Shown here: positions 1-64,000 of the stretch, piece by piece
Position numbering within the stretch: the first letter of the stretch is position 1
How the letters are laid out: each line of letters starts with the position of its first letter
Origin: Candidatus Altiarchaeales archaeon
GTDB lineage: Archaea; Altiarchaeota; Altiarchaeia; IMC4; SCGC-AAA252-I15
Direction of reading: 5' to 3'
Assembly (NCBI GenBank): GCA_014727915.1
Contig: WJMO01000006.1
Coordinates: 130,137 to 194,136 of the forward strand
DNA length: 64,000 bases
Notes under the pieces: model-generated
What the model was told of the DNA's origin: nothing
What the model saw: only the letters and a program-made list of their open reading frames with translations
The model's database searches: none
Program-made: the position numbers and the translations under genes

Positions 1-39
1 TTTCTGTTTTTTATTCGGTTTTTCGTATATCCTACAGCC

Positions 40-1104
40 ATGAGGATAGAGCGCAAGGACCTGCGACACGGACTGGTGAGAGTGCGAAGCGAGAACCTGG
101 ACGACCTATGGTACCTCAGCCAGGTGATCGCGGTCGGAGACGGGGCGAGGAGCAAGACCCAACGCAGGATCAAGGACAAGGAAGACAAAAGATCGTCGGG
201 GGGGGAGAGAAGGACCATAACCCTCTCTATCAAAGTCGATAGGAAGGAGTTCAAATCAGAGACCAAAGTCCTGCGCATAGGAGGAGAGATAACAGACGGT
301 CCGGAAGACCTGGTGAGCATCGGCAGCCACCACACCTTCAACATAGAACCGGGAGACACCATAAGCATAAGGAAGGAAAAATGGGGTAAGACAGACCTGG
401 ACAGGTTGGAAGACGCGGTGAAGAGCACCCACCGGCCGAAGATACTCGTGGTCTCACTGGACGAGGGCGACGCAGCCGTAGGGTTGGTGAGGGAATCCAG
501 GATAGACCACTACGAGCTGGGCGGAAACATAGGAGGAAAATACGACATCAAAGGCCGGGAAGCGAGGAAGCACGAGTTCTACAGGGAGCTGACCCAGATG
601 CTCAGGAACATTATGGAGAAGGAGAACGTCTCCCACATAATACTTTCAGGTCCAGGGTTCGAGAAGAACAACTACCAAAGATTCCTGAGGGAGAACTACG
701 GGGACATGCAGGGCAAATGCATCGTCGAAGACACCGGCAGCTCAGGAAGGAACGGAATACACGAGGTCCTGAAGAGAGAGGTCATACACAAGACATTGGA
801 GGAAGTGAATTCCGTCCAGGACCTCCGCCTTGTGGAAGACATACTGAAGAACATCGCCAAGGACACTGGACTGTCAGCCTACGGGTTCGGGGAAGTAGCC
901 GACGCGGTCAACGCGGGAGCCGTGGAAACACTGCTTGTCACGGACGGTCTCTTCTTCAGCAGAAGGGAGGAGACTGAGCCGCTGATGAGCTCCGTGAGAA
1001 AGGTGAGGGGGAGGGTGCACATAATAAACAGCGAAGGAGAAGCAGGGCAGAAGCTAGACTCTCTTGGCGGGGCAGCCGCCAAACTAAGATACGCTATCAG
1101 CTAG
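40..1104 (+). CDS. pelA: Pelota/Dom34-like mRNA surveillance factor (eRF1-fold)
   Basis: 354-aa ORF with eRF1-like three-domain composition typical of archaeal pelota; A/T-rich TATA-like box just upstream. Confidence 0.8.
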   Translation: MRIERKDLRHGLVRVRSENLDDLWYLSQVIAVGDGARSKTQRRIKDKEDKRSSGGERRTITLSIKVDRKEFKSETKVLRIGGEITDGPEDLVSIGSHHTFNIEPGDTISIRKEKWGKTDLDRLEDAVKSTHRPKILVVSLDEGDAAVGLVRESRIDHYELGGNIGGKYDIKGREARKHEFYRELTQMLRNIMEKENVSHIILSGPGFEKNNYQRFLRENYGDMQGKCIVEDTGSSGRNGIHEVLKREVIHKTLEEVNSVQDLRLVEDILKNIAKDTGLSAYGFGEVADAVNAGAVETLLVTDGLFFSRREETEPLMSSVRKVRGRVHIINSEGEAGQKLDSLGGAAAKLRYAIS

Positions 1105-1409
1105 CGCTTCCTGCGCTTGCCCTTTCCACTGTCGCTGTCCGCCCAGACCGCCGAGGCATCATGGCTGTCCACGTAATGCTGGCGCCTCATGCTCTCCCGC
1201 TGGTCCTCGTACTCGTCCTTTCCAGGCTGGGATATGTTCATGAACAACTCTTCCTCCTGGTCTTTGCGCCAGTTCATCCGGTCAGCGTGGCGGGACGCAT
1301 CCTTGGAGATGGTCCTCCTGCAACTGTCACATACCGACTGGCCAGGCTTGAAAACGGGCTTTCCGCATCTGCCACAGTTCATCTTAGACAAACAATAGTA
1401 AAGCAGCAA
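1101..1409 (-). CDS. Small zinc-ribbon protein (CxxC...CxxC), acidic/basic tail
   Basis: 102-aa ORF with CGRCG...CDSC motif; converges on pelota stop. Confidence 0.4.
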   Translation of the reverse strand: MLLYYCLSKMNCGRCGKPVFKPGQSVCDSCRRTISKDASRHADRMNWRKDQEEELFMNISQPGKDEYEDQRESMRRQHYVDSHDASAVWADSDSGKGKRRKR

Positions 1410-1424
1410 ATAAAAGACAGCCTC

Positions 1425-3365
1425 TCAGACTCCGGCCCCGGAGAAACCGCCAACCAACCTCCGGTAACGGCCTGAAACCGTTTCAAACAGGTCTTTTAGG
1501 AACGACTCGTGTATGAACCAGACTATCAAGGCGGCGAGGACCAGATTCCAGTAGGGCCCCTTACCGGGCGTCTGAAGGTTGAAGGTAGTGAACACCGTCA
1601 AAGCCAGGAAGAACGCTATCGGAACGCTGCTCCTCTTCCGGGTGAAGTAGTATATGAGTATGAAAGGCATGCACCAGGTCAGCTCCTGCTGGTAGATGGC
1701 AGGCATGACAAGCATGAAAGCGGAGAAGCTGAAGGCAAGGTAGGAGTACGCATCTGGGCGGAGAAAAAACCCGACAGCCAGGCAGGCTATCCCGAACAGC
1801 ACGAACATCAGGGGGACGATTACTTCGTGTTGCATTATTGAAAAGCCCAGAGTCTCTCGAATGCCATCCAGGTAAACATACCATGAGTGCTCGTAGAAAC
1901 GTATCCTAACATGGTTGACCACGGTGTTGCCAAAAAACCCGGAAGGGTTGGAGAGGATGAAGGGCGAAAGGACCAACGCGAGCAGGACCATAGATGCCAT
2001 TAGCTGCCTTGCCTTACGGTTCGTGAGCATCCAGGGAACGAGAACTAGCGGTGCGTGCTTGACACCCACCGAAATCACATAGTATAATGCGAATCGTTTC
2101 CTGCCGAGATTCCTCAAAGCGAGCAGCAAGAAGAAAAGGAACACGGAATCGAACTTGCCCACGACCGCCGAGTGCACTATTATGAACGGGTTAAAAACCC
2201 AGAGGCTTGAGGCCAATAGGGATTCCTTGCGGTTCCTAGTCATACTGTAAACCTGGTCCCATATGAGCAGCCCGACAAGCAGGTCAGCCACTATTGAGAC
2301 CATCTTGGACATGAAGACCGTTGCGAATTCCGTCTCGCCGAAGACCAGCAGGTTTATGATGAAGGGCACCACCAGAAGGGGGGGTTTGCCTATGTTATGC
2401 GTCTTCCAAGTGTGGAAGTTATACTTGTTACCTATGGTATCGCCGTTGAGGATGTTGCGGGCGAGGCCAACGTAGTCTCGTGTGTCGACGTCCAAGGACA
2501 TGTTAGCATGCTCGACCCGGACTAGCAGCCCCAACAACAACATTATTACTAGTATGCTGTTCTTCTGGAGGGAGATGTCCGACCATCCTATGAAGGACAT
2601 GACCTTCCTTCGGAACACCATTATGAAGGCGGAGAAAGCGAGGAATAGGAACAGGAGGGATAAAGGGGAAACCTGCAGGTTCGCCAACATTGAAGCGCCG
2701 ATAGTCTGGTGCCTGTTCAACCTGTCTGACAGTGACATGTAGGAGAGGAAGAGCAGGAAAACCATGAAGGCGAGCTCCAGCCTCCGGACGCCCGGGAGGA
2801 ACTCCAGCAGACCCAACACCAAAACCGTGACTATGGCGATGAAGACCAGGCTTTGAAGGTTCAAGACGCATCCGAGGGAGGAGGGGTTAACGCGCAATCC
2901 CATGGTGCCACCGCCGGAGTTGACCATCTTCAACGCCAGGAGGTAAGGTGGTTCCTCCTTTGAGGGGGGTATCTTTATCCTCAATCCCCCGCAGTGGGTG
3001 CATGATCCGCAGTTTTCCCTCCGGTATATGAGCTGCTCGTTGGAGTAAGCCGATGCTATGCAATCGTCCGCCCGGTCTATTATGAAGCTCATCTCAGGAA
3101 GCGAGTCAACCCACATCCTAATGTACCGTGTGTCGGTGCCCTCCCACTCGACAAGCCGGCACATCTCCTGGGGACTGTAGACCTCCCAGTCACGGTCGTC
3201 AAAGCCGAGCCTTTGCCAGCCGTCAGAGTATTCGGAGGATATCTTAACCGGGTAGTTGTTGCTGGATCCGGGAAGCAACACGTACATGTAAGCCAGAAGA
3301 CAGACTGCCGCGCCAAGGAAAACCAGCAAGTAAACGGAAGGCCTGCCCTTCTCAACCGAATCCAT
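1425..3365 (-). CDS. Large polytopic membrane protein, function unknown (possible GT-C-type glycosyltransferase)
   Basis: 646-aa ORF; N-terminal TM, soluble Cys-containing segment (CGSCTHCGG), then many hydrophobic helices. Confidence 0.55.
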   Translation of the reverse strand: MDSVEKGRPSVYLLVFLGAAVCLLAYMYVLLPGSSNNYPVKISSEYSDGWQRLGFDDRDWEVYSPQEMCRLVEWEGTDTRYIRMWVDSLPEMSFIIDRADDCIASAYSNEQLIYRRENCGSCTHCGGLRIKIPPSKEEPPYLLALKMVNSGGGTMGLRVNPSSLGCVLNLQSLVFIAIVTVLVLGLLEFLPGVRRLELAFMVFLLFLSYMSLSDRLNRHQTIGASMLANLQVSPLSLLFLFLAFSAFIMVFRRKVMSFIGWSDISLQKNSILVIMLLLGLLVRVEHANMSLDVDTRDYVGLARNILNGDTIGNKYNFHTWKTHNIGKPPLLVVPFIINLLVFGETEFATVFMSKMVSIVADLLVGLLIWDQVYSMTRNRKESLLASSLWVFNPFIIVHSAVVGKFDSVFLFFLLLALRNLGRKRFALYYVISVGVKHAPLVLVPWMLTNRKARQLMASMVLLALVLSPFILSNPSGFFGNTVVNHVRIRFYEHSWYVYLDGIRETLGFSIMQHEVIVPLMFVLFGIACLAVGFFLRPDAYSYLAFSFSAFMLVMPAIYQQELTWCMPFILIYYFTRKRSSVPIAFFLALTVFTTFNLQTPGKGPYWNLVLAALIVWFIHESFLKDLFETVSGRYRRLVGGFSGAGV

Positions 3366-3552
3366 CTTACACCCAAAAAAAACCTAGTCCCCCGTAAATT
3401 TCAAAGATATTACATAAAAACAGTTAAAAACACGGGAGGAGAATCTGGAGGCGCATGTAGGACTGGGAGAACTTGCGATAGTAGTTGCGTCTATTGCAAT
3501 AATATTTTCGGGGTAATCAGGAATAATTTAGGGCTGAGAGGAGTAGACCCCT

Positions 3553-3574
3553 GCGGTTTAGCCCCAGGCGAGAA
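3553..3574 (-). repeat. 22-bp near-duplicate of the tRNA-Thr 3' end (T-loop to acceptor plus 6 nt downstream)
   Basis: ATTCTCGCCTGgGGCTAAACcG versus ATTCTCGCCTGaGGCTAAACaG at 3640-3661; 2 mismatches, 87 bp apart. Confidence 0.5.
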
Positions 3575-3646
3575 TCCCGCTCGTCTACCGACTCGCTTAT
3601 CCTCGCTTGGCGGACGACCCACCAGCTTGTCGGACAGTGCCTGTTT

Positions 3647-3793
3647 AGCCTCAGGCGAGAATTGAACTCGCGACCTTTGCCTGTTTGGGACCTTACGGAT
3701 TTTATGCTTCTTTCTTTCCGTGGACGCTTTCTTTCTTCGCGAGAAAGAAAGGGCCCTACCAAGGCAACGCTCTACCGACTGAGCTACTGAGGC
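3647..3793 (-). tRNA. tRNA-Thr (anticodon GGU) with ~74-nt intron at canonical 37/38 position
   Basis: Minus strand reads GCCTCAG-TA-GCTC-AGTCGGTA-GAGC-G-TTGCC-TTGGTA[intron]A-GGCAA-AGGTC-GCGAG-TTCAATT-CTCGC-CTGAGGC-T; all four stems pair; intron contains perfect hairpin CTTTCTTTCTCGCGAAGAAAGAAAG. Confidence 0.65.
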
Positions 3794-3887
3794 ATGCGAC
3801 TTTTGTTTTTCATCCCATCTTTGCCAGATGTTCATTTTTGGTGGATTTTCCATATTTGTAGGGTTTTATCGTTTATATTTGGTTTTT

Positions 3888-4778
3888 TCAGGGGTGGGTG
3901 ATGAATTGTATGCTTATGCCCAGTAGGAAGGCCAATATGGAGAGTGTCATGGTGAACACTAGGATTCGCTGGTTCACGTTGGGTTCTGTCCGGAAGCTGG
4001 CGAGTATTATGAAGTCTGTTACGACTATGACTATCCCATACAACAGTTCGTTGAATCCTACTGTGGGCGATAGTATGGGGGTTAGGCTTAGTGCTACTGC
4101 CGTGGCGGCTGCCAGGAAGGCCGCTCCCTTAGCCTTTTTCACCCCGTATTTTATGGGAAGGGTGGTGCTGTATGCTTTTTTGTCGCCTTCCAGGTCTTCG
4201 ATGTCCTTCACCACTTCCCTGGAGAGAGTGAGTGCGAAAGCGCATGAAGCGAGTATGACCGCGAGTTTCACGCCGTCGGGGTTCACCCAAACCCCGGGGG
4301 TCTGGGCTGAGGCAGCACCGTATATGAAAACCGAAGCCACAAGATAGCTGATTATAAGGTTGGAGGCCAGCAGGAGTCTTTTGCTGTATACAGCGTAGAC
4401 TATCAAGACGGAAGTGTTGAAAAACGCTATTAGAAAGCATATTGTGTTTATGGACTTTGCAACGCCCAACCCGATTAGGAACATTGCGAACGCCAGCATT
4501 AGCGCGTCGCTCTTGCTTATCCTGTTGGAGGGTAGGGGACGCGAGGGTTTGTTAACCTTGTCTATATCATAGTCGAAGTAGTCGTTCAACGCGTTCCCAC
4601 CTCCCAGTATCAGGGCTGCGGACACCGCGGCTGCTAGGACGTTCCACTGAGGTATCGGAGCCCCCGAAGCGAATACCACCGCTCCCAGGTATACGCCCGA
4701 GAAAGCTATCACCGCGTTTCTGAGGCGTATGAGGTCTAAAAGAGTCTTCAGACGACCTAGGAATCCGTTCAGTTTCAC
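3888..4778 (-). CDS. UbiA-family prenyltransferase, probably digeranylgeranylglyceryl phosphate synthase
   Basis: 296 aa, multi-TM; NALNDYFDYDIDKVNKPSRPLP (NDxxDxxxD) motif. Confidence 0.7.
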   Translation of the reverse strand: MKLNGFLGRLKTLLDLIRLRNAVIAFSGVYLGAVVFASGAPIPQWNVLAAAVSAALILGGGNALNDYFDYDIDKVNKPSRPLPSNRISKSDALMLAFAMFLIGLGVAKSINTICFLIAFFNTSVLIVYAVYSKRLLLASNLIISYLVASVFIYGAASAQTPGVWVNPDGVKLAVILASCAFALTLSREVVKDIEDLEGDKKAYSTTLPIKYGVKKAKGAAFLAAATAVALSLTPILSPTVGFNELLYGIVIVVTDFIILASFRTEPNVNQRILVFTMTLSILAFLLGISIQFITHP

Positions 4779-4829
4779 AGCCGATCCTCCTCTTTATCTA
4801 TCTCATACGATAAATAAAAAAGGCCTTTT

Positions 4830-5420
4830 TCAGCGGTCTTCAGCCGCCTTTTTTATCTTTGCAGCAACCTCGGGTTTTATCCCTGGCACCTGGGCGAGTT
4901 CCTCCAAGTGCATCCTCCTTATCTCGTCCACGCCCCTGACGCCCGCATCCCATAGTGCCTTTGAATTCTTCTCGTCCAAGCCCATTTCACTGTACTGTCC
5001 TAAGACTTCCTCAAGGGTTTCGCCCTCTTTCCTGCCTGAGCGGTAGTTGGCTATGGCCTTGTGAAGGGCGTCCGCTGCCAGGTTGCTGCAGTGAACCTTG
5101 TTGGGTGGCAGGCCGTCCAATGCTTCCACAACAGAATCCCGGGATATTTTAAGCGCCTCGTCGAGGGTCTTTCCCTTGGCCAGTTCGGTTGTCATGCTGG
5201 AGGTGGCTATGGCGGCCGCACAACCCATGGTCTTGAACCCTATGTCAGATATGCGGTCTCCAGCCACCTTTAGGAATATCTCCATGACATCCCCGCAGAC
5301 GGGGTTCCCGACCCGGCCCACCGCGTCCGCGCCTTTCACAGCACCCATGTTCCGAGGGTTTGTGAAGTGGTCCATTACGGTTTCAGAATACATTTTAAGA
5401 GGGTGAAATATAGGGCACAT
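4830..5420 (-). CDS. iscU: IscU/NifU-like Fe-S scaffold with C-terminal helix-hairpin-helix extension
   Basis: IscU-type N-terminus (start may be the second ATG at 5393); C-terminal ~60 aa with HhH-like GIKPEVAAKI; TATA-like box ~30 nt upstream. Confidence 0.7.
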   Translation of the reverse strand: MCPIFHPLKMYSETVMDHFTNPRNMGAVKGADAVGRVGNPVCGDVMEIFLKVAGDRISDIGFKTMGCAAAIATSSMTTELAKGKTLDEALKISRDSVVEALDGLPPNKVHCSNLAADALHKAIANYRSGRKEGETLEEVLGQYSEMGLDEKNSKALWDAGVRGVDEIRRMHLEELAQVPGIKPEVAAKIKKAAEDR

Positions 5421-5488
5421 GTCATATATTAACTTAGCGGTCGTCGTGGGCGGCCAGTATAAAAACCGTGCGCGTCTAATATGGTAGT

Positions 5489-6349
5489 ATGAGGCGGGTG
5501 CCGTTCCTTGTGTTGTTGTTGGTTGCGGGTTCTGCTTCAGCCCAGCTTAACGGAAACTACAACATAGTCCTGGAGGAGAACGGCAACTCTCTCGTCACCC
5601 TTGTGATAAATGGGGTTGGCACCATAAACATCCCCCTGCCCTTGGATGTGCGAAGCCCCGCAGTCAGGGACGCTTTGTACGTGCGCGCGAGCAACGGAGT
5701 TGAGGTGAGCATAGACGCTGATGGCCAGTCCACTATCGTCTACAAGACCGCTCTGCTGACCTCAAGGGAGGGTGGCAGGTGGCGTTACATGATGGAACTG
5801 CCCCCATTGGAATCTGCCACGGTCGTTGTTTATGTGCCGGAGACCGCAGTCATAGCCGAGACCAGCCCGCCTGCGGCCATAAGCCATGTTGGGGAGTCCA
5901 AGAGCATGATCTGGAACCTCAAACCCGTTAATGACTCGGCCATAGTGGCCGAGTACTCGTTCTCCGGGTCCGCGGGACATATGACAGAAGAGGGTGGAGG
6001 CAGGGGGTTGGATCTGAAATATGTGCTGGCTGTGGTTTTAGCCCCCCTGGCCGCGACCGCTGTGATAATCTATCTTGTAAGGCGCAGGCAGAGGGGAGAG
6101 GGGTTGGTCCTAAGCGGTGGAAAGCAAAATGTGCTGAAGACGCTGACGGGGAACGAGATGAAGATAGTCAGCCTACTGCTCCAGAACATGGGGGGTATGC
6201 AGAGGAACAAGCTGGAGAAAACGTCGGGCATACCGAAGTCCAGCCTTGCCTCGTCCCTCTACAACCTCGAGCAGAGGAAGATCATAAGGGTCGACAAGAG
6301 TTATGCGGTCCACTATGTCGAGCTGACCGAGTGGTTCAAGAGCCTCTAA
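5489..6349 (+). CDS. Membrane-anchored winged-helix transcriptional regulator with extracytoplasmic domain
   Basis: Signal peptide, ~180-aa external domain, one TM, C-terminal wHTH (KSSLASSLYNLEQRKIIRVD); paralogs at 32398, 42876, 55295. Confidence 0.6.
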   Translation: MRRVPFLVLLLVAGSASAQLNGNYNIVLEENGNSLVTLVINGVGTINIPLPLDVRSPAVRDALYVRASNGVEVSIDADGQSTIVYKTALLTSREGGRWRYMMELPPLESATVVVYVPETAVIAETSPPAAISHVGESKSMIWNLKPVNDSAIVAEYSFSGSAGHMTEEGGGRGLDLKYVLAVVLAPLAATAVIIYLVRRRQRGEGLVLSGGKQNVLKTLTGNEMKIVSLLLQNMGGMQRNKLEKTSGIPKSSLASSLYNLEQRKIIRVDKSYAVHYVELTEWFKSL

Positions 6350-6842
6350 AAAAGGAAACGCCTGTTCCATACTGTTCGGTACTGTTCTATGCCGTCTTTA
6401 TAGCCTGTTCATGCGATTTAATCCTGTGCCAAACACCAGTCCATCACCAAAGGAGCCAACCACTCGGGGGGTGGTTGGGGACAGACTTTGGGGGGGTGAA
6501 GCAAAAAAGTCCGCACCTCCGATGAGAGGGGGTGCGGCAACCCTCAAAACCAAAAAAAAACTTGCGAGGTGAGGCAGATGAGCGCTTGCGTATCCAGCAT
6601 AGGACGCCAGTGGTATGTGGTGTCTGACGGGAGGGCGAAGGCCTTCAGGGACAGGTGGAATGCCATGTTCGAGGCTTGCATAATGAACAGGAGATGAAGG
6701 ACAGCATGAGATTGTGCGATTCCCTTTATAGGATGGGGGGCGGACGGGGAAGGCCGTGCAGGGGTGATAGGAATGCCGCGAGGATACAGGGGGAGATGCA
6801 CAGGATTATGTGCTCGATCATCTTCAAATCGTGATTTAATAG

Positions 6843-7919
6843 TTGAAGACGATTAGTGTTAAGATGCTTTACGGGATATCAACGGCGGTTAAGGCTTTGA
6901 AGTCTTCCTTTATCGTGTTGGCCGCGGCCGCGATCATGCTGGGTGTTCTGTGGGTGGCTTACCCAAACCTAAGGCCTGAGAGCCTGGATTTGAGGGTTAA
7001 CGAGGTTCTGACGGACCCTGGGAGCCTTGGGTGGGATGATGGTTTCATAGAGTTGCACAACACCGGAGATTCCAAGTTAAGCCTGGAGGGTTGGAGCGTG
7101 CGCACGGAGTCGGGTTCGATCAACCTCTTTGGGCATATCGAACCAGGAGGTTATAGGGCGGTCTATGGTGGTCTTTTCTCGGGGGATGTTGAGACTGTCT
7201 CTCTGGTGGACCCACGGGGCAGGGTGGCGGACAGGTACTCCCGTGTGGGGGGGTTGGAAGCTGTTTCAGTCGGCAGAAGCCCTGATGGTATGGGTTCGTG
7301 GACGGGTTTCGTCAACCCCACGCCAGGGGCTCCCAACACGGTGGTTGAGAAGACGCCGACCACGTTGGATACGCTTCCGAAGGTGGAGGTTCCCGATTGC
7401 ATGGAAGAGGAGTACGAGGCCGTCAGGGCTGACACGGCAGAGGAAGGTTTTGGGTCGGTTGATTTCTGCAGGGCATTCGAGGAGGAGATGAGTGATTTGA
7501 ACCCCTACGTCCTACGCAGGATAAACGAGATATCTGACGAGGAGATCAGGGAGGCTATTGCCTTAGGGGTGGCCGAACGGGCTGTCGCAAGAGAGCGGGA
7601 GGAAAGAATCGTGGGTTTGGTCGTGTCGGACGCCGAGCTCATGGACAGCATAAGAGGGCTGATAGGCGATGACCTCTACTCTCTGGGATTGGATGGGGAG
7701 CTCGCCAAGATGAACGGCAGGTTCAAGAGAATGCTGTTCGACATCATACTAAACGGTACCGGCGGCGAGAGAAGGGAGATGAGACTGCAGCTGAAGTACT
7801 ACCTTGAGTCCAGGGAGTCAGGAGGGAGAAAAACGCTGAAGTTCCGACCTGACGAGGTTAGGGTCATGTTATCCGATGGCAGGAGCCTGCAGGAGATTCT
7901 CGTCGAATTGGAGGTTTGA
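6843..7919 (+). CDS. Membrane-anchored lamin-tail-domain (LTD) protein
   Basis: N-terminal TM then LRVNEVLTDPG...GFIELHNTGDSKLSLEGWSV resembling the LTD signature; acidic C-terminal region. Confidence 0.5.
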   Translation: MKTISVKMLYGISTAVKALKSSFIVLAAAAIMLGVLWVAYPNLRPESLDLRVNEVLTDPGSLGWDDGFIELHNTGDSKLSLEGWSVRTESGSINLFGHIEPGGYRAVYGGLFSGDVETVSLVDPRGRVADRYSRVGGLEAVSVGRSPDGMGSWTGFVNPTPGAPNTVVEKTPTTLDTLPKVEVPDCMEEEYEAVRADTAEEGFGSVDFCRAFEEEMSDLNPYVLRRINEISDEEIREAIALGVAERAVAREREERIVGLVVSDAELMDSIRGLIGDDLYSLGLDGELAKMNGRFKRMLFDIILNGTGGERREMRLQLKYYLESRESGGRKTLKFRPDEVRVMLSDGRSLQEILVELEV

Positions 7920-7920
7920 T

Positions 7921-8172
7921 ATGAAGTCCGCTTTAGACTCTGCCGTTGTGACTGTCAAAGTGTTCGTTCTGTTATGCCTGTTCCCTGCGTTGTTGATGGT
8001 CAGGAAGGCATATCCTATGATTAGGTGGGATGTTGCGGTTCCCATGGTTTCGTACACACTACTCGTCTTCACAGTGATGGTCCTGTTCCTGCCGGCTGCG
8101 ATGCTGGCGTGCATGTACATTCTCTACGGTATCGGAAGGGAAAGCAAGCCCGTTAATAAAGTTGACGTGTAA
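7921..8172 (+). CDS. Small membrane protein (2 TM), hypothetical
   Basis: ATG at 7921 directly after upstream stop; hydrophobic helices; track ORF 7876 starts too early. Confidence 0.35.
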   Translation: MKSALDSAVVTVKVFVLLCLFPALLMVRKAYPMIRWDVAVPMVSYTLLVFTVMVLFLPAAMLACMYILYGIGRESKPVNKVDV

Positions 8173-8181
8173 TATTTCGCA

Positions 8182-8682
8182 ATGGAGATAAGCCAGGCCT
8201 CCGAGGAGGACAGGAGAGGAATCTACAGGCTGTATGAGCAGTTCAACCAGGACCGGGAGGAATCAGGGGCTGGGAGGCTTGGTTTCAAGTATTTGGACGG
8301 TGATTCGCCGTGGGCGGAGGAGCTCACAGACGACGAGTGCGTAACACTAGTGGCAAGGGAGAAGAACATCGTCTTAGGATTCATAACCATAAGGATACCC
8401 AGGTTCAACCCGTTCAGGAAGATAAAAAAGCTGGGGGAGGTCGACTTGATAGTGGTTGAGAGAAAGCTCAGGCGCAGGTCGATCGGGACCAACCTGTTCA
8501 AAAAGGCAGTCAAGTTACTGAAGGGAAAGCATGTCTCCCATGTGCTTTTGAACGTTAAGGTGGGGAACAAGGCCGCGCATTCTTTCTGGAAGAAGATGAA
8601 GTTCAAACCCATGACAGAGTCCATCTATGAGAGGAAGGACGGCGTCGAGGAGGGCCTGATATACATGATCAAGAAGATATAA
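8182..8682 (+). CDS. GNAT-family N-acetyltransferase
   Basis: 166 aa; acetyl-CoA-binding-like motif RRRSIGTNLFKKAV and GNAT-like layout. Confidence 0.65.
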   Translation: MEISQASEEDRRGIYRLYEQFNQDREESGAGRLGFKYLDGDSPWAEELTDDECVTLVAREKNIVLGFITIRIPRFNPFRKIKKLGEVDLIVVERKLRRRSIGTNLFKKAVKLLKGKHVSHVLLNVKVGNKAAHSFWKKMKFKPMTESIYERKDGVEEGLIYMIKKI

Positions 8683-8706
8683 AAAAAAGTGTTTTGGGGT
8701 GTTTTT

Positions 8707-8892
8707 TCAGGTTTCTTCCTTTTTTCGCGGCCTATGCAGTATTATCTTCCCGTTCACGGGTACTGCGTCGACTAGCACTGTTACGGTGCCGTTTCCGTCG
8801 AATGCCACCCCAATGTTCGTCCATCTGTCTTTTCCTGTTTCAGGGTCTGTCACAACCGTGCTAGCCCTCCAGTCAGGTGTCTGTCCTTTCAT
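8707..8892 (-). CDS. Hypothetical small protein
   Basis: 61-aa ORF with non-repetitive composition; could be co-transcribed with 8955..9254. Confidence 0.3.
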   Translation of the reverse strand: MKGQTPDWRASTVVTDPETGKDRWTNIGVAFDGNGTVTVLVDAVPVNGKIILHRPRKKEET

Positions 8893-8954
8893 TTTCTAAA
8901 AGACAATTCACTAGATGCGGAAAAAAAGAGGGGCCTAGAGCAGTGGAAAAGTTA

Positions 8955-9254
8955 TTAGTGGTGTTCTTCCCCTTGGTAGTCGGGATGGTGTTCTCCCCAG
9001 TATTCCTTCTCCCATTCCTCGTGTTCAGCCTCCCTTTGCTCCTTCTCCTCCACAGCCTTCTGAAAAGCCTCCGAGTCGGACAGGCCAGAAGTAAAGTCCA
9101 TGGCAGCACCGTGGAACACCAGCATCGCCACCAGCAAAACCAGGAATATCCCCGCGGCTATGGACAGTGATATCAAACCCAGCGCCAGCGCCAACATTAC
9201 CCCGACCGAAGTCGCCAAAACGGCCACGATAGAGACTCCAAGCTTGGATGCCAT
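8955..9254 (-). CDS. Small membrane protein with acidic His-rich tail
   Basis: 99 aa, two predicted TM helices, C-terminal EHEEWEKEYWGEHHPDYQGEEHH. Confidence 0.4.
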   Translation of the reverse strand: MASKLGVSIVAVLATSVGVMLALALGLISLSIAAGIFLVLLVAMLVFHGAAMDFTSGLSDSEAFQKAVEEKEQREAEHEEWEKEYWGEHHPDYQGEEHH

Positions 9255-9294
9255 GTAAGGATATTGTATTGAAGTAATAAGTAGGTTTTTAGTG

Positions 9295-10251
9295 TCATAT
9301 AAGGCCTAATAGCTTGCCCATGAAGAAAACATAGAAGAGGGTGAGCATCCACCCCTCCCACATCGTTACCTGCTTGTCCTGAACGATAAAGAAGGCGAGG
9401 ACTGTCGCTACCAGCATCAGGGGTATCCCCAACGCCAGCATCGACTCTGCAATAGCCAGGGTGCCGAACAAGCCGGACACCCCCATGACCAGGAACGAGT
9501 TGAATATGTTGCTCCCGAGTATGTTGCCCAAGGCCAGCTCTGCCTTTCCCTTCCGGGCCGCTGTGCAGGATACCGTAAGCTCGGGAAGACACGTGCCCAA
9601 TGCTATCGCACTCGCTGCCAGAACCCCCTTCCCTATGCCGAGGAACTCTGAGAGCACGACAACGGATTCGATTGTGTACTTCGCGCCCACGTAGATGAAC
9701 AACGCGCTCAACGCCAATGTCACCCACGTGAATTGCGTTATCCTGACCTTCTTGGCCTCCTTCTCCAGCTCCTTGACTTCGGGGCTCTTCTTCCTCTTCT
9801 CAACCGCGAAAGTATAGCCCACATATATCAAGGCACCTGCGAGGGACAGGAAAGCCTCCGGCCGGGTGAAGACCCCATCGTAGGACATCAACGCCAGGAG
9901 GAAGGCTGAGGCTGCGAATATTGGAAGGTCAACGTGTATCACCTCGAAGGTAACGTCCATCTTCTTCGCCAATATGGCGACTATGCCGAGTATTAGGAAT
10001 ATGTTCGCGATGTTGGAGCCGACCACCGTGCCGGAAACTATCTCCGAGCTGCCGTTTAGGACCGCTATCACGGATGATACCATCTCGGGCAGGGATGTGC
10101 CCACGCTGACTATCGTGACACCCACTATGAAGGCGGGAACACCGTAGAAAAGGCCTATCTTCTCGGCTGCGTCAGTGAAGTGCTCCGAAGATTTCACAAG
10201 AACGAAAAGGCTCGAAGCGAACACAACAACCCACAACAGCAGGTCTAGCAT
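9295..10251 (-). CDS. Na+/Ca2+ exchanger family (CaCA) antiporter
   Basis: 318 aa; two alpha-repeat signatures GTSLPEMVSSV and GTCLPELTVS. Confidence 0.8.
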   Translation of the reverse strand: MLDLLLWVVVFASSLFVLVKSSEHFTDAAEKIGLFYGVPAFIVGVTIVSVGTSLPEMVSSVIAVLNGSSEIVSGTVVGSNIANIFLILGIVAILAKKMDVTFEVIHVDLPIFAASAFLLALMSYDGVFTRPEAFLSLAGALIYVGYTFAVEKRKKSPEVKELEKEAKKVRITQFTWVTLALSALFIYVGAKYTIESVVVLSEFLGIGKGVLAASAIALGTCLPELTVSCTAARKGKAELALGNILGSNIFNSFLVMGVSGLFGTLAIAESMLALGIPLMLVATVLAFFIVQDKQVTMWEGWMLTLFYVFFMGKLLGLI

Positions 10252-10282
10252 GATTAATAATCGGGAGACAATAAAATATACG

Positions 10283-11380
10283 ATGGAAGAGGGCTCGGCA
10301 GCGGGTATTTTTCGCGTCTTCTATGATGTGATCCTGAGACCAGGGGAGACCTTGCGCCTGCAAAAGGGGCGTTCCACCTGGAAGAAGGGTTTAACCGCCC
10401 ACTTGGCCGCGGCTGCGGTGATGATATTCTTCCACCTGCACAGGCTGCTATATTTCGAGGATGGGCCCAGCGCATTGGTTGGGGTTTCAGCTTTCGCAAT
10501 GGCATATCTGGCATATTCCTTTTTGCAGCTTTCAGGGGTCTTGATAGCCCATCTTATCTCCAGATTGTTCGGGGGGCGGGGTAGACTTGTTGAGATGCTC
10601 TGGCTGACTGGAACCTATGCTGTGCCCTTGGCTTCCGCAGCCGTTGCCGTGGGAATGCTATCCAATATGTCACTATGGTTCATGGCCATAAACATACCTC
10701 TCCTGGCCTTCGCACTGTGCCTTGACATGATCGCCATAGAGGAAGCCCACGGTCTTTCAAGACCCAAGAGCGTTGGTGCTGTGTTATCTTCTTTCCTGAT
10801 GAAGTTCATAATATTCGCTATGGTAGCGTTCTCCGCGTACTCTGCCAGCCTTATGGCATTAAATTCGGGTTTCATGGGTTTGGACCGTGCGGTGAACGCC
10901 AACAACGTGGAGATATTGGATGTCGGTCAGGCATCGGATACGATAGAGTCTGGGGGATTGGCCTTCCACATGCCAGGGGGGTGGGTCGCGGATAGGGATT
11001 CCAAGGCCCTGAGACTGTTCGGTTACAGGTACTACGTGAAGGGCGATGCTGTTATTATGATTGCGGAGGGAGGCATCATCAGCGGGCTCCTTCCAAGTGA
11101 CGGTCAAGAGTACACTGGCGAATCCTGCAGGTCCATCGAGTTCGGCATGGCCTCGGAGCCGGGGGTGAAAGCAGCCGAGTACGTGGAATACGGGCTAGTT
11201 AGGGGTTGTGAGGCGAGGATGCCCGGGGGGGACGGCGGGGTGCAGATAATATTCCAGGGTGTTGTCTGCGAAGGCCATCCGATAACTTTGACAGTGGTAG
11301 CCCCGGACGACTCCAGCATTTCCAGCGAGGAGGCGGTGTCAGACTACCTGGATCTCATGGAGAGCATATCGTGCGTGTGA
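10283..11380 (+). CDS. Membrane protein with C-terminal soluble domain, hypothetical
   Basis: Track ORF starts at 10175 but overlaps the divergent CaCA start; ATG at 10283 or later is more plausible; several TM helices. Confidence 0.45.
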   Translation: MEEGSAAGIFRVFYDVILRPGETLRLQKGRSTWKKGLTAHLAAAAVMIFFHLHRLLYFEDGPSALVGVSAFAMAYLAYSFLQLSGVLIAHLISRLFGGRGRLVEMLWLTGTYAVPLASAAVAVGMLSNMSLWFMAINIPLLAFALCLDMIAIEEAHGLSRPKSVGAVLSSFLMKFIIFAMVAFSAYSASLMALNSGFMGLDRAVNANNVEILDVGQASDTIESGGLAFHMPGGWVADRDSKALRLFGYRYYVKGDAVIMIAEGGIISGLLPSDGQEYTGESCRSIEFGMASEPGVKAAEYVEYGLVRGCEARMPGGDGGVQIIFQGVVCEGHPITLTVVAPDDSSISSEEAVSDYLDLMESISCV

Positions 11381-11419
11381 AGGTCTGCTTTTAACCATTT
11401 CAACCAAATTATTACTAGG

Positions 11420-12214
11420 ATGGCAGTTGAAGGTCAAGGCCCCGGCGGAGGAGGCGGAGGTCAGGAGCCCATGGTAGAGAGATGCCCCACGGGGATAGAA
11501 GGGCTTGATGAGCTGATCGAAGGCGGACTGCCCAAAGGCAGGGTTGTGCTGTTAGCAGGGGACTGCGGGACGGGCAAGAGCATATTCTCCACACAATTCC
11601 TCTACAACGGGGCTGTGAATTACAACGAGCCGGGGATACTGTTGAGCCTTGAGCAGACTCCGGTAAACCTCAAAAAGGACGCCCTTAACATGGGCTTCGA
11701 CCTGGACGCGCTTGAGAGGCAGGGGAAGCTGGTAATAATCGATGCGAGCCTGTCGGGGCTTGCGTTCAGGAAGTTCAACCGAAAGTACACCATAAGCCCG
11801 CAGGAATTCAGCCTCGACAAGGTGATCGCCCTAATAAACGAGTCTGTCCAGCAGATAGGTGCCAAGAGGGCTGTGGTGGACAGCTTCAGCGCTTTGGAGA
11901 CCGTCTTGGAGGCCAGCTCCGCAAAGGGCGGTGACATACAGGAAGACCTGCGGAAGACCATCGTGGGCATAAACTACAAGCTCCAGAACATGAACCTCAC
12001 ATCATTGCTCATAGGGGATATGATAGGCGGCCAGATAAGCAGGTACAACATAGAGCAGTTCATGGTGGACGGTGTGATAACGCTCGACTATGTCACAGCC
12101 GGGGCTGACGCCGGCAGGCACCTTGTAATCCAGAAGATGCGGGGCACCAAACACAGCGAGAACATACACATGATAGACATAGAGCAGGGTAAGGGCGTCA
12201 TAGTCAAGGGCTGA
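11420..12214 (+). CDS. KaiC/RadA-like RecA-superfamily ATPase (single domain)
   Basis: PTGIEGLDELIEGGLPKGRVVLLAGDCGTGKS Walker A in KaiC-type context. Confidence 0.7.
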   Translation: MAVEGQGPGGGGGGQEPMVERCPTGIEGLDELIEGGLPKGRVVLLAGDCGTGKSIFSTQFLYNGAVNYNEPGILLSLEQTPVNLKKDALNMGFDLDALERQGKLVIIDASLSGLAFRKFNRKYTISPQEFSLDKVIALINESVQQIGAKRAVVDSFSALETVLEASSAKGGDIQEDLRKTIVGINYKLQNMNLTSLLIGDMIGGQISRYNIEQFMVDGVITLDYVTAGADAGRHLVIQKMRGTKHSENIHMIDIEQGKGVIVKG

Positions 12215-13391
12215 CGTCATCGGATAGTATCATGTTTACGTATGAAGCCCAGATGCCGTAGGCTACGAACAATACCGTGTAGTCGAACAGCCCCCCGAGA
12301 TATGATGCCAGGATTGACGGCGCCATCACCGTTGCTATGAGGAGGGGGACATAGTATCGGGTGTGCCTCATCTGCCGGAGGACATAGTAGGTGGGGGCTA
12401 TCAACAGTATGTAAGAGTAGTCTTTGAAACGTGGGACAGCAATCGCGTATACTAGGCATGACATTATTATGACCTGGAGCATTCGGTCTTCGCCGCCGCG
12501 TTCCATCAGGACCTCGCAGGCTCGGAAGGAGAAGCAGAGGACCGGGATTACCAGGAGGGAGTATATCGCCTCCGCAGGTATAGGCAGATGACCCAGTTTC
12601 GAGGAGACTTCTTTCGCGAAGGCATATGAGCTGGGGTTTATGGTGCCCCTCTCCCCGGGGGATGTGACGACAAACTCGGCGTTGTGCAGGTAGCCGCTGA
12701 AGGCCTGCGGAGCAATCACGTATGGTGCCAGTAAGTAGAGTGAGAAAGCAATGGCCGAAATCGCCAGGAGCTTCCAGTGGCGAGCGTCCCCCACGAAAAG
12801 TAGCAGAGCCAGGAATGCGAGTGGTGTGAGCTTGAAGGTGGACGCCAAAACCGTGAAAAACGAGAAGAGCGCGTATCTCTTCTGCAGGAGGAAGTAGAAT
12901 GCGGACCATAGAATCACCTGCTCGAACAATGATATGTTACCTGCGAAGACGTCCTTGAAGACCGCCTCATTGTAGGCCATCAGCCAGAACAGGTAGTAGA
13001 ATACGTCGACTTCACCGTGGAATATCCTCTTCCTCCATGAGAGGAACAGGAAGACCATTGCAGCGTATTTCAGAAGTAGATATAGTTCCTGTGCGAGACC
13101 CCAGTCTAAGACTGTGAATAGCCGGAAGAACATCAGGGTTGGAGGCGGGTAAACGTAGGGGTGGACCGTCTCCCCGGCCATTATCGCAAGCGTTTCTCCG
13201 TCATATGGGTCCAGGCCGTGGCTTTGGGCTTCCGCAGCCGCATAGTATCCTTTGAAGTCCCACTGGCTTATACCGCCCGAGAAGGAGAAGACAGTGAATG
13301 CGAGGAATACAAGGTAGAAGAGCAGGGCAGCCCTGGGCAGGTCCTTGTCGGATAATGGGTCATAAGAGTCCTCCAAAGCCAATGAAACCAC
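12204..13391 (-). CDS. Polytopic membrane protein, putative GT-C-like glycosyltransferase; paralog of 36641..37864
   Basis: 395 aa; shares long blocks with 36641..37864 (NISLFEQ, FKLTPLAFLALLLFVGD, PRFKDYSYILL). Confidence 0.55.
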   Translation of the reverse strand: MVSLALEDSYDPLSDKDLPRAALLFYLVFLAFTVFSFSGGISQWDFKGYYAAAEAQSHGLDPYDGETLAIMAGETVHPYVYPPPTLMFFRLFTVLDWGLAQELYLLLKYAAMVFLFLSWRKRIFHGEVDVFYYLFWLMAYNEAVFKDVFAGNISLFEQVILWSAFYFLLQKRYALFSFFTVLASTFKLTPLAFLALLLFVGDARHWKLLAISAIAFSLYLLAPYVIAPQAFSGYLHNAEFVVTSPGERGTINPSSYAFAKEVSSKLGHLPIPAEAIYSLLVIPVLCFSFRACEVLMERGGEDRMLQVIIMSCLVYAIAVPRFKDYSYILLIAPTYYVLRQMRHTRYYVPLLIATVMAPSILASYLGGLFDYTVLFVAYGIWASYVNMILSDDVSP

Positions 13392-13451
13392 CTTTGATGT
13401 GATGGTTCATCAATTGGGTCGGAATACTTAAATGCCATTAAAAAGGGCATA

Positions 13452-14576
13452 TTGCAATTATATACCATGCGGTGGTTGGTGGCGTCAGCTCTAGTTTTAT
13501 TCGTCTCGGGTTGCATATTCGAGGATCCGGTGATATCCGAGGCTGTTGAGAAGAAGGACCCGGGACTCTGCCTGACGCTCGAGGAATACAGGAGCAGGAG
13601 GGAGTGCTTCCACAAGGTCGCGGTGGCAGCCGGGGACCGGAGCATATGCGACGAATACAGCAAGGAACTCTACGGTGACGCCTGGCAGATGTGCCTTTCA
13701 TCGGTCGCAGTGGAAAATGACGACGTAAGCATCTGCGACAGCATCAACACAACCCTGCATAAGAGCGGGTGCAAGAGCGACATAGCGATAATGCGCAACT
13801 CGACAAGCCTCTGCGAACAAGCTGAGGAAGAACGTGATAGAGACGATTGCAGGTCGCAGATATCAATCAACACAAACAACGTAAGCCTATGCCATGAGGT
13901 AGAGAACGAGTTCACTAAAGACAATTGCATGGGAAAGCTGGCCAAGAAAAACAGCAATCCACAGTTATGCCAGCACATAGAAAGCCGGGTTATGCGGGAC
14001 GTATGCTATGATGAACTGGCGGTTGTTACAGACGATCCTGGGGTCTGCGATGGCATGAGCGAGGGCAATAGCATCGCATGCAAGGCAAAAGTCACCGGAG
14101 ACTCCGGCCTATGCGACAGCCTGGACCCCGGCAAGTTCAACGTCGACCAGTGCATATTGGACGCTGCCAGGAACTCCCTGAAGGAAAGCGACTGCGCTAG
14201 GATAGGGACCGAACACATGAGGCAGATATGCTACAATAACATCGGGGGGGCATCGGGCAGGCCTGAACTCTGCGACAAATCAGGAGACTTGAAGGGGTTC
14301 TGCCTGAAAGACGCCGCCATCTCAGCAGCTAATCCAGAGTACTGCAAGGGCATCAATGAGGTTGGACAGAGAGACAAGTGCATAACGGAAGCAACGGAAG
14401 CCTCCGACACCATGAAGGGATGCGACCTCATTGAAGACGACGAGCGTCGTGAGGACTGCATGAGCAACTGGGTGGAGGAACACCCGGAAGAGCAGGGGCC
14501 TATTTACCGGACGAAGGAAAGGATAAAGGAGAAGGTGGGGGAAGTGGTTGCCAACGCACTTTTGGGTGAGAACTAA
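13452..14576 (+). CDS. Lipoprotein built from ~28-aa cysteine-pair repeats
   Basis: Signal peptide with lipobox-like SGC; recurring spaced Cys pairs across ~300 aa; acidic. Confidence 0.55.
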   Translation: MQLYTMRWLVASALVLFVSGCIFEDPVISEAVEKKDPGLCLTLEEYRSRRECFHKVAVAAGDRSICDEYSKELYGDAWQMCLSSVAVENDDVSICDSINTTLHKSGCKSDIAIMRNSTSLCEQAEEERDRDDCRSQISINTNNVSLCHEVENEFTKDNCMGKLAKKNSNPQLCQHIESRVMRDVCYDELAVVTDDPGVCDGMSEGNSIACKAKVTGDSGLCDSLDPGKFNVDQCILDAARNSLKESDCARIGTEHMRQICYNNIGGASGRPELCDKSGDLKGFCLKDAAISAANPEYCKGINEVGQRDKCITEATEASDTMKGCDLIEDDERREDCMSNWVEEHPEEQGPIYRTKERIKEKVGEVVANALLGEN

Positions 14577-14869
14577 GCTTCGCCTTCGACTTTCTCTAGT
14601 GTCCCGTATTTTCCTGAAGAAATCTGCTTATCTCCCTTGTATTCCTTGCACCAGCCCTTGGTTATCTTTACAACGTCTCCCGGCTTGTAGCTGTCTATCT
14701 GGTCGTTCCACAGTGTCAAAACCGCGTTTCCCGTCTCGTCCTCGACCGTAACCTGCTGGACGAAGCCCACGCGGGTCTCATTAGGCTCCTTGACCTCCGT
14801 CACCTTGACTACGATCTCTTCCACTGGCGTCTTGTCTCTTAATTCCTGGATTTTCATTTTACTACACAT
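14573..14869 (-). CDS. OB-fold nucleic-acid-binding protein (SSB/RPA-like)
   Basis: 98 aa; beta-rich OB-like pattern (VTVEDETGNAVLTLWNDQ...GDVVKITKG). Confidence 0.55.
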   Translation of the reverse strand: MCSKMKIQELRDKTPVEEIVVKVTEVKEPNETRVGFVQQVTVEDETGNAVLTLWNDQIDSYKPGDVVKITKGWCKEYKGDKQISSGKYGTLEKVEGEA

Positions 14870-14923
14870 ATACTACTTCATCAAATAAAACCATTTATAT
14901 TGAACAATGACTAATTATGTTGC

Positions 14924-15109
14924 ATGGAAAGCTCTGAAAGCGGGAAAAAAGACAGATATAAGTGCAAAGTATGCGGTTACGTGTACGACCCAGAGAAGGG
15001 AGACCCTATTTCTAATATAAAGCCCGGAACAGCCTTCAAGGACATTCCAGAAGGGTGGACGTGCCCGGTTTGCGGCGTTGGAAAAGACCAGTTCGAGAAG
15101 ATAGAGTAG
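14924..15109 (+). CDS. rub: Rubredoxin
   Basis: [10 protein letters not shown]...W.CPVCG signature; TATA-like TTTATATT ~20 nt upstream. Confidence 0.85.
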
Positions 15110-15157
15110 GTTACTCAGGGCATACCAGCCAGTATTTATGCACAGACAACAATAGAT

Positions 15158-15176
15158 AGTTTACAAAAGTAACCAT
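15158..15176 (+). promoter_or_regulatory. Conserved promoter motif AGTTTACAAAAGTAACCAT (copy 1), upstream of Dx-like/FDP operon
   Basis: Identical 19-mer at 18123-18141; contains inverted repeat TTAC-N4-GTAA; 55 nt upstream of GTG 15231. Confidence 0.5.
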
Positions 15177-15230
15177 ATTTTGAGTGGGTGGTGTATTCAT
15201 CCAATTTCATAGCAGATGGAGGTGACCTAA

Positions 15231-15443
15231 GTGGCCAGACAAGGCGACAGACACAAGTGCGGAGTATGTGGCGTGGAGATCATATGCGTAGAAGGCTGCG
15301 GTTGCAGGAAACCCCGTCTGGTATGCTGCGGGAAGGCGATGAGGAAAAAGACAGGCCGGAAGACAGTGAAGAAGAAGGCCGAGAAAAGCGTTAAGAAGAC
15401 CGCTAAGGCCAAGATTAGGAAGGCGGACAATAAAAGGATATGA
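15231..15443 (+). CDS. Desulforedoxin-like (CxxCG...CC) protein with lysine-rich C-terminal tail
   Basis: GDRHKCGVCGVEI...LVCCGKAM matches desulforedoxin Fe(Cys)4 motif; ~30-aa K-rich tail; GGAGGTGA SD 7 nt upstream of GTG. Confidence 0.6.
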   Translation: MARQGDRHKCGVCGVEIICVEGCGCRKPRLVCCGKAMRKKTGRKTVKKKAEKSVKKTAKAKIRKADNKRI

Positions 15444-15449
15444 GGGCGT

Positions 15450-16640
15450 ATGATGGCATGGGAGATGAAAGACGGGATACATAATGTCGGAGCGGTGGAC
15501 TGGGACAGGAGATTGTTCGACGAGCTGATACCACTGCCCGACGGCACAAGCTACAACGCATACCTGGTGAGGGGAAGCGAGAAGACCGCGCTCATAGACA
15601 CGGTAGACCCAACAAAAGAGGATGAGCTGTTCGAGAACCTGGAGAGAACAGGAGTGGACCGGCTGGACTATGTTATACCCAACCACGCTGAACAGGACCA
15701 TTCGGGGACGATACCCAAGGTCCTGGAGAGATACCCAGAAGCAAAGGTAGTGACCAACGGAAAATGCAAGGAGTTCCTGATTGACCTGCTGCACATACAA
15801 GACGACAAGTTCCAGGTGGTGGAGGACGGCGAAACCCTCTCACTTGGGGACAGGACGCTTGAATTCATAATAGCACCGTGGGTCCACTGGCCCGAGACCA
15901 TGCTCACATACCTAAGAGAGGACAGGATACTCTTCTCATGCGACCTGTTCGGGTCCCACCTGGCAACCAGCGACAAGTATGTGAAAGACGAATCCAAGGT
16001 GTTGGAAGACGCCAAGAGATACTACGCGGAGATCATGATGCCCTTCAGAAAGCTGATCAACGGGCATCTGGAGAAGCTGAGGGGATACGACATCGAAGTC
16101 ATAGCAGCCAGCCACGGACCATTGTATGACAGGCCTGAATCCATAATGGAGGCATACAGGGATTGGACCTCAGACGACGTTAAAAACGAGGTGGTGATAG
16201 CGTACGTGTCGATGCACGGAAGCACCGAGAGGATGGTTGAACGCTTCGCCAACACCCTTATCGAGCGCGGCATCCGGGTAAGGCCGTTCAACCTGGCCGG
16301 GTCTGATGTGGGAGAGCTTGCTATGGCTCTTGTGGACGCTGCAACCCTGGTTGTCGGCACCCCAACGGTCCTGGCAGGACCGCACCCCGCAGCCGTTTAC
16401 GCGGCATATCTCGCGAACGCATTGAGGCCCAAGACACGGTATGCGACGGTCATAGGATCATACGGGTGGGGGGGAAGGACAGTGGACCAGGTCAAGAGCA
16501 TGCTGCAGAACCTTAGCGTCGAATTCCTCGAGCCGGTGATAGTCAAAGGGCTTCCGAGAGCGGATGACATGAGAGAACTCGACCGGCTGGCAGACAGCAT
16601 ACTTAAAAAGCACCAGGAACATAACATCATAGGTGAATAG
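15450..16640 (+). CDS. fprA: Flavodiiron protein (metallo-beta-lactamase + flavodoxin domains)
   Basis: 396 aa; diiron site HAEQDHSG; C-terminal flavodoxin-like domain. Confidence 0.85.
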   Translation: MMAWEMKDGIHNVGAVDWDRRLFDELIPLPDGTSYNAYLVRGSEKTALIDTVDPTKEDELFENLERTGVDRLDYVIPNHAEQDHSGTIPKVLERYPEAKVVTNGKCKEFLIDLLHIQDDKFQVVEDGETLSLGDRTLEFIIAPWVHWPETMLTYLREDRILFSCDLFGSHLATSDKYVKDESKVLEDAKRYYAEIMMPFRKLINGHLEKLRGYDIEVIAASHGPLYDRPESIMEAYRDWTSDDVKNEVVIAYVSMHGSTERMVERFANTLIERGIRVRPFNLAGSDVGELAMALVDAATLVVGTPTVLAGPHPAAVYAAYLANALRPKTRYATVIGSYGWGGRTVDQVKSMLQNLSVEFLEPVIVKGLPRADDMRELDRLADSILKKHQEHNIIGE

Positions 16641-17117
16641 GTGCCTGAAATGGAAGGGGAAGAACTGCGTAAGAGCATACAGGAGTACATCGAAGGGCAC
16701 AACGTCTGCACCATAGCGGTGACAGACGGCGAGAACCCCTCGGCCCATACCATGTACTACGTGAGCCACGGCATCCACATATACCTGGAATCAGACCCCA
16801 ACTCCCAGAAGATACACGTGCTAAATGCAAACCCCAGGATATCATTGACCATAGACGAGGACTACCAGGACTGGAGGCAGATAAAGGGCATACAGCTTTT
16901 CGGACGCGCCAACCTGACGGACGAAAGGCATGCCCCAAGGCTTCAGGAAGCCTTCTCGAGGAAGTTCCCCCACATAAACGACCTCGGAGGCATACCCAAT
17001 CATCACATCTTCATAGAGGTAATACCAGAGAAGATATACTACATGGACTTCACTGAAAAGTTCGGGCAGAGGAACATATACTACGTTGACGAGAAAAAAT
17101 CCGTTATAAACTGGTGA
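16641..17117 (+). CDS. Pyridoxamine 5'-phosphate oxidase-like FMN-binding split-barrel protein
   Basis: 158 aa; PNPOx-like pattern; ATG overlaps upstream stop. Confidence 0.6.
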   Translation: MPEMEGEELRKSIQEYIEGHNVCTIAVTDGENPSAHTMYYVSHGIHIYLESDPNSQKIHVLNANPRISLTIDEDYQDWRQIKGIQLFGRANLTDERHAPRLQEAFSRKFPHINDLGGIPNHHIFIEVIPEKIYYMDFTEKFGQRNIYYVDEKKSVINW

Positions 17118-17177
17118 CCCGTCAGTTACTTGACCGTAACCCTTGCATTTATACGCCTGTAAGACGGATAATGACCT

Positions 17178-17822
17178 GTGAAAGAGGGACTGCCGCTTCT
17201 CGCGTTGCTTGTCATATTCTCAGGGTGCCTTCAGACGCAGGTAATAGGGTTGGACGGGGTTGAAGTCCGGGACTACGAGGGCAAGGACCTGTCCTCCATA
17301 AACGACTTCAGGGAGAACTCCATCCGGGGGCCGCAGCAAATAAACGCAAGCACATACAGGTTGGAGGTCACTGGATTGGTCGACAACCCGGGGGAATACA
17401 CCTACGAGGACATCCTGAACCACCAGCGATACTCCAAGATAGTAACCCTATACTGTGTTGAAGGATGGGATGTCACCATACTATGGGAGGGAGTGCTCGT
17501 CAGGGACCTGTTGGAAGAAGCGGAAGTCATGCCGGAAGCCGACACCGTGATATTCCACGCCCAAGACGGTTACAGCACGTCACTGCCCCTCAGCTACTTC
17601 ACGGAAAACGACATAATACTCGCCTACAGCATGAACAACGTCACCCTCCCGGCGGAGCGGGGGTTCCCCTTCCAGCTTGTCGCAGAGGACAAGTGGGGAT
17701 ACAAGTGGGTGAAGTGGGTTACTGAAATCGAGGTTTCGGACGAGCCGGACTACAGAGGATACTGGGAGACCCGCGGATATAACCAGGACGGGTCCGTTGA
17801 CGGCCCCGTATTCGAGAGATGA
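17178..17822 (+). CDS. Molybdopterin-dependent oxidoreductase (sulfite oxidase/MsrP-YedY family), lipoprotein
   Basis: Signal peptide + SGC; Mo-ligand context LYCVEGWDV. Confidence 0.7.
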   Translation: MKEGLPLLALLVIFSGCLQTQVIGLDGVEVRDYEGKDLSSINDFRENSIRGPQQINASTYRLEVTGLVDNPGEYTYEDILNHQRYSKIVTLYCVEGWDVTILWEGVLVRDLLEEAEVMPEADTVIFHAQDGYSTSLPLSYFTENDIILAYSMNNVTLPAERGFPFQLVAEDKWGYKWVKWVTEIEVSDEPDYRGYWETRGYNQDGSVDGPVFER

Positions 17823-17852
17823 GCTTAAATAGACAGCATCACATTCAAGACT

Positions 17853-18062
17853 ATGGCAGTGGCTGAGATCGCATACGCGGAATTCGCGGGCGTTGCGTTG
17901 ATAGTCTGGTCCGGGATATCCTCGCTGGCCCTGGTGGTTCTGACCGCCCTAACGGGCAGGAACTTGCTGCCTGTGAAATACCACAGGAAGCTGGCTTTTG
18001 CTGCGATCTTCTTCGCATTTGGCCATGGCATCCTGGCTGCAGCCGCAAACCTTGGGCTCTGA
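17853..18062 (+). CDS. Small membrane protein (2 TM), hypothetical
   Basis: 69-aa hydrophobic ORF directly after the Mo-oxidoreductase gene. Confidence 0.35.
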   Translation: MAVAEIAYAEFAGVALIVWSGISSLALVVLTALTGRNLLPVKYHRKLAFAAIFFAFGHGILAAAANLGL

Positions 18063-18122
18063 ACAAGGTAACCAATAGGATACCCCAAGGTTTATATTGG
18101 ACAACAACCAAATAGAGAATGC

Positions 18123-18141
18123 AGTTTACAAAAGTAACCAT
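18123..18141 (+). promoter_or_regulatory. Conserved promoter motif AGTTTACAAAAGTAACCAT (copy 2), upstream of glutaredoxin/TrxB operon
   Basis: Identical to 15158-15176; extended similarity (acaacaa...tagag) on the 5' side; ~42 nt upstream of ATG 18183. Confidence 0.5.
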
Positions 18142-18182
18142 GTCTGGTTTTATATGTGTTAAAAGAAGTAGGTGATGCAAGT

Positions 18183-18419
18183 ATGGACAAGATAAAAGTG
18201 TACTCGACCCCGACATGCCCCTGGTGCAAGAAGCTGAAGGGATGGTTGGACGAGAAAGGAGTCAAATACGAGGACTTTGACGTCTCCTCAGACCACGAGG
18301 CAGCCCGTGAGATGATAGAGAAGAGCGGACAGATGGGAGTGCCCCAGACAGACATCGGAGGCAAGGTCATAGTGGGATTCGACCCGGACTCCATCGAGAA
18401 GGAATTAGAAGATGCATGA
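18183..18419 (+). CDS. Glutaredoxin/NrdH-like thiol-disulfide oxidoreductase
   Basis: CPWC active site; ATG 18183 preceded by GGTGA; track start 18156 is probably too early. Confidence 0.75.
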   Translation: MDKIKVYSTPTCPWCKKLKGWLDEKGVKYEDFDVSSDHEAAREMIEKSGQMGVPQTDIGGKVIVGFDPDSIEKELEDA

Positions 18420-19314
18420 TACAGTGATCGTGGGAGGGGGAATAGCAGGTTTGACCGCGGCACTGTACGCCTCAAGGAAGCGGATGGACTACCGCATAAT
18501 CTCCTCAGAGATGGGAGGCCAATTCTACGCCAGCGGGGAGATACTCAACTACCCCGGAGTCGTCGAAACCGACGGCGTTGAATTCCAGAAGACCATGGAA
18601 GAGCAGATGAGGAAAAACGACGTCGAAGTGGTCAGAGAGACAGTCGAGAAAGTGGAAAGGGCAGGAGAAGACTTCAACGTGATTACAGACAAGAGAGAAT
18701 ACGAGACGAAGACCGTAATATTAGCAACTGGAGCCCGCCCAAGGAAGCTTGGAGTCCCAGGGGAGGAGAAGCTCCTGAAGAAGGGCGTGACATACTGTAG
18801 CATATGCGACGGACCCCTCTTCAATGCCATGGACGTGGCAGTCATAGGCGGGGGAAACTCCGCACTGGAGGCGGTGGACTTCATAGGGGACATAGCATCC
18901 AAGATATACGTGCTGACGAACGAGGCGGAATTCAGAGCGCACGAATACCTCCAGGAAAAGGCAAAGGACAACCCAAAGGTGGAGGCAATGTTCAACGCAG
19001 ATATCAAGGAGATAGCAGGTGATGAGTTCGTCAATTCGTTGAAGTACGAGGCAGACGGCAGGGAGAGGACGATAGATGTGAAAGGCGTGATAATCGAGAT
19101 AGGCAGGACGCCGAACACTGAGAATTTCAAGGACCTGGTCGAAACAGACAATGAAGGCCACATAAAAGTTGACTGCCGCGCGCAGACCAGCACAGCCGGT
19201 GTGTTCGCAGCGGGAGACTGCACGGACGGGCACGAATACCAGTACGTGATAGCCGCAGGCCAGGGCTGCATGGCCCTTCTAAAGGCCGCACGCTACCTAG
19301 CGATGAACAGGTAA
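18412..19314 (+). CDS. trxB: Thioredoxin-disulfide reductase
   Basis: Two GxGxxG/A dinucleotide motifs and redox-active CSICDG. Confidence 0.85.
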   Translation: MHDTVIVGGGIAGLTAALYASRKRMDYRIISSEMGGQFYASGEILNYPGVVETDGVEFQKTMEEQMRKNDVEVVRETVEKVERAGEDFNVITDKREYETKTVILATGARPRKLGVPGEEKLLKKGVTYCSICDGPLFNAMDVAVIGGGNSALEAVDFIGDIASKIYVLTNEAEFRAHEYLQEKAKDNPKVEAMFNADIKEIAGDEFVNSLKYEADGRERTIDVKGVIIEIGRTPNTENFKDLVETDNEGHIKVDCRAQTSTAGVFAAGDCTDGHEYQYVIAAGQGCMALLKAARYLAMNR

Positions 19315-19335
19315 ATAACATATTAGGTGATGTAA

Positions 19336-19824
19336 ATGGGCACAAGAGGACGGGAAATCGTCGGTTTGGACGTTGAAAAGCTCATAGTAGAGCTGAACAG
19401 GGCATTGTCAGACGAATGGCTGGCATACTACCAGTACTGGATAGGGTCGAAAGTCGTTGTGGGCCCGATGAGGGACGCGGTCGTGGCGGAGCTGACAGAG
19501 CACGCTAACGACGAGCTAAGGCACGCCGGAATGCTCGCCGACAGGATAATGCAGTTGGAAGGCGCGCCAGTGCTGAAACCAGAGGAATGGTATGACATGT
19601 GCAACTGCGGATACGACAGCCCAGATGACCCAGCAGTCAGGAAGATACTAGACCAGAACATCAAAGGCGAGCAGTGCGCGATAGACGTGTACAACAAGAT
19701 CATGAAGATGACAGAGGGCAAAGACCCCATAACATACCAGATGGCCTTCGAAATCATGAGAGACGAGGTAGAGCACGAAGACGACCTGCAAGCCATCGCA
19801 GAGGATATCAAAGGAATCAAATGA
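19336..19824 (+). CDS. Ferritin-like/Dps-like diiron protein
   Basis: 162 aa; four-helix-bundle ferritin-like carboxylate/His pattern. Confidence 0.65.
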   Translation: MGTRGREIVGLDVEKLIVELNRALSDEWLAYYQYWIGSKVVVGPMRDAVVAELTEHANDELRHAGMLADRIMQLEGAPVLKPEEWYDMCNCGYDSPDDPAVRKILDQNIKGEQCAIDVYNKIMKMTEGKDPITYQMAFEIMRDEVEHEDDLQAIAEDIKGIK

Positions 19825-19835
19825 GGTGAAAAAGA

Positions 19836-20219
19836 ATGAGCACAAAAGAAAGGGGCGAAGTGTACAAGTGCAACGTCTGCGGCAACATCGTTGAGGTGCT
19901 GATCGTTGGCGGTGGAGAGCTAGTATGCTGCGAAAAGCCCATGGAACTTTTAGAGGAGAAGACAGAGGATGAGGGCAACGAAAAACACGTGCCAGTCATA
20001 GAGAAGACCGAGGACGGCGTTAAGGTGAAGGTCGGGAGCGTGCCACACCCCATGGAGGAAAAGCACCACATCCAATTTATCGAAGTGCACTCTGACGGGA
20101 TGATACACCGGAGATACCTGAAGGCAGGAGACAAGCCAGAAGCGGATTTCATACTGTCCTCGGAAGTGCAGAAGGCCCGGGAATACTGCAACATACACGG
20201 CCTCTGGGGTAGCGGATAA
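19836..20219 (+). CDS. dfx: Desulfoferrodoxin (2Fe superoxide reductase)
   Basis: N-terminal desulforedoxin motif CNVCGNIV...VCCEKPM; SOR domain KHVPVIE...HH...CNIHGLW. Confidence 0.85.
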
Positions 20220-20220
20220 G

Positions 20221-20367
20221 GTGACGGGAAAGAGGCACTGGCGTTGCAACGTCTGCAACGACATACACTACGGCAACGCAGGCCCCAAAGTCTGCCCTAC
20301 CTGCAACGTGGAGAACGCATACGTCGAGGTAGACACTGAAGAAGCCAGGAAAGTGATGGGACTATGA
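20221..20367 (+). CDS. Small rubredoxin-like zinc-ribbon protein (48 aa), not in ORF track
   Basis: GTG start 2 nt after dfx stop; WRCNVCNDIHYGNAGPKVCPTCN (CxxC-x16-CxxC); stop overlaps ATG of next gene (ATGA). Confidence 0.5.
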   Translation: MTGKRHWRCNVCNDIHYGNAGPKVCPTCNVENAYVEVDTEEARKVMGL

Positions 20368-20630
20368 ACAAGGAGGAACTGCTCGAGGCCTGGAAGAGGT
20401 TCACGGAAAAGAACGACTTCAGGCTGAACCCGGACAAGGAGCACGTGGACATGATACTGGACGGCGTTCTAGCTAACGAGAAGGAACACGGCCTGAAGCT
20501 CTGCCCCTGCAGGATCCGGGACGGCACCAGAGAAAGAGACCTTCAGCTCATCTGCCCCTGCAACTTCAAAACCCACGAAACATGGGCTGAGAAGGGACAA
20601 TGCTGGTGCGGGCTTTTCGTGAAAAGATGA
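20364..20630 (+). CDS. Ferredoxin:thioredoxin reductase catalytic-subunit-like protein
   Basis: CPC...CPC...CWC spacing characteristic of FTR catalytic subunit. Confidence 0.7.
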   Translation: MNKEELLEAWKRFTEKNDFRLNPDKEHVDMILDGVLANEKEHGLKLCPCRIRDGTRERDLQLICPCNFKTHETWAEKGQCWCGLFVKR

Positions 20631-20642
20631 GCCATGCACGCC

Positions 20643-21023
20643 CTAGGTTATGGCCATGTGGCATTGGGCCCTGACAGAAGGGTCCGATATCCTATCGCAT
20701 AGTTTACGGTTGCCAGTCGCCACCCCGACCCTGCCGATGCAAAGTTCCCTATGTTCCGGTACAGAGACCTTATCGCATATTTTAACGTCCATGAGCTCAG
20801 AGGCGGTGTTAATGTAACACAGGTCCTTGAGATTTCCCTCACGCCCCTCACACGCACCCGGGTCAGTGTACTCTGCAGTGGGCTCGCCCGCGTCATCTTC
20901 CGCCCGTGGGTCCTCTGGCATCATATTCGGCCTTGAAGGCACTGCAACGGCAGCCCCGCCAACACCCTCCCCTCCAATGCACCCGCATAAGAGCAGAATA
21001 GAGAGTACTGCGAAGAATCTCAT
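20643..21023 (-). CDS. Lipoprotein with cysteine-pair repeats (same family as 13452..14576)
   Basis: Signal peptide + CGC; DLCYINTAS...KICDKV...RELCIG...RKLCDRISDP...AQC. Confidence 0.5.
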   Translation of the reverse strand: MRFFAVLSILLLCGCIGGEGVGGAAVAVPSRPNMMPEDPRAEDDAGEPTAEYTDPGACEGREGNLKDLCYINTASELMDVKICDKVSVPEHRELCIGRVGVATGNRKLCDRISDPSVRAQCHMAIT

Positions 21024-21029
21024 AGCATA

Positions 21030-21587
21030 CTATTCGACATACCTGTTCTTATATGCGAACTCGCTGGCTTCCTTCCGGGGAGGCCTCTGCTTCTCCCCCA
21101 GTCTCTGCTTCTCGCTCAGATAGTCGGGGACGGACTCACTGTGCCTGCCCACAACCAACAAGGCTATGACCTCGTATTCGCCGGGTATGCCAAGAACCTC
21201 GCGCACCTTCTTGGGGCTGTAGCCCGCGATGGGATGGGCCACCAAACCTAGTTCGGTGGCTTGGAGGATCATGAAGGCCGTCGCCAAACCGACGTCGAAG
21301 TTGTTATAAACGCGATCCTTTATCACGCAGTCATCGTCTGGCTTGCTGAAGACAGCCACTATCAGCGAAGCCTCCCTAGCCCACCTATTGCCATCTGACA
21401 GGGCCCCATGAAGCTCGGACAACACCGCAGGATCGTATGCGAGCACGTAGCGCCAGGGCTGGTTGTTGTTGCAGGAGGGAGCGAGGCGGGCGGCAGACGC
21501 AAGATCATCGACCAACTCTTCCGTTACCTCGAACTTCTCCAGGGCACGGTAAGCCCTCCTCCCCTCAATGGCCTCGCGGACATCCAC
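21030..21587 (-). CDS. Nitroreductase-family protein
   Basis: 185 aa; nitroreductase-like FMN-binding pattern (RRAYRAL...PSCNNNQPW). Confidence 0.7.
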   Translation of the reverse strand: MDVREAIEGRRAYRALEKFEVTEELVDDLASAARLAPSCNNNQPWRYVLAYDPAVLSELHGALSDGNRWAREASLIVAVFSKPDDDCVIKDRVYNNFDVGLATAFMILQATELGLVAHPIAGYSPKKVREVLGIPGEYEVIALLVVGRHSESVPDYLSEKQRLGEKQRPPRKEASEFAYKNRYVE

Positions 21588-21588
21588 T

Positions 21589-22089
21589 TTACATCGTAAC
21601 GGTCTTGAAGTCGTGGAACTCCCCCGTTTCGGTCACGAACTCCGCCTCAGACTCGAGTATGGAACGGTGCTTCTCCTCCTCCTTGACCATCTTTTCGAAG
21701 AATATCTTGGACTCGTCGTCGGGGGCGTTCGCGGACATCCAATTGTAGAGGTCGATGCTGTTCTCCTCCGCCTTTATGGCGATGTTCAGCGCATCCAAGG
21801 CGTCAGCCATGTCGTCCAAGCTGCCGCCTGGAACTTTCTCCTCGAAGACGCCGCTAGGGTCGTATTCCTTCTTCGAATCCACGTACATGCAATACTGCTC
21901 GTCGTATAACCGCTTGTATACTTCAGCGATGTTGTTAAAATGCACCCGCTCCTCGGAGGCGAGATGCTCGAACATTGCACTACCGTCCTTGTTGTATGTC
22001 TTCTTCGCGCAGCCCAGGTAGAAAGCCTCACCCTCCAACTCCAGGTCCAACGCCCTGTTAAAACCCTCGCAAACGTCCTTCACATCCAT
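21589..22089 (-). CDS. Rubrerythrin-family ferritin-like diiron protein (no rubredoxin domain)
   Basis: E..E..H diiron pairs; ATG at 22089 preferred over TTG 22110; TATA-like box ~22 nt upstream. Confidence 0.65.
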   Translation of the reverse strand: MDVKDVCEGFNRALDLELEGEAFYLGCAKKTYNKDGSAMFEHLASEERVHFNNIAEVYKRLYDEQYCMYVDSKKEYDPSGVFEEKVPGGSLDDMADALDALNIAIKAEENSIDLYNWMSANAPDDESKIFFEKMVKEEEKHRSILESEAEFVTETGEFHDFKTVTM

Positions 22090-22244
22090 TTTGAAACCAC
22101 ATTTTTTCAAATTTTTTAAAATATTTCCGAATTATTTAGGAATTTCCCAAAACAATTTATAACCCGTAGGGTATATAAAAGACTTGGTATGCGCGGAGTT
22201 ACCTGGTTCTATTTTAAAAGAGAACCACATCTGATTAAAACACG

Positions 22245-22826
22245 ATGAAACAGGCCATGACCGTCCTTTTGATGTTTTCGCTGGTGTCCATGTCGTCCGC
22301 CCAGTGGAGCGACTGCCCCTTCGACATAGTGAACGACAGCTCGCCGGGACTCTGCGGCCGATACGTCGACACCGGAGGGGACAGCATATGCGACCGCAGC
22401 CAACCATACCCGGAAGAGACCACCCCCGACTCGGAGGATGGTGAAACCCGAGGAGACGAGGTTTTGAAGTCCCAGCTGATCCCTACGATAAGCAGGAACC
22501 AGAACGCCAGGAAAGTCTACAACATGATACCTTTGGTCATATTCCTAACAGTAGTATACCTGGTGACCCTGAGGGCGGCGGACAGGGGCACAATATCACT
22601 AAGAACCCACAGGAGGATATGGAACGTGATGCTGCTGATCTCGTTCCTAGTATCCGGCCTGCTGGGAGTCCTGCTGGTGCTCAGGATAAACTATGGGATA
22701 ATCATACAACCACCATTCAACATGCTATACTGGCATGTGGAAGCCGGGATAGCTATGGCTACCGTCTCCATCTTCCATATACTCTGGCACATCCAATACT
22801 TCAAGTCCATTCTGTCGAAACCCTAG
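22245..22826 (+). CDS. Membrane protein with N-terminal Cys-rich extracytoplasmic motif, hypothetical
   Basis: Signal peptide, CPFDIVNDSSPGLCGRYVDTGGDSICD, then TM helices. Confidence 0.45.
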   Translation: MKQAMTVLLMFSLVSMSSAQWSDCPFDIVNDSSPGLCGRYVDTGGDSICDRSQPYPEETTPDSEDGETRGDEVLKSQLIPTISRNQNARKVYNMIPLVIFLTVVYLVTLRAADRGTISLRTHRRIWNVMLLISFLVSGLLGVLLVLRINYGIIIQPPFNMLYWHVEAGIAMATVSIFHILWHIQYFKSILSKP

Positions 22827-22870
22827 CCATTTATAGTCTCGGCGCCAATGGGTTAAACGGGGTGTGAAGG

Positions 22871-23518
22871 TTGGGCGAAGTCATCGTTTTCACGAAGGTC
22901 CCCGAGAGGGGTTATGTGAAGACGAAACTGCAGAAGGAGCTACAATCCCATGTAGTCGAAGAGCTCTATACGGCATTGCTGAAAGACGCTTTGGAAAAGC
23001 TCGGGGATTACACCCCATATGTGGCCTACTATCCTGAGCGGAAGCAGCAGATGCTCTGGACCATACTAGGGGACAGGAACTACATAGTCCAAAGGGGTAA
23101 GGGCATGTGGGAGCGGATAGTCAACGTCTTCAACGACTTCTACAGGATGGGATTCGACTACGTGGCGGCTGTTAACTGCGACGCCCCGTCTCTGACGAAG
23201 GGGCATGTTGAAGAGGCTTTTGCCCTGATGAGGGACAACGACCTAGTGCTAGGACCCGCCTATGACGGAGGGTTCTATCTGATCGGCGGCAGGGGTTTGA
23301 AACAGGGTTTGTTCGAGGGAGCAGAGTGGAAATCGAGGAACGCATTGGAGACGATCGCAGAGAACGCCCGCAAACAGGGTTTGAATGTGGCCTACACCGA
23401 GAGATTGAGGGACATAGACACTCCGGAGGACGTTAAAGCCGTGTGGGAGAGCCAGAAACTTGACAAGAACGGGAAAACCTATGAGATACTTGCCAGGATA
23501 AACAAACAAATCGGTTGA
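22871..23518 (+). CDS. DUF2064-like nucleotidyltransferase-fold protein
   Basis: IVFTKVPERGYVKTKL N-terminus and DIDTPEDV near C-terminus. Confidence 0.5.
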   Translation: MGEVIVFTKVPERGYVKTKLQKELQSHVVEELYTALLKDALEKLGDYTPYVAYYPERKQQMLWTILGDRNYIVQRGKGMWERIVNVFNDFYRMGFDYVAAVNCDAPSLTKGHVEEAFALMRDNDLVLGPAYDGGFYLIGGRGLKQGLFEGAEWKSRNALETIAENARKQGLNVAYTERLRDIDTPEDVKAVWESQKLDKNGKTYEILARINKQIG

Positions 23519-23587
23519 ACACCCCCCCCCACGATAACCTCAAGGTTACTATCAAGTATTTTAAACGCTCCTGCCATATCTCAGTCT

Positions 23588-24067
23588 ATGGGCAGATTGC
23601 TGGCATTCCTCATCCTAGCTTCGCTCATTGCGAGCGGATGCCTTGATAGCACCAGCGAAAACAGAAGAGACGCGGTCGAGACGCCTGCAACCCACGGTAA
23701 AGAGCCCGCCACAAACACTGAAGTTATGATCCCTGAGATAGACGGTTCCAAACACTACACTGAAGTTGACGCCCGCCAGGCCAAGAGGATATACGATGAA
23801 GTCGAAGGCGTTGTTGTTGTTGACGTCAGGGGATGGCCGCTCTACGACGCGGGACACATACCAGGAGCCATAAACATTCCCGAGAAGGAGGTCGAAGGCC
23901 TGGGCTCACTGGACAAGGAAGCAACGTACCTGATATACTGCGGCGGGAACGGGCAGAGCATACGCGTAGGGGAGGAGATGGGCAGGAGAGGGTTCAAGAA
24001 CGTCTACAGGCTAGTGGACGGGTACGCCGCCTGGAGGAGGGAGGGATACCCGAAGGAGAAGACCTAA
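23588..24067 (+). CDS. Rhodanese-domain sulfurtransferase, lipoprotein
   Basis: Signal peptide + SGC; rhodanese fold with active-site loop YCGGNGQS. Confidence 0.65.
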   Translation: MGRLLAFLILASLIASGCLDSTSENRRDAVETPATHGKEPATNTEVMIPEIDGSKHYTEVDARQAKRIYDEVEGVVVVDVRGWPLYDAGHIPGAINIPEKEVEGLGSLDKEATYLIYCGGNGQSIRVGEEMGRRGFKNVYRLVDGYAAWRREGYPKEKT

Positions 24068-24079
24068 AAGACCGGTTGA

Positions 24080-25414
24080 TCACTTAGTATATCCCTTTCG
24101 TTTCTCTCTTGTTATCTGCTTGCTGCGTTCCACCTGCGGCTGGTCCACCGGGTTGACATCCCTAACTAGGGCGGGATACACACCGAAGGCATAGTGGCTG
24201 AAAGCTAGCAGGGAGCCAACCGTCTTCGCTGTCATCTCCTTGACCTCGACCGTCACATGAGATATACCACGTTCACCAGCCTCCTCTCGGGTGCCCTCGT
24301 ATTCGAACAGCAAGGCCTTCTCCAAGGGAACCCCATCACCTGCCTTCAAGCCGGTGGAGTCGGGCGCTTTAAGGGTGAAGAATAATACTGCCATGTCCTG
24401 CTTTCCGCCGAACAGCCTTTGGTTGGTGTGATGCTGGGACTCGGGAGCAGAAGCAGCCAGAATGGTCTGCCCAGCCCCGGACTTGCAGCTGCTCTCGTGC
24501 AATAGCTGAACGATAAGGTGGGCGAAGCCATCGAAACGGTGTGAGTACATGGGCGCGAACAACGTGTTCTTACCCTCCCCTTCAAGAGCGTACAATACAG
24601 CGGCAAGGAATAATGCGGGGTTATTGCCTGCAGCGACCTTCGGCCCGATTTTCTCGTATGCTTCGCAAGCGCCGGCGTCTATCTTCTCCAGATCCTCCAA
24701 GCCCAACCCCAGAAGGGCCAGGGGGAGCATCCCGGAGGGTGTTCGTCCACTGTACCGGCCGCCAATCGGCGGATGATCGAGCGAGACCCTGTCAGCCGCC
24801 CCGCCAGTGAAAGACTTTAGCATCTTATACAATGGCCTGCTCTCGTCTTTTGCCGTTACCGCAGCCAGGTTGTATGACTTGAACTGTGAGAACGCGTCCA
24901 ACACCCCCTGCGTAGACCCTGACTTGCTGACAGCCAATACTACGGTCTCGTCTTCGCTGCATGCCCCCTTCAGATATGATATGTAGTCGGGGTCCATTGT
25001 GTCCAGGATGTGAAGTCTGCCATAGCCCGTTGAGAACTTCATAAGCGCATCATATAGTGCATGGCATGTGCTGACGGAGCCGCCGTTACCCACTAGTATG
25101 AGATCGTGTACCGCGTCCATCGAGTAGGCGTCCTTTATGCGCTCGGAGGCTATGTATACGGCTTGCATGTCAGCCTCGTACCCGTGGAAGCGGAGAAGCC
25201 CATCCTCTATGAGGTGGTTGTCTATCACGTCCAGCCGCTCCTCCTGACCGGAGGATATGAGTTGTTTATCACTACGGAAAAGGTAGCCTGTCCTTAGCTG
25301 CTGGGGTATCCTGTCCAACTGCGGGGCTGCAATGTCAAGAGGGTCCCGACCCCCAAAATCCAAACCTTTGAAATCAAGCCTTAAGCCGTTCAAGACCCTG
25401 TTGCCTGCTGGCAT
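24080..25414 (-). CDS. pgi: Glucose-6-phosphate isomerase
   Basis: 444 aa; PGI signature-like IGGRYSGRTPSGMLPLA. Confidence 0.7.
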   Translation of the reverse strand: MPAGNRVLNGLRLDFKGLDFGGRDPLDIAAPQLDRIPQQLRTGYLFRSDKQLISSGQEERLDVIDNHLIEDGLLRFHGYEADMQAVYIASERIKDAYSMDAVHDLILVGNGGSVSTCHALYDALMKFSTGYGRLHILDTMDPDYISYLKGACSEDETVVLAVSKSGSTQGVLDAFSQFKSYNLAAVTAKDESRPLYKMLKSFTGGAADRVSLDHPPIGGRYSGRTPSGMLPLALLGLGLEDLEKIDAGACEAYEKIGPKVAAGNNPALFLAAVLYALEGEGKNTLFAPMYSHRFDGFAHLIVQLLHESSCKSGAGQTILAASAPESQHHTNQRLFGGKQDMAVLFFTLKAPDSTGLKAGDGVPLEKALLFEYEGTREEAGERGISHVTVEVKEMTAKTVGSLLAFSHYAFGVYPALVRDVNPVDQPQVERSKQITREKRKGYTK

Positions 25415-25470
25415 CGGGTTAGTAATGGTATGGGGTAGAAATAAATATCCGAAGGTGCTAGAGGTATGTT

Positions 25471-26097
25471 ATGAGAAAGCTGCTTAGGGAGATCGAATCC
25501 CTAAAGGCTTCGCCCGTCGGCGATAGCATACGTGAGAGGATGGGAGAGTTCGAATCCTGCGGCAGGGAAGACTGTTGCACCCTGTTCAAAGAGCTGTGCT
25601 TCTGCATACTCACGGCGAACTTCACGGCCGAACGGTCCATCAGGATACAAGAGGCAGTCGGCGACGGCTTCATCAATCTATCGGAGAAGAAGCTGGCCAA
25701 GAAGCTGAGGGAACTGGGTCACAGGTTCCCGAACGCCCGCGCAGGATACATCGTGTCGGCGAGGAAGCACAAGAAGCCACTAGAGAAGGCGTTGAAATCC
25801 TTCAAGGACGAAACTGACCTGAGGGATTGGCTGGCCGAGAACGTCAAAGGCCTGGGCTACAAGGAGGCTAGCCACTTCCTGAGGAACGTAGGGTTCAAGA
25901 ACGTGGCGATAATTGACTTCCACATAGTGGACCTGCTGGTTAAGCACGAGCTCATAGATAGGCCGAATACTATGACGAAGAGGAGATACCTTGAGGTGGA
26001 GGAGGTGTTGAAGAGGATAGCAGAGGAGGCAGGCGTGACCCTTGCCGAGCTGGACCTCTACCTATGGTACATGGAGACCGGCAGGATATTAAAGTGA
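25471..26097 (+). CDS. 8-oxoguanine DNA glycosylase/AP lyase, Ogg2-type (HhH-GPD)
   Basis: 208 aa; FCILTANFTAE block and HhH region. Confidence 0.65.
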   Translation: MRKLLREIESLKASPVGDSIRERMGEFESCGREDCCTLFKELCFCILTANFTAERSIRIQEAVGDGFINLSEKKLAKKLRELGHRFPNARAGYIVSARKHKKPLEKALKSFKDETDLRDWLAENVKGLGYKEASHFLRNVGFKNVAIIDFHIVDLLVKHELIDRPNTMTKRRYLEVEEVLKRIAEEAGVTLAELDLYLWYMETGRILK

Positions 26098-26115
26098 GAG
26101 AGGATAATCAATTAC

Positions 26116-26985
26116 ATGGTGGATGACAGTATCAGAGAAGACATCCTGAAAGCCCAGGAGAACGAGATAACGGAGTACCTCATCTACAGGAGACTTGCGG
26201 AAGCCACCAGCGACCGGAAAAACAGCGAATTGCTTAGGAGGATAGGCGAGGACGAGCTGGCCCACTATGAATTCTGGCGAGATCACAGCGGAGAGGACGT
26301 TAAACCCGACACGTTCAAGGTGTGGCGATACACCATGGCCGCTAAGCTGTTGGGTCTGACGTTCGCGGTGAAGCTGATGGAGCAGGGTGAGGAACGGGCG
26401 CAGATAGCATACGATGATATCTCAAAGCACATCCCAGAAGCTGCTAGGATAATCGAGGAGGAGGACGAGCATGAAGGGCAGCTGCTGGGCATGTTGGACG
26501 AGGAGAGGCTGAGGTACATGGGGTCTGTCGTGCTGGGACTGAACGACGCCCTCGTGGAGTTGACCGGCGCACTGGCAGGGTTCACACTCGCCTTCCAGGA
26601 CAGCAGACTAGTTGCTGTTACGGGTTTGATAATGGGTTTCGCGGCGTCGCTTTCCATGGCAGCCAGCGAGTACCTGGCAACCAAGTCGGAGGATGATGGC
26701 AAACACCCGGTTAAAGCCTCGGTGTACACCGGCTCCGCTTATGTGCTGACCGTGGCGCTTCTGATACTGCCCTACCTAGCATTAACCAACATCTACCTGA
26801 GCCTGGCGTTCACGTTGGTGAACGCAATCCTGGTGATCGCGTTCTTCACATTCTACATCTCAGTCGCGAAGGACCTAAGCTTCAGAGAGCGGTTCCTGGA
26901 GATGGCGGGCATCAGCATGGGAGTGGCCCTGCTCACCTTCATAATCGGGTACGCTGTAAGGTCCGTGTTCGGAGTCGACTTCTAA
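26116..26985 (+). CDS. VIT1/CCC1-family Fe/Mn transporter with N-terminal ferritin-like domain
   Basis: Ferritin-like (E...EDEHEGQ) N-terminus fused to VIT1-type TM domain. Confidence 0.7.
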
Positions 26986-29426
26986 AACTTTTTGATCTTC
27001 GCCCTCCGCAGCATGTTCGCGTTGGTCACCACCGTTATGGAGCTGGTCGCCATGGCAATCTCGGCTATCACCGGATGGGCCAAACCAAGCACCGCCGCCG
27101 GCAGGGCTATAAGGTTGTAGAAGAACGCCCAGAAGAGGTTCTGCTTGATCTTGGAGAACGTAGCCCGCGAAAGTTTAACTGCCGTGACAACCGACGACAG
27201 TTCCCCGCGTACGAGAGTCACGTCCGCTGCTTCGATCGCTATGTCCGTGCCGGTCCCGATGGCTATGCCGACGTCAGCTTGGGTAAGTGCTGGGGCGTCG
27301 TTTATGCCGTCGCCGACCATCGCTACAACACCGCTCTCCCTCTGCAACCTCTTTATCTCATCTACCTTGCCGTCTGGCAGGACCTCCGCCAGAACACGTT
27401 CTATGCCCGCCCTCTCAGCTATGGCCTCAGCGGTCCTCTGGTTGTCGCCGGTTATCATTGCAGGCTCCAGTCCGAGAGCCTTCAGCTCGGCTATGGCCTC
27501 CACCGAGTCCTCCTTCAATGTGTCGGCAACCGCGATAACACCAGCCAGTTCACCGTCCACCGCGACGAACATGGCGGTTTTAGCCTCTCCCTCGAGCCTC
27601 TGGACCTCTTCGACCGCAGGATAAACGTCAACGCCCGCATCGGACATGAGACGCCGGCTGCCAACGTGAACCACCTTCCCGCTGACCTCTGCCCGGACTC
27701 CCTTGCCGGACACGGACTCGAAGCCGGTGATGTCCCTGAGTTCCGCCGAATCCGCCCGGGCCTTCTCTACTATCGCCTCGCCCAGAGGATGCTCCGAGCC
27801 GGACTCGACACTGGCCGCAAGAGAAATCAAACCACCAGCCCCGCCGTTAAATGGTATCACATCGGTCACCTCGGGCTTTCCCTTGGTTATGGTGCCGGTC
27901 TTGTCGAATACTATGGATCTAACGTCCTTCAACGCCTGCATGGCAGCGCCATTCCTTATTAGTACTCCGTTCTCAGCCCCCATCCCACTGCCGACCATCA
28001 GCGCCGTGGGGGTCGCGAGGCCGAGCGCGCAAGGGCATGCGATCACAAAGACCGCCACAGTGGCGAATACCGCGAGAGAAACCGAATCGTGAGTCAAGTC
28101 AACCCAAGGAAGATAATCCTGGAGGAGGCCTGCGCCGACCTTCATTGTGCCGGGAAACAGCATCCAGGAGGAGAAAGTCAGCAACGCCACAACCACCACT
28201 ACCGGCACGAACACGCCAGTGACCCTGTCTGCGAACTCCTGTATCGGCACCTTCGTTCCCTGAGCCTCCTCGACCATGCGGATGACATTAGCAAGGAACG
28301 TGTCCTTACCCACCCTGGTGGCTCGGACCTTCAAAAGGCCGTTCTGGTTCACCGTCGAACCAATGACCTCATCGCCTGCGTTCTTGGCGACCGGCATGGA
28401 CTCTCCCGTGGCCATGCTCTCGTCCACGGAACTCGAACCGTCGAAGACCACCCCGTCAGTTGGTATCTTCTCCCCCGGGCGGACGACCATGACATCACCC
28501 ACAGCAACATCCTTCAGCTGAACCTCTTTTTCAACCCCGTCAACGATTACACGGGCCGTCTTAGCCTCCAGTTTCAATAGCTTCTTGATCGCCTGGGACG
28601 CCCTGCCCTTCGCCCTCGCCTCAATGTACCTGCCGGTGAGGTGGAAGCTCATTATCATCGCCGAAACACCAGCGTAGTTCAATATGGGAGTGAAAAGAAC
28701 CGCGACACCCGTGAGATACGAAGACAATGTCCCCATGGCTATGAGAACGTCCATGTTGCCGCTACCATGCCGGACCGAGTTCAAGGCGCTCTTGTAGGTG
28801 GAGGAGCCGGCCCACGCGAGGACGGGAGCCGCCAACACGACCATTCCAATGTTGAACACCCGCATGTTGGGCCATGCTACCCCAATGAACATCTCGGGGA
28901 TCATCCACACCATTATCGGGACCGTGAACGCCCATGCGATGAACGCCCTCCTCCGCGCCTCGGAGTATTCGCCATCCTCGTCCTCTTCGACTTCCTCGTC
29001 TTCCACTACCTCGAAGCCAGCCGCTTCAACAGCCGATTTAAGCTCATCATAGCCGACCTTGACAGGGTCATAGTTGACGGTCGCCCTTTCGCTCGCGAAG
29101 TTCACGACCGCATCCACACCATCCAGTTTTTTCAGAGCATCCTCGGTGTTCTTGGCGCAGCTAGCACAGTGCATCCCCTTGACCTTGAAGGTTAATTTTC
29201 GATTGTCAGCTTCCTCCACGTCGTAGCCCGCGTCTTCAACGCGCTTCCTGATATCTTCCCCTCCGACCTTGTCAGGGTCGAATTCGACATATGCCTTCTC
29301 AGAGGCGTAGTTGACATTGGCGGATGAGATGCCATCCAGCTTCTTCAACGCCTTCTCTATGTTAGCGGCGCAACCCGCACAGTGCATTCCCTTAACCTTG
29401 AACGACTTCTTCATCATCTTATCCAA
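26982..29426 (-). CDS. copA: Heavy-metal (copper-type) P1B-type ATPase with two N-terminal HMA domains
   Basis: GMHCAGCA and GMHCASCA metal-binding motifs, [22 protein letters not shown]. Confidence 0.9.
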
Positions 29427-29430
29427 CCCC

Positions 29431-30054
29431 TTAATAGAATCTGACCCCCTCTTTTAAATCGTCTTTCTCGATGGTCACGAAACCATCCTCCACAGCATGC
29501 GGAAGATATGCAGGCCAGCAACCTCCTCCACGGTTCATCCCGCCCAAATCGTCTATCCTGAAGTGCCTTCCGCAGTTCACGCATTTCACGTCGGAACCAA
29601 CTTGTGCGTATCCCTTGGATCCTCCGCAGACTTCGCAGGCGTCGAATGCGGTCCTAACCTCTCCGTCACTTCCCAAGACCACGAGATACCTTATCGTCTC
29701 GCCTCCGAAGTCAAAGCTGTATTTGCCGATCTGAGAGGATATCTCAGACAAGGGTATCCTGACCACACTATCATCAGAGCCGATAGCAGACTGGGAGTCA
29801 GACCCGGATACAACACTCCCAACAACATCAGAGACTGCATTTGACTCTTCCGCTCTAGGAGCGTCATTTCCCGACCCACCGGACAAAACCGCGAACGCGG
29901 CCGCCAGGACGACCAAGCCTAACAGCAGGTGTGCGCTGCCAAAACCTCCACCTCCATCAACCGATGCCTGCCCGCCGGATTCTTCTGACACTCTCACGCT
30001 ACCGCTCTTAGATGCTCGCCCTCTATTTTTCTCCCTTTTTCCCTTTCTTGCCAT
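29431..30054 (-). CDS. Membrane-anchored protein with CxxCG...CxxCG zinc-ribbon-like motif (DUF2318-like?)
   Basis: TM helix then DACEVCGG...CVNCGRHF; start probably ATG 30054. Confidence 0.45.
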
Positions 30055-30058
30055 TTTA

Positions 30059-30421
30059 TCATTCACCAGTAAACCCGGCACCTGGACCTATGCCACAGCT
30101 GCCCTCTTCGATGTCTCCCTTGCACTGGGGGCAGACTTCATCGAATCTTCTCTGGGCTATCATCTCATCGCACCTGCATATGCCGTCATCCCAAAGCCAA
30201 TGCCCCATGAAGCACATGTCACACACCGGGCTGATACAGCACTTGTACTCCCCGGACTCAACCTTCTCGGCTATCAGAGAGTTCACCTCATCCAAGGCAT
30301 TAGCCCGCCTAACCTGGTAGCTGTCAGGATAGGGCGGGTTCCCGCCTGAAGAGTATGCCAGAATGGATGATATGCCTATCACCGCCGCCAACGCGACAAG
30401 TCTCTTATCCACCGGCACCAC
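30059..30421 (-). CDS. Secreted/anchored Cys-rich putative metal-binding protein
   Basis: Signal/TM then CCISPVCDMC...CRCDE...CPQCKG...SCG (11 Cys in ~60 aa). Confidence 0.45.
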   Translation of the reverse strand: MVPVDKRLVALAAVIGISSILAYSSGGNPPYPDSYQVRRANALDEVNSLIAEKVESGEYKCCISPVCDMCFMGHWLWDDGICRCDEMIAQRRFDEVCPQCKGDIEEGSCGIGPGAGFTGE

Positions 30422-31073
30422 CCAGCTCTGAGCCTATCACTTCCCGGAATGCGCTCATCGGCTGGGCGCCGACTACCTTCTGCCCGCCTATGAAGAACGT
30501 CGGGGTCCCGGACACCCCCCGGCTCCTTCCTTCTGAGATATGGCTTTCCACCAGCGACTCCTTCGAGCTGGAGTCCAGGCACCTGTTGAACTGCAACCTA
30601 GCTAACCCAAGGTCAGAGGCTATGGACTTCAGGACATCCGAGTCTCCGACATCATAGCCTGAACCGTGCCTTTCGAAGAGCATGTCATGGTATTCCCAGA
30701 ACATGCCCTGGTCCCTGGCGCACTCAGCGGCCTCGGCAGCCTTGTCAGCGCCCCTGTGAAAGGAGAGGGGAAACTGCCTGAAAACAACCTCAATCCGGCC
30801 CTCATACTCTTCACGTATCTGGTTGACAGTGGTCGCAGCCCTCGCGCAGTAGGGGCATTTGAAGTCGCTGTAGACGACAACCTGCAAAAGACCCCCACCG
30901 CCTGAATCAGATGCAACCACGGCATTAGGGGGCGACTGAACGCCCTCAGCCGGGGGTGTTTCTGATGGCTGCAATAGCGCGTATGCAGCCACCGCGAACA
31001 ACACGGCGATGACGACGCTCAACGCCAGTATGTTATTCCCACCGCAGCAACCGTCTGATCCTTCCCGTTTCAT
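30405..31073 (-). CDS. DsbA-like thioredoxin-fold thiol:disulfide oxidoreductase, membrane-anchored
   Basis: CPYC active site; start probably ATG 31073 overlapping upstream stop. Confidence 0.7.
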   Translation of the reverse strand: MKREGSDGCCGGNNILALSVVIAVLFAVAAYALLQPSETPPAEGVQSPPNAVVASDSGGGGLLQVVVYSDFKCPYCARAATTVNQIREEYEGRIEVVFRQFPLSFHRGADKAAEAAECARDQGMFWEYHDMLFERHGSGYDVGDSDVLKSIASDLGLARLQFNRCLDSSSKESLVESHISEGRSRGVSGTPTFFIGGQKVVGAQPMSAFREVIGSELGGAGG

Positions 31074-32356
31074 CTTCCACCTCCGCATCCGCAACCGCAT
31101 CCGCCGCCACCGCATGAACCGCCACATGAGCCCCCACCTGGGACCTCGATGGTCTCAACCGCCTCTGCAACAGCAGCAGGGTCCTCGATGTTTATGTCTT
31201 CTTTTACCACGAAAACCCCGGGTATCATCCCCATCCAGCAGCTCCAGGGTATAGTACCAGAATCGTCTGGCGTGAACTCGATCGTCTGCAAACCGGGTTC
31301 TATGTCGAATTCCAAACCTAGCTTGGGCACCTGTATGGCGTTGTTACATCCGTTTATCTCCTTGCCGTCTATTACCCACTTGACTGGAACCCCCCTTTTC
31401 AGAACGAACTTGTCCGGCTTCCAACCGTACCGGTTCACCTCCATCTCTATTACCTGGTAGCCGCCTTCAAGCTCCAATGAGAGGTTGCCTGGGTCGTCTT
31501 CCATCGCCTGAGCCGACACAAGGATGGTGTTGAAGTCCGCTCCCGTGCCAGTCAACGCCAACCCCCGGTTCACCATAACCAGGCCCAACAGTATAACTAC
31601 TACCCCAGAGTAGCGAACTATCTTATGGGTCATCCTGGAGCTAACCACCGATGTCAAAACCCCGAAGCCGAGCAGGACAGGTAGTGTGCCCAACCCGAAC
31701 ACTGCAAGGTATAGAGCGCCGTGGACTGGACTGCCAGATGATGCTGCCAGTATGTACACCGCCTGCAGTGGGCCGCAGGCTATCATCAGCCCGTTCAACA
31801 ATCCGATAACCGCGGGGCTCCTGCTCTCATTCTCCTTTTCAGACCGCCACCTGTCTATGAACGAGGGCATTGTAAGCCTGAAGCGACGGAACCATTTCAT
31901 CATTCCCAGCATGTTGAACCCGAACAAAACCAGGAACAAACCCGCGAGTATGGCCGCCGCACCCCGCATGAACGGGGTGAAAGTGAAGAAAGACCCTATG
32001 AAACCGAATACGGCACCGAAGAACGCGTAGGACACTGTCTTGGACAATCCATACGTTAGGTGGGAGCCGTAGTTGATACGCCCGTCCGCGGCCTCCTTGG
32101 CAGAGTAGCTTACCACAAAACCCCCACACATGGCAACACAGTGGAAGCCGGTCAGCAGGCCTATTATGAACAGCAACATTATTGAAGTGTCACTGTCCAA
32201 TGAGGGCATGTACACGCCAAAGCTCTCATGAAGCATATAGTATCCCCCGGCGAGGATGGCCAACACACCCAAAACCACGGAGACGTTCTTCAAGTCCGCA
32301 GTTGAAAACGCTATCCTTCTGTTGATATTAGAATTTTTCATGTTTATCCAGAGCAA
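31070..32356 (-). CDS. DsbD_2/CcdA-like transmembrane domain fused to cupredoxin-like domain with Gly/Cys-rich tail
   Basis: TM Cys pair GFHCVAMCGGF; C-terminal beta-rich domain; tail GGGSCGGSCGGGGCGCGCGGGR. Confidence 0.55.
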   Translation of the reverse strand: MLWINMKNSNINRRIAFSTADLKNVSVVLGVLAILAGGYYMLHESFGVYMPSLDSDTSIMLLFIIGLLTGFHCVAMCGGFVVSYSAKEAADGRINYGSHLTYGLSKTVSYAFFGAVFGFIGSFFTFTPFMRGAAAILAGLFLVLFGFNMLGMMKWFRRFRLTMPSFIDRWRSEKENESRSPAVIGLLNGLMIACGPLQAVYILAASSGSPVHGALYLAVFGLGTLPVLLGFGVLTSVVSSRMTHKIVRYSGVVVILLGLVMVNRGLALTGTGADFNTILVSAQAMEDDPGNLSLELEGGYQVIEMEVNRYGWKPDKFVLKRGVPVKWVIDGKEINGCNNAIQVPKLGLEFDIEPGLQTIEFTPDDSGTIPWSCWMGMIPGVFVVKEDINIEDPAAVAEAVETIEVPGGGSCGGSCGGGGCGCGCGGGR

Positions 32357-32397
32357 CTAGGATGAAACAATATAAGCCAACATAGGTGAAACTGGTT

Positions 32398-32871
32398 TCA
32401 TTTAAGGACCACTATGTTTGTCAGGCCTCTCCTACGCCTCTCTAGCAGGTTCTTGGACTCCAGCCGGTCCAGGTTCCGGGTTACCTTAACCTTTGACAGC
32501 CCGGTCTTCTCGGATATCTCACTCTGGAAGATTGTGCCTCCAGAGTCTGAGATCAGCTGGTAGACTGTCTTCTCATCCCCATCCAGGCTTCCGAGGTTCT
32601 CCAGCCACTTCTCCCTGCCTGAAGGCTCCTGATCCAATCTGCCGCCCTTCAAAGCCAGGTATATGCCGATGAAGAACAGTATCACGACACCAGCCAATCC
32701 GCCATAGAAGACGGGAGGGACCTTGAAATGGATCATCTCGCAGCTTTCCCCGCAGGTGCAGGACTGGGTGCTCATATCGGCGAGAGTGTCTAGGAGAACT
32801 GACAATAACGCCACCAGAAAGACCGCCAATAGTATCAGCACAATCCCTACTTCCCGCAATCCGGCCCTCAT
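32398..32871 (-). CDS. Membrane-anchored wHTH regulator with CxCxxxC motif
   Basis: TM - STQSCTCGESCEM - TM - C-terminal wHTH (KTGLSKVKVTRNLDRLESKNLLERRR). Confidence 0.55.
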   Translation of the reverse strand: MRAGLREVGIVLILLAVFLVALLSVLLDTLADMSTQSCTCGESCEMIHFKVPPVFYGGLAGVVILFFIGIYLALKGGRLDQEPSGREKWLENLGSLDGDEKTVYQLISDSGGTIFQSEISEKTGLSKVKVTRNLDRLESKNLLERRRRGLTNIVVLK

Positions 32872-32877
32872 CTTAAG

Positions 32878-33726
32878 CTAAACCCATTCCTCCCTTAGCT
32901 TTTCTCCTTTTATGCTTATTACCGCCGATTTCACAGGCACCTTCCGCTGAGCCCTTTCAACAGCCTCTTTCGCCATCTGCAGCAGCCCAGTGCAGCATGG
33001 GACTTCCATTGTCACCACCGTGAGCGTGTTTATCCCGGCGTCATCAATGAGTGAAACGAGCTTCTCCACGTACGTCTGCTGTTCGCTGTCCAGTTTCGGG
33101 CAGGCTATCGCCAGCCGCCTTCCCTTCAAGTACTCACCGTGGAAGCGCCCGTAAGAGTATGCCGCACAATCAGCCGACAACAGCACGTCAGCGCCCTTGA
33201 AGTAAGGTGCCAAAGGCGATACCAGGTGCATTTGGACAGGCCACTGCCTCAGCTGCGAGGAAACCTCACCAACCACTTTACCCACTACCTCCGGGTCATG
33301 GGAGAAGTCCATAGTCCTGGCTCCCGGGCAGCCCCCCGCAGACCCTGAGCAAGGCGTCTCAGGTGCTGCGGTTTCCGGGACCTCCAAACCCTTATCCTTC
33401 AGGAATCCGACAGCCTCGTTGTAGTATCCCATCTCCCCATGATCTCTCAGATGTTCAAGGTGGGCTTTTATCGTGTTATAGCCCTGCTTGACGATGTTCT
33501 CCATGACCCTGCGCTCATCGTAGGGTTCCGCCTCCCGCTCGACTATGTCTATCGCGCCTTCGGGACAGTGTCCCATGCAGGCTCCGAGCCCGTCGCAGAA
33601 GAGGTCGCTGACCAGCCGGGCCTTGCCGTCTATCATCTGCAACGCTCCCTCGGGGCAGTTGGGTATGCACAAGCCGCACCCTGTGCACTTGTCCTCGTCT
33701 ATCTCGATTATGCTACGCTTTACCAT
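32878..33726 (-). CDS. 4Fe-4S dicluster-domain protein with additional Cys-rich C-terminal domain
   Basis: CTGCGLCIPNCP and CDGLGACMGHCP ferredoxin motifs; C-terminal CAAY...CPKL...PCCTG. Confidence 0.65.
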   Translation of the reverse strand: MVKRSIIEIDEDKCTGCGLCIPNCPEGALQMIDGKARLVSDLFCDGLGACMGHCPEGAIDIVEREAEPYDERRVMENIVKQGYNTIKAHLEHLRDHGEMGYYNEAVGFLKDKGLEVPETAAPETPCSGSAGGCPGARTMDFSHDPEVVGKVVGEVSSQLRQWPVQMHLVSPLAPYFKGADVLLSADCAAYSYGRFHGEYLKGRRLAIACPKLDSEQQTYVEKLVSLIDDAGINTLTVVTMEVPCCTGLLQMAKEAVERAQRKVPVKSAVISIKGEKLREEWV

Positions 33727-33737
33727 GTTGTATCCTC

Positions 33738-34085
33738 TCAGCCGAACACGAAGGCTGATAGTGTGGGCAGCAGCAGGTACAAGACCATCAACGTCAGAGA
33801 GACATAGGTGACTATGCTAACAGCCACCATCGTCCTATGGGCTTTGACGTCGTTCAAGGTGCATGTGCCGCCGCACTGCCTTTTGATCTTGAAGTAGAGG
33901 GACAAGAGCATGAAAACCGTGCCCGCCGCTATGAAGAAGAGCTTATACCTTGGAAGCTTCAATGCTGCGGTCATGCTCCCAGCCCCCAATGTCCCGAATA
34001 TCATGACCAGTATCAGGGGCAGCGTGCAGCAGCTCGACGCTATGATCGTGGCCTTCACCCCCGTCCAGAATCCCTTCAATCCCAT
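33738..34085 (-). CDS. MerT-like heavy-metal transport membrane protein
   Basis: 115 aa, 3 TM; vicinal Cys pair in TM1 (ASSCCTLPL) and loop Cys pair (CGGTC). Confidence 0.5.
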   Translation of the reverse strand: MGLKGFWTGVKATIIASSCCTLPLILVMIFGTLGAGSMTAALKLPRYKLFFIAAGTVFMLLSLYFKIKRQCGGTCTLNDVKAHRTMVAVSIVTYVSLTLMVLYLLLPTLSAFVFG

Positions 34086-34309
34086 CCTATCCTATCAACC
34101 TCGCCTTTGAAATCCTCTCCAACAGCCTCTGCTGCCGGTGGTTCTCTCGTGTTCGGTGATTTGGCCGGCCTGCGCCGAGCCTCCTTAACGCTCTCCAAAC
34201 CGTAGAATATTAGGGCAGCCAGCAAGACCACCACTAATATTATTATGAATATCCTGTTCTCGCTGACTCCCCCGCCGCCTTCCTTTTTGTTAAGCGTCTT
34301 CAGGCTCAT
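34076..34309 (-). CDS. Small single-TM membrane protein, hypothetical
   Basis: 77 aa; stop overlaps the MerT-like start. Confidence 0.4.
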   Translation of the reverse strand: MSLKTLNKKEGGGGVSENRIFIIILVVVLLAALIFYGLESVKEARRRPAKSPNTREPPAAEAVGEDFKGEVDRIGWD

Positions 34310-34348
34310 CTTTTGAAAGTAAAAAAAAATGATGTTATAGATACTGTC

Positions 34349-34375
34349 CTAGCAGCAACCGCATCCTGGACCCAT
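34349..34375 (-). other. Candidate 8-codon Cys-rich mini-ORF (MGPGCGCC) with strong Shine-Dalgarno
   Basis: GGAGGTGA 5 nt upstream of ATG; followed by a T9 run and then the ATG of 34076..34309. Confidence 0.3.
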
Positions 34376-34458
34376 AAAGCTCACCTCCAAAGATTATAGT
34401 TACTTTTTAACACTATATGTTGTGTTCTTTGAATAAATAGGTGTTGGTAACCGGATTG

Positions 34459-34998
34459 TTACCCTACGCCAAGGTCCAACTCCACCATTATCTTATGGGA
34501 TTGGTCAAGTGGCAGTATCAGGTTGGGGTATTCCCCGAAGAAGTCCCGCGCCTCAGAGGTTGTTAGCTGCTCCCGGAGCCTTTCCGCGTGTTCGAGTATC
34601 TCCTCCTTAGTCCTCTTCTCCAGGCTGGGACAGTACTCCAGGGAATCAAGTGTAAGGTAGGCCTTACCATCCTTTTTCATGACGAAGAAGGGCCATAGAC
34701 GACACCAGAAGGGCCCGACCTCGTATACCCTGCACTTCACTCCGTCTGTGAAGGGGCAGATATAGTGGCCGTTCTCCATGATCTTGAACGTGACCCTGTG
34801 GGTGTTCTCAGACTCCCTCTTGAACAGGCCCTCGGAGAAGCCCAACGCCAAGGCAGCCTCGTATTCCTCGTCTGTGAAGACCGGAAAGAACGAGGGGTAG
34901 TGGGGGCTGAACCTGCAACAGGGATCAGTGCAGGCGAAACAATCCTCGGAGGAAGTCAGCATATCAAGGTCTGGTATTTTCATCTTTTCAAACCTCAC
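34459..34998 (-). CDS. YkgJ-family CxxCxxCC putative Fe-S/zinc-binding protein
   Basis: CFACTDPCC motif near N-terminus; additional conserved Cys. Confidence 0.6.
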   Translation of the reverse strand: MRFEKMKIPDLDMLTSSEDCFACTDPCCRFSPHYPSFFPVFTDEEYEAALALGFSEGLFKRESENTHRVTFKIMENGHYICPFTDGVKCRVYEVGPFWCRLWPFFVMKKDGKAYLTLDSLEYCPSLEKRTKEEILEHAERLREQLTTSEARDFFGEYPNLILPLDQSHKIMVELDLGVG

Positions 34999-35989
34999 CG
35001 ATCAGATGGTCTATTATGAGCTCGCAGATGTTAGCGGAGTATTCGCCGGTCCGCCTTATGCTCTCGGCTATATGGTCGACAGAGTGAATCTTCTGGGGTT
35101 CGATGCCATAGGCTTCGGCGGATATCGAATTGCAGAGGGGGTCCAGGTCTGGCAGGGATTCGATTGTCCGGTTAGCATTGAGAACATCGTTGTTGAACCA
35201 TGAGTTCATGCTCTCATTGAATATACCCATGGCCGTGTCGTTGGCTGCCCTGATAGATTCCCGCACAGGCTTGTATTTTTTACTGGTCAGGGACGGTGCG
35301 TTCTTTGCGATGGTGACCGTGTGATCGGATATCCGTTCCATTATCATGCTCGCCAGATAATGGAATCTCGCTTCCTGAGGGAGAACGCCCATGTTCTTGG
35401 AGAGCAACGGGTTGTTGACTAACAGGTTATACTGGTGCGCTATAAGCCAGTGAAGTCGGTTAACCTCAACGTCCCTGGAAACCACGTCTTCTGCCAGCTT
35501 GATGCCTTTCTTGGAGAGGGTTGAAATGGCATCCTTTCGCATCGTGGTTATCAAGACGTGCATCCTATTGAGAGTATTGGCGAATGGCATCTCAACAGGG
35601 TTGAGTAAATCCCTTATCTGTATGAAGTTATCCGTCTCCTCCACAATCTCCGGGCCCACCGCCACCTGTATGAACTCTGTCACAGCCTCCCTCTTGTCGG
35701 TGCCCATGTGAGACTCCGACTCGACATCGATCAGAGTGTATCCCATAACATAGGCGCCGACGAGAAGCCTGAATAGGTATCTTGGGCTGAAGCTGTCCCC
35801 CACAGAGATCACCTTCTTACGCACTACGCTCTCGCCGGTCAGTTTTGGGACTATTGTCAGCGTGCCGTCTGGCTGCTGGAGAACGCCAACAGGCCTGTTC
35901 TTCGTAAGATTGTTATTGTCGACCCAATCCTTAGGCAGGGTTATCATGTAGGACGACCCACCCGTAACCTGTATTTTTCTCAGATCCAC
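34988..35989 (-). CDS. PhoU-like regulator with N-terminal AbrB/SpoVT DNA-binding domain
   Basis: VDLRKIQVTGGSSYMITLPKDWV swapped-hairpin motif then PhoU-like helical repeats; GTG 35989 preferred over track start 36139; A/T-rich promoter at 36000-36060. Confidence 0.65.
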   Translation of the reverse strand: MDLRKIQVTGGSSYMITLPKDWVDNNNLTKNRPVGVLQQPDGTLTIVPKLTGESVVRKKVISVGDSFSPRYLFRLLVGAYVMGYTLIDVESESHMGTDKREAVTEFIQVAVGPEIVEETDNFIQIRDLLNPVEMPFANTLNRMHVLITTMRKDAISTLSKKGIKLAEDVVSRDVEVNRLHWLIAHQYNLLVNNPLLSKNMGVLPQEARFHYLASMIMERISDHTVTIAKNAPSLTSKKYKPVRESIRAANDTAMGIFNESMNSWFNNDVLNANRTIESLPDLDPLCNSISAEAYGIEPQKIHSVDHIAESIRRTGEYSANICELIIDHLIGEV

Positions 35990-36080
35990 CAAAACAACCC
36001 CAAATACATAATATATATATTTTATGTCGGAAAGATATATAAATGATTCAACATATATATAATCGCTCCTGTGCATTAAA

Positions 36081-36266
36081 TTGGGAAGTCTAAAAGTGGG
36101 ACCGGAAAAAATTGTTGAAAACGCAAACGTGGGTGGCAATATGAATGGATACTGTTACATACCATACCAGTGCAAACATTTCGAAAAAAAGGACGGAAAA
36201 CGATGCGAGTGCAGACACTCCATATACGGAGACTGCTTCAACCCCCAGATGATGAAGGAGGACTGA
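36081..36266 (+). CDS. Small Cys-rich protein, hypothetical
   Basis: Likely real start at internal Met (MNGYCYIPYQC...CEC...C). Confidence 0.3.
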   Translation: MGSLKVGPEKIVENANVGGNMNGYCYIPYQCKHFEKKDGKRCECRHSIYGDCFNPQMMKED

Positions 36267-36270
36267 CAGC

Positions 36271-36579
36271 ATGGACGCCATAGTGCTATACGACCAGGAC
36301 GGAAAAAGAGCATCAGAAATCTCAACATACCTGGCAGAAAAAGACAAAAAACACACTATAGCGGAGACGATAGTCGAGTGCAAGGAAAGGATAAAAGGTC
36401 ATGGTAGGGGATTCCTGATGATCGGCGAATTCGACGGAGCAGAGGACATAAAAGGTCTTGCCGAGATCATACGGGAGGAGAACATCACGCCAGTGTTCTT
36501 CGACCTCTTCGACCCCGAAGAGAAAGACTACATGAACAGACTTCAAGAATATATCAACGTCAAGACACCCCAAGGGTAG
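36271..36579 (+). CDS. Hypothetical protein, weak receiver-domain-like pattern
   Basis: 102 aa, alternating beta/alpha pattern with acidic pocket-like residues; not a canonical response regulator. Confidence 0.35.
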   Translation: MDAIVLYDQDGKRASEISTYLAEKDKKHTIAETIVECKERIKGHGRGFLMIGEFDGAEDIKGLAEIIREENITPVFFDLFDPEEKDYMNRLQEYINVKTPQG

Positions 36580-36640
36580 GGAACCGATGTGGCTGCCCTG
36601 TTTTGAGGGTGGTCAGGCTTTTAGGGCAGCCACATCAAAA

Positions 36641-37864
36641 TCACCGATCACTGAATACGTCCTTCAGGTACATCACCCAGACGGCATATGCCATGAAGAG
36701 AGGATAGTATTCGAGTAAGGTGAAGGGATACTTCAGCCCGGAGCTGAAGATGGGTATGACGAAATACGTCGCCATCACCAGGAAGTTGTAGTGCCTAACA
36801 TACTTGGGTCGGCGGAGTATGAAATAAGTAGCCGGCAACAGGAGTATGTATGAGTAGTCCTTGAACCTTGGCATAACCAGCGCGAACGCAACCGTCGACA
36901 GGAAGAGAATCATTCTGCGCCAGTCAGAGGCAGAAGAAGACCTAAGCACCATAAAAGCCTTCAAGGTCAGCAAGAGCACCGTCAGAGAAGTGAGAAGATA
37001 GATGATCTGCCATAGGATGCCCGGAGTAAATATGCCATACTCGTATCTGAGGATGTCTGACAAGTCCCCCAGGAGCTCTGGCATGCAGGGGTTCAAAACC
37101 CCCCGCTCATTGGGTATCGACACAGACAGATTAGCGCTGTTGACGTATGAATCGAACTGGGAAGGGCTTGCAAGATAGGAAAAAACGAGATAGAGCGAGA
37201 AAACAAAGGCTGAACGCAGGAAGACACGGTATCTTGCATTATCGCCAACCAACAGAACCAAGCCCAAGAAGACTATCAGGTTCAGCTTGAAAGACGAAGC
37301 AGCCAGCACGAACAGAGAGAAAAGACTGTGCCTGCCCCTAAGGAGGAAGTAGAAGCCAGACCACAGGAAAGCCTGCTCAAAAACAGAGATATTGCCCCCT
37401 ATAAGGTCCCTTATGAGAGTCATGTTATAGGCAAGCAGGCAGGCCCCATAGTAGAAAACGTCCACATCCCGTTTAAGGAAGAAATCACGCCATGAAGAGA
37501 GGAGGACCCCGACGAGCAGCAGCTTAACACCTAGGAAGACATGCTGTGCCAAGCCATATTCAAAGAATGAGAATGGCTTGAAAAAATATACGGTCAGCGG
37601 AGGATAAACGTATGTGTTGATCGGATAAGGCGCGATTTCAAGTAGAGTCTCAGAATCGTAAAGCCCAACGCCCATCGAGTGCATCTTGGCTGTGTAGTAG
37701 TAGACAGGAAAATCCCACTGTAGGTCTGCAAGGCCCGAATACATAAAAAAAGACCATAGCAAGACCAGAAGTACGGGTATGAGGGCCACAGACTCCAAAC
37801 GACCATAGGGCAGATCCTGCCTTCGATTTTCCATGTTATAGCAGTTGGAACACGGGCCAGACAC
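36641..37864 (-). CDS. Polytopic membrane protein, putative GT-C-like glycosyltransferase; paralog of 12204..13391
   Basis: 407 aa; conserved blocks shared with 12204..13391. Confidence 0.55.
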   Translation of the reverse strand: MSGPCSNCYNMENRRQDLPYGRLESVALIPVLLVLLWSFFMYSGLADLQWDFPVYYYTAKMHSMGVGLYDSETLLEIAPYPINTYVYPPLTVYFFKPFSFFEYGLAQHVFLGVKLLLVGVLLSSWRDFFLKRDVDVFYYGACLLAYNMTLIRDLIGGNISVFEQAFLWSGFYFLLRGRHSLFSLFVLAASSFKLNLIVFLGLVLLVGDNARYRVFLRSAFVFSLYLVFSYLASPSQFDSYVNSANLSVSIPNERGVLNPCMPELLGDLSDILRYEYGIFTPGILWQIIYLLTSLTVLLLTLKAFMVLRSSSASDWRRMILFLSTVAFALVMPRFKDYSYILLLPATYFILRRPKYVRHYNFLVMATYFVIPIFSSGLKYPFTLLEYYPLFMAYAVWVMYLKDVFSDR

Positions 37865-37953
37865 CCATGAAAACCCGCTGTTAAGTATTTAAATACCATG
37901 ATAAAAAAAAATCAGGGTTTTTGAAGGTTCAGAGGGGTATCTAAAAGGTTACC

Positions 37954-38856
37954 ATGAGGCTTATATTGGTTACCTGCTTATTGTCTTCGATGGTGGATAG
38001 AATAGTATTGGCCGCGGGTCTACTGTTGCTGATAGTGTTCGCAGGCCTGGTCTTGGTGAACCTTAAGGACGAGCCCCGAACCATGTTCCCAACGACCACC
38101 ACTACCGTGCCGACCACTTCAACAACAGCGACTACTTCGACGACACAGACGTCAACAACCCTCCCAAAGCCCGATTCCACTACAACCACCTCGACCACCA
38201 CCTCGACGACTTTGAGGTATGTTGAAGTGAGGTGGAGCGACCTCAGCAAATGCCGGAGCACCTCCCTGGGCAGCATGAACACGCTGCTGGCGTGGGTGGG
38301 CGACGAGCTGGAGGGGAGTTGGGGGGAGAAGCCTGAGCCCAGGGCATATGTCACATGCGACAGCCCAGAGCTAATACCCGTGGACATAGTCACACTACGC
38401 GGCGGCAGGAGCATCGAACCCGTCAACGACGTCAACGGCACCTACAGGTTCATGGTGAAATGCGGACGCAACCAGCTGGCCGAAGACCTTAACGACTGCA
38501 GGGAGCTTAAAGCCTATTTCGACAGGAACACCATAACCGGCGAAGGTTCAGACTATACGGTAGTTGCCACGTCATCCTCAACCACCACAACCTTGAAGCG
38601 TAACCCTTACCTCGACAAGTTCCGGGGTAAGGGCTATCGCAAGGTTGACATGCACATATACTGGCTGTGCCCCAGCTGCGTGCCGGCAGTGAACAACCTG
38701 GTCATCGGCGAGCCGGGGGTGAAGAGCCGCAGCCTGGCCTACAAGCAGAACGTCAGCTACGTCATATACGACCCCACAGTCGTGGACCTGGAGAGGGTGC
38801 TGGAACTATCAGGCGCGGGGGGAGACGTAGAGGTATACCAGGACCTGGAAATCTGA
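37954..38856 (+). CDS. Membrane-anchored secreted protein with poly-Thr linker
   Basis: N-terminal TM; ~45-aa Thr/Ser-rich linker; Cys-containing globular domain. Confidence 0.5.
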   Translation: MRLILVTCLLSSMVDRIVLAAGLLLLIVFAGLVLVNLKDEPRTMFPTTTTTVPTTSTTATTSTTQTSTTLPKPDSTTTTSTTTSTTLRYVEVRWSDLSKCRSTSLGSMNTLLAWVGDELEGSWGEKPEPRAYVTCDSPELIPVDIVTLRGGRSIEPVNDVNGTYRFMVKCGRNQLAEDLNDCRELKAYFDRNTITGEGSDYTVVATSSSTTTTLKRNPYLDKFRGKGYRKVDMHIYWLCPSCVPAVNNLVIGEPGVKSRSLAYKQNVSYVIYDPTVVDLERVLELSGAGGDVEVYQDLEI

Positions 38857-38862
38857 ACATAG

Positions 38863-39627
38863 TCATCTGCTGTGCTTTCTCTTAAGTTGGCCTACCGTGT
38901 ATTCCGCGAGTTTCTCCAGGTTCACCGTGTCATCGCGGTTGTACTTCACCAGAAGGTCGAGTGCTTTCTCGCCCTTCACTTTTTTGCCTGCGACTTCCAC
39001 CGTTCGATCGTTCTCGTAGGCCTTCCACAGCCGCACAGCATCGTATCCCGTCACGCCGTCCGTGTCCCTTGACATGCCCAGCCGGGATTCGATCCTCTTA
39101 AGGCCGCCGCTGAAGCCGAGGGACCTCAGGGGATACATGAGATCAAGGTGAATCTGCTTGAAACTTATGTCCAATGCGTGGGTGAGGAATGGAAGGTCAA
39201 ACCTCATTCCGTTGAATGAGACTATGTATTTGAAATCCTGCAAGTCCTTCTTCAGCTCCCCCAGGTTATCCCCTGACACATAGCTTTTGGTCTCCCTGCC
39301 GCTGTGCACGCAGACGGTTGTCACCTCGTCATAGACAGGTGACAGTCCGGTTGTCTCGATGTCGATGTAGCAGGCGTGGTCCCTGAACGCGTTATACGCC
39401 CTCCACGTCAGAGGCTTGGGCAGGCGTTCCCTGAAGTAGTGGTGGTCGAGGGCGTCGAGGCGTGCGATGCTCTCCAGACAGGCTGCCCTGAGACGCTTGC
39501 AGATGGGCGCCGGCAGTTCAACCTCTTTTTTCGCCAGATGCCTCCAGCTTTTGACACCCCTCTCCCAGAGCATCCTCTCCGTCTTCTCCCCGACCCCGGG
39601 GATATGCTGGAATGTGGACTCGATCAT
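38863..39627 (-). CDS. RNase H-like (DEDD-type) predicted exonuclease
   Basis: N-terminal HhH-like region; YIDIETTGL exonuclease motif. Confidence 0.6.
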   Translation of the reverse strand: MIESTFQHIPGVGEKTERMLWERGVKSWRHLAKKEVELPAPICKRLRAACLESIARLDALDHHYFRERLPKPLTWRAYNAFRDHACYIDIETTGLSPVYDEVTTVCVHSGRETKSYVSGDNLGELKKDLQDFKYIVSFNGMRFDLPFLTHALDISFKQIHLDLMYPLRSLGFSGGLKRIESRLGMSRDTDGVTGYDAVRLWKAYENDRTVEVAGKKVKGEKALDLLVKYNRDDTVNLEKLAEYTVGQLKRKHSR

Positions 39628-39819
39628 TCAAGACAATTAGAATTGGCAATTATTAATTGGACCCTGGACGATGAGCGTGGTGGATCCGGGAGGAGTTTCG
39701 CATCATCCGGAGTCACGATAGGGATATCGGCGGTTTTGGCTCCGGCAGCCATCACCCCGCTCATGTAGTTACCAGATGGTTACCTCAACATTATAATCCA
39801 GGGGAATAATAGTATTAAT

Positions 39820-40182
39820 ATGAAGGACCTTAGGTATCTTACGGGCGTTTTAGCCATTCTGCTCTTGTCTGCCGCGTTCTTTGCGTTGAACACCGGAGCG
39901 GACGAGACACCGCAATTACCCCAGCAGGTGGATGAAAAAGCCCACGACTGCCTTGATTTCATCGACTCTGACGGCGACGGCGTATGCGACAAGGAAGGAA
40001 CGTGCCTGAAGCACAACAGTGAAGGGGGATGCGGCAACTGCGATAGGCACAAGTACGAAGGTTCTGAAGTTGGGTGCAGTTTCGGACGCAAAGAAGGCAA
40101 GGTCGGAGGATGCACTGGAGTATGCGGGAAGCACGCCGGCAAAGACCATCTGCCCTGCGGGCGAAAAAGCGTTTTCAGTTGA
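39820..40182 (+). CDS. Secreted Cys/Gly-rich small protein, hypothetical
   Basis: Signal peptide; DxDGDGVCD and many Cys/Gly/Lys. Confidence 0.4.
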   Translation: MKDLRYLTGVLAILLLSAAFFALNTGADETPQLPQQVDEKAHDCLDFIDSDGDGVCDKEGTCLKHNSEGGCGNCDRHKYEGSEVGCSFGRKEGKVGGCTGVCGKHAGKDHLPCGRKSVFS

Positions 40183-40332
40183 AGATGGGATTGTTCTGCG
40201 GTGAATGCGGTCTGACGGAGGCGATAACGCCCCTGCTGCTTACACTGTCCGTCATACTGCCAGTGGAACTGAAGTCCAGAGTTGAACGTTACCTCGCAAG
40301 CCGCAGATGCGAAGTCAAAGAGGAAGAGCCGG

Positions 40333-41496
40333 TTAAGTGAACATGCTCAGGCTCGTCTGTACGTTATGAAGGTTCTCCCTCAGGAGAAGAGACTCTCTCT
40401 CATAGGTCTCAATAGGCAGGGTCAGCTTTCCCAAAGCCTGGTCAAGCGCCTCTATGAGGGTGTTATGCTCTGTTGGCTTGCCTTTCACCGCCGCCCGGAC
40501 GTTCTCGCGCACATTGAAAACTCCCAGAGGGACGTAGCCGGGGTAGGCTTCCCTGAGTATTATCGCTCCTGCCTGGATCTTCTCTCTGTGCAGCTGCTCC
40601 AACACAGCCATCTTGCAGCTGTAGTAGCATCCGCCCACGCAACTGTATCCTCTCTTGCCGAGGTTGGTCTCATGGTCTCCGAAGGTGTGGGTCCTGCCGC
40701 CCAAGACTTTGATGAAGGACTCAGTCCACTCGTACTGCCATGCCGTAGGCAGCAGAATCACCTGGTAGCTGTTGTTGAGGCTCTGGTGCCCGTAGACCCG
40801 GTAGCAGTCTAGGATGTCATTTTGCCTGACCTCCTCAAGGAGGTGGTTTCCGATCGTCGAATCACATGCTGTTATCGACCACCTGGTGGGCACCATCCTC
40901 CGGTTCCTCTTCAACCCGAACGCGCCTACAGACAGCGCCTTCTGCATCTTGGAGAAATGCGTCTCACGCCTGTGAAGGTCCAGTATGGCTTCTTTCGCCT
41001 TCAAGTCCGTGTCATAGTATGCTTTCTCAAGGTCCCTGTCCCAGCTGCCCTCCTCTACCCTGTATTCTTCGAGGAACGCGCTGGGTCCGTGAGGTGTGTG
41101 CTCGTCGCTCAACCTCAATCCCCTGGGCTGGTTCCTGAACTTCACCTCTCCCATGCTTGAACGCTTTGAGAGTGCGGTCTCCTGGAGTTTCACCGCGAGC
41201 CTGTCCTCAACGTCCGTGACATCCAGCTCCCGCTTGCCCCTGACCAGGTTAACCCTGTAGTTTATTATCTCATCCTGCTCGTATCCGCCTGGCACCCACT
41301 CTTCCGGGCTGTCATATATTTCCGTCGCCTCATGTTCAGCTGCCATCATGGGACCGGCGTAGACTTTGGGATAGTTCCAGGAGCCGATGAACACCGAAGG
41401 GGGAGTGCTGCCCTCCATCTCCCTGCCGACGTCAACGCTCCTGATCCTGGTCTGAGCCGTAAGCTGCTTCAGAAAATAGCCCTTACCCTTCAGCAT
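40333..41496 (-). CDS. Hypothetical protein (possibly Nre-like DNA-repair-associated family)
   Basis: 387 aa; PSVFIGSWNYPKVYAGP block and later Cys cluster SCVGGCYYSC; family assignment is from memory only. Confidence 0.45.
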   Translation of the reverse strand: MLKGKGYFLKQLTAQTRIRSVDVGREMEGSTPPSVFIGSWNYPKVYAGPMMAAEHEATEIYDSPEEWVPGGYEQDEIINYRVNLVRGKRELDVTDVEDRLAVKLQETALSKRSSMGEVKFRNQPRGLRLSDEHTPHGPSAFLEEYRVEEGSWDRDLEKAYYDTDLKAKEAILDLHRRETHFSKMQKALSVGAFGLKRNRRMVPTRWSITACDSTIGNHLLEEVRQNDILDCYRVYGHQSLNNSYQVILLPTAWQYEWTESFIKVLGGRTHTFGDHETNLGKRGYSCVGGCYYSCKMAVLEQLHREKIQAGAIILREAYPGYVPLGVFNVRENVRAAVKGKPTEHNTLIEALDQALGKLTLPIETYERESLLLRENLHNVQTSLSMFT

Positions 41497-41569
41497 ATGA
41501 AGAACTTCGACACCCTAATAAAAACAATAGGGGTTAGAGCAGCGGAAAAATAAATGTTTGGGGGGATGT

Positions 41570-41797
41570 CTATAGCATCTCCCCTATCTCTATTGTGTCG
41601 TCTTCAGGTATGAACGGGGGCATAACCTCGTCCACGTCCACATCGTCCAATGACGTGTTATCTGCGACGGTGCCGGGCTGCACTCTCGTATCCCCCTGGG
41701 GGCTGGAGTCCTCCGACATGCCGGCGTCCGTATGCGTGGACTGCATGCATCCTATGGCAAACACCACCAGCACTGCGAGGGCGACTAATGCTCTCAT
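41570..41797 (-). CDS. Small acidic lipoprotein, hypothetical
   Basis: Signal peptide with GC lipobox; stop overlaps upstream gene start. Confidence 0.35.
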   Translation of the reverse strand: MRALVALAVLVVFAIGCMQSTHTDAGMSEDSSPQGDTRVQPGTVADNTSLDDVDVDEVMPPFIPEDDTIEIGEML

Positions 41798-42783
41798 TTT
41801 CCATTGCCTCCGCCGCCGTTATTGCCCTGTGCTCCTAAACCGTTATTGCCCGGTCCTCCACCGGCGGGGTTTTCCTGGCCTGGGCCTTTCTTATCCTGTT
41901 GTTTCTGGATTATCTCCTGGCGCTTTTCCATGCGGTCCTGGAGCTTGCCCATCTGGCGGTCGAGGTTCTCCACCCTCTTCTGCAGCCGCTCCTGCGCGCC
42001 ATCCGACAGGTTCATGGCCTGGGCCTTCTCCAACCTCTTCTCAAGCCTGGCGTTAGCTCTTTCCATCTGGTTCAACGCAACCCTGTCGGCCACAGCCTTC
42101 TTGAAGACGCTCCCCTTGACATGCTCTTCCTTCATCGCAGACCATGCGTTCCTCTTCTGGGTATTGTTCATTGCCTTAAATGCGTTCTTCAATGACTTTT
42201 GTACCTGGCTCTTGTTCGCTTCGCCGTTCTCCACATCCTCGATAAGGCCAGGGTCGTCTATGCCGGCCGCGTCCATCATGTTCTGCAGCTGCTCCGCATT
42301 ATACGCGTTCCGGGCATTCCGGAACCTCTGCTTCCACTCCTGCCCGGTGCCGTTCAACTCAGCCCTAAATGACTTCCTCAAAGCCGCCGCCTCAGGACCG
42401 GAGATCAAAGTCCTCGCGGATTCCCGGAACTCCTTGGTCAAAGCCACAGACTCCTGTTTCATGTCAACAAAAGCCTTAGCCGCCGCCTCCCCGACCGCGG
42501 GCTCCGTGGACCCGACCTCGTCCAATAGCACGTTCATCTCGGCCAGAATCGCCTCCAGGCCGGACGAGTCACTCCCGTTCGCCTCAACATACCCTATTAT
42601 CTCCTCACCCCATGCGATGTTCTTCTCAAGCGCCCGCTCAAGCTGGAGCAGACGCACCTCAGAACCCCAGGTGGACCTGAAAGCCAGTGTCTCATTCTCC
42701 ACCTCTCCACCAGCATCCTCTGCGAATACAGGGTTCGCGTAAGCCAACACCACCAACAAGCTCAAAATCAATGCTTTTTTCAT
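41794..42783 (-). CDS. Secreted coiled-coil protein with Gly/Asn-rich tail
   Basis: Signal peptide; long helical K/E/Q-rich region; C-terminal GPGNNGLGAQGNNGGGGNGK. Confidence 0.5.
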   Translation of the reverse strand: MKKALILSLLVVLAYANPVFAEDAGGEVENETLAFRSTWGSEVRLLQLERALEKNIAWGEEIIGYVEANGSDSSGLEAILAEMNVLLDEVGSTEPAVGEAAAKAFVDMKQESVALTKEFRESARTLISGPEAAALRKSFRAELNGTGQEWKQRFRNARNAYNAEQLQNMMDAAGIDDPGLIEDVENGEANKSQVQKSLKNAFKAMNNTQKRNAWSAMKEEHVKGSVFKKAVADRVALNQMERANARLEKRLEKAQAMNLSDGAQERLQKRVENLDRQMGKLQDRMEKRQEIIQKQQDKKGPGQENPAGGGPGNNGLGAQGNNGGGGNGK

Positions 42784-42875
42784 ATTCCATTCACCTCACA
42801 ACATTTGTTGGTTGCTTACATCTAAGGTGGAACAGCATAAGAGCCTACGCCGGAAAACGGCGGAAAACCGCGGAA

Positions 42876-43559
42876 CTAGTTCAACTTCACCATGGCGCTC
42901 ATCCCGACCCGCCTCTTCTCGACAACGCCCATGCCCTCGAGTGTGTCTATGTTCCGTGACACGCTGGACTTGGGCAGGTTCAGCTGCTCACATATCTCCG
43001 CCTGGTTCACGGGAGCATTCCTCTCCCTGAGGAACTCGACTATCATCCTCTGCCTGTCGGTGAGCATACGATCGTCAAAGCCAGCACCTGCCTTGGAAGG
43101 CCTCCACCATAGATACATCACCGCAGAGGCGGCAGCCAACAAGGCTATGACGGCAGCATACAGTGTGCTGTTGTCAGGTGAACTTTCACGGCCGATGGTG
43201 TACTGGACCAGGACATTGAAGGGCTCATCCTCCCCAACCCCCGACACCTTAACCCTCCCATCCTCGGAGGATATCCTGAAGCCCCGGGGGGACATGGCAT
43301 AGTTGACTTCCGCCCCTTCGGGCAGCTTGACAGAGTACACGTACTCGGTGAAATCACCGTCCAAGCTGATGTTAAGCAGCCAGTAGCCGCCGCGCTTGAA
43401 CGTGTACTGGTCGTAGACCCCGTCAGCCAGCAGGGGGTGGTTGCTGGTGCCAGATATTGTAGCGGCTCCAGACCCGCTGACATCAAATGATACGTCAGCG
43501 TAGTAGGCCTCGGCCGAGGCGAAACCAACCAATAAGATGAAAAGCAAAACCCGCTTCAT
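42876..43559 (-). CDS. Membrane-anchored wHTH regulator with extracytoplasmic domain (paralog family)
   Basis: Signal peptide (start probably MKRVLLF at 43559), external beta-rich domain, TM, C-terminal wHTH. Confidence 0.55.
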   Translation of the reverse strand: MKRVLLFILLVGFASAEAYYADVSFDVSGSGAATISGTSNHPLLADGVYDQYTFKRGGYWLLNISLDGDFTEYVYSVKLPEGAEVNYAMSPRGFRISSEDGRVKVSGVGEDEPFNVLVQYTIGRESSPDNSTLYAAVIALLAAASAVMYLWWRPSKAGAGFDDRMLTDRQRMIVEFLRERNAPVNQAEICEQLNLPKSSVSRNIDTLEGMGVVEKRRVGMSAMVKLN

Positions 43560-43719
43560 CGTGGAGAATATATATGCCAGACATCCTCTTAAAGGCATAA
43601 GCCACAACCGACAGTTAAAATTATTTATAATATTTTCAAAATAATTTAAAATTTTACATTAATACTTTGTCTTCCATGTTGGGCTGGCCGGTATTTTTAT
43701 TCCCTGTTCCCATGAGTTC

Positions 43720-46314
43720 ATGTTCAATATGCGGTGGTTGGTTTTATTCATAGTGTTGGCGCTATTATCAGGCTTCACGACTGGCAGGCAGGATCAGGGC
43801 ATGATGCCCGACCTGGGAAAGCAGAAGCCCGGCGCTGGCATCCCTGAGGTAGAGACCGGCCCCGGCAGCCAGCCGGCAGACCTGCCGGAGGTGCCCGGGG
43901 AGCGGGCGCTCATCTCCGGCGTGCCACACTATTATCAGGCGACCATGGAGGGGGAGATGTGCCCCAACCTCCTGCCCCTGCTCCTGGGAAGCCCCGTGCC
44001 CGCAGGCTACAAGGACTATAAGACCGGGTGCGGGCCGGTTGCTGCAGTGGCTGTTATGGGGTGGTGGGAGCGCCGGGGGGTAGACGGCCTGCTGCTGCAT
44101 ACGGTGGAGGGGGACGGCCTGCCCCAGGACACGATAATAGAGATAGGCCAGTACGAGTACTTGAGGAGGCTGCCGGACTGTGACAGCGGCCAGGCGGCGG
44201 TGACACCCTCAAGGTTCGAGACAGGATTCCAGAACTACCTGGACGACCACGGCAGCGTGGAATTCACGGTCACAAAATACAAGATAACCAAGGACAGCGA
44301 CTTCGACCAGATATGGGATATGGTCAAGGAGGAGATAGACAACGGCCGGCCCCTCGTATACCTGCTCAGGCATGACGGTCTGCGGCAGGACGCAGCCAAC
44401 GACCAGGACAACCACAAGCTCGCAGACCACTACATCGTCATAGTAGGATATGATACGGTGGACAACCAGCGTGTTCTGGTGGGCCAGTACAACTTCGGCT
44501 ACGTCGGCTACTACGACCACTACTTCACCCACTGGCTACCCCTCGAGGTCGGAGACTACACAACAGCCTATCCAAAGTACCACCTGTTCGCCATCCGGCC
44601 TGTCTCAGAGCCGGACTACATGGGAGAGTGCAGCGGGTGGCTGCTGAACACCACCAGGTTCCACGAGGCAGACCCCTACGACGGCGTCCAGTCGGAGTAC
44701 TTCAGGCCCTACCAGGCGGAGTTCACCAACGGCAGCACATGGAAGAAGACCAACGTGTTGGAGAAGCAGGACGGCATCTGCTTCGTGGCCAGGTGGATAG
44801 ACTCCGACGAGGACGGCATCTATGACGGGGAGGACAACTGCCCCGACATCTACAACCCAGGCCAGGAGAACGGCGACGGCGACGATTACGGGGACATATG
44901 CGACTACCCGGACATCGTGTTAGAATACGGTTACAGGGACTATTCCGAGGTGGAGTTGGGTGACGGGCGGGCGAGGATATCATTCACCATCGACACGAAC
45001 CTCACCAACCAGGGAACAGACCCCATTGTAGCCGGGACTTCACTGGTTGTGAAGTGGGTGCAGGAGGCAGTGACAACAGGGGGTGAGAAGGTAACAGCCG
45101 ATGAAGATGGCGAGATTGTGCCTTTGAAGATAACCCAGGCCAAAGGAAGTAAGAAGCTGATGATCATGGAGAACATCCCGGACGAGGATGAAGGCGGCAG
45201 CGGGCCTGAACTCATTTTGAACGTGGACGGCATGTTGGACATGCCGTTGGAACGCAGCCAGCAGGTGACTTTGTCTGCCGGGCTGTTGGAAGGCGGGTCT
45301 TATAGCCTGGACTCCCAGACGTTCTCGTTGATATTGGACGAGGGCGAATGCGCCACTGTCACCCACACGATATACACCATCGATTCGGTGGATGAGATGG
45401 ACGGCCATGAGGACAATGAAGTGGTTGAAGTCCCCTACAACAAGCTCAGCGACTGCTTCGGAGTCGCTGGAATAGACCCTGACGATGTTATAGACAGCAT
45501 ACTCGGGCCTCAAGCTTCCGTGGACGGCGCGGACACCCCTGAGTTGGACAAGGACATCGCCGAAGCCGGCATAGACCAGATAATAGGGATCCTGCAGACC
45601 ATAGGACCGGAGGGCGGTACGAACCTCTACCACGACCATTTGACCGTTGACTTCCCCGCGGGCGCTGTTGACAGGCAGCTGCCGTTGAAGGTGAAGATAT
45701 TCAGGGGTAGTATGGCGGGGTTCGATCCCGTGGGGGAAGTATATGACATCCAGTTCCCGCCGGGGCAGAGGCTTAACAAGCCCGTGACATTGTCCATAGG
45801 CTATGGGGGTGAAGACCTCGCCGGGGTTGAGGAGGGTTCCCTGGCTGTTCACACTTTCTCCCAGGGCAGGTGGACTGCCCTGCCATCCGAGGTTGACACG
45901 GCATATGATGTTGTGTCAACCCAGCTGAACCATTTCACCCTATACGCACTCGCACCATTAGGTCAGGGTTCTAAGACGCCGCCGAAGCCGTTCAACAAGT
46001 CGACGGCTAAGCCATTCGACAAGCCGGATCTTGGGAAGCCAAATAGATCAGAGATGCGCGGTTTCAAAGGCCCGGAGGGTAAAACGGGCGGAGAGAAGGC
46101 TTTGCTGTTCAAGCACATGAAATCCGGCGAGCAGCTTGTGAAGGTGAAGAACGTGACAAAGGACGGCCGCCCCGCCTACCAGGTGCAGAAAAAACGCAGA
46201 GCCAGGATACTAGGCATAGTTCCTGTTGATGTGAACGTGGAGACGACAGTCGACGCCAACAGCGGGGAGAAACTGGGGGAGAATAAGCCCTGGTGGAACT
46301 TCCTGGCATTCTAA
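43720..46314 (+). CDS. Large secreted protein: N-terminal C39-like papain-fold peptidase domain, thrombospondin type-3-like Ca-binding repeats, extended beta-rich region
   Basis: Signal peptide; catalytic-type Cys (YKTGCGPVAAVAVMGWW) and His (ADHYIVIVGYD); DSDEDGIYDGEDNCPDIYNPGQENGDGDDYGDICD. Confidence 0.65.
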   Translation: MFNMRWLVLFIVLALLSGFTTGRQDQGMMPDLGKQKPGAGIPEVETGPGSQPADLPEVPGERALISGVPHYYQATMEGEMCPNLLPLLLGSPVPAGYKDYKTGCGPVAAVAVMGWWERRGVDGLLLHTVEGDGLPQDTIIEIGQYEYLRRLPDCDSGQAAVTPSRFETGFQNYLDDHGSVEFTVTKYKITKDSDFDQIWDMVKEEIDNGRPLVYLLRHDGLRQDAANDQDNHKLADHYIVIVGYDTVDNQRVLVGQYNFGYVGYYDHYFTHWLPLEVGDYTTAYPKYHLFAIRPVSEPDYMGECSGWLLNTTRFHEADPYDGVQSEYFRPYQAEFTNGSTWKKTNVLEKQDGICFVARWIDSDEDGIYDGEDNCPDIYNPGQENGDGDDYGDICDYPDIVLEYGYRDYSEVELGDGRARISFTIDTNLTNQGTDPIVAGTSLVVKWVQEAVTTGGEKVTADEDGEIVPLKITQAKGSKKLMIMENIPDEDEGGSGPELILNVDGMLDMPLERSQQVTLSAGLLEGGSYSLDSQTFSLILDEGECATVTHTIYTIDSVDEMDGHEDNEVVEVPYNKLSDCFGVAGIDPDDVIDSILGPQASVDGADTPELDKDIAEAGIDQIIGILQTIGPEGGTNLYHDHLTVDFPAGAVDRQLPLKVKIFRGSMAGFDPVGEVYDIQFPPGQRLNKPVTLSIGYGGEDLAGVEEGSLAVHTFSQGRWTALPSEVDTAYDVVSTQLNHFTLYALAPLGQGSKTPPKPFNKSTAKPFDKPDLGKPNRSEMRGFKGPEGKTGGEKALLFKHMKSGEQLVKVKNVTKDGRPAYQVQKKRRARILGIVPVDVNVETTVDANSGEKLGENKPWWNFLAF

Positions 46315-46321
46315 AAAAAAT

Positions 46322-46759
46322 TTGAAGCTTTATTTGCATACTACCAAATATGGCATAATGGTCACTGGAACAGTCCCCAAGGAGGAGGTTCCCCGGCGTA
46401 TTGGCACTGACGGAGCTATTTTGAGGAAGGACGGTGTTCTGGTGGGGCCGCGGGAGTTCGTGCGACTAAGCAGGAGTGAACGGCAGCTGTTGGACAAGCT
46501 GCTAGTGGAGTGCTATGGGGACGTGAAAGACCCGTTGGACACCTGGGCCGAGACCCCGGTTGGCAGGATCTTCTCCCTACAAGAGCGTGACTCCATAATA
46601 AAAGGTGTGAAAGACGACCTGGACCCTGAGGACGCGGGTCTGTTGTTCGACCGGCTTGAGAAGCTCAAGCACGAGAAGGAAGTCCCCCACCCCCAGGAGC
46701 ACTTCCACACGCAACTAACGCACGCTGCCAAGTACGCAAGCCAACGGCAGAGAATCTGA
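46322..46759 (+). CDS. Hypothetical protein
   Basis: 145-aa ORF, no recognisable motif. Confidence 0.35.
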   Translation: MKLYLHTTKYGIMVTGTVPKEEVPRRIGTDGAILRKDGVLVGPREFVRLSRSERQLLDKLLVECYGDVKDPLDTWAETPVGRIFSLQERDSIIKGVKDDLDPEDAGLLFDRLEKLKHEKEVPHPQEHFHTQLTHAAKYASQRQRI

Positions 46760-47118
46760 AAAAGCAGGATATATTTTTCCATATCCTACCTAGTATTCTA
46801 CCATGGGCAAGTTTAGGATGGTCTTCGGCCATAGCATCCAGGGTATTGAGGCCCGTGAGGAGCTGCGGCACAGAATACAAGTCGGGATTGAAGTGCACCG
46901 ACACAGACCTCGGACAGCACTTCTACTTCCCAGGCACCACAACAGGAAAACGATACTCCGCCTCGACCTCTGTGGACACTGAGACCGACAGCTGCGAAGG
47001 CGAGTTCATACTCAACGAATACTACTACGTCGGCGACACCCGGTACATCACACAGTACAGGTGCCCCAACGGCTGCGAAGACGGAGCCTGCAAGAGCGGT
47101 TTGTAACGTCAAGCCCTT

Positions 47119-48516
47119 CTATTTCCGGCCGTTCCAGCAGTATAGGCAGAGTTTCTCCCTGGGCAGGCCGATCGCCTCTATCATGTCTTCGAGGCGCTGG
47201 TACATTAGGGACGTGGAGCCGAGGTCATTGTTTATCCACTCTACCATCTTGGCGTATTCGTCGGAGTCGGAATCCAGGTATTTGTCCACGTTCTTTTTTA
47301 TGTCTCCTTCCAGGCTTTTTATCGCCTTCCGGGCGGCCAGCTCCTCCAGGGTCTTCGTGGAAAGGTTGTACTTGCAGGGGAACATAAGCGGGGGACAGGC
47401 CACTCTGATGTGGATCTCCCTGGCTCCGCTGTTGTATAGTTTGTTGAGGGTGTAGTTCTTCAGCTGTGTGCCGCGGACGATGCTGTCCTCGCATATCACG
47501 ATGCTCTTGCCCTTTATGATCTTCTCGTTGGGTATGAGCTTCATCAAGGCTATCTGGTCCCTTGTCTCCTGGGAAGGGGGAGTGTAGCTGCGTCCATATC
47601 CGGGTGTGTACTTGACCATGGGGCGCCTGAAGGGAACTCCAGCGCCGATCGCGTAACCGATGGCATGCGCCACCCCGGAATCGGGTATGCCCGCGGCCAT
47701 ATCAGCCTTCACACTATCGCGTGCTGCCAGGGCCTTCCCGCACCGTTCCCTGACCTCCTCCGCGTTTATTCCCTCGTAGTCAGATGCCGGGAAGCCCGTG
47801 TATATCCACATGAAAGAGCATATCCGATTGTCTTCCCCCTCTTTTTTAACCGTCTTAACGCCCTTTTCAGTGAGCAGGACTATCTCGTCCGGTCCGACGT
47901 GCTTCTTCGCCTTCAAACCCAGGTTGGAGAAGGCGCATGACTCGGATGTGACCGCGTGGAATCCATCGCCTTCGCCGACTACGAGGGGAAACCTGCCTTT
48001 CCGGTCGCGGGCAGCGTATACTCCGTCCTTGTTCAGTAGCAGCAGTGTTATAGAGCCTTGGATCTGGTCGTACATCTTGCCTATGCCGTCGACGATGTCA
48101 TCGCCTTTGCTTATCATTGTTGCCACCAGCTCGGCCGGGTTCACTCCGTCCTTGGAGTACTCTGAGAATGTCTCCCCGTTCTCGATCAGCTCGCTGGCTA
48201 TTTCAGACTTGTTCTCTATGAGCCCGTTTGTGCAGAGGGCGTAGGTGCCGAACTTCGACTCGAATACGAGGGGCTGCTCGTTGCTGTCGCTTATGACGCC
48301 GATGCCCGCTTTGCCCTCTATGTCCTGGAGGTCCTGGTAGAACTTCCCCTTGAACTGGCTCTGCTGTATGTCGTGTATCTTCTTCGTTATCCTGTTCTCG
48401 CCGTTGAGGACTGCGAGGCCCCCGTACTGTGTTCCAAGGTGGCTGTGGTAGTCCACGCCCACGAATAGTTTGCTCGTGCAATCCGCCCCGCCTATGACTC
48501 CGAACAATCCACTCAT
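47119..48516 (-). CDS. Amidophosphoribosyltransferase-like protein (PurF family) with Ser in place of the N-terminal nucleophile Cys
   Basis: Ntn-amidotransferase + PRTase layout; PRPP motif SIVICEDSIVRGTQ; N-terminus MSGLFGVIG where PurF has MCG. Confidence 0.75.
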   Translation of the reverse strand: MSGLFGVIGGADCTSKLFVGVDYHSHLGTQYGGLAVLNGENRITKKIHDIQQSQFKGKFYQDLQDIEGKAGIGVISDSNEQPLVFESKFGTYALCTNGLIENKSEIASELIENGETFSEYSKDGVNPAELVATMISKGDDIVDGIGKMYDQIQGSITLLLLNKDGVYAARDRKGRFPLVVGEGDGFHAVTSESCAFSNLGLKAKKHVGPDEIVLLTEKGVKTVKKEGEDNRICSFMWIYTGFPASDYEGINAEEVRERCGKALAARDSVKADMAAGIPDSGVAHAIGYAIGAGVPFRRPMVKYTPGYGRSYTPPSQETRDQIALMKLIPNEKIIKGKSIVICEDSIVRGTQLKNYTLNKLYNSGAREIHIRVACPPLMFPCKYNLSTKTLEELAARKAIKSLEGDIKKNVDKYLDSDSDEYAKMVEWINNDLGSTSLMYQRLEDMIEAIGLPREKLCLYCWNGRK

Positions 48517-48590
48517 CCTAAAGGAGAAGCTATTGGACAGATAGTTTAAAAAGTAATGTAATAAACCCTGACGCATAATCTCTTCCCAAT

Positions 48591-49163
48591 ATGAGAATGT
48601 CCATTGTTTTGCTGGTTATTATGTCGGGTTGCCTCGGAGGCGGGCCCGACGTGGAGGCCGAGCCGACGACGACTACCATCACCCTGCCCGAGGACTGCGG
48701 TTTAGACGTTCCAGTCAGGCTGCAGATGGATGGGGACTGGTGCGGGGTGGCGGTATCCCAGATGATCCTGGAATACTATGGGTTATACGCGGACCAGAAG
48801 ACGCTCTCGGAGGAGATAGTCGGGGACCGTGGAGGCTCCTTAACGCATATGAAGGACGTGCTTGCAGGCTATGGGCTGGAGGTCGAGGAGAAGAACTATG
48901 GTTTGGAGGGTGTCAGCGAATTGGAGAAGGCAGTCTGCGGGGAGAGGTCGCCCGTAATCGTCTTGCAGAGGATGGGCTTCGAAAACCCGAACAGCCACTA
49001 CAGGATCGTCGCAGGCTTCGACAGGAGATACGCTTATGTAATCGACCCATACTATGGGCGGGTGAGATTCACCAGGAACGAGTTCAGGGAGCTGTGGGAG
49101 TTCAACGACCCGAACAGGGTGGACAACACCGCCTTGATAGTCAGGGGAGGGGTGAGGGTTTGA
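48591..49163 (+). CDS. C39-like papain-fold peptidase-domain lipoprotein (catalytic residues present)
   Basis: Lipobox SGC; Q-x5-C (LQMDGDWCGVAV) and His (SHYRIVAGFD). Confidence 0.6.
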   Translation: MRMSIVLLVIMSGCLGGGPDVEAEPTTTTITLPEDCGLDVPVRLQMDGDWCGVAVSQMILEYYGLYADQKTLSEEIVGDRGGSLTHMKDVLAGYGLEVEEKNYGLEGVSELEKAVCGERSPVIVLQRMGFENPNSHYRIVAGFDRRYAYVIDPYYGRVRFTRNEFRELWEFNDPNRVDNTALIVRGGVRV

Positions 49164-49672
49164 TGGAGTGTAGGGGGGCTCTGGTGTTGTTGATGGTTTT
49201 CAGCGGTTGCATCGGCGTAGAGGATGGGTTGCCGGAGGAATGCGGGTTGAAGATCGAATTCCATGGCGTGGGTGATGCCGCCTTCGCCCGGGCAGTGTTG
49301 GAATACTACGGGATAAACAGGAGCTTGGAGGTGTTGGAAGGAGACCTAGCCATGGAAGCTGGAACAGGCCGGTTAGACCGGATGAAGTCTCTGCTGAGGA
49401 TGCACGGACTCCACGTTGAAGAGGGTAAGGCCATGGACTGGGAGGAGTTGGGCGTTCACGTCTGCGAAGAGGGCAATACAGCCATATTATTTCACAGAGA
49501 GGGAGAGACTTTCATGGCTGTCCTGGGTTTCGAAGGCGGCAGAGTATACGCCGAAGACCAGAGGGAGGGTCTGGTCAGGTTCACCAGGGATGAGTTCATG
49601 CTTTCAACATTGCAGGATGGTAAGTTGGTCGTTCATGGTAGGCTCTTGGAGGGTAAGCCACTCTGCATCTGA
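49163..49672 (+). CDS. C39-like domain lipoprotein paralog lacking catalytic Cys and His (predicted inactive)
   Basis: ATG overlaps upstream stop (TGATG); lipobox SGC; Gly/Asp at Cys position, Thr at His position; conserved LVRFTRDEF tail. Confidence 0.5.
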   Translation: MECRGALVLLMVFSGCIGVEDGLPEECGLKIEFHGVGDAAFARAVLEYYGINRSLEVLEGDLAMEAGTGRLDRMKSLLRMHGLHVEEGKAMDWEELGVHVCEEGNTAILFHREGETFMAVLGFEGGRVYAEDQREGLVRFTRDEFMLSTLQDGKLVVHGRLLEGKPLCI

Positions 49673-49705
49673 TCAGCGCCCCTCAACCAAAATGGCCTTT
49701 CAGAT

Positions 49706-50971
49706 TCACATTTCAGCTAGATGTCGGTGGGGGTGAACGCCCTCCTTCAACGTATCGTCTACCAGCGGCCCTAGCCTATTCATGTTCTCTGCAACCTGCC
49801 TCTTGAAGAAATGGAGTGAGGTGAAGGTGGTTAACAACGCGACAGAGACTATGAGGGAGAACACGGACTCCCCCATCAGCCCCTGTTTCAACGCCACTAC
49901 CGCGATTATCAGCTCTATGCCCCCGCGACTGTTCATCCCGTAGCCGACTGCCCGGATGGTCCCCTCCTTCAGCTTCACCATCTTCCCAGCCAGGTAGACG
50001 CCAGCGTATTTGCCGACTGCACCCAAGACCGTCAATCCAATAAGCAAGGGCATGTTCCTGAAGATGTTCGCCAAGTCGAACCTCAACCCGACGGAGATGA
50101 AGAAGAAGGGTATTATGAAACCGAAGGTTATGGCGTCCAGGTTCCGTATTATCTCCCTGCCTTCCCTCCGCTTCTTCACGGTCTGGTTTATTATGAGACC
50201 TGCTATGAACGCGCCTATCAGCGAGCTCAACCCGAACACCTGGCTGAGGAAGGTGACGAGCAATCCGAATATGAGGGATAAGGTAAGCATCTGGTTCTCG
50301 CCCCGGCGCCGCCACACAAGGCTGGCAATGTATGGGTAAACCCACAAGCCCACTACAACAGCTATCAGGAAGAACGCTAGGTATTCTGCTGCGAGCTTCC
50401 CCGCGGCAGCGACCAGTGAGTCCACCGTCAGGTCGTCAACCTTCACAGCCACAAGTATAAGCGACAACGCTACCACACCGAGTATGTCGTCGACCATGCC
50501 CGCGCCCACAATGACAGCCCCGTCCCTGGACTGTAGGAGGCCGTATTCCATCAGGATCTCCACAGCGATGGCCGCGGCTGTGACTGACATGCACAATGCA
50601 ACGATCAGCGAGGTTGAAAAGCCCAGGCCGAACAGTGAGAGGAAAGTGAACGTCAGCGTCAGAGGGCATATGAAGGCTGAAAACCCCACTGCAAGGGAGG
50701 CGGTCGACATCTCCCTCAAACGCTCAAGGTCTATTTCGGTCCCGGCCAGCAGTATGAAGAACACTATGCCCACCTCTGATAGGAACTCGAGCAAGGGCAT
50801 GAAACCCTCAGGCAGCAGGAATGCGTTAACATATGGCAGGCCGATGAAGACTCCAGCGAGTATGTATCCGAGAACCCTGGGATACCTGAGCTTGTTGAAG
50901 AACTCGGAGAACAGGAATGATACCATCAGGCAGCCGGTGAAACCCACCAGCATCGGGCTCAAAGACTCCAC
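49706..50971 (-). CDS. Cation:proton antiporter (CPA/Kef-type Na+/H+ exchanger family)
   Basis: 421 aa, ~12 TM, CPA-like Gly/Asp-containing helices. Confidence 0.75.
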   Translation of the reverse strand: MESLSPMLVGFTGCLMVSFLFSEFFNKLRYPRVLGYILAGVFIGLPYVNAFLLPEGFMPLLEFLSEVGIVFFILLAGTEIDLERLREMSTASLAVGFSAFICPLTLTFTFLSLFGLGFSTSLIVALCMSVTAAAIAVEILMEYGLLQSRDGAVIVGAGMVDDILGVVALSLILVAVKVDDLTVDSLVAAAGKLAAEYLAFFLIAVVVGLWVYPYIASLVWRRRGENQMLTLSLIFGLLVTFLSQVFGLSSLIGAFIAGLIINQTVKKRREGREIIRNLDAITFGFIIPFFFISVGLRFDLANIFRNMPLLIGLTVLGAVGKYAGVYLAGKMVKLKEGTIRAVGYGMNSRGGIELIIAVVALKQGLMGESVFSLIVSVALLTTFTSLHFFKRQVAENMNRLGPLVDDTLKEGVHPHRHLAEM

Positions 50972-51007
50972 CTAAGAAAATCACAGGAGAAGAATAAAAG
51001 AGGAAGG

Positions 51008-51685
51008 TCAGACTATCTTCCCGTCGACTATCTGTATCTTCTGCCTGGCGTTCTTGGCTATCTTCGAGTCGTGGGTGACTATCACCAAGGTCTTGCCCTC
51101 TTCCTCGTTCAACCTCTTCAGCAGGCCCATGATTGTCTTCCCGGTATTCTGGTCCAGGTTCCCGGTGGGCTCGTCGGCGAGTATAATCTGGGGATCGTTA
51201 GCCAGGCTTCTAGCTACCGCGACCCTCTGCTGCTGTCCGCCGCTCAGCTCCGACGGCCTGTTGCCCGCCTTGTCGGAGAGGCCGACCAGCTCGATTATCT
51301 CCTCTACTTTACTATTCCGCACGGGTTTTGGTGTGCCCTTGAATCTCATGGGGAGTTCGATGTTCTCGGCTGCGCTCATCGTCGGGATGAGGTTGAACTG
51401 CTGGAAAACGAACCCCAGCTTCTCCCTCCTCAACCTGGCCTTCTGAACTCCGTTCAACCCGCTTATGCCAACGTCCTCGATGTAGACCTCCCCCCGTGTG
51501 GGGGTGTCCAGGCAGCTTATCAGATTCAGCAAGGTGGATTTGCCAGAGCCTGAAGGTCCGATTATGCTAGCGAACTCCCCCAACTCAATCGTCAAGTCCA
51601 CTCCGTTCAATGCCCTGCATTCGTTAGGCTCGCCCTCGTTGTATATCTTGAACAAACCCACACAGCGTATTTCCCCGTTACTCAT
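51008..51685 (-). CDS. ABC transporter ATP-binding protein (MacB/LolD-like)
   Basis: Walker A GPSGSGKST, signature LSGGQQQR, Walker B ILADEPTGNLD. Confidence 0.9.
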   Translation of the reverse strand: MSNGEIRCVGLFKIYNEGEPNECRALNGVDLTIELGEFASIIGPSGSGKSTLLNLISCLDTPTRGEVYIEDVGISGLNGVQKARLRREKLGFVFQQFNLIPTMSAAENIELPMRFKGTPKPVRNSKVEEIIELVGLSDKAGNRPSELSGGQQQRVAVARSLANDPQIILADEPTGNLDQNTGKTIMGLLKRLNEEEGKTLVIVTHDSKIAKNARQKIQIVDGKIV

Positions 51686-52847
51686 AGCGCAACACCTCTA
51701 TAGGATCGAGCCTCGAAGCAGCCCATGCAGGATATAAGCCTGCCCCCATCCCTAGTATGAGGGAGAATGCGAATCCTATGGCGATGAGCTCAGGGCTTAA
51801 TATGGGGGTGAATGACGTGTGGGATTTCACCAGTTCACTGGCTCCATATCCGAGCATGAACCCGATGAACCCGCCTATGAGGCTCAACACCGCGGACTCC
51901 TCCAATACCTGCATGAGTATGTTGGTTGTGGTGGCGCCGATGGCCTTCATCACCCCAATCTCCCGCCTGCGTTCCATGACGCTCATGATCATCGTGTTCA
52001 TTATGCCAATGCCACCCACGATAATGGACACAGCGCCGATGCCGTAGACTGCCATCGTTATGGTGCCCAACGTGCTCTCCAAGCTCCGGACCAACGTAAT
52101 AGCAGAGAAAGCCCGGACCGTGTCGAACATGTCGCTTATCTCCTGTTGGATAGGTTCTACATTCTCGACCTCGTCCACCTTCACCTTTAACTGGGTTATC
52201 TTGTCGTCGTCTTCCAAATCCTGCATGGTTGAAAGGGGGACGAAAGCCGCCTCGTCAATTGTTGAGTCCCCGGTCTCCTCCAGGATGCCCACGACTTCGA
52301 AGTGGAAGCTATCGGTGGTGTCGTTCTCGACCCGCTGGTACTCTATCTCGTCGCCGACGTTGTACAGTTGGTTGTAGGCGGTCGTGGATCCCAGGAGCAC
52401 CACATACTGGAAGTCGTCTGATACATCAAGTTTACGACCGTCATCTGCGACTATGTTCTCGCCTATCAGGTAGTCCTGGTCTTCAGGGTTCAAGGCCGTG
52501 AACTCCAGGGTGCTGGATGAGCCGCCCATCATCCGACCCATCATCCCCCCAAAGCCTCTGTGGCCCCCGCGGCTTATCCGGTATTCGCCGATTGCCACAA
52601 CGTCCGTTACGCCTGTTATGTCCCGTATGTCCTGTATCATGTCCTCGGTTATACCGTCCTCGCTCTCGAAGTCGCGGACGTCGATGACGGCCGCCATGTC
52701 ACCGAAGGAATCCTGTATCTGCTTGTTCAACCCCTCACCTATGGCTCCGAGGGTGAGTATCAAACCTATGCCCATGGCTATGCCCAGCATGGTCAATATG
52801 CTGCGGGACTTCTGCCTGAAGACGTTCTTAAACGCGATGTCAAGCAT
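51678..52847 (-). CDS. ABC transporter permease, FtsX/MacB-type
   Basis: N-terminal TM, large extracytoplasmic domain, C-terminal 3-TM FtsX-like bundle; start probably ATG 52847. Confidence 0.8.
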   Translation of the reverse strand: MLDIAFKNVFRQKSRSILTMLGIAMGIGLILTLGAIGEGLNKQIQDSFGDMAAVIDVRDFESEDGITEDMIQDIRDITGVTDVVAIGEYRISRGGHRGFGGMMGRMMGGSSSTLEFTALNPEDQDYLIGENIVADDGRKLDVSDDFQYVVLLGSTTAYNQLYNVGDEIEYQRVENDTTDSFHFEVVGILEETGDSTIDEAAFVPLSTMQDLEDDDKITQLKVKVDEVENVEPIQQEISDMFDTVRAFSAITLVRSLESTLGTITMAVYGIGAVSIIVGGIGIMNTMIMSVMERRREIGVMKAIGATTTNILMQVLEESAVLSLIGGFIGFMLGYGASELVKSHTSFTPILSPELIAIGFAFSLILGMGAGLYPAWAASRLDPIEVLRYE

Positions 52848-52848
52848 C

Positions 52849-54531
52849 TTACTTCTTCTTACGCCTCTTGTAGAGCTTGTAACCGCCAACAACCACAACC
52901 AAGACTATAACTGCCTTCATTAACAGGGCTGCCAGCCCAGAACCAGAATTCCTATTTGAAGAGCCCGTGAAAGAGGACATCGCAGTTGAAGAACCACCCC
53001 CAAGGTTGAAGGTTTCCACCTGGGTGACTCTCTCACCGTTCAATCCAGCATACTCCAACGTCAAAGTGAACGGGCCGGACACGGTAGTGTCGAAGGTGAA
53101 GGTCGTCTGCTTCGTAGGCTTGATGTCCGACTTGTAGGAGACAATCTCCTGGCTTCCGGTTTGAGCGTATGCGGAAGTCCCACTATCAGACGTTGATTGC
53201 CTGGCACCTCCGCTGGGCCGGACCATACCCCTGCCAGACAACATGGACACCGGATTAGACTGCCTCTGGCTCGCCCTGTTTTCCCAGGCCTCATCCGTGG
53301 ACTGGGTGCTACGGTCAAACGTCCGGTTACCCAGGTCCGACGTCTTTACAGTGGCCTTGACTCCCTCCGCAGCCCGGGTGCCAATGTTAGCGACTTCTAT
53401 GCGGAGCGAACCACGCTCCTGATCGACGTTTATCACCTCCAATATGACCTGCCCCGACACATCCAATCCGATGCTCTTCTCATCCGTGTACGAAGTGCCC
53501 CCGACCGTATAGTCTATCGTCAAGGGTATCGCATAGGTTTGAATCTCAGCATCCCATGAGATGGATATCTCAAACTCTGTCTGCACATCCTCGCCGGACT
53601 CGACCGTGCCTATGTGCTTCTCCGCAGTGTCAACTGGGACGAAAGGCTCGGACAGTGTCAGGCTTGCCGTGACATCATCAGCGGCCGCAGCCCCATAGTT
53701 CTTCAAACCCATCTTCAATTCTACCGTCTCTCCCGGACCTGTCGGCTCGTAGCTGACGTTCAAAACCTTGAAGTCAATGCCCGCACTCTCAACGTTCAAG
53801 CCGAAGGACATGTTTCTGGAGGCTGAAGTGCCGGACTCGTCCGTGTAGTCTATCTTCAAAGAGACCATGCACGCCCCCTCAGCAGAAGGCTTTATCTGGT
53901 AGCCCAATGTGAAATCATCGCCTTCCTCAATGTCTCCTATGTACTTTCTGGATGAGCCTATAACGGTGAGGCAGTCAGACGATAGCGTGGCTTCCAGGTC
54001 CTCCACCGAGGAGCGCAACGTACCTTCCAGGACCAGGTCTCCGAGCGTGTCCTTATAGTATGTGGTCTTCTCCGGGTTCAACTGGAAGAGTGGGTTACCG
54101 TATATCCGCAGGGGCACGTCCCATGTGGTGAGCAGGTTGTTCACCGAAGTCCCATCGTATTTGAAACCGTCATATGATATGCGAACGTTAATCGCTGTCA
54201 AACCCGTCTTCGCTCCCTCCTTTACCCTCACAACTACGGGCACGGTCTTGGACTGCTCCGGGTCGACCCTGCCTATGTAGAATTTCTTGTCGACACTCAC
54301 GACACCAGTGCTTGGAATGTATACTTCAACGTCGTCAGCGCGAAACCCGCCAGTGTTCTCAATGGCAAGGTTGAGTATGCCACTGTCACCAGGCCTGAGA
54401 TTAGAGTCATAGTATGTCGAGTCGAAGTCAACGACCACGTTAGTTGGTGAGGTCGTGCCTGCAGTAGCAGCCAAGACACCATCTGAAAAAATGCAAAGGA
54501 ACACCATCAACAACAAAATCCTTTTCACCAT
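52849..54531 (-). CDS. Secreted surface-layer-like beta-repeat protein with C-terminal TM anchor (partner of FtsX/ABC pair)
   Basis: Signal peptide; repeated beta-rich modules; C-terminal TM + KKRRKK stop-transfer. Confidence 0.65.
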   Translation of the reverse strand: MVKRILLLMVFLCIFSDGVLAATAGTTSPTNVVVDFDSTYYDSNLRPGDSGILNLAIENTGGFRADDVEVYIPSTGVVSVDKKFYIGRVDPEQSKTVPVVVRVKEGAKTGLTAINVRISYDGFKYDGTSVNNLLTTWDVPLRIYGNPLFQLNPEKTTYYKDTLGDLVLEGTLRSSVEDLEATLSSDCLTVIGSSRKYIGDIEEGDDFTLGYQIKPSAEGACMVSLKIDYTDESGTSASRNMSFGLNVESAGIDFKVLNVSYEPTGPGETVELKMGLKNYGAAAADDVTASLTLSEPFVPVDTAEKHIGTVESGEDVQTEFEISISWDAEIQTYAIPLTIDYTVGGTSYTDEKSIGLDVSGQVILEVINVDQERGSLRIEVANIGTRAAEGVKATVKTSDLGNRTFDRSTQSTDEAWENRASQRQSNPVSMLSGRGMVRPSGGARQSTSDSGTSAYAQTGSQEIVSYKSDIKPTKQTTFTFDTTVSGPFTLTLEYAGLNGERVTQVETFNLGGGSSTAMSSFTGSSNRNSGSGLAALLMKAVIVLVVVVGGYKLYKRRKKK

Positions 54532-54586
54532 ATTTTTTCACCTTATTATCCTGAATATCAAGAATACACATCCTTAAATATAATAC

Positions 54587-54636
54587 TGAAACAGGGGATA
54601 TCCCAGCGTGAAACACCTGTAGCAGAATGTGAAACA
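54587..54636 (+). promoter_or_regulatory. Triple TGAAACA direct-repeat array (R1), upstream of surface-protein/ABC operon
   Basis: TGAAACA at 54587, 54609, 54630 (spacing 22, 21); TATA-like ttaaatataat adjacent. Confidence 0.55.
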
Positions 54637-54701
54637 TGGGTTTGGGAGGCTTCCCGGGTCGGATTAGAGTGGGAAGCCTCCGTTGTGGTGGCTGCAGTGA
54701 G

Positions 54702-55211
54702 CTATTGTTTAGTTCCTGCCGGTTGGCCTTCTGCAAAAGGGCATCCACCGCCCCGCATACCCCTACCAGGAAATCCACCCCCCATCTTCCCGGGGCATTT
54801 ATCCGGGTTCTCCTGGCAGTAGGCATGGTGGGCCTCCATTATCTCCTCGTGTGTGGCGTCCTCGCCGAGGCCGAGCTTGGATAGCATCTCACTGTGCCTT
54901 TCCTCCATCTCCTGGTGGCGTTCCTCCATACGGGCCTTCACTGCAATATGGAACTCCCCTATCGTATCGTCCTCGGTCAGGCCGAGGTCGGATAGTCTCT
55001 TCTCCCACATGGCTTCTCTTATCTCTTCTCTCGTAGCATCTTCCGTAAGCCCGAGCTCCTCCAGGTTCACAGGCTCATGTCCTTTCATAAACCCGTGTCT
55101 GGAGAATCCCTTGCTTCCCCCTGCCGCTTCCGTTGCGTTGACGGCCACCACCAGTCCTAGGACCAGCAGTGCTGCCAAGCCAGCGGCAAACAGTTTGGTT
55201 TTACCATCCAC
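54702..55211 (-). CDS. Secreted protein with three LGLTED(A/D)T..EEI repeats and Gly-rich tail
   Basis: Signal peptide; GTG start preceded by GAGGTGA. Confidence 0.5.
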   Translation of the reverse strand: MDGKTKLFAAGLAALLVLGLVVAVNATEAAGGSKGFSRHGFMKGHEPVNLEELGLTEDATREEIREAMWEKRLSDLGLTEDDTIGEFHIAVKARMEERHQEMEERHSEMLSKLGLGEDATHEEIMEAHHAYCQENPDKCPGKMGGGFPGRGMRGGGCPFAEGQPAGTKQ

Positions 55212-55239
55212 TTTGGTTCACCTCGAAGGATTCATTGGA

Positions 55240-55289
55240 TGAAACAGGGCATAAGTTTGGATGAAACAGTTGTGGCAGAAGATGAAACA
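55240..55289 (+). promoter_or_regulatory. Triple TGAAACA direct-repeat array (R2)
   Basis: TGAAACA at 55240, 55262, 55283 (spacing 22, 21), 30-80 nt upstream of GTG 55211. Confidence 0.55.
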
Positions 55290-55294
55290 TGACT

Positions 55295-55705
55295 TTAAAG
55301 CTTCAGCTTGACGAGGTTGGTGTTTCCCAGGGGCTTCTTCTCAACGACACCCCGTTGCTCCAGCTTGGACAGGACCCTTGAGACCTTCACCTTGGATATT
55401 CCGGTCTCTGCAACGAGGTACATCTGCTCCATCTTGCCCTCCTTCAACAGCACCTCTATTATCTTCCGCTCCTCAGCGGGCAATACCTTCAGCATCGAGT
55501 AGGCCTGCCTCTGGGTCACCTTCCACTGGAACATTAGTATTATCAGAGCTCCAACACCCATGGAGACAGCTGTCACCCCGTAGACCACCACAGGCATGGA
55601 CGAGCCGGTGTCTTCAATGTAGGACCCGTTAAGTATGGACAGTAGTATCCCCAAGCCGAACACTGACGTTAATGCTATCGCTAACCGCTTCTCCGAGACT
55701 TCCAT
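55295..55705 (-). CDS. Two-TM membrane-anchored wHTH regulator (paralog family)
   Basis: Two TM helices then wHTH (ETGISKVKVSRVLSKLEQRGVVEKK). Confidence 0.55.
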   Translation of the reverse strand: MEVSEKRLAIALTSVFGLGILLSILNGSYIEDTGSSMPVVVYGVTAVSMGVGALIILMFQWKVTQRQAYSMLKVLPAEERKIIEVLLKEGKMEQMYLVAETGISKVKVSRVLSKLEQRGVVEKKPLGNTNLVKLKL

Positions 55706-55708
55706 CTT

Positions 55709-55987
55709 CTATCCGCCTATGTCCTCCTTCATCTCAAGGTATGTTTTCTTGTCTATCTCCCCTGACACATACCGTTTCTTCAGCACGTCCAATGGTGTTT
55801 CAACCCTGCGGGAGCCGCGTACAAGCCACCAGAATATGAGGGCAACGACCACCACTATGACGAGATTCCACACCATGAAGGTCGGAACCAATCCGAATAT
55901 GGGCTCACGACCCAGGAAAGGATGCGGCGCCCTGCATGTGGAGAACATTGCGGCCCTGCCGCCGAACTCGGCAAAAGTCTGGTTCAT
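55709..55987 (-). CDS. SHOCT-domain small membrane protein
   Basis: TM helix followed by LKKRYVSGEIDKKTYLEMKEDI; real start may be an internal Met. Confidence 0.45.
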   Translation of the reverse strand: MNQTFAEFGGRAAMFSTCRAPHPFLGREPIFGLVPTFMVWNLVIVVVVALIFWWLVRGSRRVETPLDVLKKRYVSGEIDKKTYLEMKEDIGG

Positions 55988-56023
55988 AAGAATATCACCT
56001 CAGTACTATACAACTAATAAGAA

Positions 56024-56073
56024 TAAAAAAGGGTGAAACAGGCGATATCCAGGGTTGAAACAGCCGTATCAAA
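56024..56073 (+). promoter_or_regulatory. Triple TGAAACA direct-repeat array (R3), divergent intergenic region
   Basis: TGAAACA at 56024, 56046, 56067 (spacing 22, 21); first unit plus GATATCC flank near-identical to R1. Confidence 0.55.
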
Positions 56074-56135
56074 AAATGAAACACTGATAGGTTTTTATAG
56101 ATTTGCAGTCAAATAAGAAGGCGTGGAGGTCACAT

Positions 56136-56924
56136 ATGGACTTCATAGTATTATCGGTTTCGGGTTTTTTGATAGGGGCTTTAGGCACGATAATAGGCTC
56201 GGGAGGGGGTTTTCTTGTAGTCCCACTGCTTCTCCTGCTAACCGACCTCTCACCCCAGGTTATCGCGGGGACCTCCTTGACAGTGGCTTTGTTCACATCC
56301 CTGTCGGGTTTTGTCGCATATCACAGGCAGAGGAAGATCGACTACCTTGTCGCGGGAGTATTTGTCCTAGCTCTGATACCGGCGACTTTCATCGGCGTGG
56401 AAGTAAACCAGAGGATAGAAGCGGACCAGTTCAGGATGATACTGGGGGTCCTGCTGGTGATGATCTCAACCCTGCTATTCAAGAGGGTCAACATCCGGAT
56501 ACCGCATTATATCCCCTACCCCATCCACTATGACCGGGAGAAGACGGACAGCCAGGGAGTCACATACAAGTATCACGTGAGCATGAGGAGGGGGGCGCTC
56601 ATGAGCTTCGTTATCGGGGTGGTCTCGCCGGTTGTGGGCATCGGCGGAGGAGTCCTCAGGACGCCTGCGATGGTCGTTTTGGAAGGCATGCCAGCCCGTA
56701 TCGCAGCGCCAACAAGCCAGGTAACGACGATATTCGGGGGTGCGATTGCAGTGGCGTTGTTCGCCATGAAATCCCAGATCAACATATCATATGCCATACC
56801 GCTTATAGTGGGGGTGATAGTGGGGGCGCAGGTTGGAGCCCTATTCTCAGAGAGATACGGGCTTATGGTCCGGAAGATTACCTCAGCCGCCCTTTTCATA
56901 ACTGGGCTCTGGCTGCTGCTGTAG
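56136..56924 (+). CDS. TauE/SafE-family (DUF81) anion exporter
   Basis: Two repeated halves each with Gly-rich motif; start probably ATG 56136. Confidence 0.7.
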   Translation: MDFIVLSVSGFLIGALGTIIGSGGGFLVVPLLLLLTDLSPQVIAGTSLTVALFTSLSGFVAYHRQRKIDYLVAGVFVLALIPATFIGVEVNQRIEADQFRMILGVLLVMISTLLFKRVNIRIPHYIPYPIHYDREKTDSQGVTYKYHVSMRRGALMSFVIGVVSPVVGIGGGVLRTPAMVVLEGMPARIAAPTSQVTTIFGGAIAVALFAMKSQINISYAIPLIVGVIVGAQVGALFSERYGLMVRKITSAALFITGLWLLL

Positions 56925-56966
56925 GCTAGTGCTTTTTTTCGTGGGGTTGCATAATTATCCTCCAAG

Positions 56967-57659
56967 ATGAAAGCCTATAGGATTTTTTATCTCTCGGTTT
57001 TGGCTGTGGTGTTAGCTGCTGCCCTGCCGTCAATATTTAACCATGCCCTGTGGCTCATGGGAGGGGAGGGCCTGCCGAACATAATAGCCGGCAGGTGGGA
57101 TCTGGTGGCTTTGAACGTGGCCTTCTTCACCTTCTTCCTCCTGCTCACAACCTACAAGAGGCATGTCAACTGGCGTTCCCGTAACATCTACACCGCCTTC
57201 ATAGTCGCGTTGTTCGCGGAGATGTACGGGTTCCCGTTGACCGCGTATTTCATCGCAAACCGGTTCGGGGTCGTGGACGTGGACTACCGACCCGCATACA
57301 ATCTGACCTTCGATTTCCTGGGCGTCTGGTTCACCTTGCCCACGATGATGATCGCCGGCGCTGCGGTCACCGTATTCGGCCTCGCATTGATAGCGGCGGG
57401 GTGGTATCAGGTGTACAAGAGCGGGGGCGGGGTAGTCACCACCGGCTTGTACAGGTACTCCCGGCACCCCCAGTATGTGGGCATACTATTGGTCACCTTC
57501 GGGTGGATAATACACTGGCCCACGATCCCGACACTTGCCATGTGGCCGGTGCTGGCGGTTGTCTACTACCGGCTGGCGAGGGAGGAGGAGGCGTGGGTCG
57601 AGAAACAAAACCCCAGAGAATTCAAGGAATACCGAGAAAAAACGCCCATGTTCATCTAG
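56967..57659 (+). CDS. ICMT/PEMT-family membrane methyltransferase
   Basis: Multi-TM with C-terminal GLYRYSRHPQYVG and EE..L motif. Confidence 0.7.
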   Translation: MKAYRIFYLSVLAVVLAAALPSIFNHALWLMGGEGLPNIIAGRWDLVALNVAFFTFFLLLTTYKRHVNWRSRNIYTAFIVALFAEMYGFPLTAYFIANRFGVVDVDYRPAYNLTFDFLGVWFTLPTMMIAGAAVTVFGLALIAAGWYQVYKSGGGVVTTGLYRYSRHPQYVGILLVTFGWIIHWPTIPTLAMWPVLAVVYYRLAREEEAWVEKQNPREFKEYREKTPMFI

Positions 57660-57920
57660 GCTATTTGATTTTGTGGATGCTGTTGTCGAGGGTGTATAGC
57701 TGGGCGAACCCGGGCTTCACATCCAACAACGCGATGCACGCGTTCTTCTGCTTTATGCCCTCCGCCCCCTCCAAGGGACAACCCTCCTAAAAGAGAAATA
57801 CACCGGATTCAGACTCTTCGCAGCAGCACTGATCACAACCGGAACAATCCTGATATCCATAGCCAACTAAAAAAAAAACAGAATAATTTGAACAAAAATA
57901 CAAACAATTTATAAAATTTA

Positions 57921-58007
57921 GCCCCCGGAGCAGCCACCAACCACAACCAACAATAAGAGCCAAATAGCATATGTGCTGGTTTTAGGCTAAAAAAGGCGTT
58001 AGGGACC
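57921..58007 (+). repeat. Direct repeat A flanking hicBA cassette
   Basis: gcccccggagcagccaccaaccacaaccaa...gagccaaatagca...gttagggacc; imperfect copy at 58749-58877. Confidence 0.6.
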
Positions 58008-58069
58008 AATAAATCAAAGGTTTAACATTCTTAAATAGTATTTAATTATCTTACATTCTTATATCTTTT

Positions 58070-58303
58070 ATGATGAAAAAAACTCAATTTCCCCTTGTTA
58101 TTGAAAAAGATGAGGATGGGTTCTATGTTGTAGAATGCCCAGTGTTGGAGGGGTGTTATTCTCAGGGTAAAACCTTGGATGAGGCGATGAAGAATATTCG
58201 GGAAGTCATTGAGATCTGTCTTGAGGAATCGTCCACTAAAGATTTTCTGAAAAACTATCACCCAGTAGAGTTTAGCTTCCATACTATTACTGTTGGTTCA
58301 TGA
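58070..58303 (+). CDS. hicB: HicB-family antitoxin (UPF0150-like)
   Basis: FPLVIEKDEDGFYVVECPVLEGCYSQGKTLDEAMKNIREVIE typical of HicB N-domain. Confidence 0.7.
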   Translation: MMKKTQFPLVIEKDEDGFYVVECPVLEGCYSQGKTLDEAMKNIREVIEICLEESSTKDFLKNYHPVEFSFHTITVGS

Positions 58304-58527
58304 TGGCATCGAAGCTGCCCATCGTTTCTGGCAAACAAGCAGTCAAAGCGTTCAACAAACTTGGTTATGCTGTTATTAGAAGGAGGAGTAGCCATATTCG
58401 CCTGGAACATGAAAGTAAGAAAAAGATAACAATCCCAGACCACAAAACACTAGGAAAAGGAATACTAAGAAAACTAATCCGCGATGCTGAGATAACAATA
58501 GAAGAATTCAACAAATTACTAAAGTAA
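58300..58527 (+). CDS. hicA: HicA-family toxin (YcfA-like)
   Basis: 75 aa; SGKQAVKAFNKLGYAVIRRRSSHIRLEH pattern; start overlaps hicB stop. Confidence 0.7.
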   Translation: MMASKLPIVSGKQAVKAFNKLGYAVIRRRSSHIRLEHESKKKITIPDHKTLGKGILRKLIRDAEITIEEFNKLLK

Positions 58528-58748
58528 AATTTTCACCCCAATTCTTTAAAGGAGTTCAACACCCCCCAAATCAACGAATCCTCATCCGACTCAATGAAGC
58601 TCTCGAAGCGATCGAAAAGGAAGCCAACAAATTCTTCGTGCAATTGTCCAAGAACAAGCAGTTCAGAACTTGGCTGGAGAAGACGTTCACAGCCCCGAAG
58701 ATCGAGGCGGGGTTGAGTTTGCCCTTTTTTTCGGTTGCCGGTTTCGAA

Positions 58749-58877
58749 GCCCCAGGAGCAACCACCAACCCACAACCAAGAAAAAGAGCCAAATAGCAAA
58801 TCAGCTAGAATTAAGCTAAACCCGTCGAAACTACCAACACACAACCAAGAACAGAAGCCAACAGCGTGTTAGGGTCC
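58749..58877 (+). repeat. Direct repeat B flanking hicBA cassette (with internal partial duplication)
   Basis: gccccaggagcaaccaccaacccacaaccaag...gagccaaatagca...gttagggtcc. Confidence 0.6.
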
Positions 58878-58885
58878 TTTTTCTG

Positions 58886-59722
58886 CTATGTTTTTTTGAA
58901 TTTAAGGTGTATTATCTCTGGTTGGGCGAAGAATCTTATAGGTAGTCCTGTCACTCCTACTCCATTTGTTATTATGACTTTTGTGTGTTCTGTTTCCACG
59001 ATGCCACTTATGTATTTTTCACCGTAGTCGCTTGTCTTGTAGGGGGTCCATAAACCGAAGAAAGTGACCTGTCCACCGTGTGTGTGCCCTGCTAACATAA
59101 GGTCTATTTTGTCTGTTTTAATCTCTTCTGCGTAGTCTGGATTGTGTGAGATAAGGATTACAAAGTCCTCTTCTGAAACATTCTCTATTGTTGGTTGTAT
59201 GTCCTGTGTGTCTTCCCATATGTCTCCGACGCCACCTACCCTAATCTTGTTCCCATTATCTGTAATCCATTCACCCTGGTTGTCGACGAGCGTTATATCG
59301 GCCTCCTCTAGGGCTTTCCTTGCTTGTTCTGCATCAGCCCAATGTTCATGATTGCCTAACACACCATAGACTCCCAGAGGTGCATGGAGGTCTTTTAATT
59401 CTCCTATGCAGGGGTCAATGTATTTTATGTCATCGTAGATGTAGTCGCCACCCAACAAAATAATATCTGGTTCGAGGTCGTTAATCATCCCTATTATGTC
59501 TCTTGTCCTCTCAACTGACAACAGGGGACCGCAGTGTATGTCAGCCACGAAAACAGCAGTCTTACCATTAAACGAACTGGGAACATCCTCGTCAACAATA
59601 TCTATCTCATTAACTCGAATAAGATATGCCTCAATGAACGAATAGGCAAAACATAAAAGAAACACCATTCCCATACCGACTAGTATCCTTTTCCACCGCA
59701 TCTCAAACCATATAACCCCCAA
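58886..59722 (-). CDS. Calcineurin-like metallophosphoesterase
   Basis: N-terminal TM; motifs GDYIYDD, GNHEHW, GHTHGGQ. Confidence 0.75.
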   Translation of the reverse strand: MGVIWFEMRWKRILVGMGMVFLLCFAYSFIEAYLIRVNEIDIVDEDVPSSFNGKTAVFVADIHCGPLLSVERTRDIIGMINDLEPDIILLGGDYIYDDIKYIDPCIGELKDLHAPLGVYGVLGNHEHWADAEQARKALEEADITLVDNQGEWITDNGNKIRVGGVGDIWEDTQDIQPTIENVSEEDFVILISHNPDYAEEIKTDKIDLMLAGHTHGGQVTFFGLWTPYKTSDYGEKYISGIVETEHTKVIITNGVGVTGLPIRFFAQPEIIHLKFKKT

Positions 59723-59953
59723 TCAATAAATATTTCTGGATTTCACTCTAACAACAAACAGATATATGGCTCTAAAGGTCCATCTCCCCATCAAAAGGCT
59801 ATATTGCACCAGAACAAACAGGTGAGCTACAAGAACAAACAGGGTAGGGTGTTGTCTTGTCTTGTGAAGTCTCCTTGGCCTGTTTGGGCTGAATATTGGT
59901 TTTTATCCTGTCTTGTATGCTAGGATGATGGTTCCTTGATCCTTGCCTGTATT

Positions 59954-60415
59954 TTAAGGAATAATCTCGTTGTGGATGTAACTATGAGCAGCTAAGGAAT
60001 ATGCCCCACTAATGGCATGGACCATTACACAAGCTATCAGTGAGACTAATGAAAAGATAAAATTGAAAATAAAAACTGGGATTATTATTCGGTTACGTCT
60101 TGAATTAACTTTTTTCTCTAGATAGACATGTATGCTGGAAAAACCAATCCCATAACAGATCGGGTTAATTATCAGAAAAATTTGTTCAATCATTCCCTGC
60201 ATTAAATTCATGTTCTGTGCATCTGAGAGTAGATTGAATACTGGTTTGGTAAATGTAAGGATGATATTTCCAGCTGAGAATATGCTCTGTCCTGCAATAA
60301 TAAAAATTAGTAGATAGAACATAATCTGCAAGACAATAATAAAAAAAGCAATTAGGGCCGACTTTATCCATTTGTTTTCTTGTGAAAAAATCTTGCGCCT
60401 TAAGTTACCTAGCAT
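59954..60415 (-). CDS. Membrane protein, hypothetical (AT-rich gene)
   Basis: 153 aa, 4 predicted TM helices; low GC. Confidence 0.4.
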   Translation of the reverse strand: MLGNLRRKIFSQENKWIKSALIAFFIIVLQIMFYLLIFIIAGQSIFSAGNIILTFTKPVFNLLSDAQNMNLMQGMIEQIFLIINPICYGIGFSSIHVYLEKKVNSRRNRIIIPVFIFNFIFSLVSLIACVMVHAISGAYSLAAHSYIHNEIIP

Positions 60416-60439
60416 TTTAGCCTATATCGAGTTCCTTTT

Positions 60440-63400
60440 TTATTCGAAGTTTAGTACTCCGTCCCGCAATTTGAATGTTCCGTTGTCTAGTTCTATTTTG
60501 GAGTCTGCGATTGATACTGTCAGTTCCCTTGCAGTGAATGTTGATTCTATCACTCTCATTGTGCCGTTGACGTAGATGTCGTCTACTGTACAAGTGTTGT
60601 CTGAGGTAACATTCCAGTCTCCGTATTCGGGGCATGATTCTCCACTGCATCCTGCTTCGAGTTGGATGGTTATGTTGATTGCTTCGCTGGTTGAGTATAT
60701 GCCCTCTGTTGTCTCTATTTCTATAGTGAATTCGTAGCTGTTGCCGGATGTCCCTGTTGCGTTGACACTCCAGCTGGGACTGCATGATTGCCCGTATGTC
60801 AGTGGTCCACAGTCGTAGGGGTTTTGGCTGGTTGTGTAGAATGGTGTTCCACTATTCATCGGGATTGCTCCTTTTCCTATGGTGACCGCTGTGCTGTTTA
60901 CTGCGGTCCCGTTCATGTATTCGTCTCCTGGCGTGATTTCGCATATTATGCCATCTCCTATTGTGTAGTTGGAGTATTCCAGCGTATTGCTTGTTTCATC
61001 GCTTATCACTTCACCGTTTTTGAACCAGCGGTAATGGGCAGTTGGCGTGTCATCGTCATCCCCTAGTCCCAGGTGGTTGCATTCCAGGTTCTCGCTGTAC
61101 GGTGGCGAGGAGGGCAGTATGTATGCAAGAGTGACATAGGGTTTGCATCCTCCTCCGCTAACGCAAGATGATGTGCAGGTCACTTCTGTGTCGTTCCATG
61201 TTCCATCCCCTCCCCCTATGCATGTCCTGTAGCTTTGTCCGTCGCAGTAACGGTAGTTTTGGCTGTACTGGCTGCCGTCGTGTACGCACCCGTCTGATAG
61301 GCTTGAGCAGAATTCCCCGCTGTCGTCATAGTCGTCCGGGTAGCAGTAACCTCCACTACAGACATCATCTGGGTCGCTGCCTTCCTGTTCCTTGTCTTCA
61401 CAGTCTCCGCCATCAGATACTTGTGTTAGGCAGTCTCCGTCTTTGTTGCAGTATTCTCCTGCTGAACAGTTACTGTGCATTACACACCCGATCGTGTATT
61501 CAAGATAAATGTCTTCTGGAAGCCATTGCACTTCGTTCAGTTTAGGATCTGGCTCCCCTGGTGGTCCATCACAGTCTGTTTCTGATTCGACGTCTAGATG
61601 CAGCTTAAATCCTATTATACTCTTGTTTTCGTTTAAGTAACTGTCTTGCACTTCTGTTAGTATGTCTTCGTCAAGGCTGCAGTCACAATCATGCCATGAT
61701 CCGTCATCCCAGCTCATATCACAGATGGTCGCTATTTCAGTTGAGCCTATGCCTTTATCGTCGCATGATAGGCCTCCAAAATCTTCATCTAGAATGTTTA
61801 TTGTTAGTTCGTCTCCACTATTGCCTGAACCTATTGCAGAGCAGTCTCCACTGGAACTTCCTTTTAGCCTCATTGTTTTGACGTCTAAGGTGGCGTTTTC
61901 GATGATCTCTGAGATGTTGTATGTCCACCATCCCATGGAAAAATCCCCGTATTCCAGTGCGCTGCCTGTTGCTCTTATAAGATTGTCTCTTAAGTCGCTT
62001 CCACTGCAGTTGTTTTTATCGCAGCTTTGGAAATCTAGTTCTTCTACATCGTTGTATTCTTGAAGGGGTTTAATAGTCGGGTCTATGATGATGGGATATT
62101 CTGCTTCCAATAGCCATTTTTTCGGGAGATTCAATCGTAGGATCGTATCTCCCAACTCTTTGTAGATTGTATATGATGTGTCGAGTTTTTCACTGTGGTT
62201 GTCTGTGATGAACGGCCTCTGTATTGTGAAATACGATAATTCCACTGGTATTCTGCCTTGTTGTTTCTTTAGTTTGAATGGAATATCTTCTTCAACGAGT
62301 TTTTCACTGCCATCCCAGTTTATACCATTGACAATCGGGGTTAAGTGCTCTGGATAATCAAGGATATATGTTATTTCAAAGTCCTGTGTTGAAGATGCAA
62401 AGAGATTTGAAGAGTCTACAATGATGGATTCCTTTAGCAAATCGTCTGTTAGTTCATACTTGATGTCAACACCTTCACCAAGAATATTCGCATAAAATGG
62501 TTCGTCGTTAAACATGGATAAGCTGTTTGAATCATAGAATAATTTTTGATTAGTGGTTGGCTTTATTTTAAAGGATAGTGTTGTGTCTAATGCTGTGAAA
62601 TCAACGGTCTTATCCATGTGGAATACTGCACTATAGTGTTTTTTCTCGTATTTAATGTCCTCTTCGGCTGAAACCAGGGTGGTTGTGGTTGTTGAGGTGT
62701 CCATTGTTGTAGTGGTTAGTTCAATTAGGGTGGTGGTTGTAGTTTCAATTGTCGTGGTTGTGGTCTCTGCTGGGAGGGTTGTAGTGGTTGAGGATGGTTG
62801 GAGTGTGATAGTTGTTGTGGTATCTAATAATGGAATGGTGGTGGTTGTCTCACTCGTGGAGGTAGTTGAGGATGTGCTTGTTGTGCTTACCAGGATTTTG
62901 CTTTCATCCTGTGTTGATGAGGCCAGATCTGGATCCAGGATTACGGTAACATTACCACAGTCGTCTACCAGGCATGTCACGTTCACGGTAAAATCAAAGA
63001 ACTGATTTTGGTAAACTATTTCAGAAGATACCAAAGGATCAAGAATAGATATATCTACTTTTGGAAGTGCAAGGACCGTGTAATTGAATACTGCTACGTT
63101 GTTGGTTTCGTCCAGTTCTTCGACAGAGTCTTTGCTGTCTGCTATCACGTATACATGGTTGGTTCCTGTGTTGTTTGTGACGTTCCATGTTAAATCAACA
63201 AGATAATCTTCTCCAACGTCAAGCAGGCCCATTGATGAATTATATATTTCTTCTGCTCCGGTGGGTGTTGCTACTATAATGCTTATTTCCGCGCTTGAGG
63301 TAGTTGATGCTAGTGTCCCGTCATTTGTGACCGATGCGTTTATAGTGATGATCTGGTTTTCATAGAGGTTCTGTGGCGTGACATTCAAGGTTGAGTTGAA

Positions 63401-64000
63401 GTCGGGCATATCCGCACCGATTGCCGTGAAAATTGTGTTATGATCAATGAGCGCCCATACGTATTTATTGATGGTATCGACTCCAGTTATTGCTTCTTCA
63501 AGCCATTCTGAAGCGGTTTCATTCCACCAGTGAATTTTTAGAGTTTCTTCTGGAACGGTTAATGCACTGGAATTATAGGGGATTTTCAACAAGAAATAAT
63601 TGAATGATCCACTGATCTCAACATTCACATATTTACCTATGCTACTGTTATCACCGCCAGTTGGAGCAGAGATTATATCAAATCCTGAGAAATATGCAAG
63701 GGAATCCAAACTGTTTAGGATTCCAAGTATGCCCTCTGTTTCGTTAGTTGGTGGTTCTGGTTTTACTAGTATTGTTGCATAAGCCTGGTTATTTGCTTCA
63801 TCAGTTTCTTCAATATCATCTTGGGAGTCTATTTCTACAAATATTGTATGGTTATTTGCATCGGGGATATTCCATGATACGCCAACTTGTTTACTTCCTC
63901 CTGCTTCGACAACATCCGCAATGCTTGAACCTATGTATACTCCTCCATCACTTATGTTACCATCATAAAAACTAACATTAACGTCATATGCATTGCTACT
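60440..64000 (-). CDS. Giant surface protein (partial, N-terminus beyond window): CARDB-like repeats, ~90-aa poly-Thr linker, Cys-rich C-terminal domains
   Basis: Reading frame stays open upstream of track start (TTG 63709) to the window edge; DETNN-type motifs (ELDETNNVAVFNYTV; ETDEANNQAYATILV). Confidence 0.65.
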   Translation of the reverse strand, partial: SSNAYDVNVSFYDGNISDGGVYIGSSIADVVEAGGSKQVGVSWNIPDANNHTIFVEIDSQDDIEETDEANNQAYATILVKPEPPTNETEGILGILNSLDSLAYFSGFDIISAPTGGDNSSIGKYVNVEISGSFNYFLLKIPYNSSALTVPEETLKIHWWNETASEWLEEAITGVDTINKYVWALIDHNTIFTAIGADMPDFNSTLNVTPQNLYENQIITINASVTNDGTLASTTSSAEISIIVATPTGAEEIYNSSMGLLDVGEDYLVDLTWNVTNNTGTNHVYVIADSKDSVEELDETNNVAVFNYTVLALPKVDISILDPLVSSEIVYQNQFFDFTVNVTCLVDDCGNVTVILDPDLASSTQDESKILVSTTSTSSTTSTSETTTTIPLLDTTTTITLQPSSTTTTLPAETTTTTIETTTTTLIELTTTTMDTSTTTTTLVSAEEDIKYEKKHYSAVFHMDKTVDFTALDTTLSFKIKPTTNQKLFYDSNSLSMFNDEPFYANILGEGVDIKYELTDDLLKESIIVDSSNLFASSTQDFEITYILDYPEHLTPIVNGINWDGSEKLVEEDIPFKLKKQQGRIPVELSYFTIQRPFITDNHSEKLDTSYTIYKELGDTILRLNLPKKWLLEAEYPIIIDPTIKPLQEYNDVEELDFQSCDKNNCSGSDLRDNLIRATGSALEYGDFSMGWWTYNISEIIENATLDVKTMRLKGSSSGDCSAIGSGNSGDELTINILDEDFGGLSCDDKGIGSTEIATICDMSWDDGSWHDCDCSLDEDILTEVQDSYLNENKSIIGFKLHLDVESETDCDGPPGEPDPKLNEVQWLPEDIYLEYTIGCVMHSNCSAGEYCNKDGDCLTQVSDGGDCEDKEQEGSDPDDVCSGGYCYPDDYDDSGEFCSSLSDGCVHDGSQYSQNYRYCDGQSYRTCIGGGDGTWNDTEVTCTSSCVSGGGCKPYVTLAYILPSSPPYSENLECNHLGLGDDDDTPTAHYRWFKNGEVISDETSNTLEYSNYTIGDGIICEITPGDEYMNGTAVNSTAVTIGKGAIPMNSGTPFYTTSQNPYDCGPLTYGQSCSPSWSVNATGTSGNSYEFTIEIETTEGIYSTSEAINITIQLEAGCSGESCPEYGDWNVTSDNTCTVDDIYVNGTMRVIESTFTARELTVSIADSKIELDNGTFKLRDGVLNFE

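What the first reader, a model, noticed from the sequence alone, without database searches (positions are those of the whole stretch)
15158..18141. Identical 19-bp motif AGTTTACAAAAGTAACCAT in two promoters of the ROS island
Copies at 15158-15176 and 18123-18141 sit 42-55 nt upstream of the Dx-like/FDP operon and the glutaredoxin/TrxB operon, with extended flanking similarity. The motif contains the inverted repeat TTAC-N4-GTAA, so it is a candidate operator for a redox-responsive regulator. A related GGTAAC-N6-GTTACC palindrome occurs at 34446-34463.
Basis: seen in the sequence. Interest (0 to 1): 0.65.

Follow-up and report, generated by a model that had tools for sequence, protein, structure and literature searches.

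The report
Shared operator in two oxidative-stress promoters
Two oxidative-stress operons of an uncultured Altiarchaeales archaeon carry the same 19-base sequence across their predicted transcription start sites, and it most likely acts as a shared repressor docking site that reuses a DNA word (GTWAC) found at a fixed distance from the TATA box in many stress-gene promoters of this lineage.

Summary
AGTTTACAAAAGTAACCAT occurs exactly twice (15158-15176 and 18123-18141, + strand). It is the longest exact repeat in the window, and its flanks are barely more alike than chance, so it is a discrete element and not a long duplication.

The source is a Candidatus Altiarchaeales MAG. Each copy lies 17 or 24 bp downstream of a TATA box and spans the predicted transcription start, which is the classical position of an archaeal repressor operator.

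GTWAC units form unit-N6-unit dyads placed 6-7 bp upstream of TATA:
- in both promoters that carry the 19-mer;
- at about ten promoters of rubrerythrin, peroxiredoxin, grx-trxB, ogg and HxlR genes in related contigs.

Perfect pairs occur only at N6 (5 found, 0.18 expected). The full 19-mer has N4 spacing and was found in no relative; some relatives carry a Fur/PerR box instead. No RNA structure, Rfam hit or mobile-element signature was found.

The regulator was not identified; an HxlR-type protein is only a lead. Verdict: a probable transcription-factor operator, a new member of a known kind, of moderate interest.

The parts
15158..15176 (+). 19-mer copy A (AGTTTACAAAAGTAACCAT). It lies 17 bp downstream of the PA TATA box and covers about -5 to +14 of the predicted transcription start.
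18123..18141 (+). 19-mer copy B, identical to copy A. It lies 24 bp downstream of the PB TATA box and covers about +1 to +19 of the predicted transcription start.
15109..15125 (+). PA upstream dyad: GGTTAC (15109-15114), N6, then the degenerate unit CATAC (15121-15125), in the 5-6-5-6-TATA register.
15132..15140 (+). PA TATA box, GTATTTATG.
   Evidence: The same ATACC-N5-GTATTTAT arrangement is found in the orthologous L105 DxK promoter.
18067..18083 (+). PB upstream dyad: GGTAACC (18067-18073), N6, then GATAC (18079-18083), in the same register.
18090..18098 (+). PB TATA box, GTTTATATT.
17114..17154 (+). Internal promoter PC: three units 11 bp apart (GTGAC 17114, GTTAC 17125, GTAAC 17136), then N6 and the TATA box ATTTATAC (17147-17154), 31 nt before GTG 17178 of the molybdopterin oxidoreductase gene.
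15231..17117 (+). Operon A: a desulforedoxin-like protein with a lysine-rich tail ('DxK', 15231-15443), the FprA flavodiiron protein (15450-16640) and a PNPOx-like protein (16641-17117).
17178..18062 (+). Operon C: a molybdopterin oxidoreductase (MsrP/YedY-like) and a 69-aa membrane protein.
18183..20630 (+). Operon B: glutaredoxin, TrxB, Dps/ferritin, desulfoferrodoxin, a small rubredoxin-like protein and the ferredoxin-thioredoxin reductase beta chain.
22198..22219 (+). GTTAC (22198-22202), N7, then the TATA box TATTTTAAAA (22210-22219). This is the promoter of the 193-aa membrane protein gene next to rubrerythrin.
23534..23565 (+). ATAAC-N6-GTTAC-N6-GTATTTTAAA, the promoter of the rhodanese gene (ATG 23588).
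39768..39797 (+). Perfect dyad GTTAC-N6-GTTAC, then N6 and the TATA box ATTATAAT. This is the promoter of a 120-aa protein of unknown function (ATG 39820).
34431..34462 (-). It is a perfect GTAAC-N6-GTTAC dyad, and on the minus strand it lies 6 nt upstream of the TATA box CTATTTATTC. A Shine-Dalgarno site and the 8-codon ORF MGPGCGCC* (34375-34349) follow.

Best explanation
The two identical 19-mers are DNA-level operators for a sequence-specific, probably dimeric winged-helix regulator.

Shown:
- Each copy lies downstream of a TATA box, by 17 bp in PA and 24 bp in PB.
- That TATA box is itself preceded by a GTWAC dyad in a conserved 5-6-5-6 register.
- The 19-mer contains one perfect GTWAC unit (GTAACC) and an imperfect inverted partner (GTTTAC) around an A-tract.

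Inferred:
- In this genome the TATA box starts about 31 nt before the transcription start. The 19-mer would then cover about -5 to +14 in PA and +1 to +19 in PB.
- A bound protein would block RNA polymerase recruitment. DxK-fprA-PNPOx and grx-trxB-dps-dfx-FTR would be held off together and released together when the regulator is inactivated by oxidation.
- Because the right arm is the same word that forms the TATA-proximal dyads of oxidative-stress promoters in this lineage, the 19-mer is most likely a second, start-site-proximal site for the same factor or a paralogue.
- An HxlR/DUF24-type thiol sensor is the leading candidate, but this is untested.
For: - Exact and unique: two copies, and the longest repeat in the window.
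- The flanks are near chance similarity, so the 19 bases stand out as a discrete constrained block.
- Position: in about 19 of 30 first genes that lack a Shine-Dalgarno site, an A/T run starts 27-35 nt (mode 31) before the start codon. This gives predicted starts near 15163-15165 and 18121-18123.
- The upstream TATA boxes are the ones in the conserved register, and the ATACC-N5-GTATTTAT arrangement recurs in the orthologous DxK promoter of L105.
- GTWAC family statistics: perfect GTWAC pairs occur only at N6, 5 found against 0.18 expected, and none at any other spacer from 0 to 12. Of 58 unit-to-TATA gaps, 27 fall at 6-7 or 17-18 nt (p = 5e-8), and control words that contain G or C show no such peak. 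GGTTAC is the most intergenic-enriched hexamer that is not AT-rich, 18 of 61 copies against a 6% baseline (p = 1.4e-8).
- Genes served by these promoters: fprA, grx-trxB, msrP-like and rhodanese in the window; rbr, prx, DxK, ogg, rbr-trxB and grx-trxB in L104, L105, L007, L009 and L106.
- GTWAC units also lie downstream of TATA in L105 DxK (GGTTACCAT at the predicted start), in L104 rbr (AGTTTAC) and in L009 HxlR, where a perfect dyad lies between TATA and ATG.
- Precedents: in relative L008 a Fur/PerR-type box occupies the same post-TATA position. MsvR boxes overlap the fpaA transcription start in Methanothermobacter (PMC3729527).
- No stable RNA fold (-0.6 kcal/mol; UTR z-scores near 0) and no Rfam match.
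Against: - The full 19-mer is absent from all related contigs examined. The two collection scans returned no Altiarchaeota or oxidative-stress locus.
- Its N4 spacing breaks the strict N6 rule of the family and occurs nowhere else in promoters.
- Transcription starts are predicted, not measured.
- Each 19-mer is also followed by a second TATA-like run (15175; 18148, which is 35 nt before ATG 18183). That run could drive a leaderless transcript, which would place the motif upstream of a promoter.
- Identity of the spacer and flanks goes beyond what a typical dimer site needs, and two copies cannot separate selection from recent conversion.
- No regulator gene is linked to the motif. The three winged-helix genes in the window (DUF7343/MarR_2 type) show no connection to it, and there is no HxlR, Fur or MsvR homologue in the window.
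Confidence: 0.55

Rival explanations
1. The 19-mer is an upstream activating site. The real promoters would be the TATA-like runs just downstream of it (15175-15182 and 18148-18155), and a bound factor would recruit TBP/TFB, as Ptr2 does, or as SurR and OxsR do when their sites lie upstream of the BRE/TATA region.
For: In PB the downstream run TTTTATAT starts 35 nt before ATG 18183, inside the 27-35 nt range of leaderless genes. GTWAC units elsewhere sit upstream of TATA. The rule that upstream sites activate and downstream sites repress is documented for OxsR (PMC9426492).
Against: The gap from the GTAAC unit to these runs is 1 nt in A and 9 nt in B, not the conserved 6-7 nt. Operon A starts with GTG behind a strong GGAGGTGA, so it needs a leader. 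The upstream TATA boxes, not these runs, carry the conserved dyad register and match the orthologous L105 promoter.
Confidence: 0.13
2. The 19-mer is a relic of promoter duplication or short-patch gene conversion. PA and PB would be paralogous promoters, and the identical block would have no function beyond what the rest of the promoter provides.
For: The two promoters share an overall layout of dyad, TATA, a GACAAC..AATAGA stretch and the 19-mer. Gene order in the island has been rearranged relative to relatives: ferritin is on the other side of grx-trxB. The spacer and flanks are identical, which a dimer site does not require.
Against: Outside the block the similarity is at chance level, and there is a 7-nt indel. 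An unbroken run of 19 matches in an otherwise diverged alignment therefore implies constraint or a very recent event. The block contains the lineage's conserved GTWACC word and lies over the predicted transcription start.
Confidence: 0.12
3. The 19-mer acts at the RNA level. It would be a shared 5'-leader sequence recognised by a small RNA or an RNA-binding protein that couples translation or stability of the two mRNAs.
For: If the upstream TATA boxes are used, most of the motif is transcribed at the extreme 5' end of both leaders, and both leaders carry strong Shine-Dalgarno sites. Conservation of every position suits base pairing.
Against: The hairpin is negligible (-0.6 kcal/mol) and the leaders fold no better than shuffled sequences. 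There is no Rfam hit and no complementary sequence elsewhere in the window. In PA the first 5 or so bases would lie upstream of the start and so would not be transcribed.
Confidence: 0.08
4. The two copies are direct repeats that mark a recombination or insertion boundary (att-like or target duplication) around the 2.9-kb segment DxK-fprA-PNPOx-MoOx.
For: There are two identical direct repeats 2,965 bp apart, in the same orientation.
Against: There is no integrase or transposase between or beside them. GC content is uniform across the segment. In relatives fprA-PNPOx already neighbours grx-trxB. Both repeats are placed relative to TATA boxes and start codons.
Confidence: 0.03

Closest known systems
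MsvR operators at the msvR/fpaA-rlp-rub promoters of Methanothermobacter thermautotrophicus (PMC3729527)
   Same: Both are inverted repeats with 6-nt arms and a 4-nt spacer. Several boxes sit in one promoter region, one overlapping the transcription start of a flavodiiron (FpaA/FprA) operon and others abutting the BRE/TATA region. Both would act as a redox-released repressor of an oxidative-stress operon.
   Different: The sequence differs: TTCGTA-N4-TACGAA (TTCG-N7-9-CGAA) against GTTTAC-N4-GTAACC. No TTCG-N7-9-CGAA lies in these promoters. MsvR is described as specific to methanogens, and no MsvR-like gene is in the window.
Fur/PerR boxes in related Altiarchaeota oxidative-stress islands (L008: TTAATAATGATTATTAA directly after the TATA box of a fur-rbr-rub-fprA...grx-trxB cluster)
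   Same: The gene set and the post-TATA operator position are the same, and the control logic would also be a shared repressor.
   Different: The sequences are unrelated. The window has no Per/Fur box and no Fur homologue. This lineage appears to use a different cis-code for the same genes.
Operators of YodB/QsrR/HxlR (DUF24) and MarR-type thiol sensors: 15-20 bp pseudo-palindromes bound in adjacent major grooves (PMC6798810). The QsrR site GTATA-N5-TATAC is quoted from my own memory.
   Same: The dyads have 5-bp arms spaced by 4-6 bp. The degenerate units GATAC and CATAC resemble GTATA/TATAC. HxlR genes lie in or near the oxidative-stress islands of two relatives (L009, L108), and the L009 HxlR promoter carries a perfect GTAAC-N6-GTAAC dyad between TATA and ATG.
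   Different: There is no HxlR gene in the window. Binding was not tested. L108, which has an HxlR gene, lacks GTWAC dyads.
Staphylococcus aureus HypR (Rrf2) operator TAATTGTAACTA-N3-CAGTTACAATTA (PMC6067689)
   Same: It contains GTAAC/GTTAC arms and is the operator of a redox-sensing repressor that overlaps the core promoter.
   Different: Arm orientation and spacing differ (GTAAC-N7-GTTAC), it is bacterial, and no Rrf2 gene was seen here. This is a resemblance only.

Membership tests
Archaeal repressor operator overlapping the transcription start | Dyad-symmetric site of about 15-20 bp | tested here: met
   G-TTAC-AAAA-GTAA-C: 5 of the 6 positions in each arm are complementary.
Archaeal repressor operator overlapping the transcription start | Site lies between the TATA box and about +20 of the mapped start | tested here: inconclusive
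   With starts predicted from the TATA-to-start-codon distance (mode 31 nt), the site covers -5 to +14 and +1 to +19. No start-site data exist, and alternative TATA-like runs lie downstream.
Archaeal repressor operator overlapping the transcription start | A cognate regulator binds the site and blocks transcription | not testable with these tools
MsvR regulon | TTCG-N7-9-CGAA boxes in the promoter | tested here: not met
   There are only two matches in the window, both in coding sequence at 29632 and 35114, and at chance frequency.
Fur/PerR regulon | 7-1-7 or 8-1-8 AT-rich box (TTAATAATNATTATTAA type) and a Fur-family gene | tested here: not met
   No box within 3 mismatches and none in the oxidative-stress island. 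No Fur homologue by tblastn. Both features are present in relatives L008, L003 and L108.
SurR regulon | GTTn3AAC(n5GTT) | tested here: not met
   The 19-mer reads GTT-TAC-AAA. The only extended match in the window is at 58653.
GTWAC dyad / TATA promoter element (defined in this analysis) | A GTWAC (GGTWACC) unit is present | tested here: met
   GTAACC at 15169-15174 and 18134-18139.
GTWAC dyad / TATA promoter element (defined in this analysis) | Two units separated by exactly 6 nt | tested here: not met
   The 19-mer is TTTAC-N4-GTAAC. All five perfect pairs are N6, and N4 is unique to copies A and B.
GTWAC dyad / TATA promoter element (defined in this analysis) | Proximal unit lies 6-7 nt upstream of the TATA box | tested here: not met
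   The 19-mer lies downstream of the TATA box. The separate upstream dyads of PA and PB do meet this feature.
Structured cis-regulatory RNA / riboswitch | Stable conserved fold or an Rfam match | tested here: not met
   The motif folds at -0.6 kcal/mol, the leaders have z-scores of -0.44 and +0.36, and there are 0 Rfam hits at E <= 1.
Mobile-element or dispersed repeat | Many copies, terminal repeats or an associated recombinase | tested here: not met
   There are two copies in 64 kb. All matches in the public collections lie in unrelated bacterial contexts. No recombinase lies in the segment. The rest of the source genome could not be scanned.

The most novel reading that the evidence does not exclude
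The GTWAC dyad held in rigid register with the TATA box (unit-N6-unit-N6-TATA) may not be an ordinary operator. It could be a promoter-class signal for an oxidative-stress regulon, an archaeal analogue of alternative-sigma promoters. It would be read by a dedicated factor associated with the initiation complex. One possible reader is one of the small cysteine-rich, lysine-tailed proteins encoded as first genes of these operons: DxK in the window, L104 and L105, and the 39-43-aa zinc-ribbon proteins in L106 and L008. The start-site 19-mer would then be the redox-gated brake. In this lineage that system would have displaced the Fur/PerR control still seen in relatives.
Probability: 0.1. Interest if true: 0.8.

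Novelty: new member of a known kind. Interest (0 to 1): 0.55.

Why it matters
Nothing is known about transcriptional control in Altiarchaeota, which are uncultured, widespread subsurface anaerobes. If the reading is right, the window gives a concrete, testable cis-code for their oxygen-defence genes. The code has two parts: a TATA-linked GTWAC dyad shared across several related genomes, and a start-site operator that couples the FprA and thioredoxin/glutaredoxin operons. It also gives an example of regulatory rewiring, because the same gene set is under a Fur/PerR box in relatives. The motifs can be used at once to predict the regulon in complete MAGs and to look for the regulator by DAP-seq or EMSA with candidate proteins.

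Tried and rejected
1. Genome-wide scan. It says nothing about the source genome.
2. The 19-mer scan of metagenome contigs gave 14 hits with no homology to the window's oxidative-stress proteins. They were the same array type (one sequence matches a Flagellimonas locus), iteron-like 21-nt tandem repeats, and other AT-rich or coding contexts.
3. The source contig could not be fetched by exact protein look-up, so the window could not be extended.
4. Orthologous promoters reached through FprA were not syntenic. TrxB and DxK homologues gave the useful relatives.
5. Regulator hunt in the window. Pfam scans of about 70 ORFs found only three membrane-anchored DUF7343/MarR_2 winged-helix proteins with no link to the motif. 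There is no Fur or HxlR homologue.
6. A literature search for TTAC-N4-GTAA-type motifs found nothing. An 'HxlR + GTAAC' search gave only the S. aureus HypR resemblance.
7. I first dismissed the 34446 palindrome as a 3'-end feature between convergent genes. I reversed this after the N6-pair scan and the minus-strand TATA, Shine-Dalgarno site and micro-ORF were seen.
8. The RNA-structure, Rfam, MsvR-box, SurR-box and Per-box readings were all tested and rejected.
Full report
**Observation**

The sequence AGTTTACAAAAGTAACCAT is present exactly at 15158-15176 and 18123-18141 on the + strand. No third site exists in the window even with 3 mismatches, and none of 100 dinucleotide shuffles produced two copies. 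It is the longest exact repeat in the whole 64 kb; the next longest are two unrelated 16-mers. About 0.015 exact 19-mer repeats are expected by chance. The block ends 54 nt before GTG 15231 and 41 nt before ATG 18183.

Outside the block the two regions are hardly more alike than shuffled sequence. Local alignment gives p about 0.055 upstream and about 0.31 downstream, with a 7-nt length difference between the TATA box and the motif. The element is therefore discrete and is not the core of a long duplication.

**Context**

Pfam scans show a dense oxidative-stress island:
- rubredoxin (14924-15109);
- copy A of the 19-mer;
- a 70-aa desulforedoxin-like protein with a lysine-rich tail, which I call DxK (15231-15443);
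- the FprA flavodiiron protein, a PNPOx-like protein, a molybdopterin oxidoreductase and a 69-aa membrane protein;
- copy B of the 19-mer;
- glutaredoxin, TrxB, Dps/ferritin, desulfoferrodoxin, a small rubredoxin-like protein and the ferredoxin-thioredoxin reductase beta chain;
- on the other strand, nitroreductase and rubrerythrin.

The FprA, TrxB and DxK proteins are 100% identical to proteins of a 'MAG: Candidatus Altiarchaeales archaeon' on a 536,761-bp contig. The next-best homologues are only 71-73% identical (FprA, TrxB) or 56-59% (DxK), so the lineage is sparsely sampled.

**Promoter geometry**

In about 19 of 30 first genes of the window that lack a Shine-Dalgarno site, an A/T run begins 27-35 nt (mode 31) before the start codon. 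This is the signature of leaderless archaeal transcripts with the TATA box about 31 nt upstream of the start.

Both 19-mers lie downstream of good TATA boxes: GTATTTATG at 15132-15140 and GTTTATATT at 18090-18098. Applying the 31-nt rule places the transcription starts near 15163-15165 and 18121-18123. The motif would then cover about -5 to +14 in PA and +1 to +19 in PB.

Both operons have strong Shine-Dalgarno sites (GGAGGTGA, AGGTGA), and operon A starts with GTG, which fits leadered mRNAs. A second, weaker TATA-like run follows each motif (15175; 18148, which is 35 nt before ATG 18183). This keeps an upstream-activator reading alive, especially for PB.

**The wider pattern**

The right arm, GTAACC, turned out to be part of a family. 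Window scans found GTTAC-N6-GTAACC just upstream of the TATA box of the molybdopterin-oxidoreductase gene.

I fetched syntenic relatives through the TrxB and DxK homologues: L004, L006-L009 and L104-L108. The same word recurred next to TATA boxes of their oxidative-stress genes.

Unbiased tests gave three results.
- GGTTAC/GTAACC is the most intergenic-enriched hexamer that is not AT-rich: 18 of 61 copies lie in the 6% of sequence that is intergenic (p = 1.4e-8).
- Perfect GTWAC pairs occur five times at a spacer of exactly 6 and never at any other spacer from 0 to 12, against 0.18 expected per spacer (Bonferroni p about 2e-5).
- The gap from a GTWAC unit to the next run of 7 or more A/T bases peaks sharply at 6-7 nt (15 cases) and at 17-18 nt (12 cases), together 27 of 58 gaps (p = 5e-8). 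Control palindromic 5-mers that contain G or C show 0-5 cases at the 6-7-nt gap (and 2-8 at 17-18 nt).

Twelve promoters aligned on the TATA box show the register unit-N6-unit-N6-TATA. In the window these are:
- PA (GTTAC / CATAC) and PB (GTAAC / GATAC);
- PC, which has three units 11 bp apart;
- the rhodanese gene promoter;
- the promoter of the gene at 39820;
- a minus-strand promoter at 34431-34462.

It drives a Shine-Dalgarno site and an 8-codon Cys-rich ORF. A further single unit in register serves the gene at 22245.

In relatives the register serves rbr-rub-prx-DxK (L104), prx and DxK-ferritin-grx-fprA (L105), rbr-trxB (L007), ogg and an HxlR gene (L009), a glycosyltransferase-rhodanese operon (L008), and grx-trxB, a rbr-MoOx operon and a Rieske-DsbD operon (L106).

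The orthologous DxK promoter in L105 reproduces the ATACC-N5-GTATTTAT arrangement of PA and PB. This identifies the upstream TATA boxes as the conserved promoters.

**How the 19-mer relates to that family**

It contains one perfect unit (GTAACC) and an imperfect inverted partner (GTTTAC), but the spacing is N4. With one mismatch allowed, N4 pairs in promoters exist only at copies A and B.

GTWAC units also lie downstream of the TATA box in three relatives. L105 DxK has GGTTACCAT at the predicted start, sharing GTWACCAT with the 19-mer. L104 rbr has AGTTTAC. L009 HxlR has a perfect GTAAC-N6-GTAAC dyad between TATA and ATG, the typical layout of an autoregulated repressor gene.

No relative carries the full 19-mer. 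Instead, L008 has a perfect Fur/PerR-type box, TTAATAATGATTATTAA, directly after the TATA box of a fur gene that heads the syntenic island. L003 and L108 also encode Fur-family proteins there. The window has neither a Per box nor a Fur homologue.

**Mechanism**

The best-supported reading is a DNA operator over the transcription start. A dimeric winged-helix regulator would bind it, block polymerase recruitment and co-repress the two operons until it is inactivated by oxidants. The start-site position and the redox trigger are inferred. The placement relative to conserved TATA boxes and the sharing of the lineage's promoter word are shown.

The closest functional precedent is MsvR. Its TTCGTA-N4-TACGAA boxes overlap the transcription start of the fpaA (FprA) operon and the BRE/TATA region of its own gene (PMC3729527). 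The rule that sites upstream of BRE/TATA activate and sites downstream repress is documented for OxsR (PMC9426492).

Membership in the known regulons fails. There are no MsvR boxes, no SurR motif and no Per box.

An HxlR/DUF24-type thiol sensor is the best candidate regulator, for two reasons: the L009 autoregulatory-looking dyad, and the HxlR genes at or near two related islands. None is encoded in the window. L108, which has an HxlR gene, lacks GTWAC dyads.

**Rivals**

- An activator site for the downstream TATA-like runs is weakened by unit-to-TATA gaps of 1 and 9 nt, outside the conserved register, and by the GTG plus Shine-Dalgarno start of operon A.
- A neutral duplication relic is hard to square with 19 unbroken matches inside flanks at chance similarity. 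With only two copies it cannot be excluded.
- An RNA-level leader element is disfavoured. The hairpin is -0.6 kcal/mol, the leaders fold like shuffles, there is no Rfam hit and the window holds no complementary sequence.
- An att-like direct repeat is disfavoured by the absence of a recombinase, by uniform GC content and by the ancestral adjacency of fprA-PNPOx to grx-trxB in relatives.

**Limits**

The source genome beyond the window could not be scanned. The genome-collection scan saturated at 80 bacterial chance hits. The metagenome scan returned only unrelated matches with no similarity to the window's oxidative-stress genes. The exact-protein look-up failed for the source contig. The promoter alignment was assembled by eye. 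The tests are the unbiased support. Relatives are distant (56-73% protein identity), so absence of the full 19-mer there is weak evidence against function.

**Verdict**

The operator interpretation is partly supported and has been sharpened. This is a lineage-specific, start-site-spanning site embedded in a conserved GTWAC-dyad/TATA promoter architecture of Altiarchaeota oxidative-stress genes. It is a new member of a known kind, a transcription-factor operator, and is of moderate interest (0.55).

Noticed in passing
window 15231-15443; L104 2626-2796; L105 3839-3994: A small protein family ('DxK'): a desulforedoxin-like CxxC...CC domain with an extra CVEGCGC insert and a lysine-rich tail. It is 47% identical to the N-terminal domain of the window's own desulfoferrodoxin and has no Pfam hit. 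It is conserved inside the oxidative-stress islands of three lineages, and here it is the first gene after 19-mer copy A.
   Followed up: partly
L008 about 5767-5783: A perfect Fur/PerR-type box, TTAATAATGATTATTAA, lies directly after the TATA box of a fur gene that heads the syntenic oxidative-stress cluster of a related Altiarchaeota genome. The window has no such box and no Fur gene, which suggests regulatory rewiring.
   Followed up: partly
window 34349-34462 (minus strand): A canonical GTAAC-N6-GTTAC-N6-TATA promoter is followed by GGAGGTGA, an 8-codon ORF (MGPGCGCC*) and an oligo-T tract. This could be a Cys-rich micro-protein or a small RNA gene under the same control.
   Followed up: partly
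window 54587-56063 (minus strand): CTGTTTCA occurs 11 times in the window against 1.9 expected. Five copies lie in three promoter regions around a DUF7343/MarR-like winged-helix gene (55295-55705), as two pairs 22 nt apart (55240/55262 and 56034/56056) and a single copy (54587). This is probably a separate regulon.
   Followed up: partly
window 22203-22226: The inverted repeat GGTTCT...AGAACC brackets the TATA box TATTTTAAAA of the 193-aa membrane protein gene next to rubrerythrin.
   Followed up: no
L106 7937-8056; L008 13457-13588: A second family of tiny zinc-ribbon proteins with basic tails (KKWxCxxCGKPT...KVCxVC...VDKK, 39-43 aa) lies inside oxidative-stress islands of relatives. In L106 it is the first gene of the rbr-MoOx operon, behind a GTWAC-type promoter.
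   Followed up: no
L010-L089 (for example L014 5674-5790); L094, L097, L100, L103: In Flagellimonas/Muricauda and related Flavobacteriaceae the same 17-19-mer is the first of three TTTAC-N4-GTAA(C/A) boxes, located between a peptidase-like gene and a small XRE-type HTH gene. This is an unrelated bacterial operator array with the same 5-4-5 layout.
   Followed up: partly
L090 and L101: Iteron-like tandem repeats of 21 nt (TCACAAAAGTAACCATTAAAC) in metagenome contigs happen to contain the motif.
   Followed up: no
window 58000-64000: GC content drops to 0.40-0.44, against about 0.53 elsewhere. The region holds a HicA toxin gene and several ORFs without Pfam hits, so it may be foreign or mobile DNA.
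   Followed up: no
window 14894-14917, 15133-15157 and 18091-18114: The rubredoxin, PA and PB promoters share a TATA-proximal stretch (TTTATATTG.ACAA..AC.AA.TA, 79% between the rubredoxin promoter and PB). The rubredoxin promoter lacks GTWAC units.
   Followed up: no

What the first reader, a model, noticed from the sequence alone, without database searches (positions are those of the whole stretch)
20221..20367. Unlisted 48-codon rubredoxin-like ORF translationally coupled to an FTR-like gene
A GTG-initiated ORF (WRCNVCN...CPTCN) fills the gap between dfx and the FTR-like gene and overlaps the latter's start (ATGA). It looks like a split version of the rubredoxin-FTR fusion proteins I recall from methanogens.
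Basis: partly seen in the sequence, partly recalled or inferred. Interest (0 to 1): 0.55.

Follow-up and report, generated by a model that had tools for sequence, protein, structure and literature searches.

The report
Rubredoxin-like partner gene of FTR-like reductase
The 48-codon ORF is a real, strongly conserved gene for a tiny four-cysteine (rubredoxin-like) protein that always sits directly in front of, and is sometimes fused to, an iron-sulfur disulfide reductase related to ferredoxin:thioredoxin reductase, so the two most likely form one two-subunit enzyme in an oxidative-stress operon.

Summary
Observation confirmed. Window 20221..20367 (+) is a GTG-started 48-codon ORF (Cx2C-x12-Cx2C). 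It begins 1 nt after the dfx stop, and its TGA overlaps the ATG of the 88-aa FTR-like gene (20364..20630).

It is not new to databases. GenBank lists it as hypothetical protein GF416_04595 of a Candidatus Altiarchaeales MAG.

Evidence that the gene is real:
- It passes Pfam PF21349 (rubrerythrin-type rubredoxin-like domain).
- It folds confidently (pLDDT 93.8). Its best solved match is the rubredoxin domain of the Methanosarcina acetivorans ferredoxin:disulfide reductase (4TPU).
- It is under purifying selection (dN/dS 0.09-0.30).

Link to the FTR-like gene:
- In all 30 distinct related loci examined (DPANN archaea, Altiarchaeota, CPR bacteria, a Dehalococcoidales MAG), a homologue lies directly upstream of the FTR-like gene.
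- It is fused in frame in 3 loci, and at least 10 further fused clusters exist.
- No other neighbour is constant.

The Methanosarcina fusion has the opposite domain order (FTR then rubredoxin) and a Tyr active-site residue. This clade has Trp (CWC), and here two genes are the rule while fusions look derived.

Most likely the small protein is the Fe(Cys)4 electron-relay subunit of a two-subunit disulfide reductase. This is inferred, not shown.

Verdict: new variant of a known kind, moderate interest.

The parts
20221..20367 (+). Gene for a 48-aa rubrerythrin-type rubredoxin-like protein (C9-x2-C12-x12-C25-x2-C28), GTG start, TGA stop
   Evidence: sequence; PF21349, 32.8 bits against gathering score 26.5; GenBank GF416_04595, 100% identity; invariant Cys, K4, R8, D14, H16, G18, P22, P26, T27; dN/dS 0.09-0.30; AF2 pLDDT 93.8; best solved match is the 4TPU rubredoxin domain, rmsd 1.2 A
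20364..20630 (+). Gene for an 88-aa FTR-like / ferredoxin:disulfide-reductase-like catalytic subunit with C47-P-C49, C64-P-C66, C80-W-C82
   Evidence: PF02943, 67 bits against gathering score 22; 4TPU E 2.6e-16, 7PWE E 2e-15, plant/cyanobacterial FTRc E about 7e-3; all six Cys align; CPC..CPC..CWC in all 27 full-length relatives
20364..20367 (+). ATGA overlap of the small gene's stop with the FTR-like start (inferred translational coupling)
   Evidence: The same overlap, or stop + 1 nt + ATG, is found in nearly all unfused related loci
20206..20210 (+). GGGGT, a possible Shine-Dalgarno-like element 10 nt upstream of the GTG (weak; alternatively re-initiation after the dfx stop at 20217-20219)
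   Evidence: homologues mostly carry GGAGGT/GAGGT/GGGGGT 5-9 nt before their ATG. Function is inferred only
19836..20219 (+). Desulfoferrodoxin (superoxide reductase) gene immediately upstream, same strand, 1-nt spacer
   Evidence: PF06397 + PF01880
19336..19824 (+). Ferritin/Dps-like gene, same apparent operon
   Evidence: PF00210, 96 bits
18412..19314 (+). Thioredoxin-reductase-like flavoprotein gene, same apparent operon. It is a recurrent neighbour of the pair in other genomes
   Evidence: PF07992, 158 bits; a TrxR homologue within 3 kb in 9 of 30 loci, directly upstream in 6
18156..18419 (+). Glutaredoxin-like small redoxin (CPWC) gene, first gene of the apparent operon; candidate disulfide substrate
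   Evidence: PF00462, 72.6 bits; Grx-like homologue near the pair in 5 of 30 loci; 7PWE is a natural glutaredoxin/FDR fusion

Best explanation
The ORF encodes the small subunit of a two-subunit ferredoxin:disulfide-reductase-type enzyme. The 48-aa protein folds as a rubrerythrin-type rubredoxin knuckle whose four invariant cysteines bind one metal, most likely iron as Fe(Cys)4. It is made in step with the 88-aa FTR-like protein through the overlapping stop/start, and it binds that protein.

The FTR-like subunit carries the six cysteines that in FTR and FDR hold an active-site [4Fe-4S] cluster next to a redox-active disulfide. The Fe(Cys)4 centre would take single electrons from a low-potential donor (ferredoxin or similar) and pass them to the [4Fe-4S] cluster. 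That cluster reduces the active-site disulfide, which in turn reduces a small redoxin. The best candidate substrate is the glutaredoxin-like protein encoded at 18156-18419 in the same operon. The system serves thiol repair in an oxidative-stress island.

Shown:
- The gene is real and under selection.
- Its domain type and predicted fold.
- It is always adjacent to the FTR-like gene, and the two are repeatedly and independently fused.
- The six-Cys motif of the partner.

Inferred:
- Iron rather than zinc.
- Physical complex formation.
- The direction of electron flow, the donor and the substrate.
For: 1. Real coding gene: PF21349 above threshold; 377 homologue clusters; invariant Cys4; dN/dS 0.09-0.30; AF2 pLDDT 93.8.
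2. Obligate pairing: all 24 loci retrieved with the FTR-like protein from one-genome-per-species contigs carry the small ORF directly upstream or fused. Loci retrieved with the small protein all carry the FTR-like gene directly downstream. Upstream neighbours differ between loci (dfx, rubrerythrin, TrxR, Grx-like, unrelated genes).
3. Fusions (Rosetta-stone argument):
   - same-order fusions P0031/P0058/P0074;
   - at least 10 further fused clusters at 50% identity, a 2xRd+FTR form (P0244), and opposite-order FTR+Rd forms (P0281, P0290);
   - at least 2 independent fusion events (different linkers, not sister in the NJ tree).
4. Precedent: the solved M. acetivorans FDR (4TPU) contains the same two domain types. 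The profile of the small protein family hits its residues 137-164 with identical Cys spacing (E 0.013). 4TPU is the best structural match of the window's model (rmsd 1.2 A over 37 columns). From my own knowledge (Kumar et al. 2015 Biochemistry 54:3122; Prakash et al. 2018 JBC 293:9198; neither could be opened here), that rubredoxin centre binds iron and is postulated to relay electrons from ferredoxin to the [4Fe-4S] cluster, and FDR reduces a glutaredoxin-like protein.
5. Substrate hint: 7PWE is a natural glutaredoxin/FDR fusion, and a Grx-like gene heads this operon.
6. Context: Dfx/SOR or rubrerythrin within 3 kb in 14 of 30 loci, TrxR or Grx-like in 12 of 30, one or the other in 21 of 30 (after removing three self-hits of the small ORF to the rubrerythrin query).
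Against: - No experiment or expression data for either protein.
- Metal identity cannot be read from sequence. Zn-binding MCM zinc ribbons match the model almost as well as the iron-binding domains do.
- The AF2 model of a natural fusion has a low-confidence linker and pTM 0.57. Its alignment also had the Rd-only rows misplaced. It therefore gives no evidence for a defined interface or for a metal-to-cluster distance.
- Fe(Cys)4 centres usually have far higher potentials than protein disulfides (own knowledge), so a donor role works only as a relay behind a stronger reductant.
- The residue between the last two Cys is Trp in every member, not His (plant FTR) or Tyr (FDR), so the chemistry may differ.
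- The operon already holds a TrxR-like reductase that could reduce the Grx-like protein by itself.
Confidence: 0.6

Rival explanations
1. The small protein is a structural zinc-ribbon subunit with no redox role. It would stabilise or shield the minimal 88-aa catalytic subunit, much as the variable subunit does in plant and cyanobacterial FTR. Electrons would enter the [4Fe-4S] cluster directly from ferredoxin.
For: - The fold is shared with Zn ribbons; MCM zinc-binding domains match with TM 0.63-0.69.
- The catalytic subunit is very short, matching only Pfam model positions 9-87 of 106, so it probably needs a partner.
- Strict pairing and fusion fit a structural partner equally well.
Against: - The closest sequence relatives are iron-binding domains: rubrerythrin E 5e-6 and the 4TPU rubredoxin domain.
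- Residues conserved beyond the Cys (D14, H16, G18, as in the rubrerythrin V-H-x-G motif) follow the rubrerythrin pattern.
- Forms with two tandem Rd-like domains (P0244, P0290, P0270) look more like an electron wire than a scaffold.
Confidence: 0.2
2. The small protein is mainly a free one-electron carrier for the neighbouring detoxifying enzymes (desulfoferrodoxin just upstream, rubrerythrin, flavodiiron protein), like the rbo-rub arrangement of Desulfovibrio. Its position next to the FTR-like gene would be secondary.
For: - It starts 1 nt after the dfx stop.
- Dfx/SOR or rubrerythrin genes lie within 3 kb in 14 of 30 related loci.
- The nearby rubrerythrin-like gene (21589-22110) lacks its own rubredoxin domain.
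Against: - Dfx is the directly preceding gene only in the window, L004 and L029. The FTR-like gene follows in every locus.
- The fusions are to the FTR-like domain, never to Dfx, in the sequences seen.
- The window encodes a canonical rubredoxin at 14924-15109 that can serve those enzymes.
Confidence: 0.1
3. The pair works in reverse, as a dithiol:rubredoxin-type oxidoreductase. Electrons would run TrxR -> Grx-like dithiol -> FTR-like disulfide/[4Fe-4S] -> Fe(Cys)4 -> superoxide reductase or rubrerythrin. This would split a two-electron thiol donor into the single electrons those enzymes need.
For: - TrxR and/or Grx-like genes, and Dfx/rubrerythrin genes, are the recurrent neighbours (21 of 30 loci have one or the other).
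- Operons such as TrxR-...-SOR-Rd-like-FTR-like (L029) and Grx-TrxR-(ferritin)-Dfx-Rd-like-FTR-like (window, L004) have the right parts in one transcription unit.
- Thermodynamics would favour thiol to Fe(Cys)4 (own knowledge of typical potentials).
- The invariant Trp in place of the catalytic His/Tyr marks a distinct chemistry.
Against: - There is no precedent for FTR/FDR running in this direction physiologically (own knowledge).
- 9 of 30 loci show none of these neighbours within 3 kb.
- Nothing here tests direction.
Confidence: 0.1
4. The ORF is a chance open frame or a decayed fragment of a rubrerythrin C-terminus, and is not expressed.
For: - It is short and starts with GTG.
- Its best database domain is the rubrerythrin C-terminal domain.
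- JGI even names homologues 'rubrerythrin'.
Against: - Length (47-50 aa), N- and C-termini and junction are conserved across archaeal and bacterial phyla.
- Synonymous sites are saturated while the protein stays 57-80% identical.
- In-frame fusions exist.
Confidence: 0.01

Closest known systems
Ferredoxin:disulfide reductase (FDR) of Methanosarcina acetivorans, MA1659, PDB 4TPU
   Same: - Same two modules: an FTR-like [4Fe-4S]/disulfide domain (E 2.6e-16, all six Cys aligned) and a rubrerythrin-type Cx2C-x12-Cx2C domain (profile E 0.013).
- It is the best structural match of the window's small protein.
   Different: - 4TPU is a single 173-aa chain with the FTR domain first and the rubredoxin domain last. 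Here there are two genes, with the rubredoxin-like one first.
- The active-site residue is Tyr (CYC) in 4TPU and Trp (CWC) here.
N-terminal rubredoxin-like/FTR-like fusion proteins of uncultured archaea (P0031, P0058, P0074, P0243-P0254), uncharacterised
   Same: - Colinear with the window's two gene products: 65-75% identity in each part, the same CWC motif, and the same order.
- They differ only by a 7-25 residue linker in place of the stop/start overlap.
   Different: - They are one polypeptide.
- They are the minority arrangement (3 of 30 loci) and arose at least twice.
- No biochemical data exist for them.
Rubrerythrin C-terminal rubredoxin-like domain (PF21349; PDB 1RYT, 1B71, 9FJ2)
   Same: - Best sequence match (E 5e-6 to 1.4e-5; Pfam above threshold).
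- Same Cys spacing and the same H-x-G after the first Cys pair.
- rmsd 1.7 A over 38-39 columns.
- In rubrerythrin the domain relays electrons to another metal site (own knowledge).
   Different: - Here it is a free-standing 48-aa protein, not attached to a diiron four-helix bundle.
- Its constant partner is an FTR-like protein, not a rubrerythrin.
Plant/cyanobacterial ferredoxin:thioredoxin reductase heterodimer (catalytic + variable subunit; PDB 1DJ7, 2PU9)
   Same: - A small catalytic subunit with CPC..CPC..CxC (E about 7e-3; Foldseek E about 1e-2).
- That subunit is paired with a second small subunit encoded by a separate gene.
   Different: - The partner there is the metal-free variable subunit, unrelated to a rubredoxin fold.
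- The active-site residue there is His.
- The catalytic subunit there is longer (107-117 aa in the solved chains, against 88).
Glutaredoxin/FDR fusion protein of Desulfotalea psychrophila, PDB 7PWE
   Same: The FDR-type domain (E 2e-15; top Foldseek hit). It shows that this enzyme family is linked to glutaredoxin-like substrates, one of which heads the window's operon.
   Different: - The N-terminal domain there is the substrate (glutaredoxin), not a rubredoxin-like module.
- It has a CYC motif.
Canonical rubredoxin (PF00301)
   Same: A four-Cys knuckle fold and small size.
   Different: - No PF00301 hit for the small ORF.
- Twelve residues between the Cys pairs instead of about 29.
- The genome's canonical rubredoxin is a different gene at 14924-15109 (87 bits).

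Membership tests
Rubrerythrin-type rubredoxin-like domain (Pfam PF21349 RUBY_RBDX) | Scores above the Pfam gathering threshold | tested here: met
   32.8 bits against 26.5, residues 7-34 on model positions 1-28 of 30. Precomputed PF21349 is listed on nearly all homologues shown
Rubrerythrin-type rubredoxin-like domain (Pfam PF21349 RUBY_RBDX) | Four Cys as Cx2C-x12-Cx2C | tested here: met
   C9, C12, C25, C28; invariant in 28 and in 109 aligned sequences
Rubrerythrin-type rubredoxin-like domain (Pfam PF21349 RUBY_RBDX) | Rubredoxin-knuckle fold | tested here: met
   AF2 pLDDT 93.8. Superposes on the 4TPU rubredoxin domain (rmsd 1.2 A) and on rubrerythrin 1B71/9FJ2 (rmsd 1.7 A). This is a predicted structure, not a solved one
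Rubrerythrin-type rubredoxin-like domain (Pfam PF21349 RUBY_RBDX) | Binds iron as a redox-active Fe(Cys)4 centre | not testable with these tools
   Zn ribbons of MCM match the model about as well. This needs metal analysis and spectroscopy
Canonical rubredoxin (PF00301) | Pfam match and CxxCG...CPxCG with about 29 residues between the Cys pairs | tested here: not met
   No PF00301 hit at E <= 1; the spacing is 12 residues. The true rubredoxin of the window is at 14924-15109
FTR/FDR catalytic-subunit family (PF02943), for the partner gene 20364-20630 | Pfam match above threshold | tested here: met
   67 bits against 22
FTR/FDR catalytic-subunit family (PF02943), for the partner gene 20364-20630 | Six Cys in CPC...CPC...CxC that ligate the [4Fe-4S] cluster and form the active disulfide | tested here: met
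   C47/C49, C64/C66, C80/C82 align with those of 4TPU, 7PWE and Synechocystis FTRc. Present in all 27 full-length relatives
Plant-type FTR | Active-site His between the last two Cys (CHC) | tested here: not met
   Trp (CWC) in the window and in all 27 relatives
Plant-type FTR | Heterodimer with the variable subunit (FTRv) | not tested
   No FTRv-like gene is adjacent to the pair; the rest of the genome was not searched. The adjacent small gene is rubredoxin-like instead
Methanosarcina-type FDR (4TPU group) | Rubredoxin domain fused at the C-terminus of the FTR-like domain | tested here: not met
   Here it is a separate gene upstream. The FTR-like protein ends 6 residues after CWC. 4TPU has FTR at 2-88 and Rd at 137-164
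Methanosarcina-type FDR (4TPU group) | Active-site Tyr (CYC) | tested here: not met
   CWC here. CYC in 4TPU and 7PWE, and in the C-terminally fused P0281 and P0290
Methanosarcina-type FDR (4TPU group) | Ferredoxin-dependent reduction of disulfides or small redoxins | not testable with these tools
   Needs an enzyme assay
Two-gene Rd-like + CWC-type FTR-like module (the group defined here) | The small Rd-like gene lies directly upstream of the FTR-like gene, on the same strand, overlapping or <= 6 nt apart, or fused in frame | tested here: met
   Window plus 30 of 30 distinct loci

The most novel reading that the evidence does not exclude
The Rd-like/FTR-like pair is not a ferredoxin-driven disulfide reductase. 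It would be a thiol-driven single-electron generator: TrxR and the Grx-like protein deliver a dithiol, the FTR-like [4Fe-4S]/disulfide site splits it into two single electrons, and the Fe(Cys)4 subunit hands these to superoxide reductase, rubrerythrin or flavodiiron protein. Genome-reduced anaerobes (DPANN, CPR, Altiarchaeota) would thereby power O2/ROS detoxification without an NAD(P)H:rubredoxin oxidoreductase. The invariant Trp in the active site would be the signature of this reversed chemistry.
Probability: 0.1. Interest if true: 0.7.

Novelty: new variant of a known kind. Interest (0 to 1): 0.4.

Why it matters
FTR/FDR enzymes are the only known disulfide reductases that use an iron-sulfur cluster to couple one-electron carriers to two-electron thiol chemistry. 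Outside plants and cyanobacteria only a few have been studied.

This work shows that a compact two-gene version is the standard form in many uncultured, genome-reduced lineages. It consists of a 48-aa rubredoxin-like protein plus an 88-aa catalytic protein with a Trp in the active site. The lineages are DPANN archaea, Altiarchaeota, CPR bacteria and a Dehalococcoidales MAG. There the pair usually sits among the few oxidative-stress genes these organisms keep.

Three practical consequences follow:
- It gives a very small, tractable system (136 residues in total) for testing how a rubredoxin centre feeds, or is fed by, the FTR-type cluster.
- It corrects annotation. The small gene is labelled 'hypothetical' or wrongly 'rubrerythrin', and at least one gene call overrides it with an out-of-frame extension of the FTR-like gene.
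- It shows that domain order in this family is free (Rd-FTR, FTR-Rd, 2xRd-FTR, separate genes). That argues for a loosely tethered electron-relay module.

Tried and rejected
- **Exact-sequence look-ups.** The window's own two proteins returned nothing in the contig index. Context was obtained through close homologues instead.
- **Literature.** The key papers could not be opened by PMC id or DOI: Prakash 2018, Wei 2015, Balsera 2013. Full-text searches for the FTR-like/rubredoxin link, for 7PWE, and for FTR in DPANN found nothing relevant. Statements about FDR biochemistry therefore rest on my memory of those papers, plus one citing review sentence (PMC6262447).
- **First AF2 run.** The run on the natural fusion P0031 used an alignment in which MAFFT had placed the seven Rd-only rows on the FTR domain. 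That model (pLDDT 75.8) was used only for fold look-up, not for any inter-domain geometry.
- **No coordinates.** The tools return no coordinates, so the Cys4-to-cluster distance could not be measured.
- **Rubrerythrin remnant: rejected.** The small ORF keeps its own start, length and junction in loci with no rubrerythrin nearby.
- **Dfx as primary partner: rejected.** This is the rbo-rub analogy. Dfx adjacency is not conserved.
- **Dfx-Rd read-through or frameshift product: rejected.** The frames differ (385 nt offset) and homologues have their own ATG and Shine-Dalgarno sequence.
- **NCBIfam.** It gave only sub-threshold hits (rubrerythrin C-terminus, RCKP-type rubredoxin-like, FtrB double-selenoprotein). 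No curated NCBIfam model passed its cut-off for either protein.
- **Self-hits removed.** Three apparent 'rubrerythrin' hits (L005, L007, L010) are the small ORF itself and were removed from the counts.
Full report
**1. What is in the sequence**

- The desulfoferrodoxin gene (19836-20219; PF06397 + PF01880) ends with TAA at 20217-20219.
- One base later, GTG at 20221 opens a 48-codon frame, MTGKRHWRCNVCNDIHYGNAGPKVCPTCNVENAYVEVDTEEARKVMGL.
- Its TGA (20365-20367) overlaps the ATG (20364) of an 88-codon gene, which matches Pfam PF02943, the ferredoxin-thioredoxin reductase catalytic chain (67 bits, threshold 22).
- The frame is open back to 20122, but GTG 20221 is its first possible start. It is also the only start that retains the conserved N-terminal residues.

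The window (52.6% G+C) comes from a Candidatus Altiarchaeales metagenome-assembled genome. Both proteins are in GenBank at 100% identity as hypothetical proteins GF416_04595 and GF416_04600.

**2. Is it a gene?**

Yes.
- The product passes the gathering threshold of PF21349, the rubredoxin-like domain of rubrerythrin (32.8 against 26.5 bits). It does not hit canonical rubredoxin PF00301.
- A profile of 28 homologues finds 377 clusters in the 5.8-billion-protein collection, nearly all 47-50 aa.
- In an alignment of 109 of them, K4, R8, C9, C12, D14, H16, G18, P22, C25, P26, T27, C28 and E41 are invariant.
- Codon-level comparison shows saturated synonymous sites (mean pS 0.89) and few replacements (mean pN 0.22). 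dN/dS is 0.09-0.30 wherever dS can be estimated.
- AlphaFold2 with that alignment gives pLDDT 93.8: three short strands, two Cys knuckles and a C-terminal helix.
- The best solved match is the rubredoxin domain of the Methanosarcina acetivorans ferredoxin-dependent disulfide reductase 4TPU (rmsd 1.2 A over 37 columns). Rubrerythrin rubredoxin domains follow. Zn ribbons of MCM proteins score similarly, so the fold does not tell iron from zinc.
- All 27 homologues examined at the DNA level start with ATG, most with a GGAGGT/GAGGT-like element 5-9 nt upstream. The window's copy uses GTG with a GGGGT 10 nt upstream, directly behind the dfx stop.

**3. What it belongs to**

The decisive evidence is comparative.
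- Using the FTR-like protein as probe, 24 loci were recovered from the one-genome-per-species collection. They are labelled Woesearchaeota, Nanoarchaeota, unclassified archaea, MAGs labelled Methanosarcinales, a Dehalococcoidales chromosome and two CPR Buchananbacteria.
- Every one has the small Cys4 ORF immediately upstream on the same strand.
- Using the small protein as probe, the Altiarchaeota loci L001, L003 and L004 and the metagenome loci L029, L031 and L034 all have the FTR-like gene immediately downstream.
- Among the 27 loci, the junction is an ATGA overlap in 12 and stop + 1 nt + ATG in 8. Three have a gap of 2-6 nt, one (L004) a longer annotated overlap, and three are in-frame fusions.
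- No other neighbour is constant. Within 3 kb, Dfx/SOR or rubrerythrin occur in 14 of 30 loci, TrxR or a Grx-like gene in 12, and one or the other in 21 (three self-hits removed).

**4. Fusions**

- P0031, P0058 and P0074 (139-140 aa; PF21349 + PF02943) are colinear with the window's two products. A 7-residue linker replaces the stop/start overlap.
- A full HMMER scan of 1.84 billion representatives with P0031 finds at least ten further fused clusters at 50% identity (P0243, P0245-P0248, P0251-P0254, P0269).
- The same scan finds a form with two Rd-like domains before the FTR domain (P0244), a free tandem Rd-like protein (P0270), and opposite-order forms of the Methanosarcina type with one or two C-terminal Rd-like domains (P0281, P0290).
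- In an NJ tree of the FTR-like parts, the fused L005/L007 and the fused L013 are not sisters, and their linkers are unrelated. This points to at least two independent fusions nested among split forms. The tree is short (88 aa) and poorly resolved, so this is indicative only.

**5. The partner protein**

- The 88-aa product aligns end to end with the FTR-like domains of 4TPU (E 2.6e-16) and 7PWE (E 2e-15). It aligns more weakly with cyanobacterial and plant FTR catalytic chains (E about 7e-3).
- All six cysteines that hold the [4Fe-4S] cluster and the redox-active disulfide in those enzymes are present (C47-P-C49, C64-P-C66, C80-x-C82).
- The residue between the last two Cys is Trp in the window and in all 27 full-length relatives. 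It is Tyr in 4TPU, 7PWE, P0281 and P0290, and His in plant-type FTR (the roles of His and Tyr are from my knowledge of Dai et al. 2000 and Prakash et al. 2018).
- 7PWE is described by its depositors as a glutaredoxin/ferredoxin disulfide reductase fusion from Desulfotalea psychrophila. That ties the family to glutaredoxin-like substrates.

**6. Genomic setting in the window**

Genes 18156-20630 are all on the + strand with spacers of -8 to +21 nt: Grx-like (CPWC), TrxR-like, ferritin/Dps-like, Dfx, Rd-like, FTR-like. L004 from another Altiarchaeota genome has nearly the same order.

The neighbourhood holds further redox genes:
- Upstream: a canonical rubredoxin (14924-15109, PF00301 87 bits), a flavodiiron protein (15450-16640), a PNPOx-like protein and a molybdopterin oxidoreductase.
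- Downstream, on the other strand: a nitroreductase and a rubrerythrin-like protein without a rubredoxin domain.

Together this is an oxidative-stress and thiol-redox island.

**7. Most likely mechanism**

*Shown:*
- a real, selected gene;
- a rubrerythrin-type Cys4 fold (predicted structure);
- obligate adjacency and repeated fusion to a six-Cys FTR-like protein.

*Inferred:*
- The two products form a complex.
- The Cys4 site binds iron.
- That iron centre relays single electrons from a low-potential donor to the [4Fe-4S] cluster, which reduces the active-site disulfide and then a small redoxin, probably the operon's Grx-like protein.

This copies what is postulated for the rubredoxin centre of M. 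acetivorans FDR (own knowledge; PMC6262447, read, confirms only that FDRs are FTRc-related Fe-S enzymes of archaea and bacteria that reduce a Trx-type protein in Methanosarcina).

I put 0.9 or more on 'real gene, partner of the FTR-like protein' and about 0.6 on the relay mechanism.

*Rivals:*
- a purely structural Zn-ribbon subunit (0.2);
- a free carrier for Dfx/rubrerythrin (0.1);
- reverse flow from thiols to the detoxifying enzymes (0.1);
- a chance ORF (0.01 or less).

**8. Comparison with what is known**

It works like, and is related to, the Methanosarcina FDR. It fails two features of that group: the C-terminal fused rubredoxin and the CYC motif. It also fails two features of plant-type FTR: the CHC motif and the variable subunit. 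It is best described as a distinct clade of the FDR family, with a CWC motif and the rubredoxin-like module encoded separately upstream or fused N-terminally.

I found no description of this arrangement in the searchable literature. Databases annotate both genes without linking them.

**9. Verdict**

- New variant of a known kind. Interest 0.4.

Noticed in passing
window 14924-15109 (+): A canonical 61-aa rubredoxin gene (PF00301, 87 bits; CKVCG...CPVCG) lies about 340 nt upstream of the flavodiiron protein gene (15450-16640). The organism therefore has a classical rubredoxin in addition to the 48-aa rubredoxin-like protein.
   Followed up: partly
window 15231-15443 (+): A 70-codon GTG ORF whose N-terminus (HKCGVCGVEIICVEGCG..LVCCGKAM) resembles the desulforedoxin-like N-terminal domain of Dfx ([20 protein letters not shown]). 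It is followed by a lysine-rich tail. It gave no Pfam hit at E <= 0.01. Whether it is a real gene is unknown.
   Followed up: partly
window 18412-19314 (+): In the TrxR-like protein, the stretch after GGGNSALEA reads ...KIYVLTNEAEFRA, where NADPH-dependent thioredoxin reductases have HRRxxFRA (from memory of E. coli TrxB). The 2'-phosphate-binding Arg pair seems absent, so the enzyme may use NADH, F420 or ferredoxin rather than NADPH.
   Followed up: no
window 15450-22110: An oxidative-stress island: flavodiiron protein, PNPOx-like, molybdopterin oxidoreductase, Grx-like, TrxR-like, ferritin/Dps, Dfx, Rd-like, FTR-like, nitroreductase (-), and a rubrerythrin-like protein lacking its rubredoxin domain (-). 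Another Altiarchaeota genome (L004) has nearly the same order.
   Followed up: partly
window 13452-14576 (+) and 20643-21023 (-): Two predicted lipoproteins (signal peptide ending in a ..GC lipobox) with many regularly spaced Cys in repeats such as ..ICD....C... Neither has a significant Pfam hit. The smaller one is convergent with the FTR-like gene, 12 nt from its stop.
   Followed up: no
L028 3001-3263: In this archaeal MAG the FTR-like reading frame stops after 43 codons, although tblastn matches residues 1-88. The upstream Rd-like gene is intact. This is either a frameshift from assembly error or a pseudogene.
   Followed up: no
P0123 (129 aa, ENA metagenome): A gene call that extends the FTR-like gene upstream in the wrong frame, straight through the Rd-like ORF (MQRHPLRYGRTRDLPDLPGKKCVCRD...MNKEEL). 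This is an annotation error that hides the small gene. JGI also names many of the 48-aa proteins 'rubrerythrin'.
   Followed up: no
P0244, P0270, P0263, P0290: The Rd-like module is multiplied in some proteins: two copies before an FTR-like domain (P0244), two copies alone (P0270, 95 aa), two copies after an FTR-like domain (P0290), and five tandem copies alone (P0263, 296 aa).
   Followed up: no
several homologues (e.g. P0135, P0164, P0165): Some 48-aa homologues carry a precomputed hit to Pfam PF27353.1 in addition to PF21349. That family did not appear in the Pfam scan of the window's protein here. It may be a newer model that already covers this small protein family.
   Followed up: no
L005, L007, L008, L022, L025, L027: Several MAGs titled 'uncultured Methanosarcinales archaeon' carry pairs nearly identical to those of Woesearchaeota/Nanoarchaeota MAGs. 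For example, L022/L027 cluster with L023/L024. This suggests mislabelled taxonomy or mixed bins.
   Followed up: no

Follow-up and report, generated by a model that had tools for sequence, protein, structure and literature searches.

A probable copper-defence gene cluster in an Altiarchaeales archaeon, joining a CopA pump to membrane-anchored thiol-redox and cysteine-rich proteins

The array and its genes

The stretch of DNA analyzed here (‘the window’, 64 kb) is from an uncultivated Altiarchaeales archaeon, and its proteins are 99-100% identical to those of an Altiarchaeales MAG. The features we discuss, and the basis for each, are as follows.

26982..29426, minus strand: CopA, 814 aa, a Cu(I)/Ag(I)-exporting ATPase of type P1B-1 whose N-terminus carries two HMA domains (Pfam, NCBIfam, motifs)
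29431..30081, minus strand: FtrD-like (DUF2318) protein, 216 aa (PF10080, topology prediction, motifs)
30059..30421, minus strand: ‘Cys120’, a 120-aa membrane-anchored protein with nine conserved cysteines (alignments)
30405..31073, minus strand: DsbA/BdbD/ScsC-like thioredoxin-fold oxidoreductase with a CPYC active site (Pfam, PDB, topology prediction)
31070..32341, minus strand: DsbD_2-CupA protein, comprising a DsbD_2 membrane domain, a CupA-like cupredoxin and a Cys/Gly tail (Pfam, alignment, topology prediction)
31073..31144, minus strand: C-terminal Cys/Gly tail of that protein, GGGSCGGSCGGGGCGCGCGGGR (alignment)
31202..31474, minus strand: CupA-like cupredoxin domain of that protein (PDB profile and single-sequence matches)
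32363..32400, minus strand: operator and promoter 5′ of the DsbD_2-CupA gene (motif search, locus alignment)
32398..32871, minus strand: candidate membrane-tethered wHTH regulator, 157 aa (Pfam, topology prediction, loop motif)
32878..33726, minus strand: ‘Fer4X’, a cytoplasmic 282-aa protein with a 2x[4Fe-4S]-type ferredoxin domain (Pfam PF27217, AF_0155)
33738..34085, minus strand: MerT-like three-TM protein, 115 aa (motifs, topology prediction, sub-threshold MerT scores)
34076..34309, minus strand: 77-aa single-TM ORF (weak match in locus L084)
34349..34375, minus strand: candidate micro-ORF, MGPGCGCC and stop (read from sequence)
34395..34445, minus strand: candidate upstream promoter region (A+T-rich stretch TTTATT / TAACTATAAT)

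By the ORF listing, nine real genes and the 8-codon micro-ORF occupy the minus strand from 34375 down to 26982, with ORF lengths along the array of 77, 115, 282, 157, 428, 240, 120, 216 and 814 aa. A preliminary description of this DNA had counted ten or eleven genes with overlaps or gaps under 45 bp. The packing is as described, neighbours being separated by 41 bp or less or overlapping slightly; the count reaches ten with the micro-ORF at 34375, but the real genes number nine, not eleven. At the 5′ end, 39 bp separate the micro-ORF from the 77-aa ORF, which overlaps the MerT-like gene by 10 bp; gaps of 11 bp (MerT-like/Fer4X) and 6 bp (Fer4X/wHTH) follow. The wHTH gene stands 41 bp from the longest ORF (start 32356) of the DsbD_2-CupA gene. 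That gene overlaps the DsbA-like gene by 58 bp if the longest ORF of the latter is used, or by 4 bp (ATGA) from the ATG at 31073. DsbA-like and Cys120 overlap by 17 bp, Cys120 and FtrD-like by 23 bp, and a 4-bp gap precedes CopA. A 56-aa ORF at 29414-29584 looks spurious; it overlaps the FtrD-like gene. Eight of the nine array proteins have strong homologues or family matches, the exception being the 77-aa ORF.

The core unit

By homology and synteny, CopA and four membrane-anchored proteins form the core unit, from 32341 to 26982. CopA matches the Pfam families E1-E2_ATPase, Hydrolase and (twice) HMA, and scores 578.6 bits against NCBIfam TIGR01511 (cutoff 397). Its motifs are GMHCAGC13, GMHCASC84, CPC464, DKTGT508, YNLIALP770 and MATSS792; CPC, YN(x4)P and MxxSS, plus two HMA domains with GMxCxxC, constitute a Cu(I)-type signature. 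Score and motifs bear out the earlier assignment of a CopA-type ATPase. A VIT1 iron-transporter gene abuts CopA. The FtrD-like protein scores 80.5 bits against PF10080 (cutoff 26.3). Its predicted layout is a basic N-terminus, a single TM helix and an outward domain with CEVC, CVNC and GGC, and its gene has another possible ATG start at 30054.

The DsbD_2-CupA ORF (32356-31070) encodes 428 aa; promoter geometry suggests that translation begins instead at the ATG at 32341, giving 423 aa. The protein, 100% identical to a protein of the Altiarchaeales MAG (P0001), scores 154.6 bits against Pfam DsbD_2 and 21.5 bits, under the cutoff, against Cupredoxin_1. Its membrane domain has seven hydrophobic segments, and the motifs HCxxMCGG and CGP are invariant in the homologue alignment. 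Most homologues carry an N-terminal HMA domain, which this copy lacks. The family name, DsbD_2, implies electron transfer, and this we counted against the copper reading. No CcdA or DsbD relative of solved structure was matched in a profile search of the PDB; structure therefore supports neither a metal nor an electron role for DsbD_2.

The cupredoxin domain is closest to CupA, an established Cu(I) chaperone (PMC7558416). By profile it matches CupA (2mry/4f2e) at 6.1e-17 and the CopA cupredoxin metal-binding domain (4f2f) at 4e-8; as a single sequence it matches solved CupA at E 6.6e-11 with the copper ligands aligned. The cupredoxin fusion of the preliminary description thus stands, despite the sub-threshold Pfam score. 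The four predicted binuclear Cu(I) ligands (C337, C373, M375 and M377) are invariant among homologues. All four are shared with CupA; here, the domain is predicted to face outward. The Cys/Gly tail has an invariant CGCG core and is present in all archaeal homologues. It also occurs on unrelated membrane anchors, in loci L085 (91 aa) and L088 (315 aa).

The DsbA-like ORF (31127-30405) encodes 240 aa, or 222 aa from its likely start, the ATG at 31073, where it overlaps the upstream stop codon; this start was read together with a Shine-Dalgarno sequence. The protein scores 91.8 bits against Thioredoxin_4 and 88.1 bits against DSBA. Together with the DsbD_2 score, these matches uphold the thiol-disulfide assignments made earlier. 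In the PDB it matches a DsbA chain (4pwp, 4.5e-17), BdbD (4.5e-8) and ScsC (4gxz, 3e-7), and an N-terminal anchor with the catalytic domain outside is predicted. Copper-tolerance proteins of the ScsC kind are therefore among its nearest solved relatives, and Scs ties copper to envelope thiol redox (PMC10907172).

Cys120, with the motif CCIxPxCxMC…W.W.DGxCRCD…VCPQC…GxC, matches no Pfam or NCBIfam family. Only 89 relatives were found among 1.84 billion representatives, and its AF2 model (pLDDT 75.7) has no fold match in the PDB. It founds a rare nine-cysteine family without a Pfam model, which is new here. In six loci from several lineages its neighbours always include DsbA-like, FtrD-like, DsbD_2 or CopA genes, and the domain also occurs fused to DsbD/CcdA-type TM, HMA-like and cupredoxin domains. 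By the positive-inside rule, the CupA-like, DsbA-like, Cys120 and DUF2318 domains, and the loop of the wHTH protein, are all predicted to lie outside.

Operator, promoter and regulator

The gap before the DsbD_2-CupA gene holds a palindrome, TGAAACCAGTTTCA (32400-32387; TGAAAC-NN-GTTTCA), that opens with the TGA stop codon of the wHTH gene. It is followed by CTTATA (32376-32371), which resembles a TATA box, and by the half-site TGTTTCA (32369-32363). The palindrome occurs once in the window and at the matching position in DPANN and Altiarchaeota loci. Equivalent architecture precedes cop-type genes in 14 archaeal loci, usually abutting a wHTH gene. Exact matches number 10 in 380 kb versus 0.04 in shuffles, and none was found in 991 kb of bacterial loci. 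This conserved operator is without report in the literature searched, and is new here. Because operator and promoter lie within the 41-bp gap (32363-32400), the array is not one simple operon and comprises at least two transcription units.

The wHTH protein scores 47.2 bits against DUF7343 (cutoff 27.6) and 30.4 bits against MarR_2. Two TM helices are predicted, with CTCGESCEM as the loop outside the membrane and a winged helix of the MarR/DUF7343 kind in the cytoplasm; 15 homologues keep the motif of this loop, C-x-(C/H)-G-x-x-C-x-M. Its gene lies within 5 kb of the DsbD_2-CupA-family anchor in 11 of 13 DPANN loci. The helices, the conserved cysteine loop and the adjoining operator all favour the membrane wHTH sensor proposed earlier, and the protein is a probable regulator of the core unit. 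In locus L001, the operator adjoins an unrelated soluble MarR and no TM-wHTH was seen, which makes the assignment circumstantial.

The upstream unit

Besides its ferredoxin domain, Fer4X has an HxxHxxxH segment, which is conserved, and a C-terminal domain containing Cys. In bacteria it occurs in non-copper contexts, a point against the copper reading. The MerT-like protein has the two Cys pairs of its earlier assignment (CC in TM1, and CGGTC in a predicted cytoplasmic loop), but its scores, 27.2 bits against Pfam MerT (cutoff 32.9) and 30.9 bits against NCBIfam MerT (cutoff 150), fall under the curated thresholds. Among the loci compared, homologues occur in L083 and L084 only. The 77-aa ORF weakly matches (E 2.7e-4) the N-terminus of a 193-aa protein of L084 that has a C-terminal CPSC HMA-like domain and is encoded beside a MerT-like gene; the 77-aa ORF probably represents a shortened relative of a MerP/HMA-like protein with a membrane anchor. 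These three genes are only loosely linked to the cluster. The micro-ORF has a Shine-Dalgarno-like GGAGGTG before it and a T9 run after it, and is not conserved in related loci. The candidate promoter region contains an inverted repeat, TATAGT-N11-ACTATA, and shares AAAAAGTAACTAT with the upstream region of L085.

Conservation and earlier reports

In two related Altiarchaeota genomes (L082/L083 and L084) the block DsbD_2-CupA / DsbA-like / Cys120 / FtrD-like / CopA is syntenic. Because these five downstream genes keep their order there, and the remaining array genes lie within 10 kb, the arrangement is not chance. Loci L085, L087 and L088 have the same parts recombined. CopA is near the DsbD_2-CupA family in 12 of 13 DPANN loci and, among 58 loci of Firmicutes and other bacteria, in 30, with FtrD-like in 24 more of these; overall, 25 of 81 loci have an FtrD-like homologue adjoining the anchor protein. 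The array thus survives comparison of gene neighbourhoods, and the domain assignments largely hold. The preliminary description recognized no named operon. The core association is indeed unnamed, but it was noted earlier computationally: the CsoR copper regulon of gut Firmicutes includes COG2836 (HMA + DsbD_2) and DUF2318 proteins (PMC4938975), so that the link between CopA, DsbD_2 and DUF2318 is already known.

Alternative functions

We consider the cluster likely to be a Cu(I), possibly also Ag(I), defence system in two adjoining units. A general envelope thiol-disulfide system for oxidative folding or disulfide repair, in which DsbD_2 moves electrons, many envelope proteins are substrates of the DsbA-like enzyme and CopA is a mere neighbour, is unlikely. 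The DsbD_2, DsbD_TM and DSBA matches are strong, a fusion of one Cys120 relative to a canonical CcdA-type domain (PCxxP-like motifs) exists, the DsbA-like gene of L005 adjoins a VKOR-like ORF, and oxidative-stress genes abound in the window flanks. Yet the cupredoxin retains every CupA ligand, the TM domain has HCxxMCGG and CGP in place of two PCxxP cysteines, and the family carries HMA, adjoins CopA in most archaeal loci and is under the copper sensor CsoR in published regulon data (PMC4938975).

Copper acquisition or delivery, whether by import or by transfer to envelope cuproproteins, is equally unlikely. Methanotrophs have close DsbD_2-CupA homologues (~50% identity), as a rule with no CopA in the vicinity, and an outward Cu(I) domain, in-membrane ligands and a cytoplasmic HMA could serve inward transport just as well. 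CopC/CopD importers, moreover, sit in resistance operons. Against this, a two-HMA exporter of the CopA1 type closely accompanies the family in archaea, the parts of the window examined showed no cuproenzyme gene, and the Firmicutes homologues are in the CsoR regulon, derepressed by excess copper (PMC4938975).

Resistance to another soft metal (Hg(II), Ag(I) or Cd(II)), with mer-type uptake and detoxification through the MerT-like and HMA proteins, is quite improbable. It would account for the Cys pairs of the MerT-like protein and for its pairing, in L084, with the MerP-like CPSC protein, and CopA-type pumps also move Ag(I). But no MerA or MerB homologue occurs in the array or the flanking genes examined, the MerT-like protein is under both curated cutoffs and absent from every DPANN locus that keeps the core, and the ATPase signature is of the Cu(I), not the Zn/Cd/Pb, type. 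An accessory module for iron uptake, comparable to fetABCDEF of C. jejuni or to FtrABCD (DUF2318, cupredoxin, thioredoxins), is highly improbable: DUF2318 and paired thioredoxins do help to define the fet cluster (PMC10783030), L085, like fet, also has a YHS domain and an ABC transporter of the FtsX type, and VIT1 lies beside CopA, but the array and scanned flanking genes include no Ftr1/FetM permease or P19/FetP gene, the cupredoxin ligands are CupA-type Cys/Met, and the partner transporter is a copper ATPase.

A model for copper defence

Domains and co-localization support the dedicated envelope copper and thiol system first suggested for this DNA; its mechanism we infer as follows. CopA would export cytoplasmic Cu(I). 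The four anchored proteins would expose thiol-, thioether- and Cys-rich domains at the outer surface, where these may take up Cu(I), whether exported or incoming, and buffer it. The DsbA-like enzyme would set the redox state of the cysteines in these domains and in other envelope proteins, a role that parallels the ScsB/ScsC system of Salmonella. Within the bilayer, the invariant His/Cys3/Met set of DsbD_2 could be a conduit for Cu(I), or for electrons to the outer cysteines. We slightly favour metal, because most homologues carry the N-terminal cytoplasmic HMA; the protein in the window lacks it and the locus lacks copZ, so that for this copy the case for a metal conduit is weaker.

The core unit would be transcribed from its own promoter, with the TATA box between palindrome and half-site. 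The adjacent wHTH protein would probably repress by binding there, and would sense copper through its outer loop. The upstream unit (77-aa ORF, MerT-like, Fer4X and wHTH genes) would supply this regulator and accessory soft-metal or redox functions. On this reading as a copper defence, the cluster combines a commonplace copper pump with membrane, thiol-redox and cysteine-rich proteins that have been little studied.

Gene content of the array

Between 34375 and 26982, the minus strand carries nine closely packed ORFs of 77 to 814 aa. The intergenic gaps measure 39, 11, 6, 41 and 4 bp, and at the other junctions neighboring genes overlap slightly. One such overlap, 58 bp long and joining genes five and six, shrinks to ATGA if the sixth, DsbA-like gene begins at ATG 31073, which has its own GGAGGTGG upstream. 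The packed array of the preliminary description is therefore real, but its ten or eleven genes come down to nine and a micro-ORF that is uncertain as a gene. Gene identities were assigned by Pfam and NCBIfam scans, and by motif checks. The CopA, thiol-redox and membrane winged-helix assignments proposed earlier all matched families above their cutoffs; the MerT-like assignment keeps its Cys pairs, but scores below the cutoffs of both libraries.

Genes of the array (window coordinates, minus strand)
34375-34349, minus: micro-ORF MGPGCGCC* (8 codons), uncertain as a gene; a GGAGGTG Shine-Dalgarno-like motif upstream and a T9 run downstream, before the 77-aa ORF
34076-34309, minus: 77-aa single-TM ORF; weak match only
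33738-34085, minus: MerT-like three-TM protein; 27.2 bits, Pfam cutoff 32.9
32878-33726, minus: Fer4X, a ferredoxin-domain protein; Fer4 families
32398-32871, minus: TM-wHTH, a two-TM protein with a C-terminal MarR/DUF7343 winged helix; DUF7343 47.2 bits, cutoff 27.6
31070-32341, minus: DsbD_2-CupA, a DsbD_2 membrane domain, cupredoxin and Cys/Gly tail; DsbD_2 154.6 bits, cupredoxin sub-threshold
30405-31073, minus: DsbA-type thioredoxin-fold protein; CPYC, Thioredoxin_4 91.8 bits
30059-30421, minus: Cys120, a 120-aa Cys-rich protein; in neither family library
29431-30081, minus: FtrD-like/DUF2318 protein; PF10080 80.5 bits, CEVC, CVNC and a fifth Cys
26982-29426, minus: CopA, a Cu(I)-type P1B-1 ATPase; TIGR01511 578.6 bits, cutoff 397; CPC, YN(x4)P, MxxSS and DKTGT motifs, two GMxCxxC HMA domains

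The array has the same GC content (0.54-0.57) as the remainder of the window, and proteins encoded in the window share 99-100% identity with those of a ‘Candidatus Altiarchaeales archaeon’ MAG. Rfam returned nothing above threshold in 26000-36500. A scan for sigma-70 promoters and terminators gave background counts, under a model that is not applicable to archaea. The C-terminal Cys-Cys of the micro-ORF resembles the CGCG tails of the DsbD_2-CupA family; no counterpart of it was found in related loci.

Several neighbors lie outside the array. Directly upstream on the same strand (34459-36139) are genes for a 179-aa CxxCxxCC/YkgJ-like protein (sub-threshold) and a 383-aa PhoU + AbrB/MazE-domain protein, which overlap each other by 11 bp. 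At the other end, a convergent gene (26116-26985, plus strand) for a VIT1-family iron/manganese transporter with a ferritin-like N-terminal region overlaps the CopA stop by 4 bp, and past it come genes for Ogg glycosylase, PGI and rhodanese. An oxidative-stress island occupies 15450-22110 (flavodiiron-type protein, thioredoxin-reductase-like flavoprotein, ferritin, desulfoferrodoxin and rubrerythrin), and a comparable set follows CopA in one related locus, L082. The last part of the window (58001-64000) has a GC content of 0.40-0.44, versus ~0.53 elsewhere, holds a 1089-aa ORF (60440-63709, minus strand), and may be foreign DNA.

The DsbD_2-CupA protein

A profile of 23 homologues (alignment A1) matches Streptococcus pneumoniae CupA in the PDB at E 6.1e-17, and the cupredoxin metal-binding domain of S. 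pneumoniae CopA at 4e-8. The cupredoxin of the window, sub-threshold in Pfam yet correctly called in the preliminary description, aligns by itself with solved CupA (2mry/4f2e) at E 6.6e-11, with nGC…wsCwMgM set against pC…aCgMnM. C337, C373, M375 and M377 coincide with the CupA ligands Cys…Cys-x-Met-x-Met, and are invariant among the 23 homologues. Judged by this alignment, the fused cupredoxin is CupA-like. The family to which it belongs is large: 2078 of 8000 candidates scored match at E ≤ 1e-5, and at least 553 members were confirmed in species-representative genomes, from 600 candidate stretches. It ranges over DPANN archaea, Firmicutes, Spirochaetes, CPR bacteria and methanotrophs. Most members possess an N-terminal HMA domain, which the window copy lacks; the window locus also lacks copZ, a gene that its relatives have.

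The membrane domain belongs to DsbD_2 (cutoff 24.9 bits) and, less strongly, to DsbD_TM (33.6 bits, cutoff 27.1). The electron transporters DsbD and CcdA have one essential Cys in each of two TM helices, flanked by Pro (PCxxP-type). The residues invariant in the membrane core of A1 are H72-C73-x-x-M76-C77 and C194-G-P—that is, three Cys, a His and a Met—and the A1 profile matched no solved CcdA or DsbD chain in the PDB. Such residues could serve either Cu(I) or thiol-disulfide exchange, and the domain might conduct metal or electrons. COG2836/DsbD_2 proteins are routinely mis-annotated as ‘sulfite exporter TauE/SafE’.

Hydropathy distinguishes seven hydrophobic segments, and Lys and Arg residues cluster at the N-terminus and in every second loop; loop 154-181 has eight. 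By the positive-inside rule, the predicted topology is N-in, C-out, with the CupA-like domain and tail facing outward. An independent argument comes from the homologues: their N-terminal HMA domains have no signal and so should be cytoplasmic, and seven TM segments would then place the C-terminus outside. The DsbA-like, Cys120 and DUF2318 domains, and a 27-residue Cys loop of TM-wHTH, would likewise lie outside, and the winged helix inside. The family's GGSCGG…GCGCGG tail recurs at the end of a stand-alone, anchored 91-aa protein in L085 (5311-5586) and of a 315-aa HMA/membrane/HMA-like protein in L088 (555-1502), which suggests that it is an independent Cys-rich module.

Other proteins of the array

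CopA clears TIGR01525 as well as TIGR01511 (629 bits, cutoff 346), and displays features of P1B-1 ATPases: the TM metal-site signature (CPC464, YNLIALP770, MATSS792), the phosphorylation site (DKTGT508) and HMA domains (GMHCAGC13, GMHCASC84). Homology identifies it as a Cu(I) exporter. The FtrD-like protein is well above the PF10080 cutoff of 26.3 bits, with its cysteines in CEVC149, CVNC167 and GGC186. The nearest solved relatives of the DsbA-type protein are the DsbA chain 4pwp, BdbD and the ScsC copper-tolerance proteins (StScsC 4gxz, 3e-7; also 6nen and 6mhh), the first two being closer. In L005, a VKOR-like membrane ORF (9144-9644) lies between the DsbA-like and DsbD_2-CupA genes, a position that implies a DsbA/VKOR oxidizing pair inside a DPANN copper operon.

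Cys120 is, by our searches, a new and rare family. Word-indexed searching recovered 29 relatives; none is annotated, and all come from DPANN-type archaea. When 1.84 billion representatives were searched exhaustively with a profile, no more than 89 matched at E ≤ 1e-3, and 43 at E ≤ 1e-10. Following a single TM anchor, these proteins share the motif CCIxPxCxMC(F/Y)xGxWxWxDGxCRCD…VCPQC…GxC. Nine Cys, one Met and two Trp are conserved, and eight of the Cys are invariant in both alignments (A2 and A3). An AF2 model (pLDDT 75.7) had no fold match in the PDB by Foldseek. In every context retrieved (the window, L082/83, L084, L085, L087 and L088), the gene accompanies DsbA-like, FtrD-like, DsbD_2 or CopA genes. 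In more distant members the domain is joined to others: a canonical CcdA-type membrane domain in P0322, a membrane domain and an HMA-like domain in P0280, and a CuA-type cupredoxin in P0345. Such fusions link Cys120 both with copper and with a transmembrane conduit for thiols or metal.

Fer4X (AF_0155) is a member of a very large and strongly conserved family, in which archaeal and bacterial proteins are 60-69% identical. HxxHxxxH is invariant, as are four of the five Cys conserved in the C-terminal domain. The gene adjoins wHTH or cop genes in seven archaeal loci; in one bacterium it lies between genes for a Crp-family regulator and ferritin, with OsmC nearby. A literature search on AF0155 returned unrelated papers only. 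Fe-S cupric reductases are known elsewhere (review, PMC7558416), and by analogy with these alone we would guess that Fer4X is an electron donor or cupric reductase. In several loci a small ORF adjoins Fer4X. It is of Cupin_2 type and follows Fer4X in the pairs of L083 (2839-3980), L084 (8470-9645) and L023 (3636-4857); in the pair of L002 (2038-3299), a 139-aa ORF precedes Fer4X. The window Fer4X has no such partner.

The operator and a candidate membrane-tethered regulator

The 41-bp gap between the TM-wHTH and DsbD_2-CupA genes contains TGAAACCAGTTTCA, the TGA of which is the wHTH stop codon. Downstream of this palindrome lie a CTTATA box and then a TGTTTCA half-site. Even with one mismatch allowed, TGAAAC-NN-GTTTCA has a single match in the 64-kb window. 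The same succession of palindrome, TATA box and half-site occurs just upstream of the first cop-type gene in L001, L082/83, L084, L085, L004, L005, L006, L008, L010 and L088; L016, L020, L022 and L023 have the palindrome and TATA box without the half-site (alignment A5). The exact palindrome occurs 10 times, in 10 of 20 archaeal sequences (380 kb), versus a mean of 0.04 in shuffles; 991 kb of bacterial loci contain none. At nine loci the operator is within ~110 bp of the wHTH stop, and in five of these the palindrome includes the stop. From half-site to start codon the distance is 15-22 nt, which fits leaderless transcripts, and fits ATG 32341 as the start of the window gene, in agreement with the 423-aa NCBI call for the Altiarchaeales MAG copy (P0001). 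Because of this internal promoter and operator, we reject the reading of the array as a single operon.

TM-wHTH passes Pfam both for DUF7343 and for MarR_2 (30.4 bits, cutoff 27), and the outer loops of the wHTH proteins have a motif in common, C-x-(C/H)-G-x-x-C-x-M. In the archaeal loci, their relation to the operator is one of co-occurrence. We infer from this a putative copper-sensing, membrane-tethered repressor whose site overlaps the promoter. The archaeal copper regulators known to us are cytoplasmic. As a caveat, L001 has only an unrelated, soluble MarR near its operator; this protein was considered as a TM-wHTH relative and rejected (E 0.45). A further shared element, AAAAAGTAACTAT, occurs upstream of the array (34395-34417), where it sits inside the inverted repeat TATAGT-N11-ACTATA, and upstream of the operator in L085 (~4550-4575).

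Conservation of the neighborhood

Genomic context was taken from the loci of homologues. Six-frame translations of 81 loci were searched with the proteins of the window, and genes within 5 kb of the DsbD_2-CupA gene, the anchor, were counted. The counts are lower bounds, because 32 of 80 loci have less than 3 kb on one side.

Genes near the anchor (DPANN/archaeal loci; Firmicutes and other bacteria; methanotroph/proteobacterial loci)
CopA: 12/13; 30/58; 2/8
TM-wHTH: 11/13; 0/58; 0/8
DsbA-like: 4/13; 0/58; 0/8
FtrD-like: 3/13; 21/58; 0/8
Fer4X: 2/13; 0/58; 0/8

The homologues are thus co-localized in related loci, the check that the preliminary description had proposed, and the five-gene core (32341 to 26982) is syntenic in L082/L083 and L084. 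The order there is CopZ, HMA-DsbD_2-CupA, DsbA-like, a 121-127-aa Cys protein, FtrD-like and CopA; the wHTH, Fer4X and MerT-like genes lie within 10 kb upstream, mixed with genes for cysteine biosynthesis, CysRS and Fe-S assembly. L085 has the same parts rearranged, together with an FtsX-type ABC transporter, a Met-rich small protein and a YHS-bearing CopA. The Met-rich protein, a 74-aa membrane protein (MMEGYGMMGGMG; 8595-8819) encoded directly upstream of CopA, is likely a Cu(I)-binding accessory. The homologues in Methylocystis, Methylobacter, Methylococcaceae and Beijerinckiaceae (L009, L012-L015 and L017-L019) are ~48-53% identical to the archaeal protein. Most of these loci lack CopA nearby, and the proteins may reflect inter-domain transfer and a different role, perhaps uptake. 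Naive ORF calling was uninformative for the neighborhoods of L009, L014 and L018.

Comparison with known systems

A copper operon with a pump, chaperone-like proteins and a regulator is already known, and the association of the core genes has been noted before. The chaperone CupA, according to a review, is anchored in the membrane on the cytoplasmic side and has a binuclear Cu(I) site; it has been reported from a few streptococci only (PMC7558416). The copY-cupA-copA operon of S. pneumoniae resembles the window cluster in its membrane-attached cupredoxin fold with Cys…CxMxM ligands (4F2E/2MRY), and in encoding a CopA exporter and a wHTH regulator alongside. It differs in three respects: CupA has a single N-terminal TM segment and faces the cytoplasm, whereas the window domain follows a seven-segment DsbD_2 domain and is predicted to face outward; its CopA partner has a cupredoxin metal-binding domain, and the window CopA two classical HMA (ferredoxin-fold) domains; and its regulator is CopY, where the window has a membrane-tethered, MarR-like candidate. 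In gut Firmicutes, COG2836 (HMA + DsbD_2) and DUF2318 membrane proteins are inferred members of the CsoR copper regulon (PMC4938975). The protein family is the same, and so is the association of CopA, DsbD_2 and DUF2318 genes, although the link there rests on regulon inference; in archaea the DsbA-like and Cys120 genes are added, the membrane wHTH and a different operator take the place of CsoR, and the window copy has lost HMA and copZ. This regulon paper was the only one that our search on COG2836, DsbD_2 and copper found, and that search returned no functional study.

The cluster as a whole is best explained as a copper-defense cluster, in which outward Cys- and Met-rich domains would buffer or relay Cu(I), and the DsbA/ScsC-like enzyme would maintain thiols, as in the Scs system of Salmonella, which connects copper with envelope thiol redox (PMC10907172). 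ScsABCD/CueP is likewise a copper-linked set, with a membrane protein of the DsbD superfamily, a DsbA-like, Cu(I)-binding oxidoreductase and an envelope copper-binding protein. ScsB, however, has periplasmic thioredoxin-like domains and the canonical DsbD cysteines, where the window partner has a CupA-like domain, and Pfam and NCBIfam scans found no array gene with ScsA, ScsB or ScsD architecture. The resemblance is one of analogy, we consider, and not of membership. A general disulfide system would explain some parts of the cluster, as would copper acquisition, but both fail on the CupA ligands and the linkage to CopA.

Mercury or another soft metal would also explain some parts. As in MerT, the MerT-like protein has three TM segments, with CC in TM1 and a cytoplasmic Cys pair, and in L084 it has a MerP-like partner. 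MerT has a Cys spacing of Cx5C; in the window protein it is Cx3C, and the partner is cut to the 77-aa ORF. This ORF, which has no HMA part, seems to be what is left of the N-terminus of a membrane-anchored, MerP-like protein, intact in L084. The MerT-like protein scores 30.9 bits in NCBIfam (cutoff 150), and was found only in Altiarchaeota among the loci compared. No MerA, MerB or MerP was found among ten array or flank proteins scanned, and we reject the mercury-operon reading. Elsewhere in the window (37954-38856, plus strand), a 300-aa protein with an N-terminal anchor and long Ser/Thr-rich linkers ends in a CPSC HMA/MerP-like domain, homologous to the C-terminus of the 193-aa protein whose gene adjoins the MerT-like gene in L084.

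Fet-like iron uptake, finally, accounts for DUF2318 with its two CxxC and fifth Cys, for membrane-anchored thioredoxin-fold proteins and, in L085, for the FtsX-type ABC transporter and YHS domain, all of which have likenesses in the iron-uptake cluster fetMP-fetABCDEF of Campylobacter jejuni, which includes FetM, FetP and a DUF2318 protein (PMC10783030); it is rejected because the transporter of the window cluster is a copper pump, and neither Ftr1/FetM nor P19/FetP was found among the array and flanking genes scanned.

Implications for archaeal copper handling

To our knowledge, copper handling in DPANN archaea and Altiarchaeota is essentially unstudied. What appears new here is that the fused domain is CupA-like and predicted to face outward; the Cys120 family and the recurring CGCG tail module also appear new, as does the pairing, in several archaeal phyla, of a membrane wHTH with a conserved operator. 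More tentatively, these might be parts of one envelope Cu(I) relay, so far overlooked and shared by DPANN archaea and Altiarchaeota: a DsbD-superfamily domain, turned into a Cu(I) conduit with its in-membrane His/Cys3/Met set, would connect cytoplasmic HMA domains with the outward CupA-like domain, the CGCG tail and the nine-Cys domain, under the control of a new class of membrane-tethered, MarR-like repressor that senses outside copper via its Cys loop and binds a TATA-straddling TGAAAC-NN-GTTTCA. That all of this holds together is possible, but we would not presume it.

The locus marks the DsbD_2 family (COG2836) as a likely copper protein, and it extends the CupA metal site to a large family found in archaea, Firmicutes and methanotrophs, where the site probably lies on the other face of the membrane. 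It also yields a nine-Cys domain tied to copper genes in all contexts retrieved, and a candidate regulator/operator pair conserved across several archaeal phyla. If the proposed mechanism is true, it would parallel the link between copper stress and envelope thiols in the bacterial Scs system, in organisms with very small genomes.
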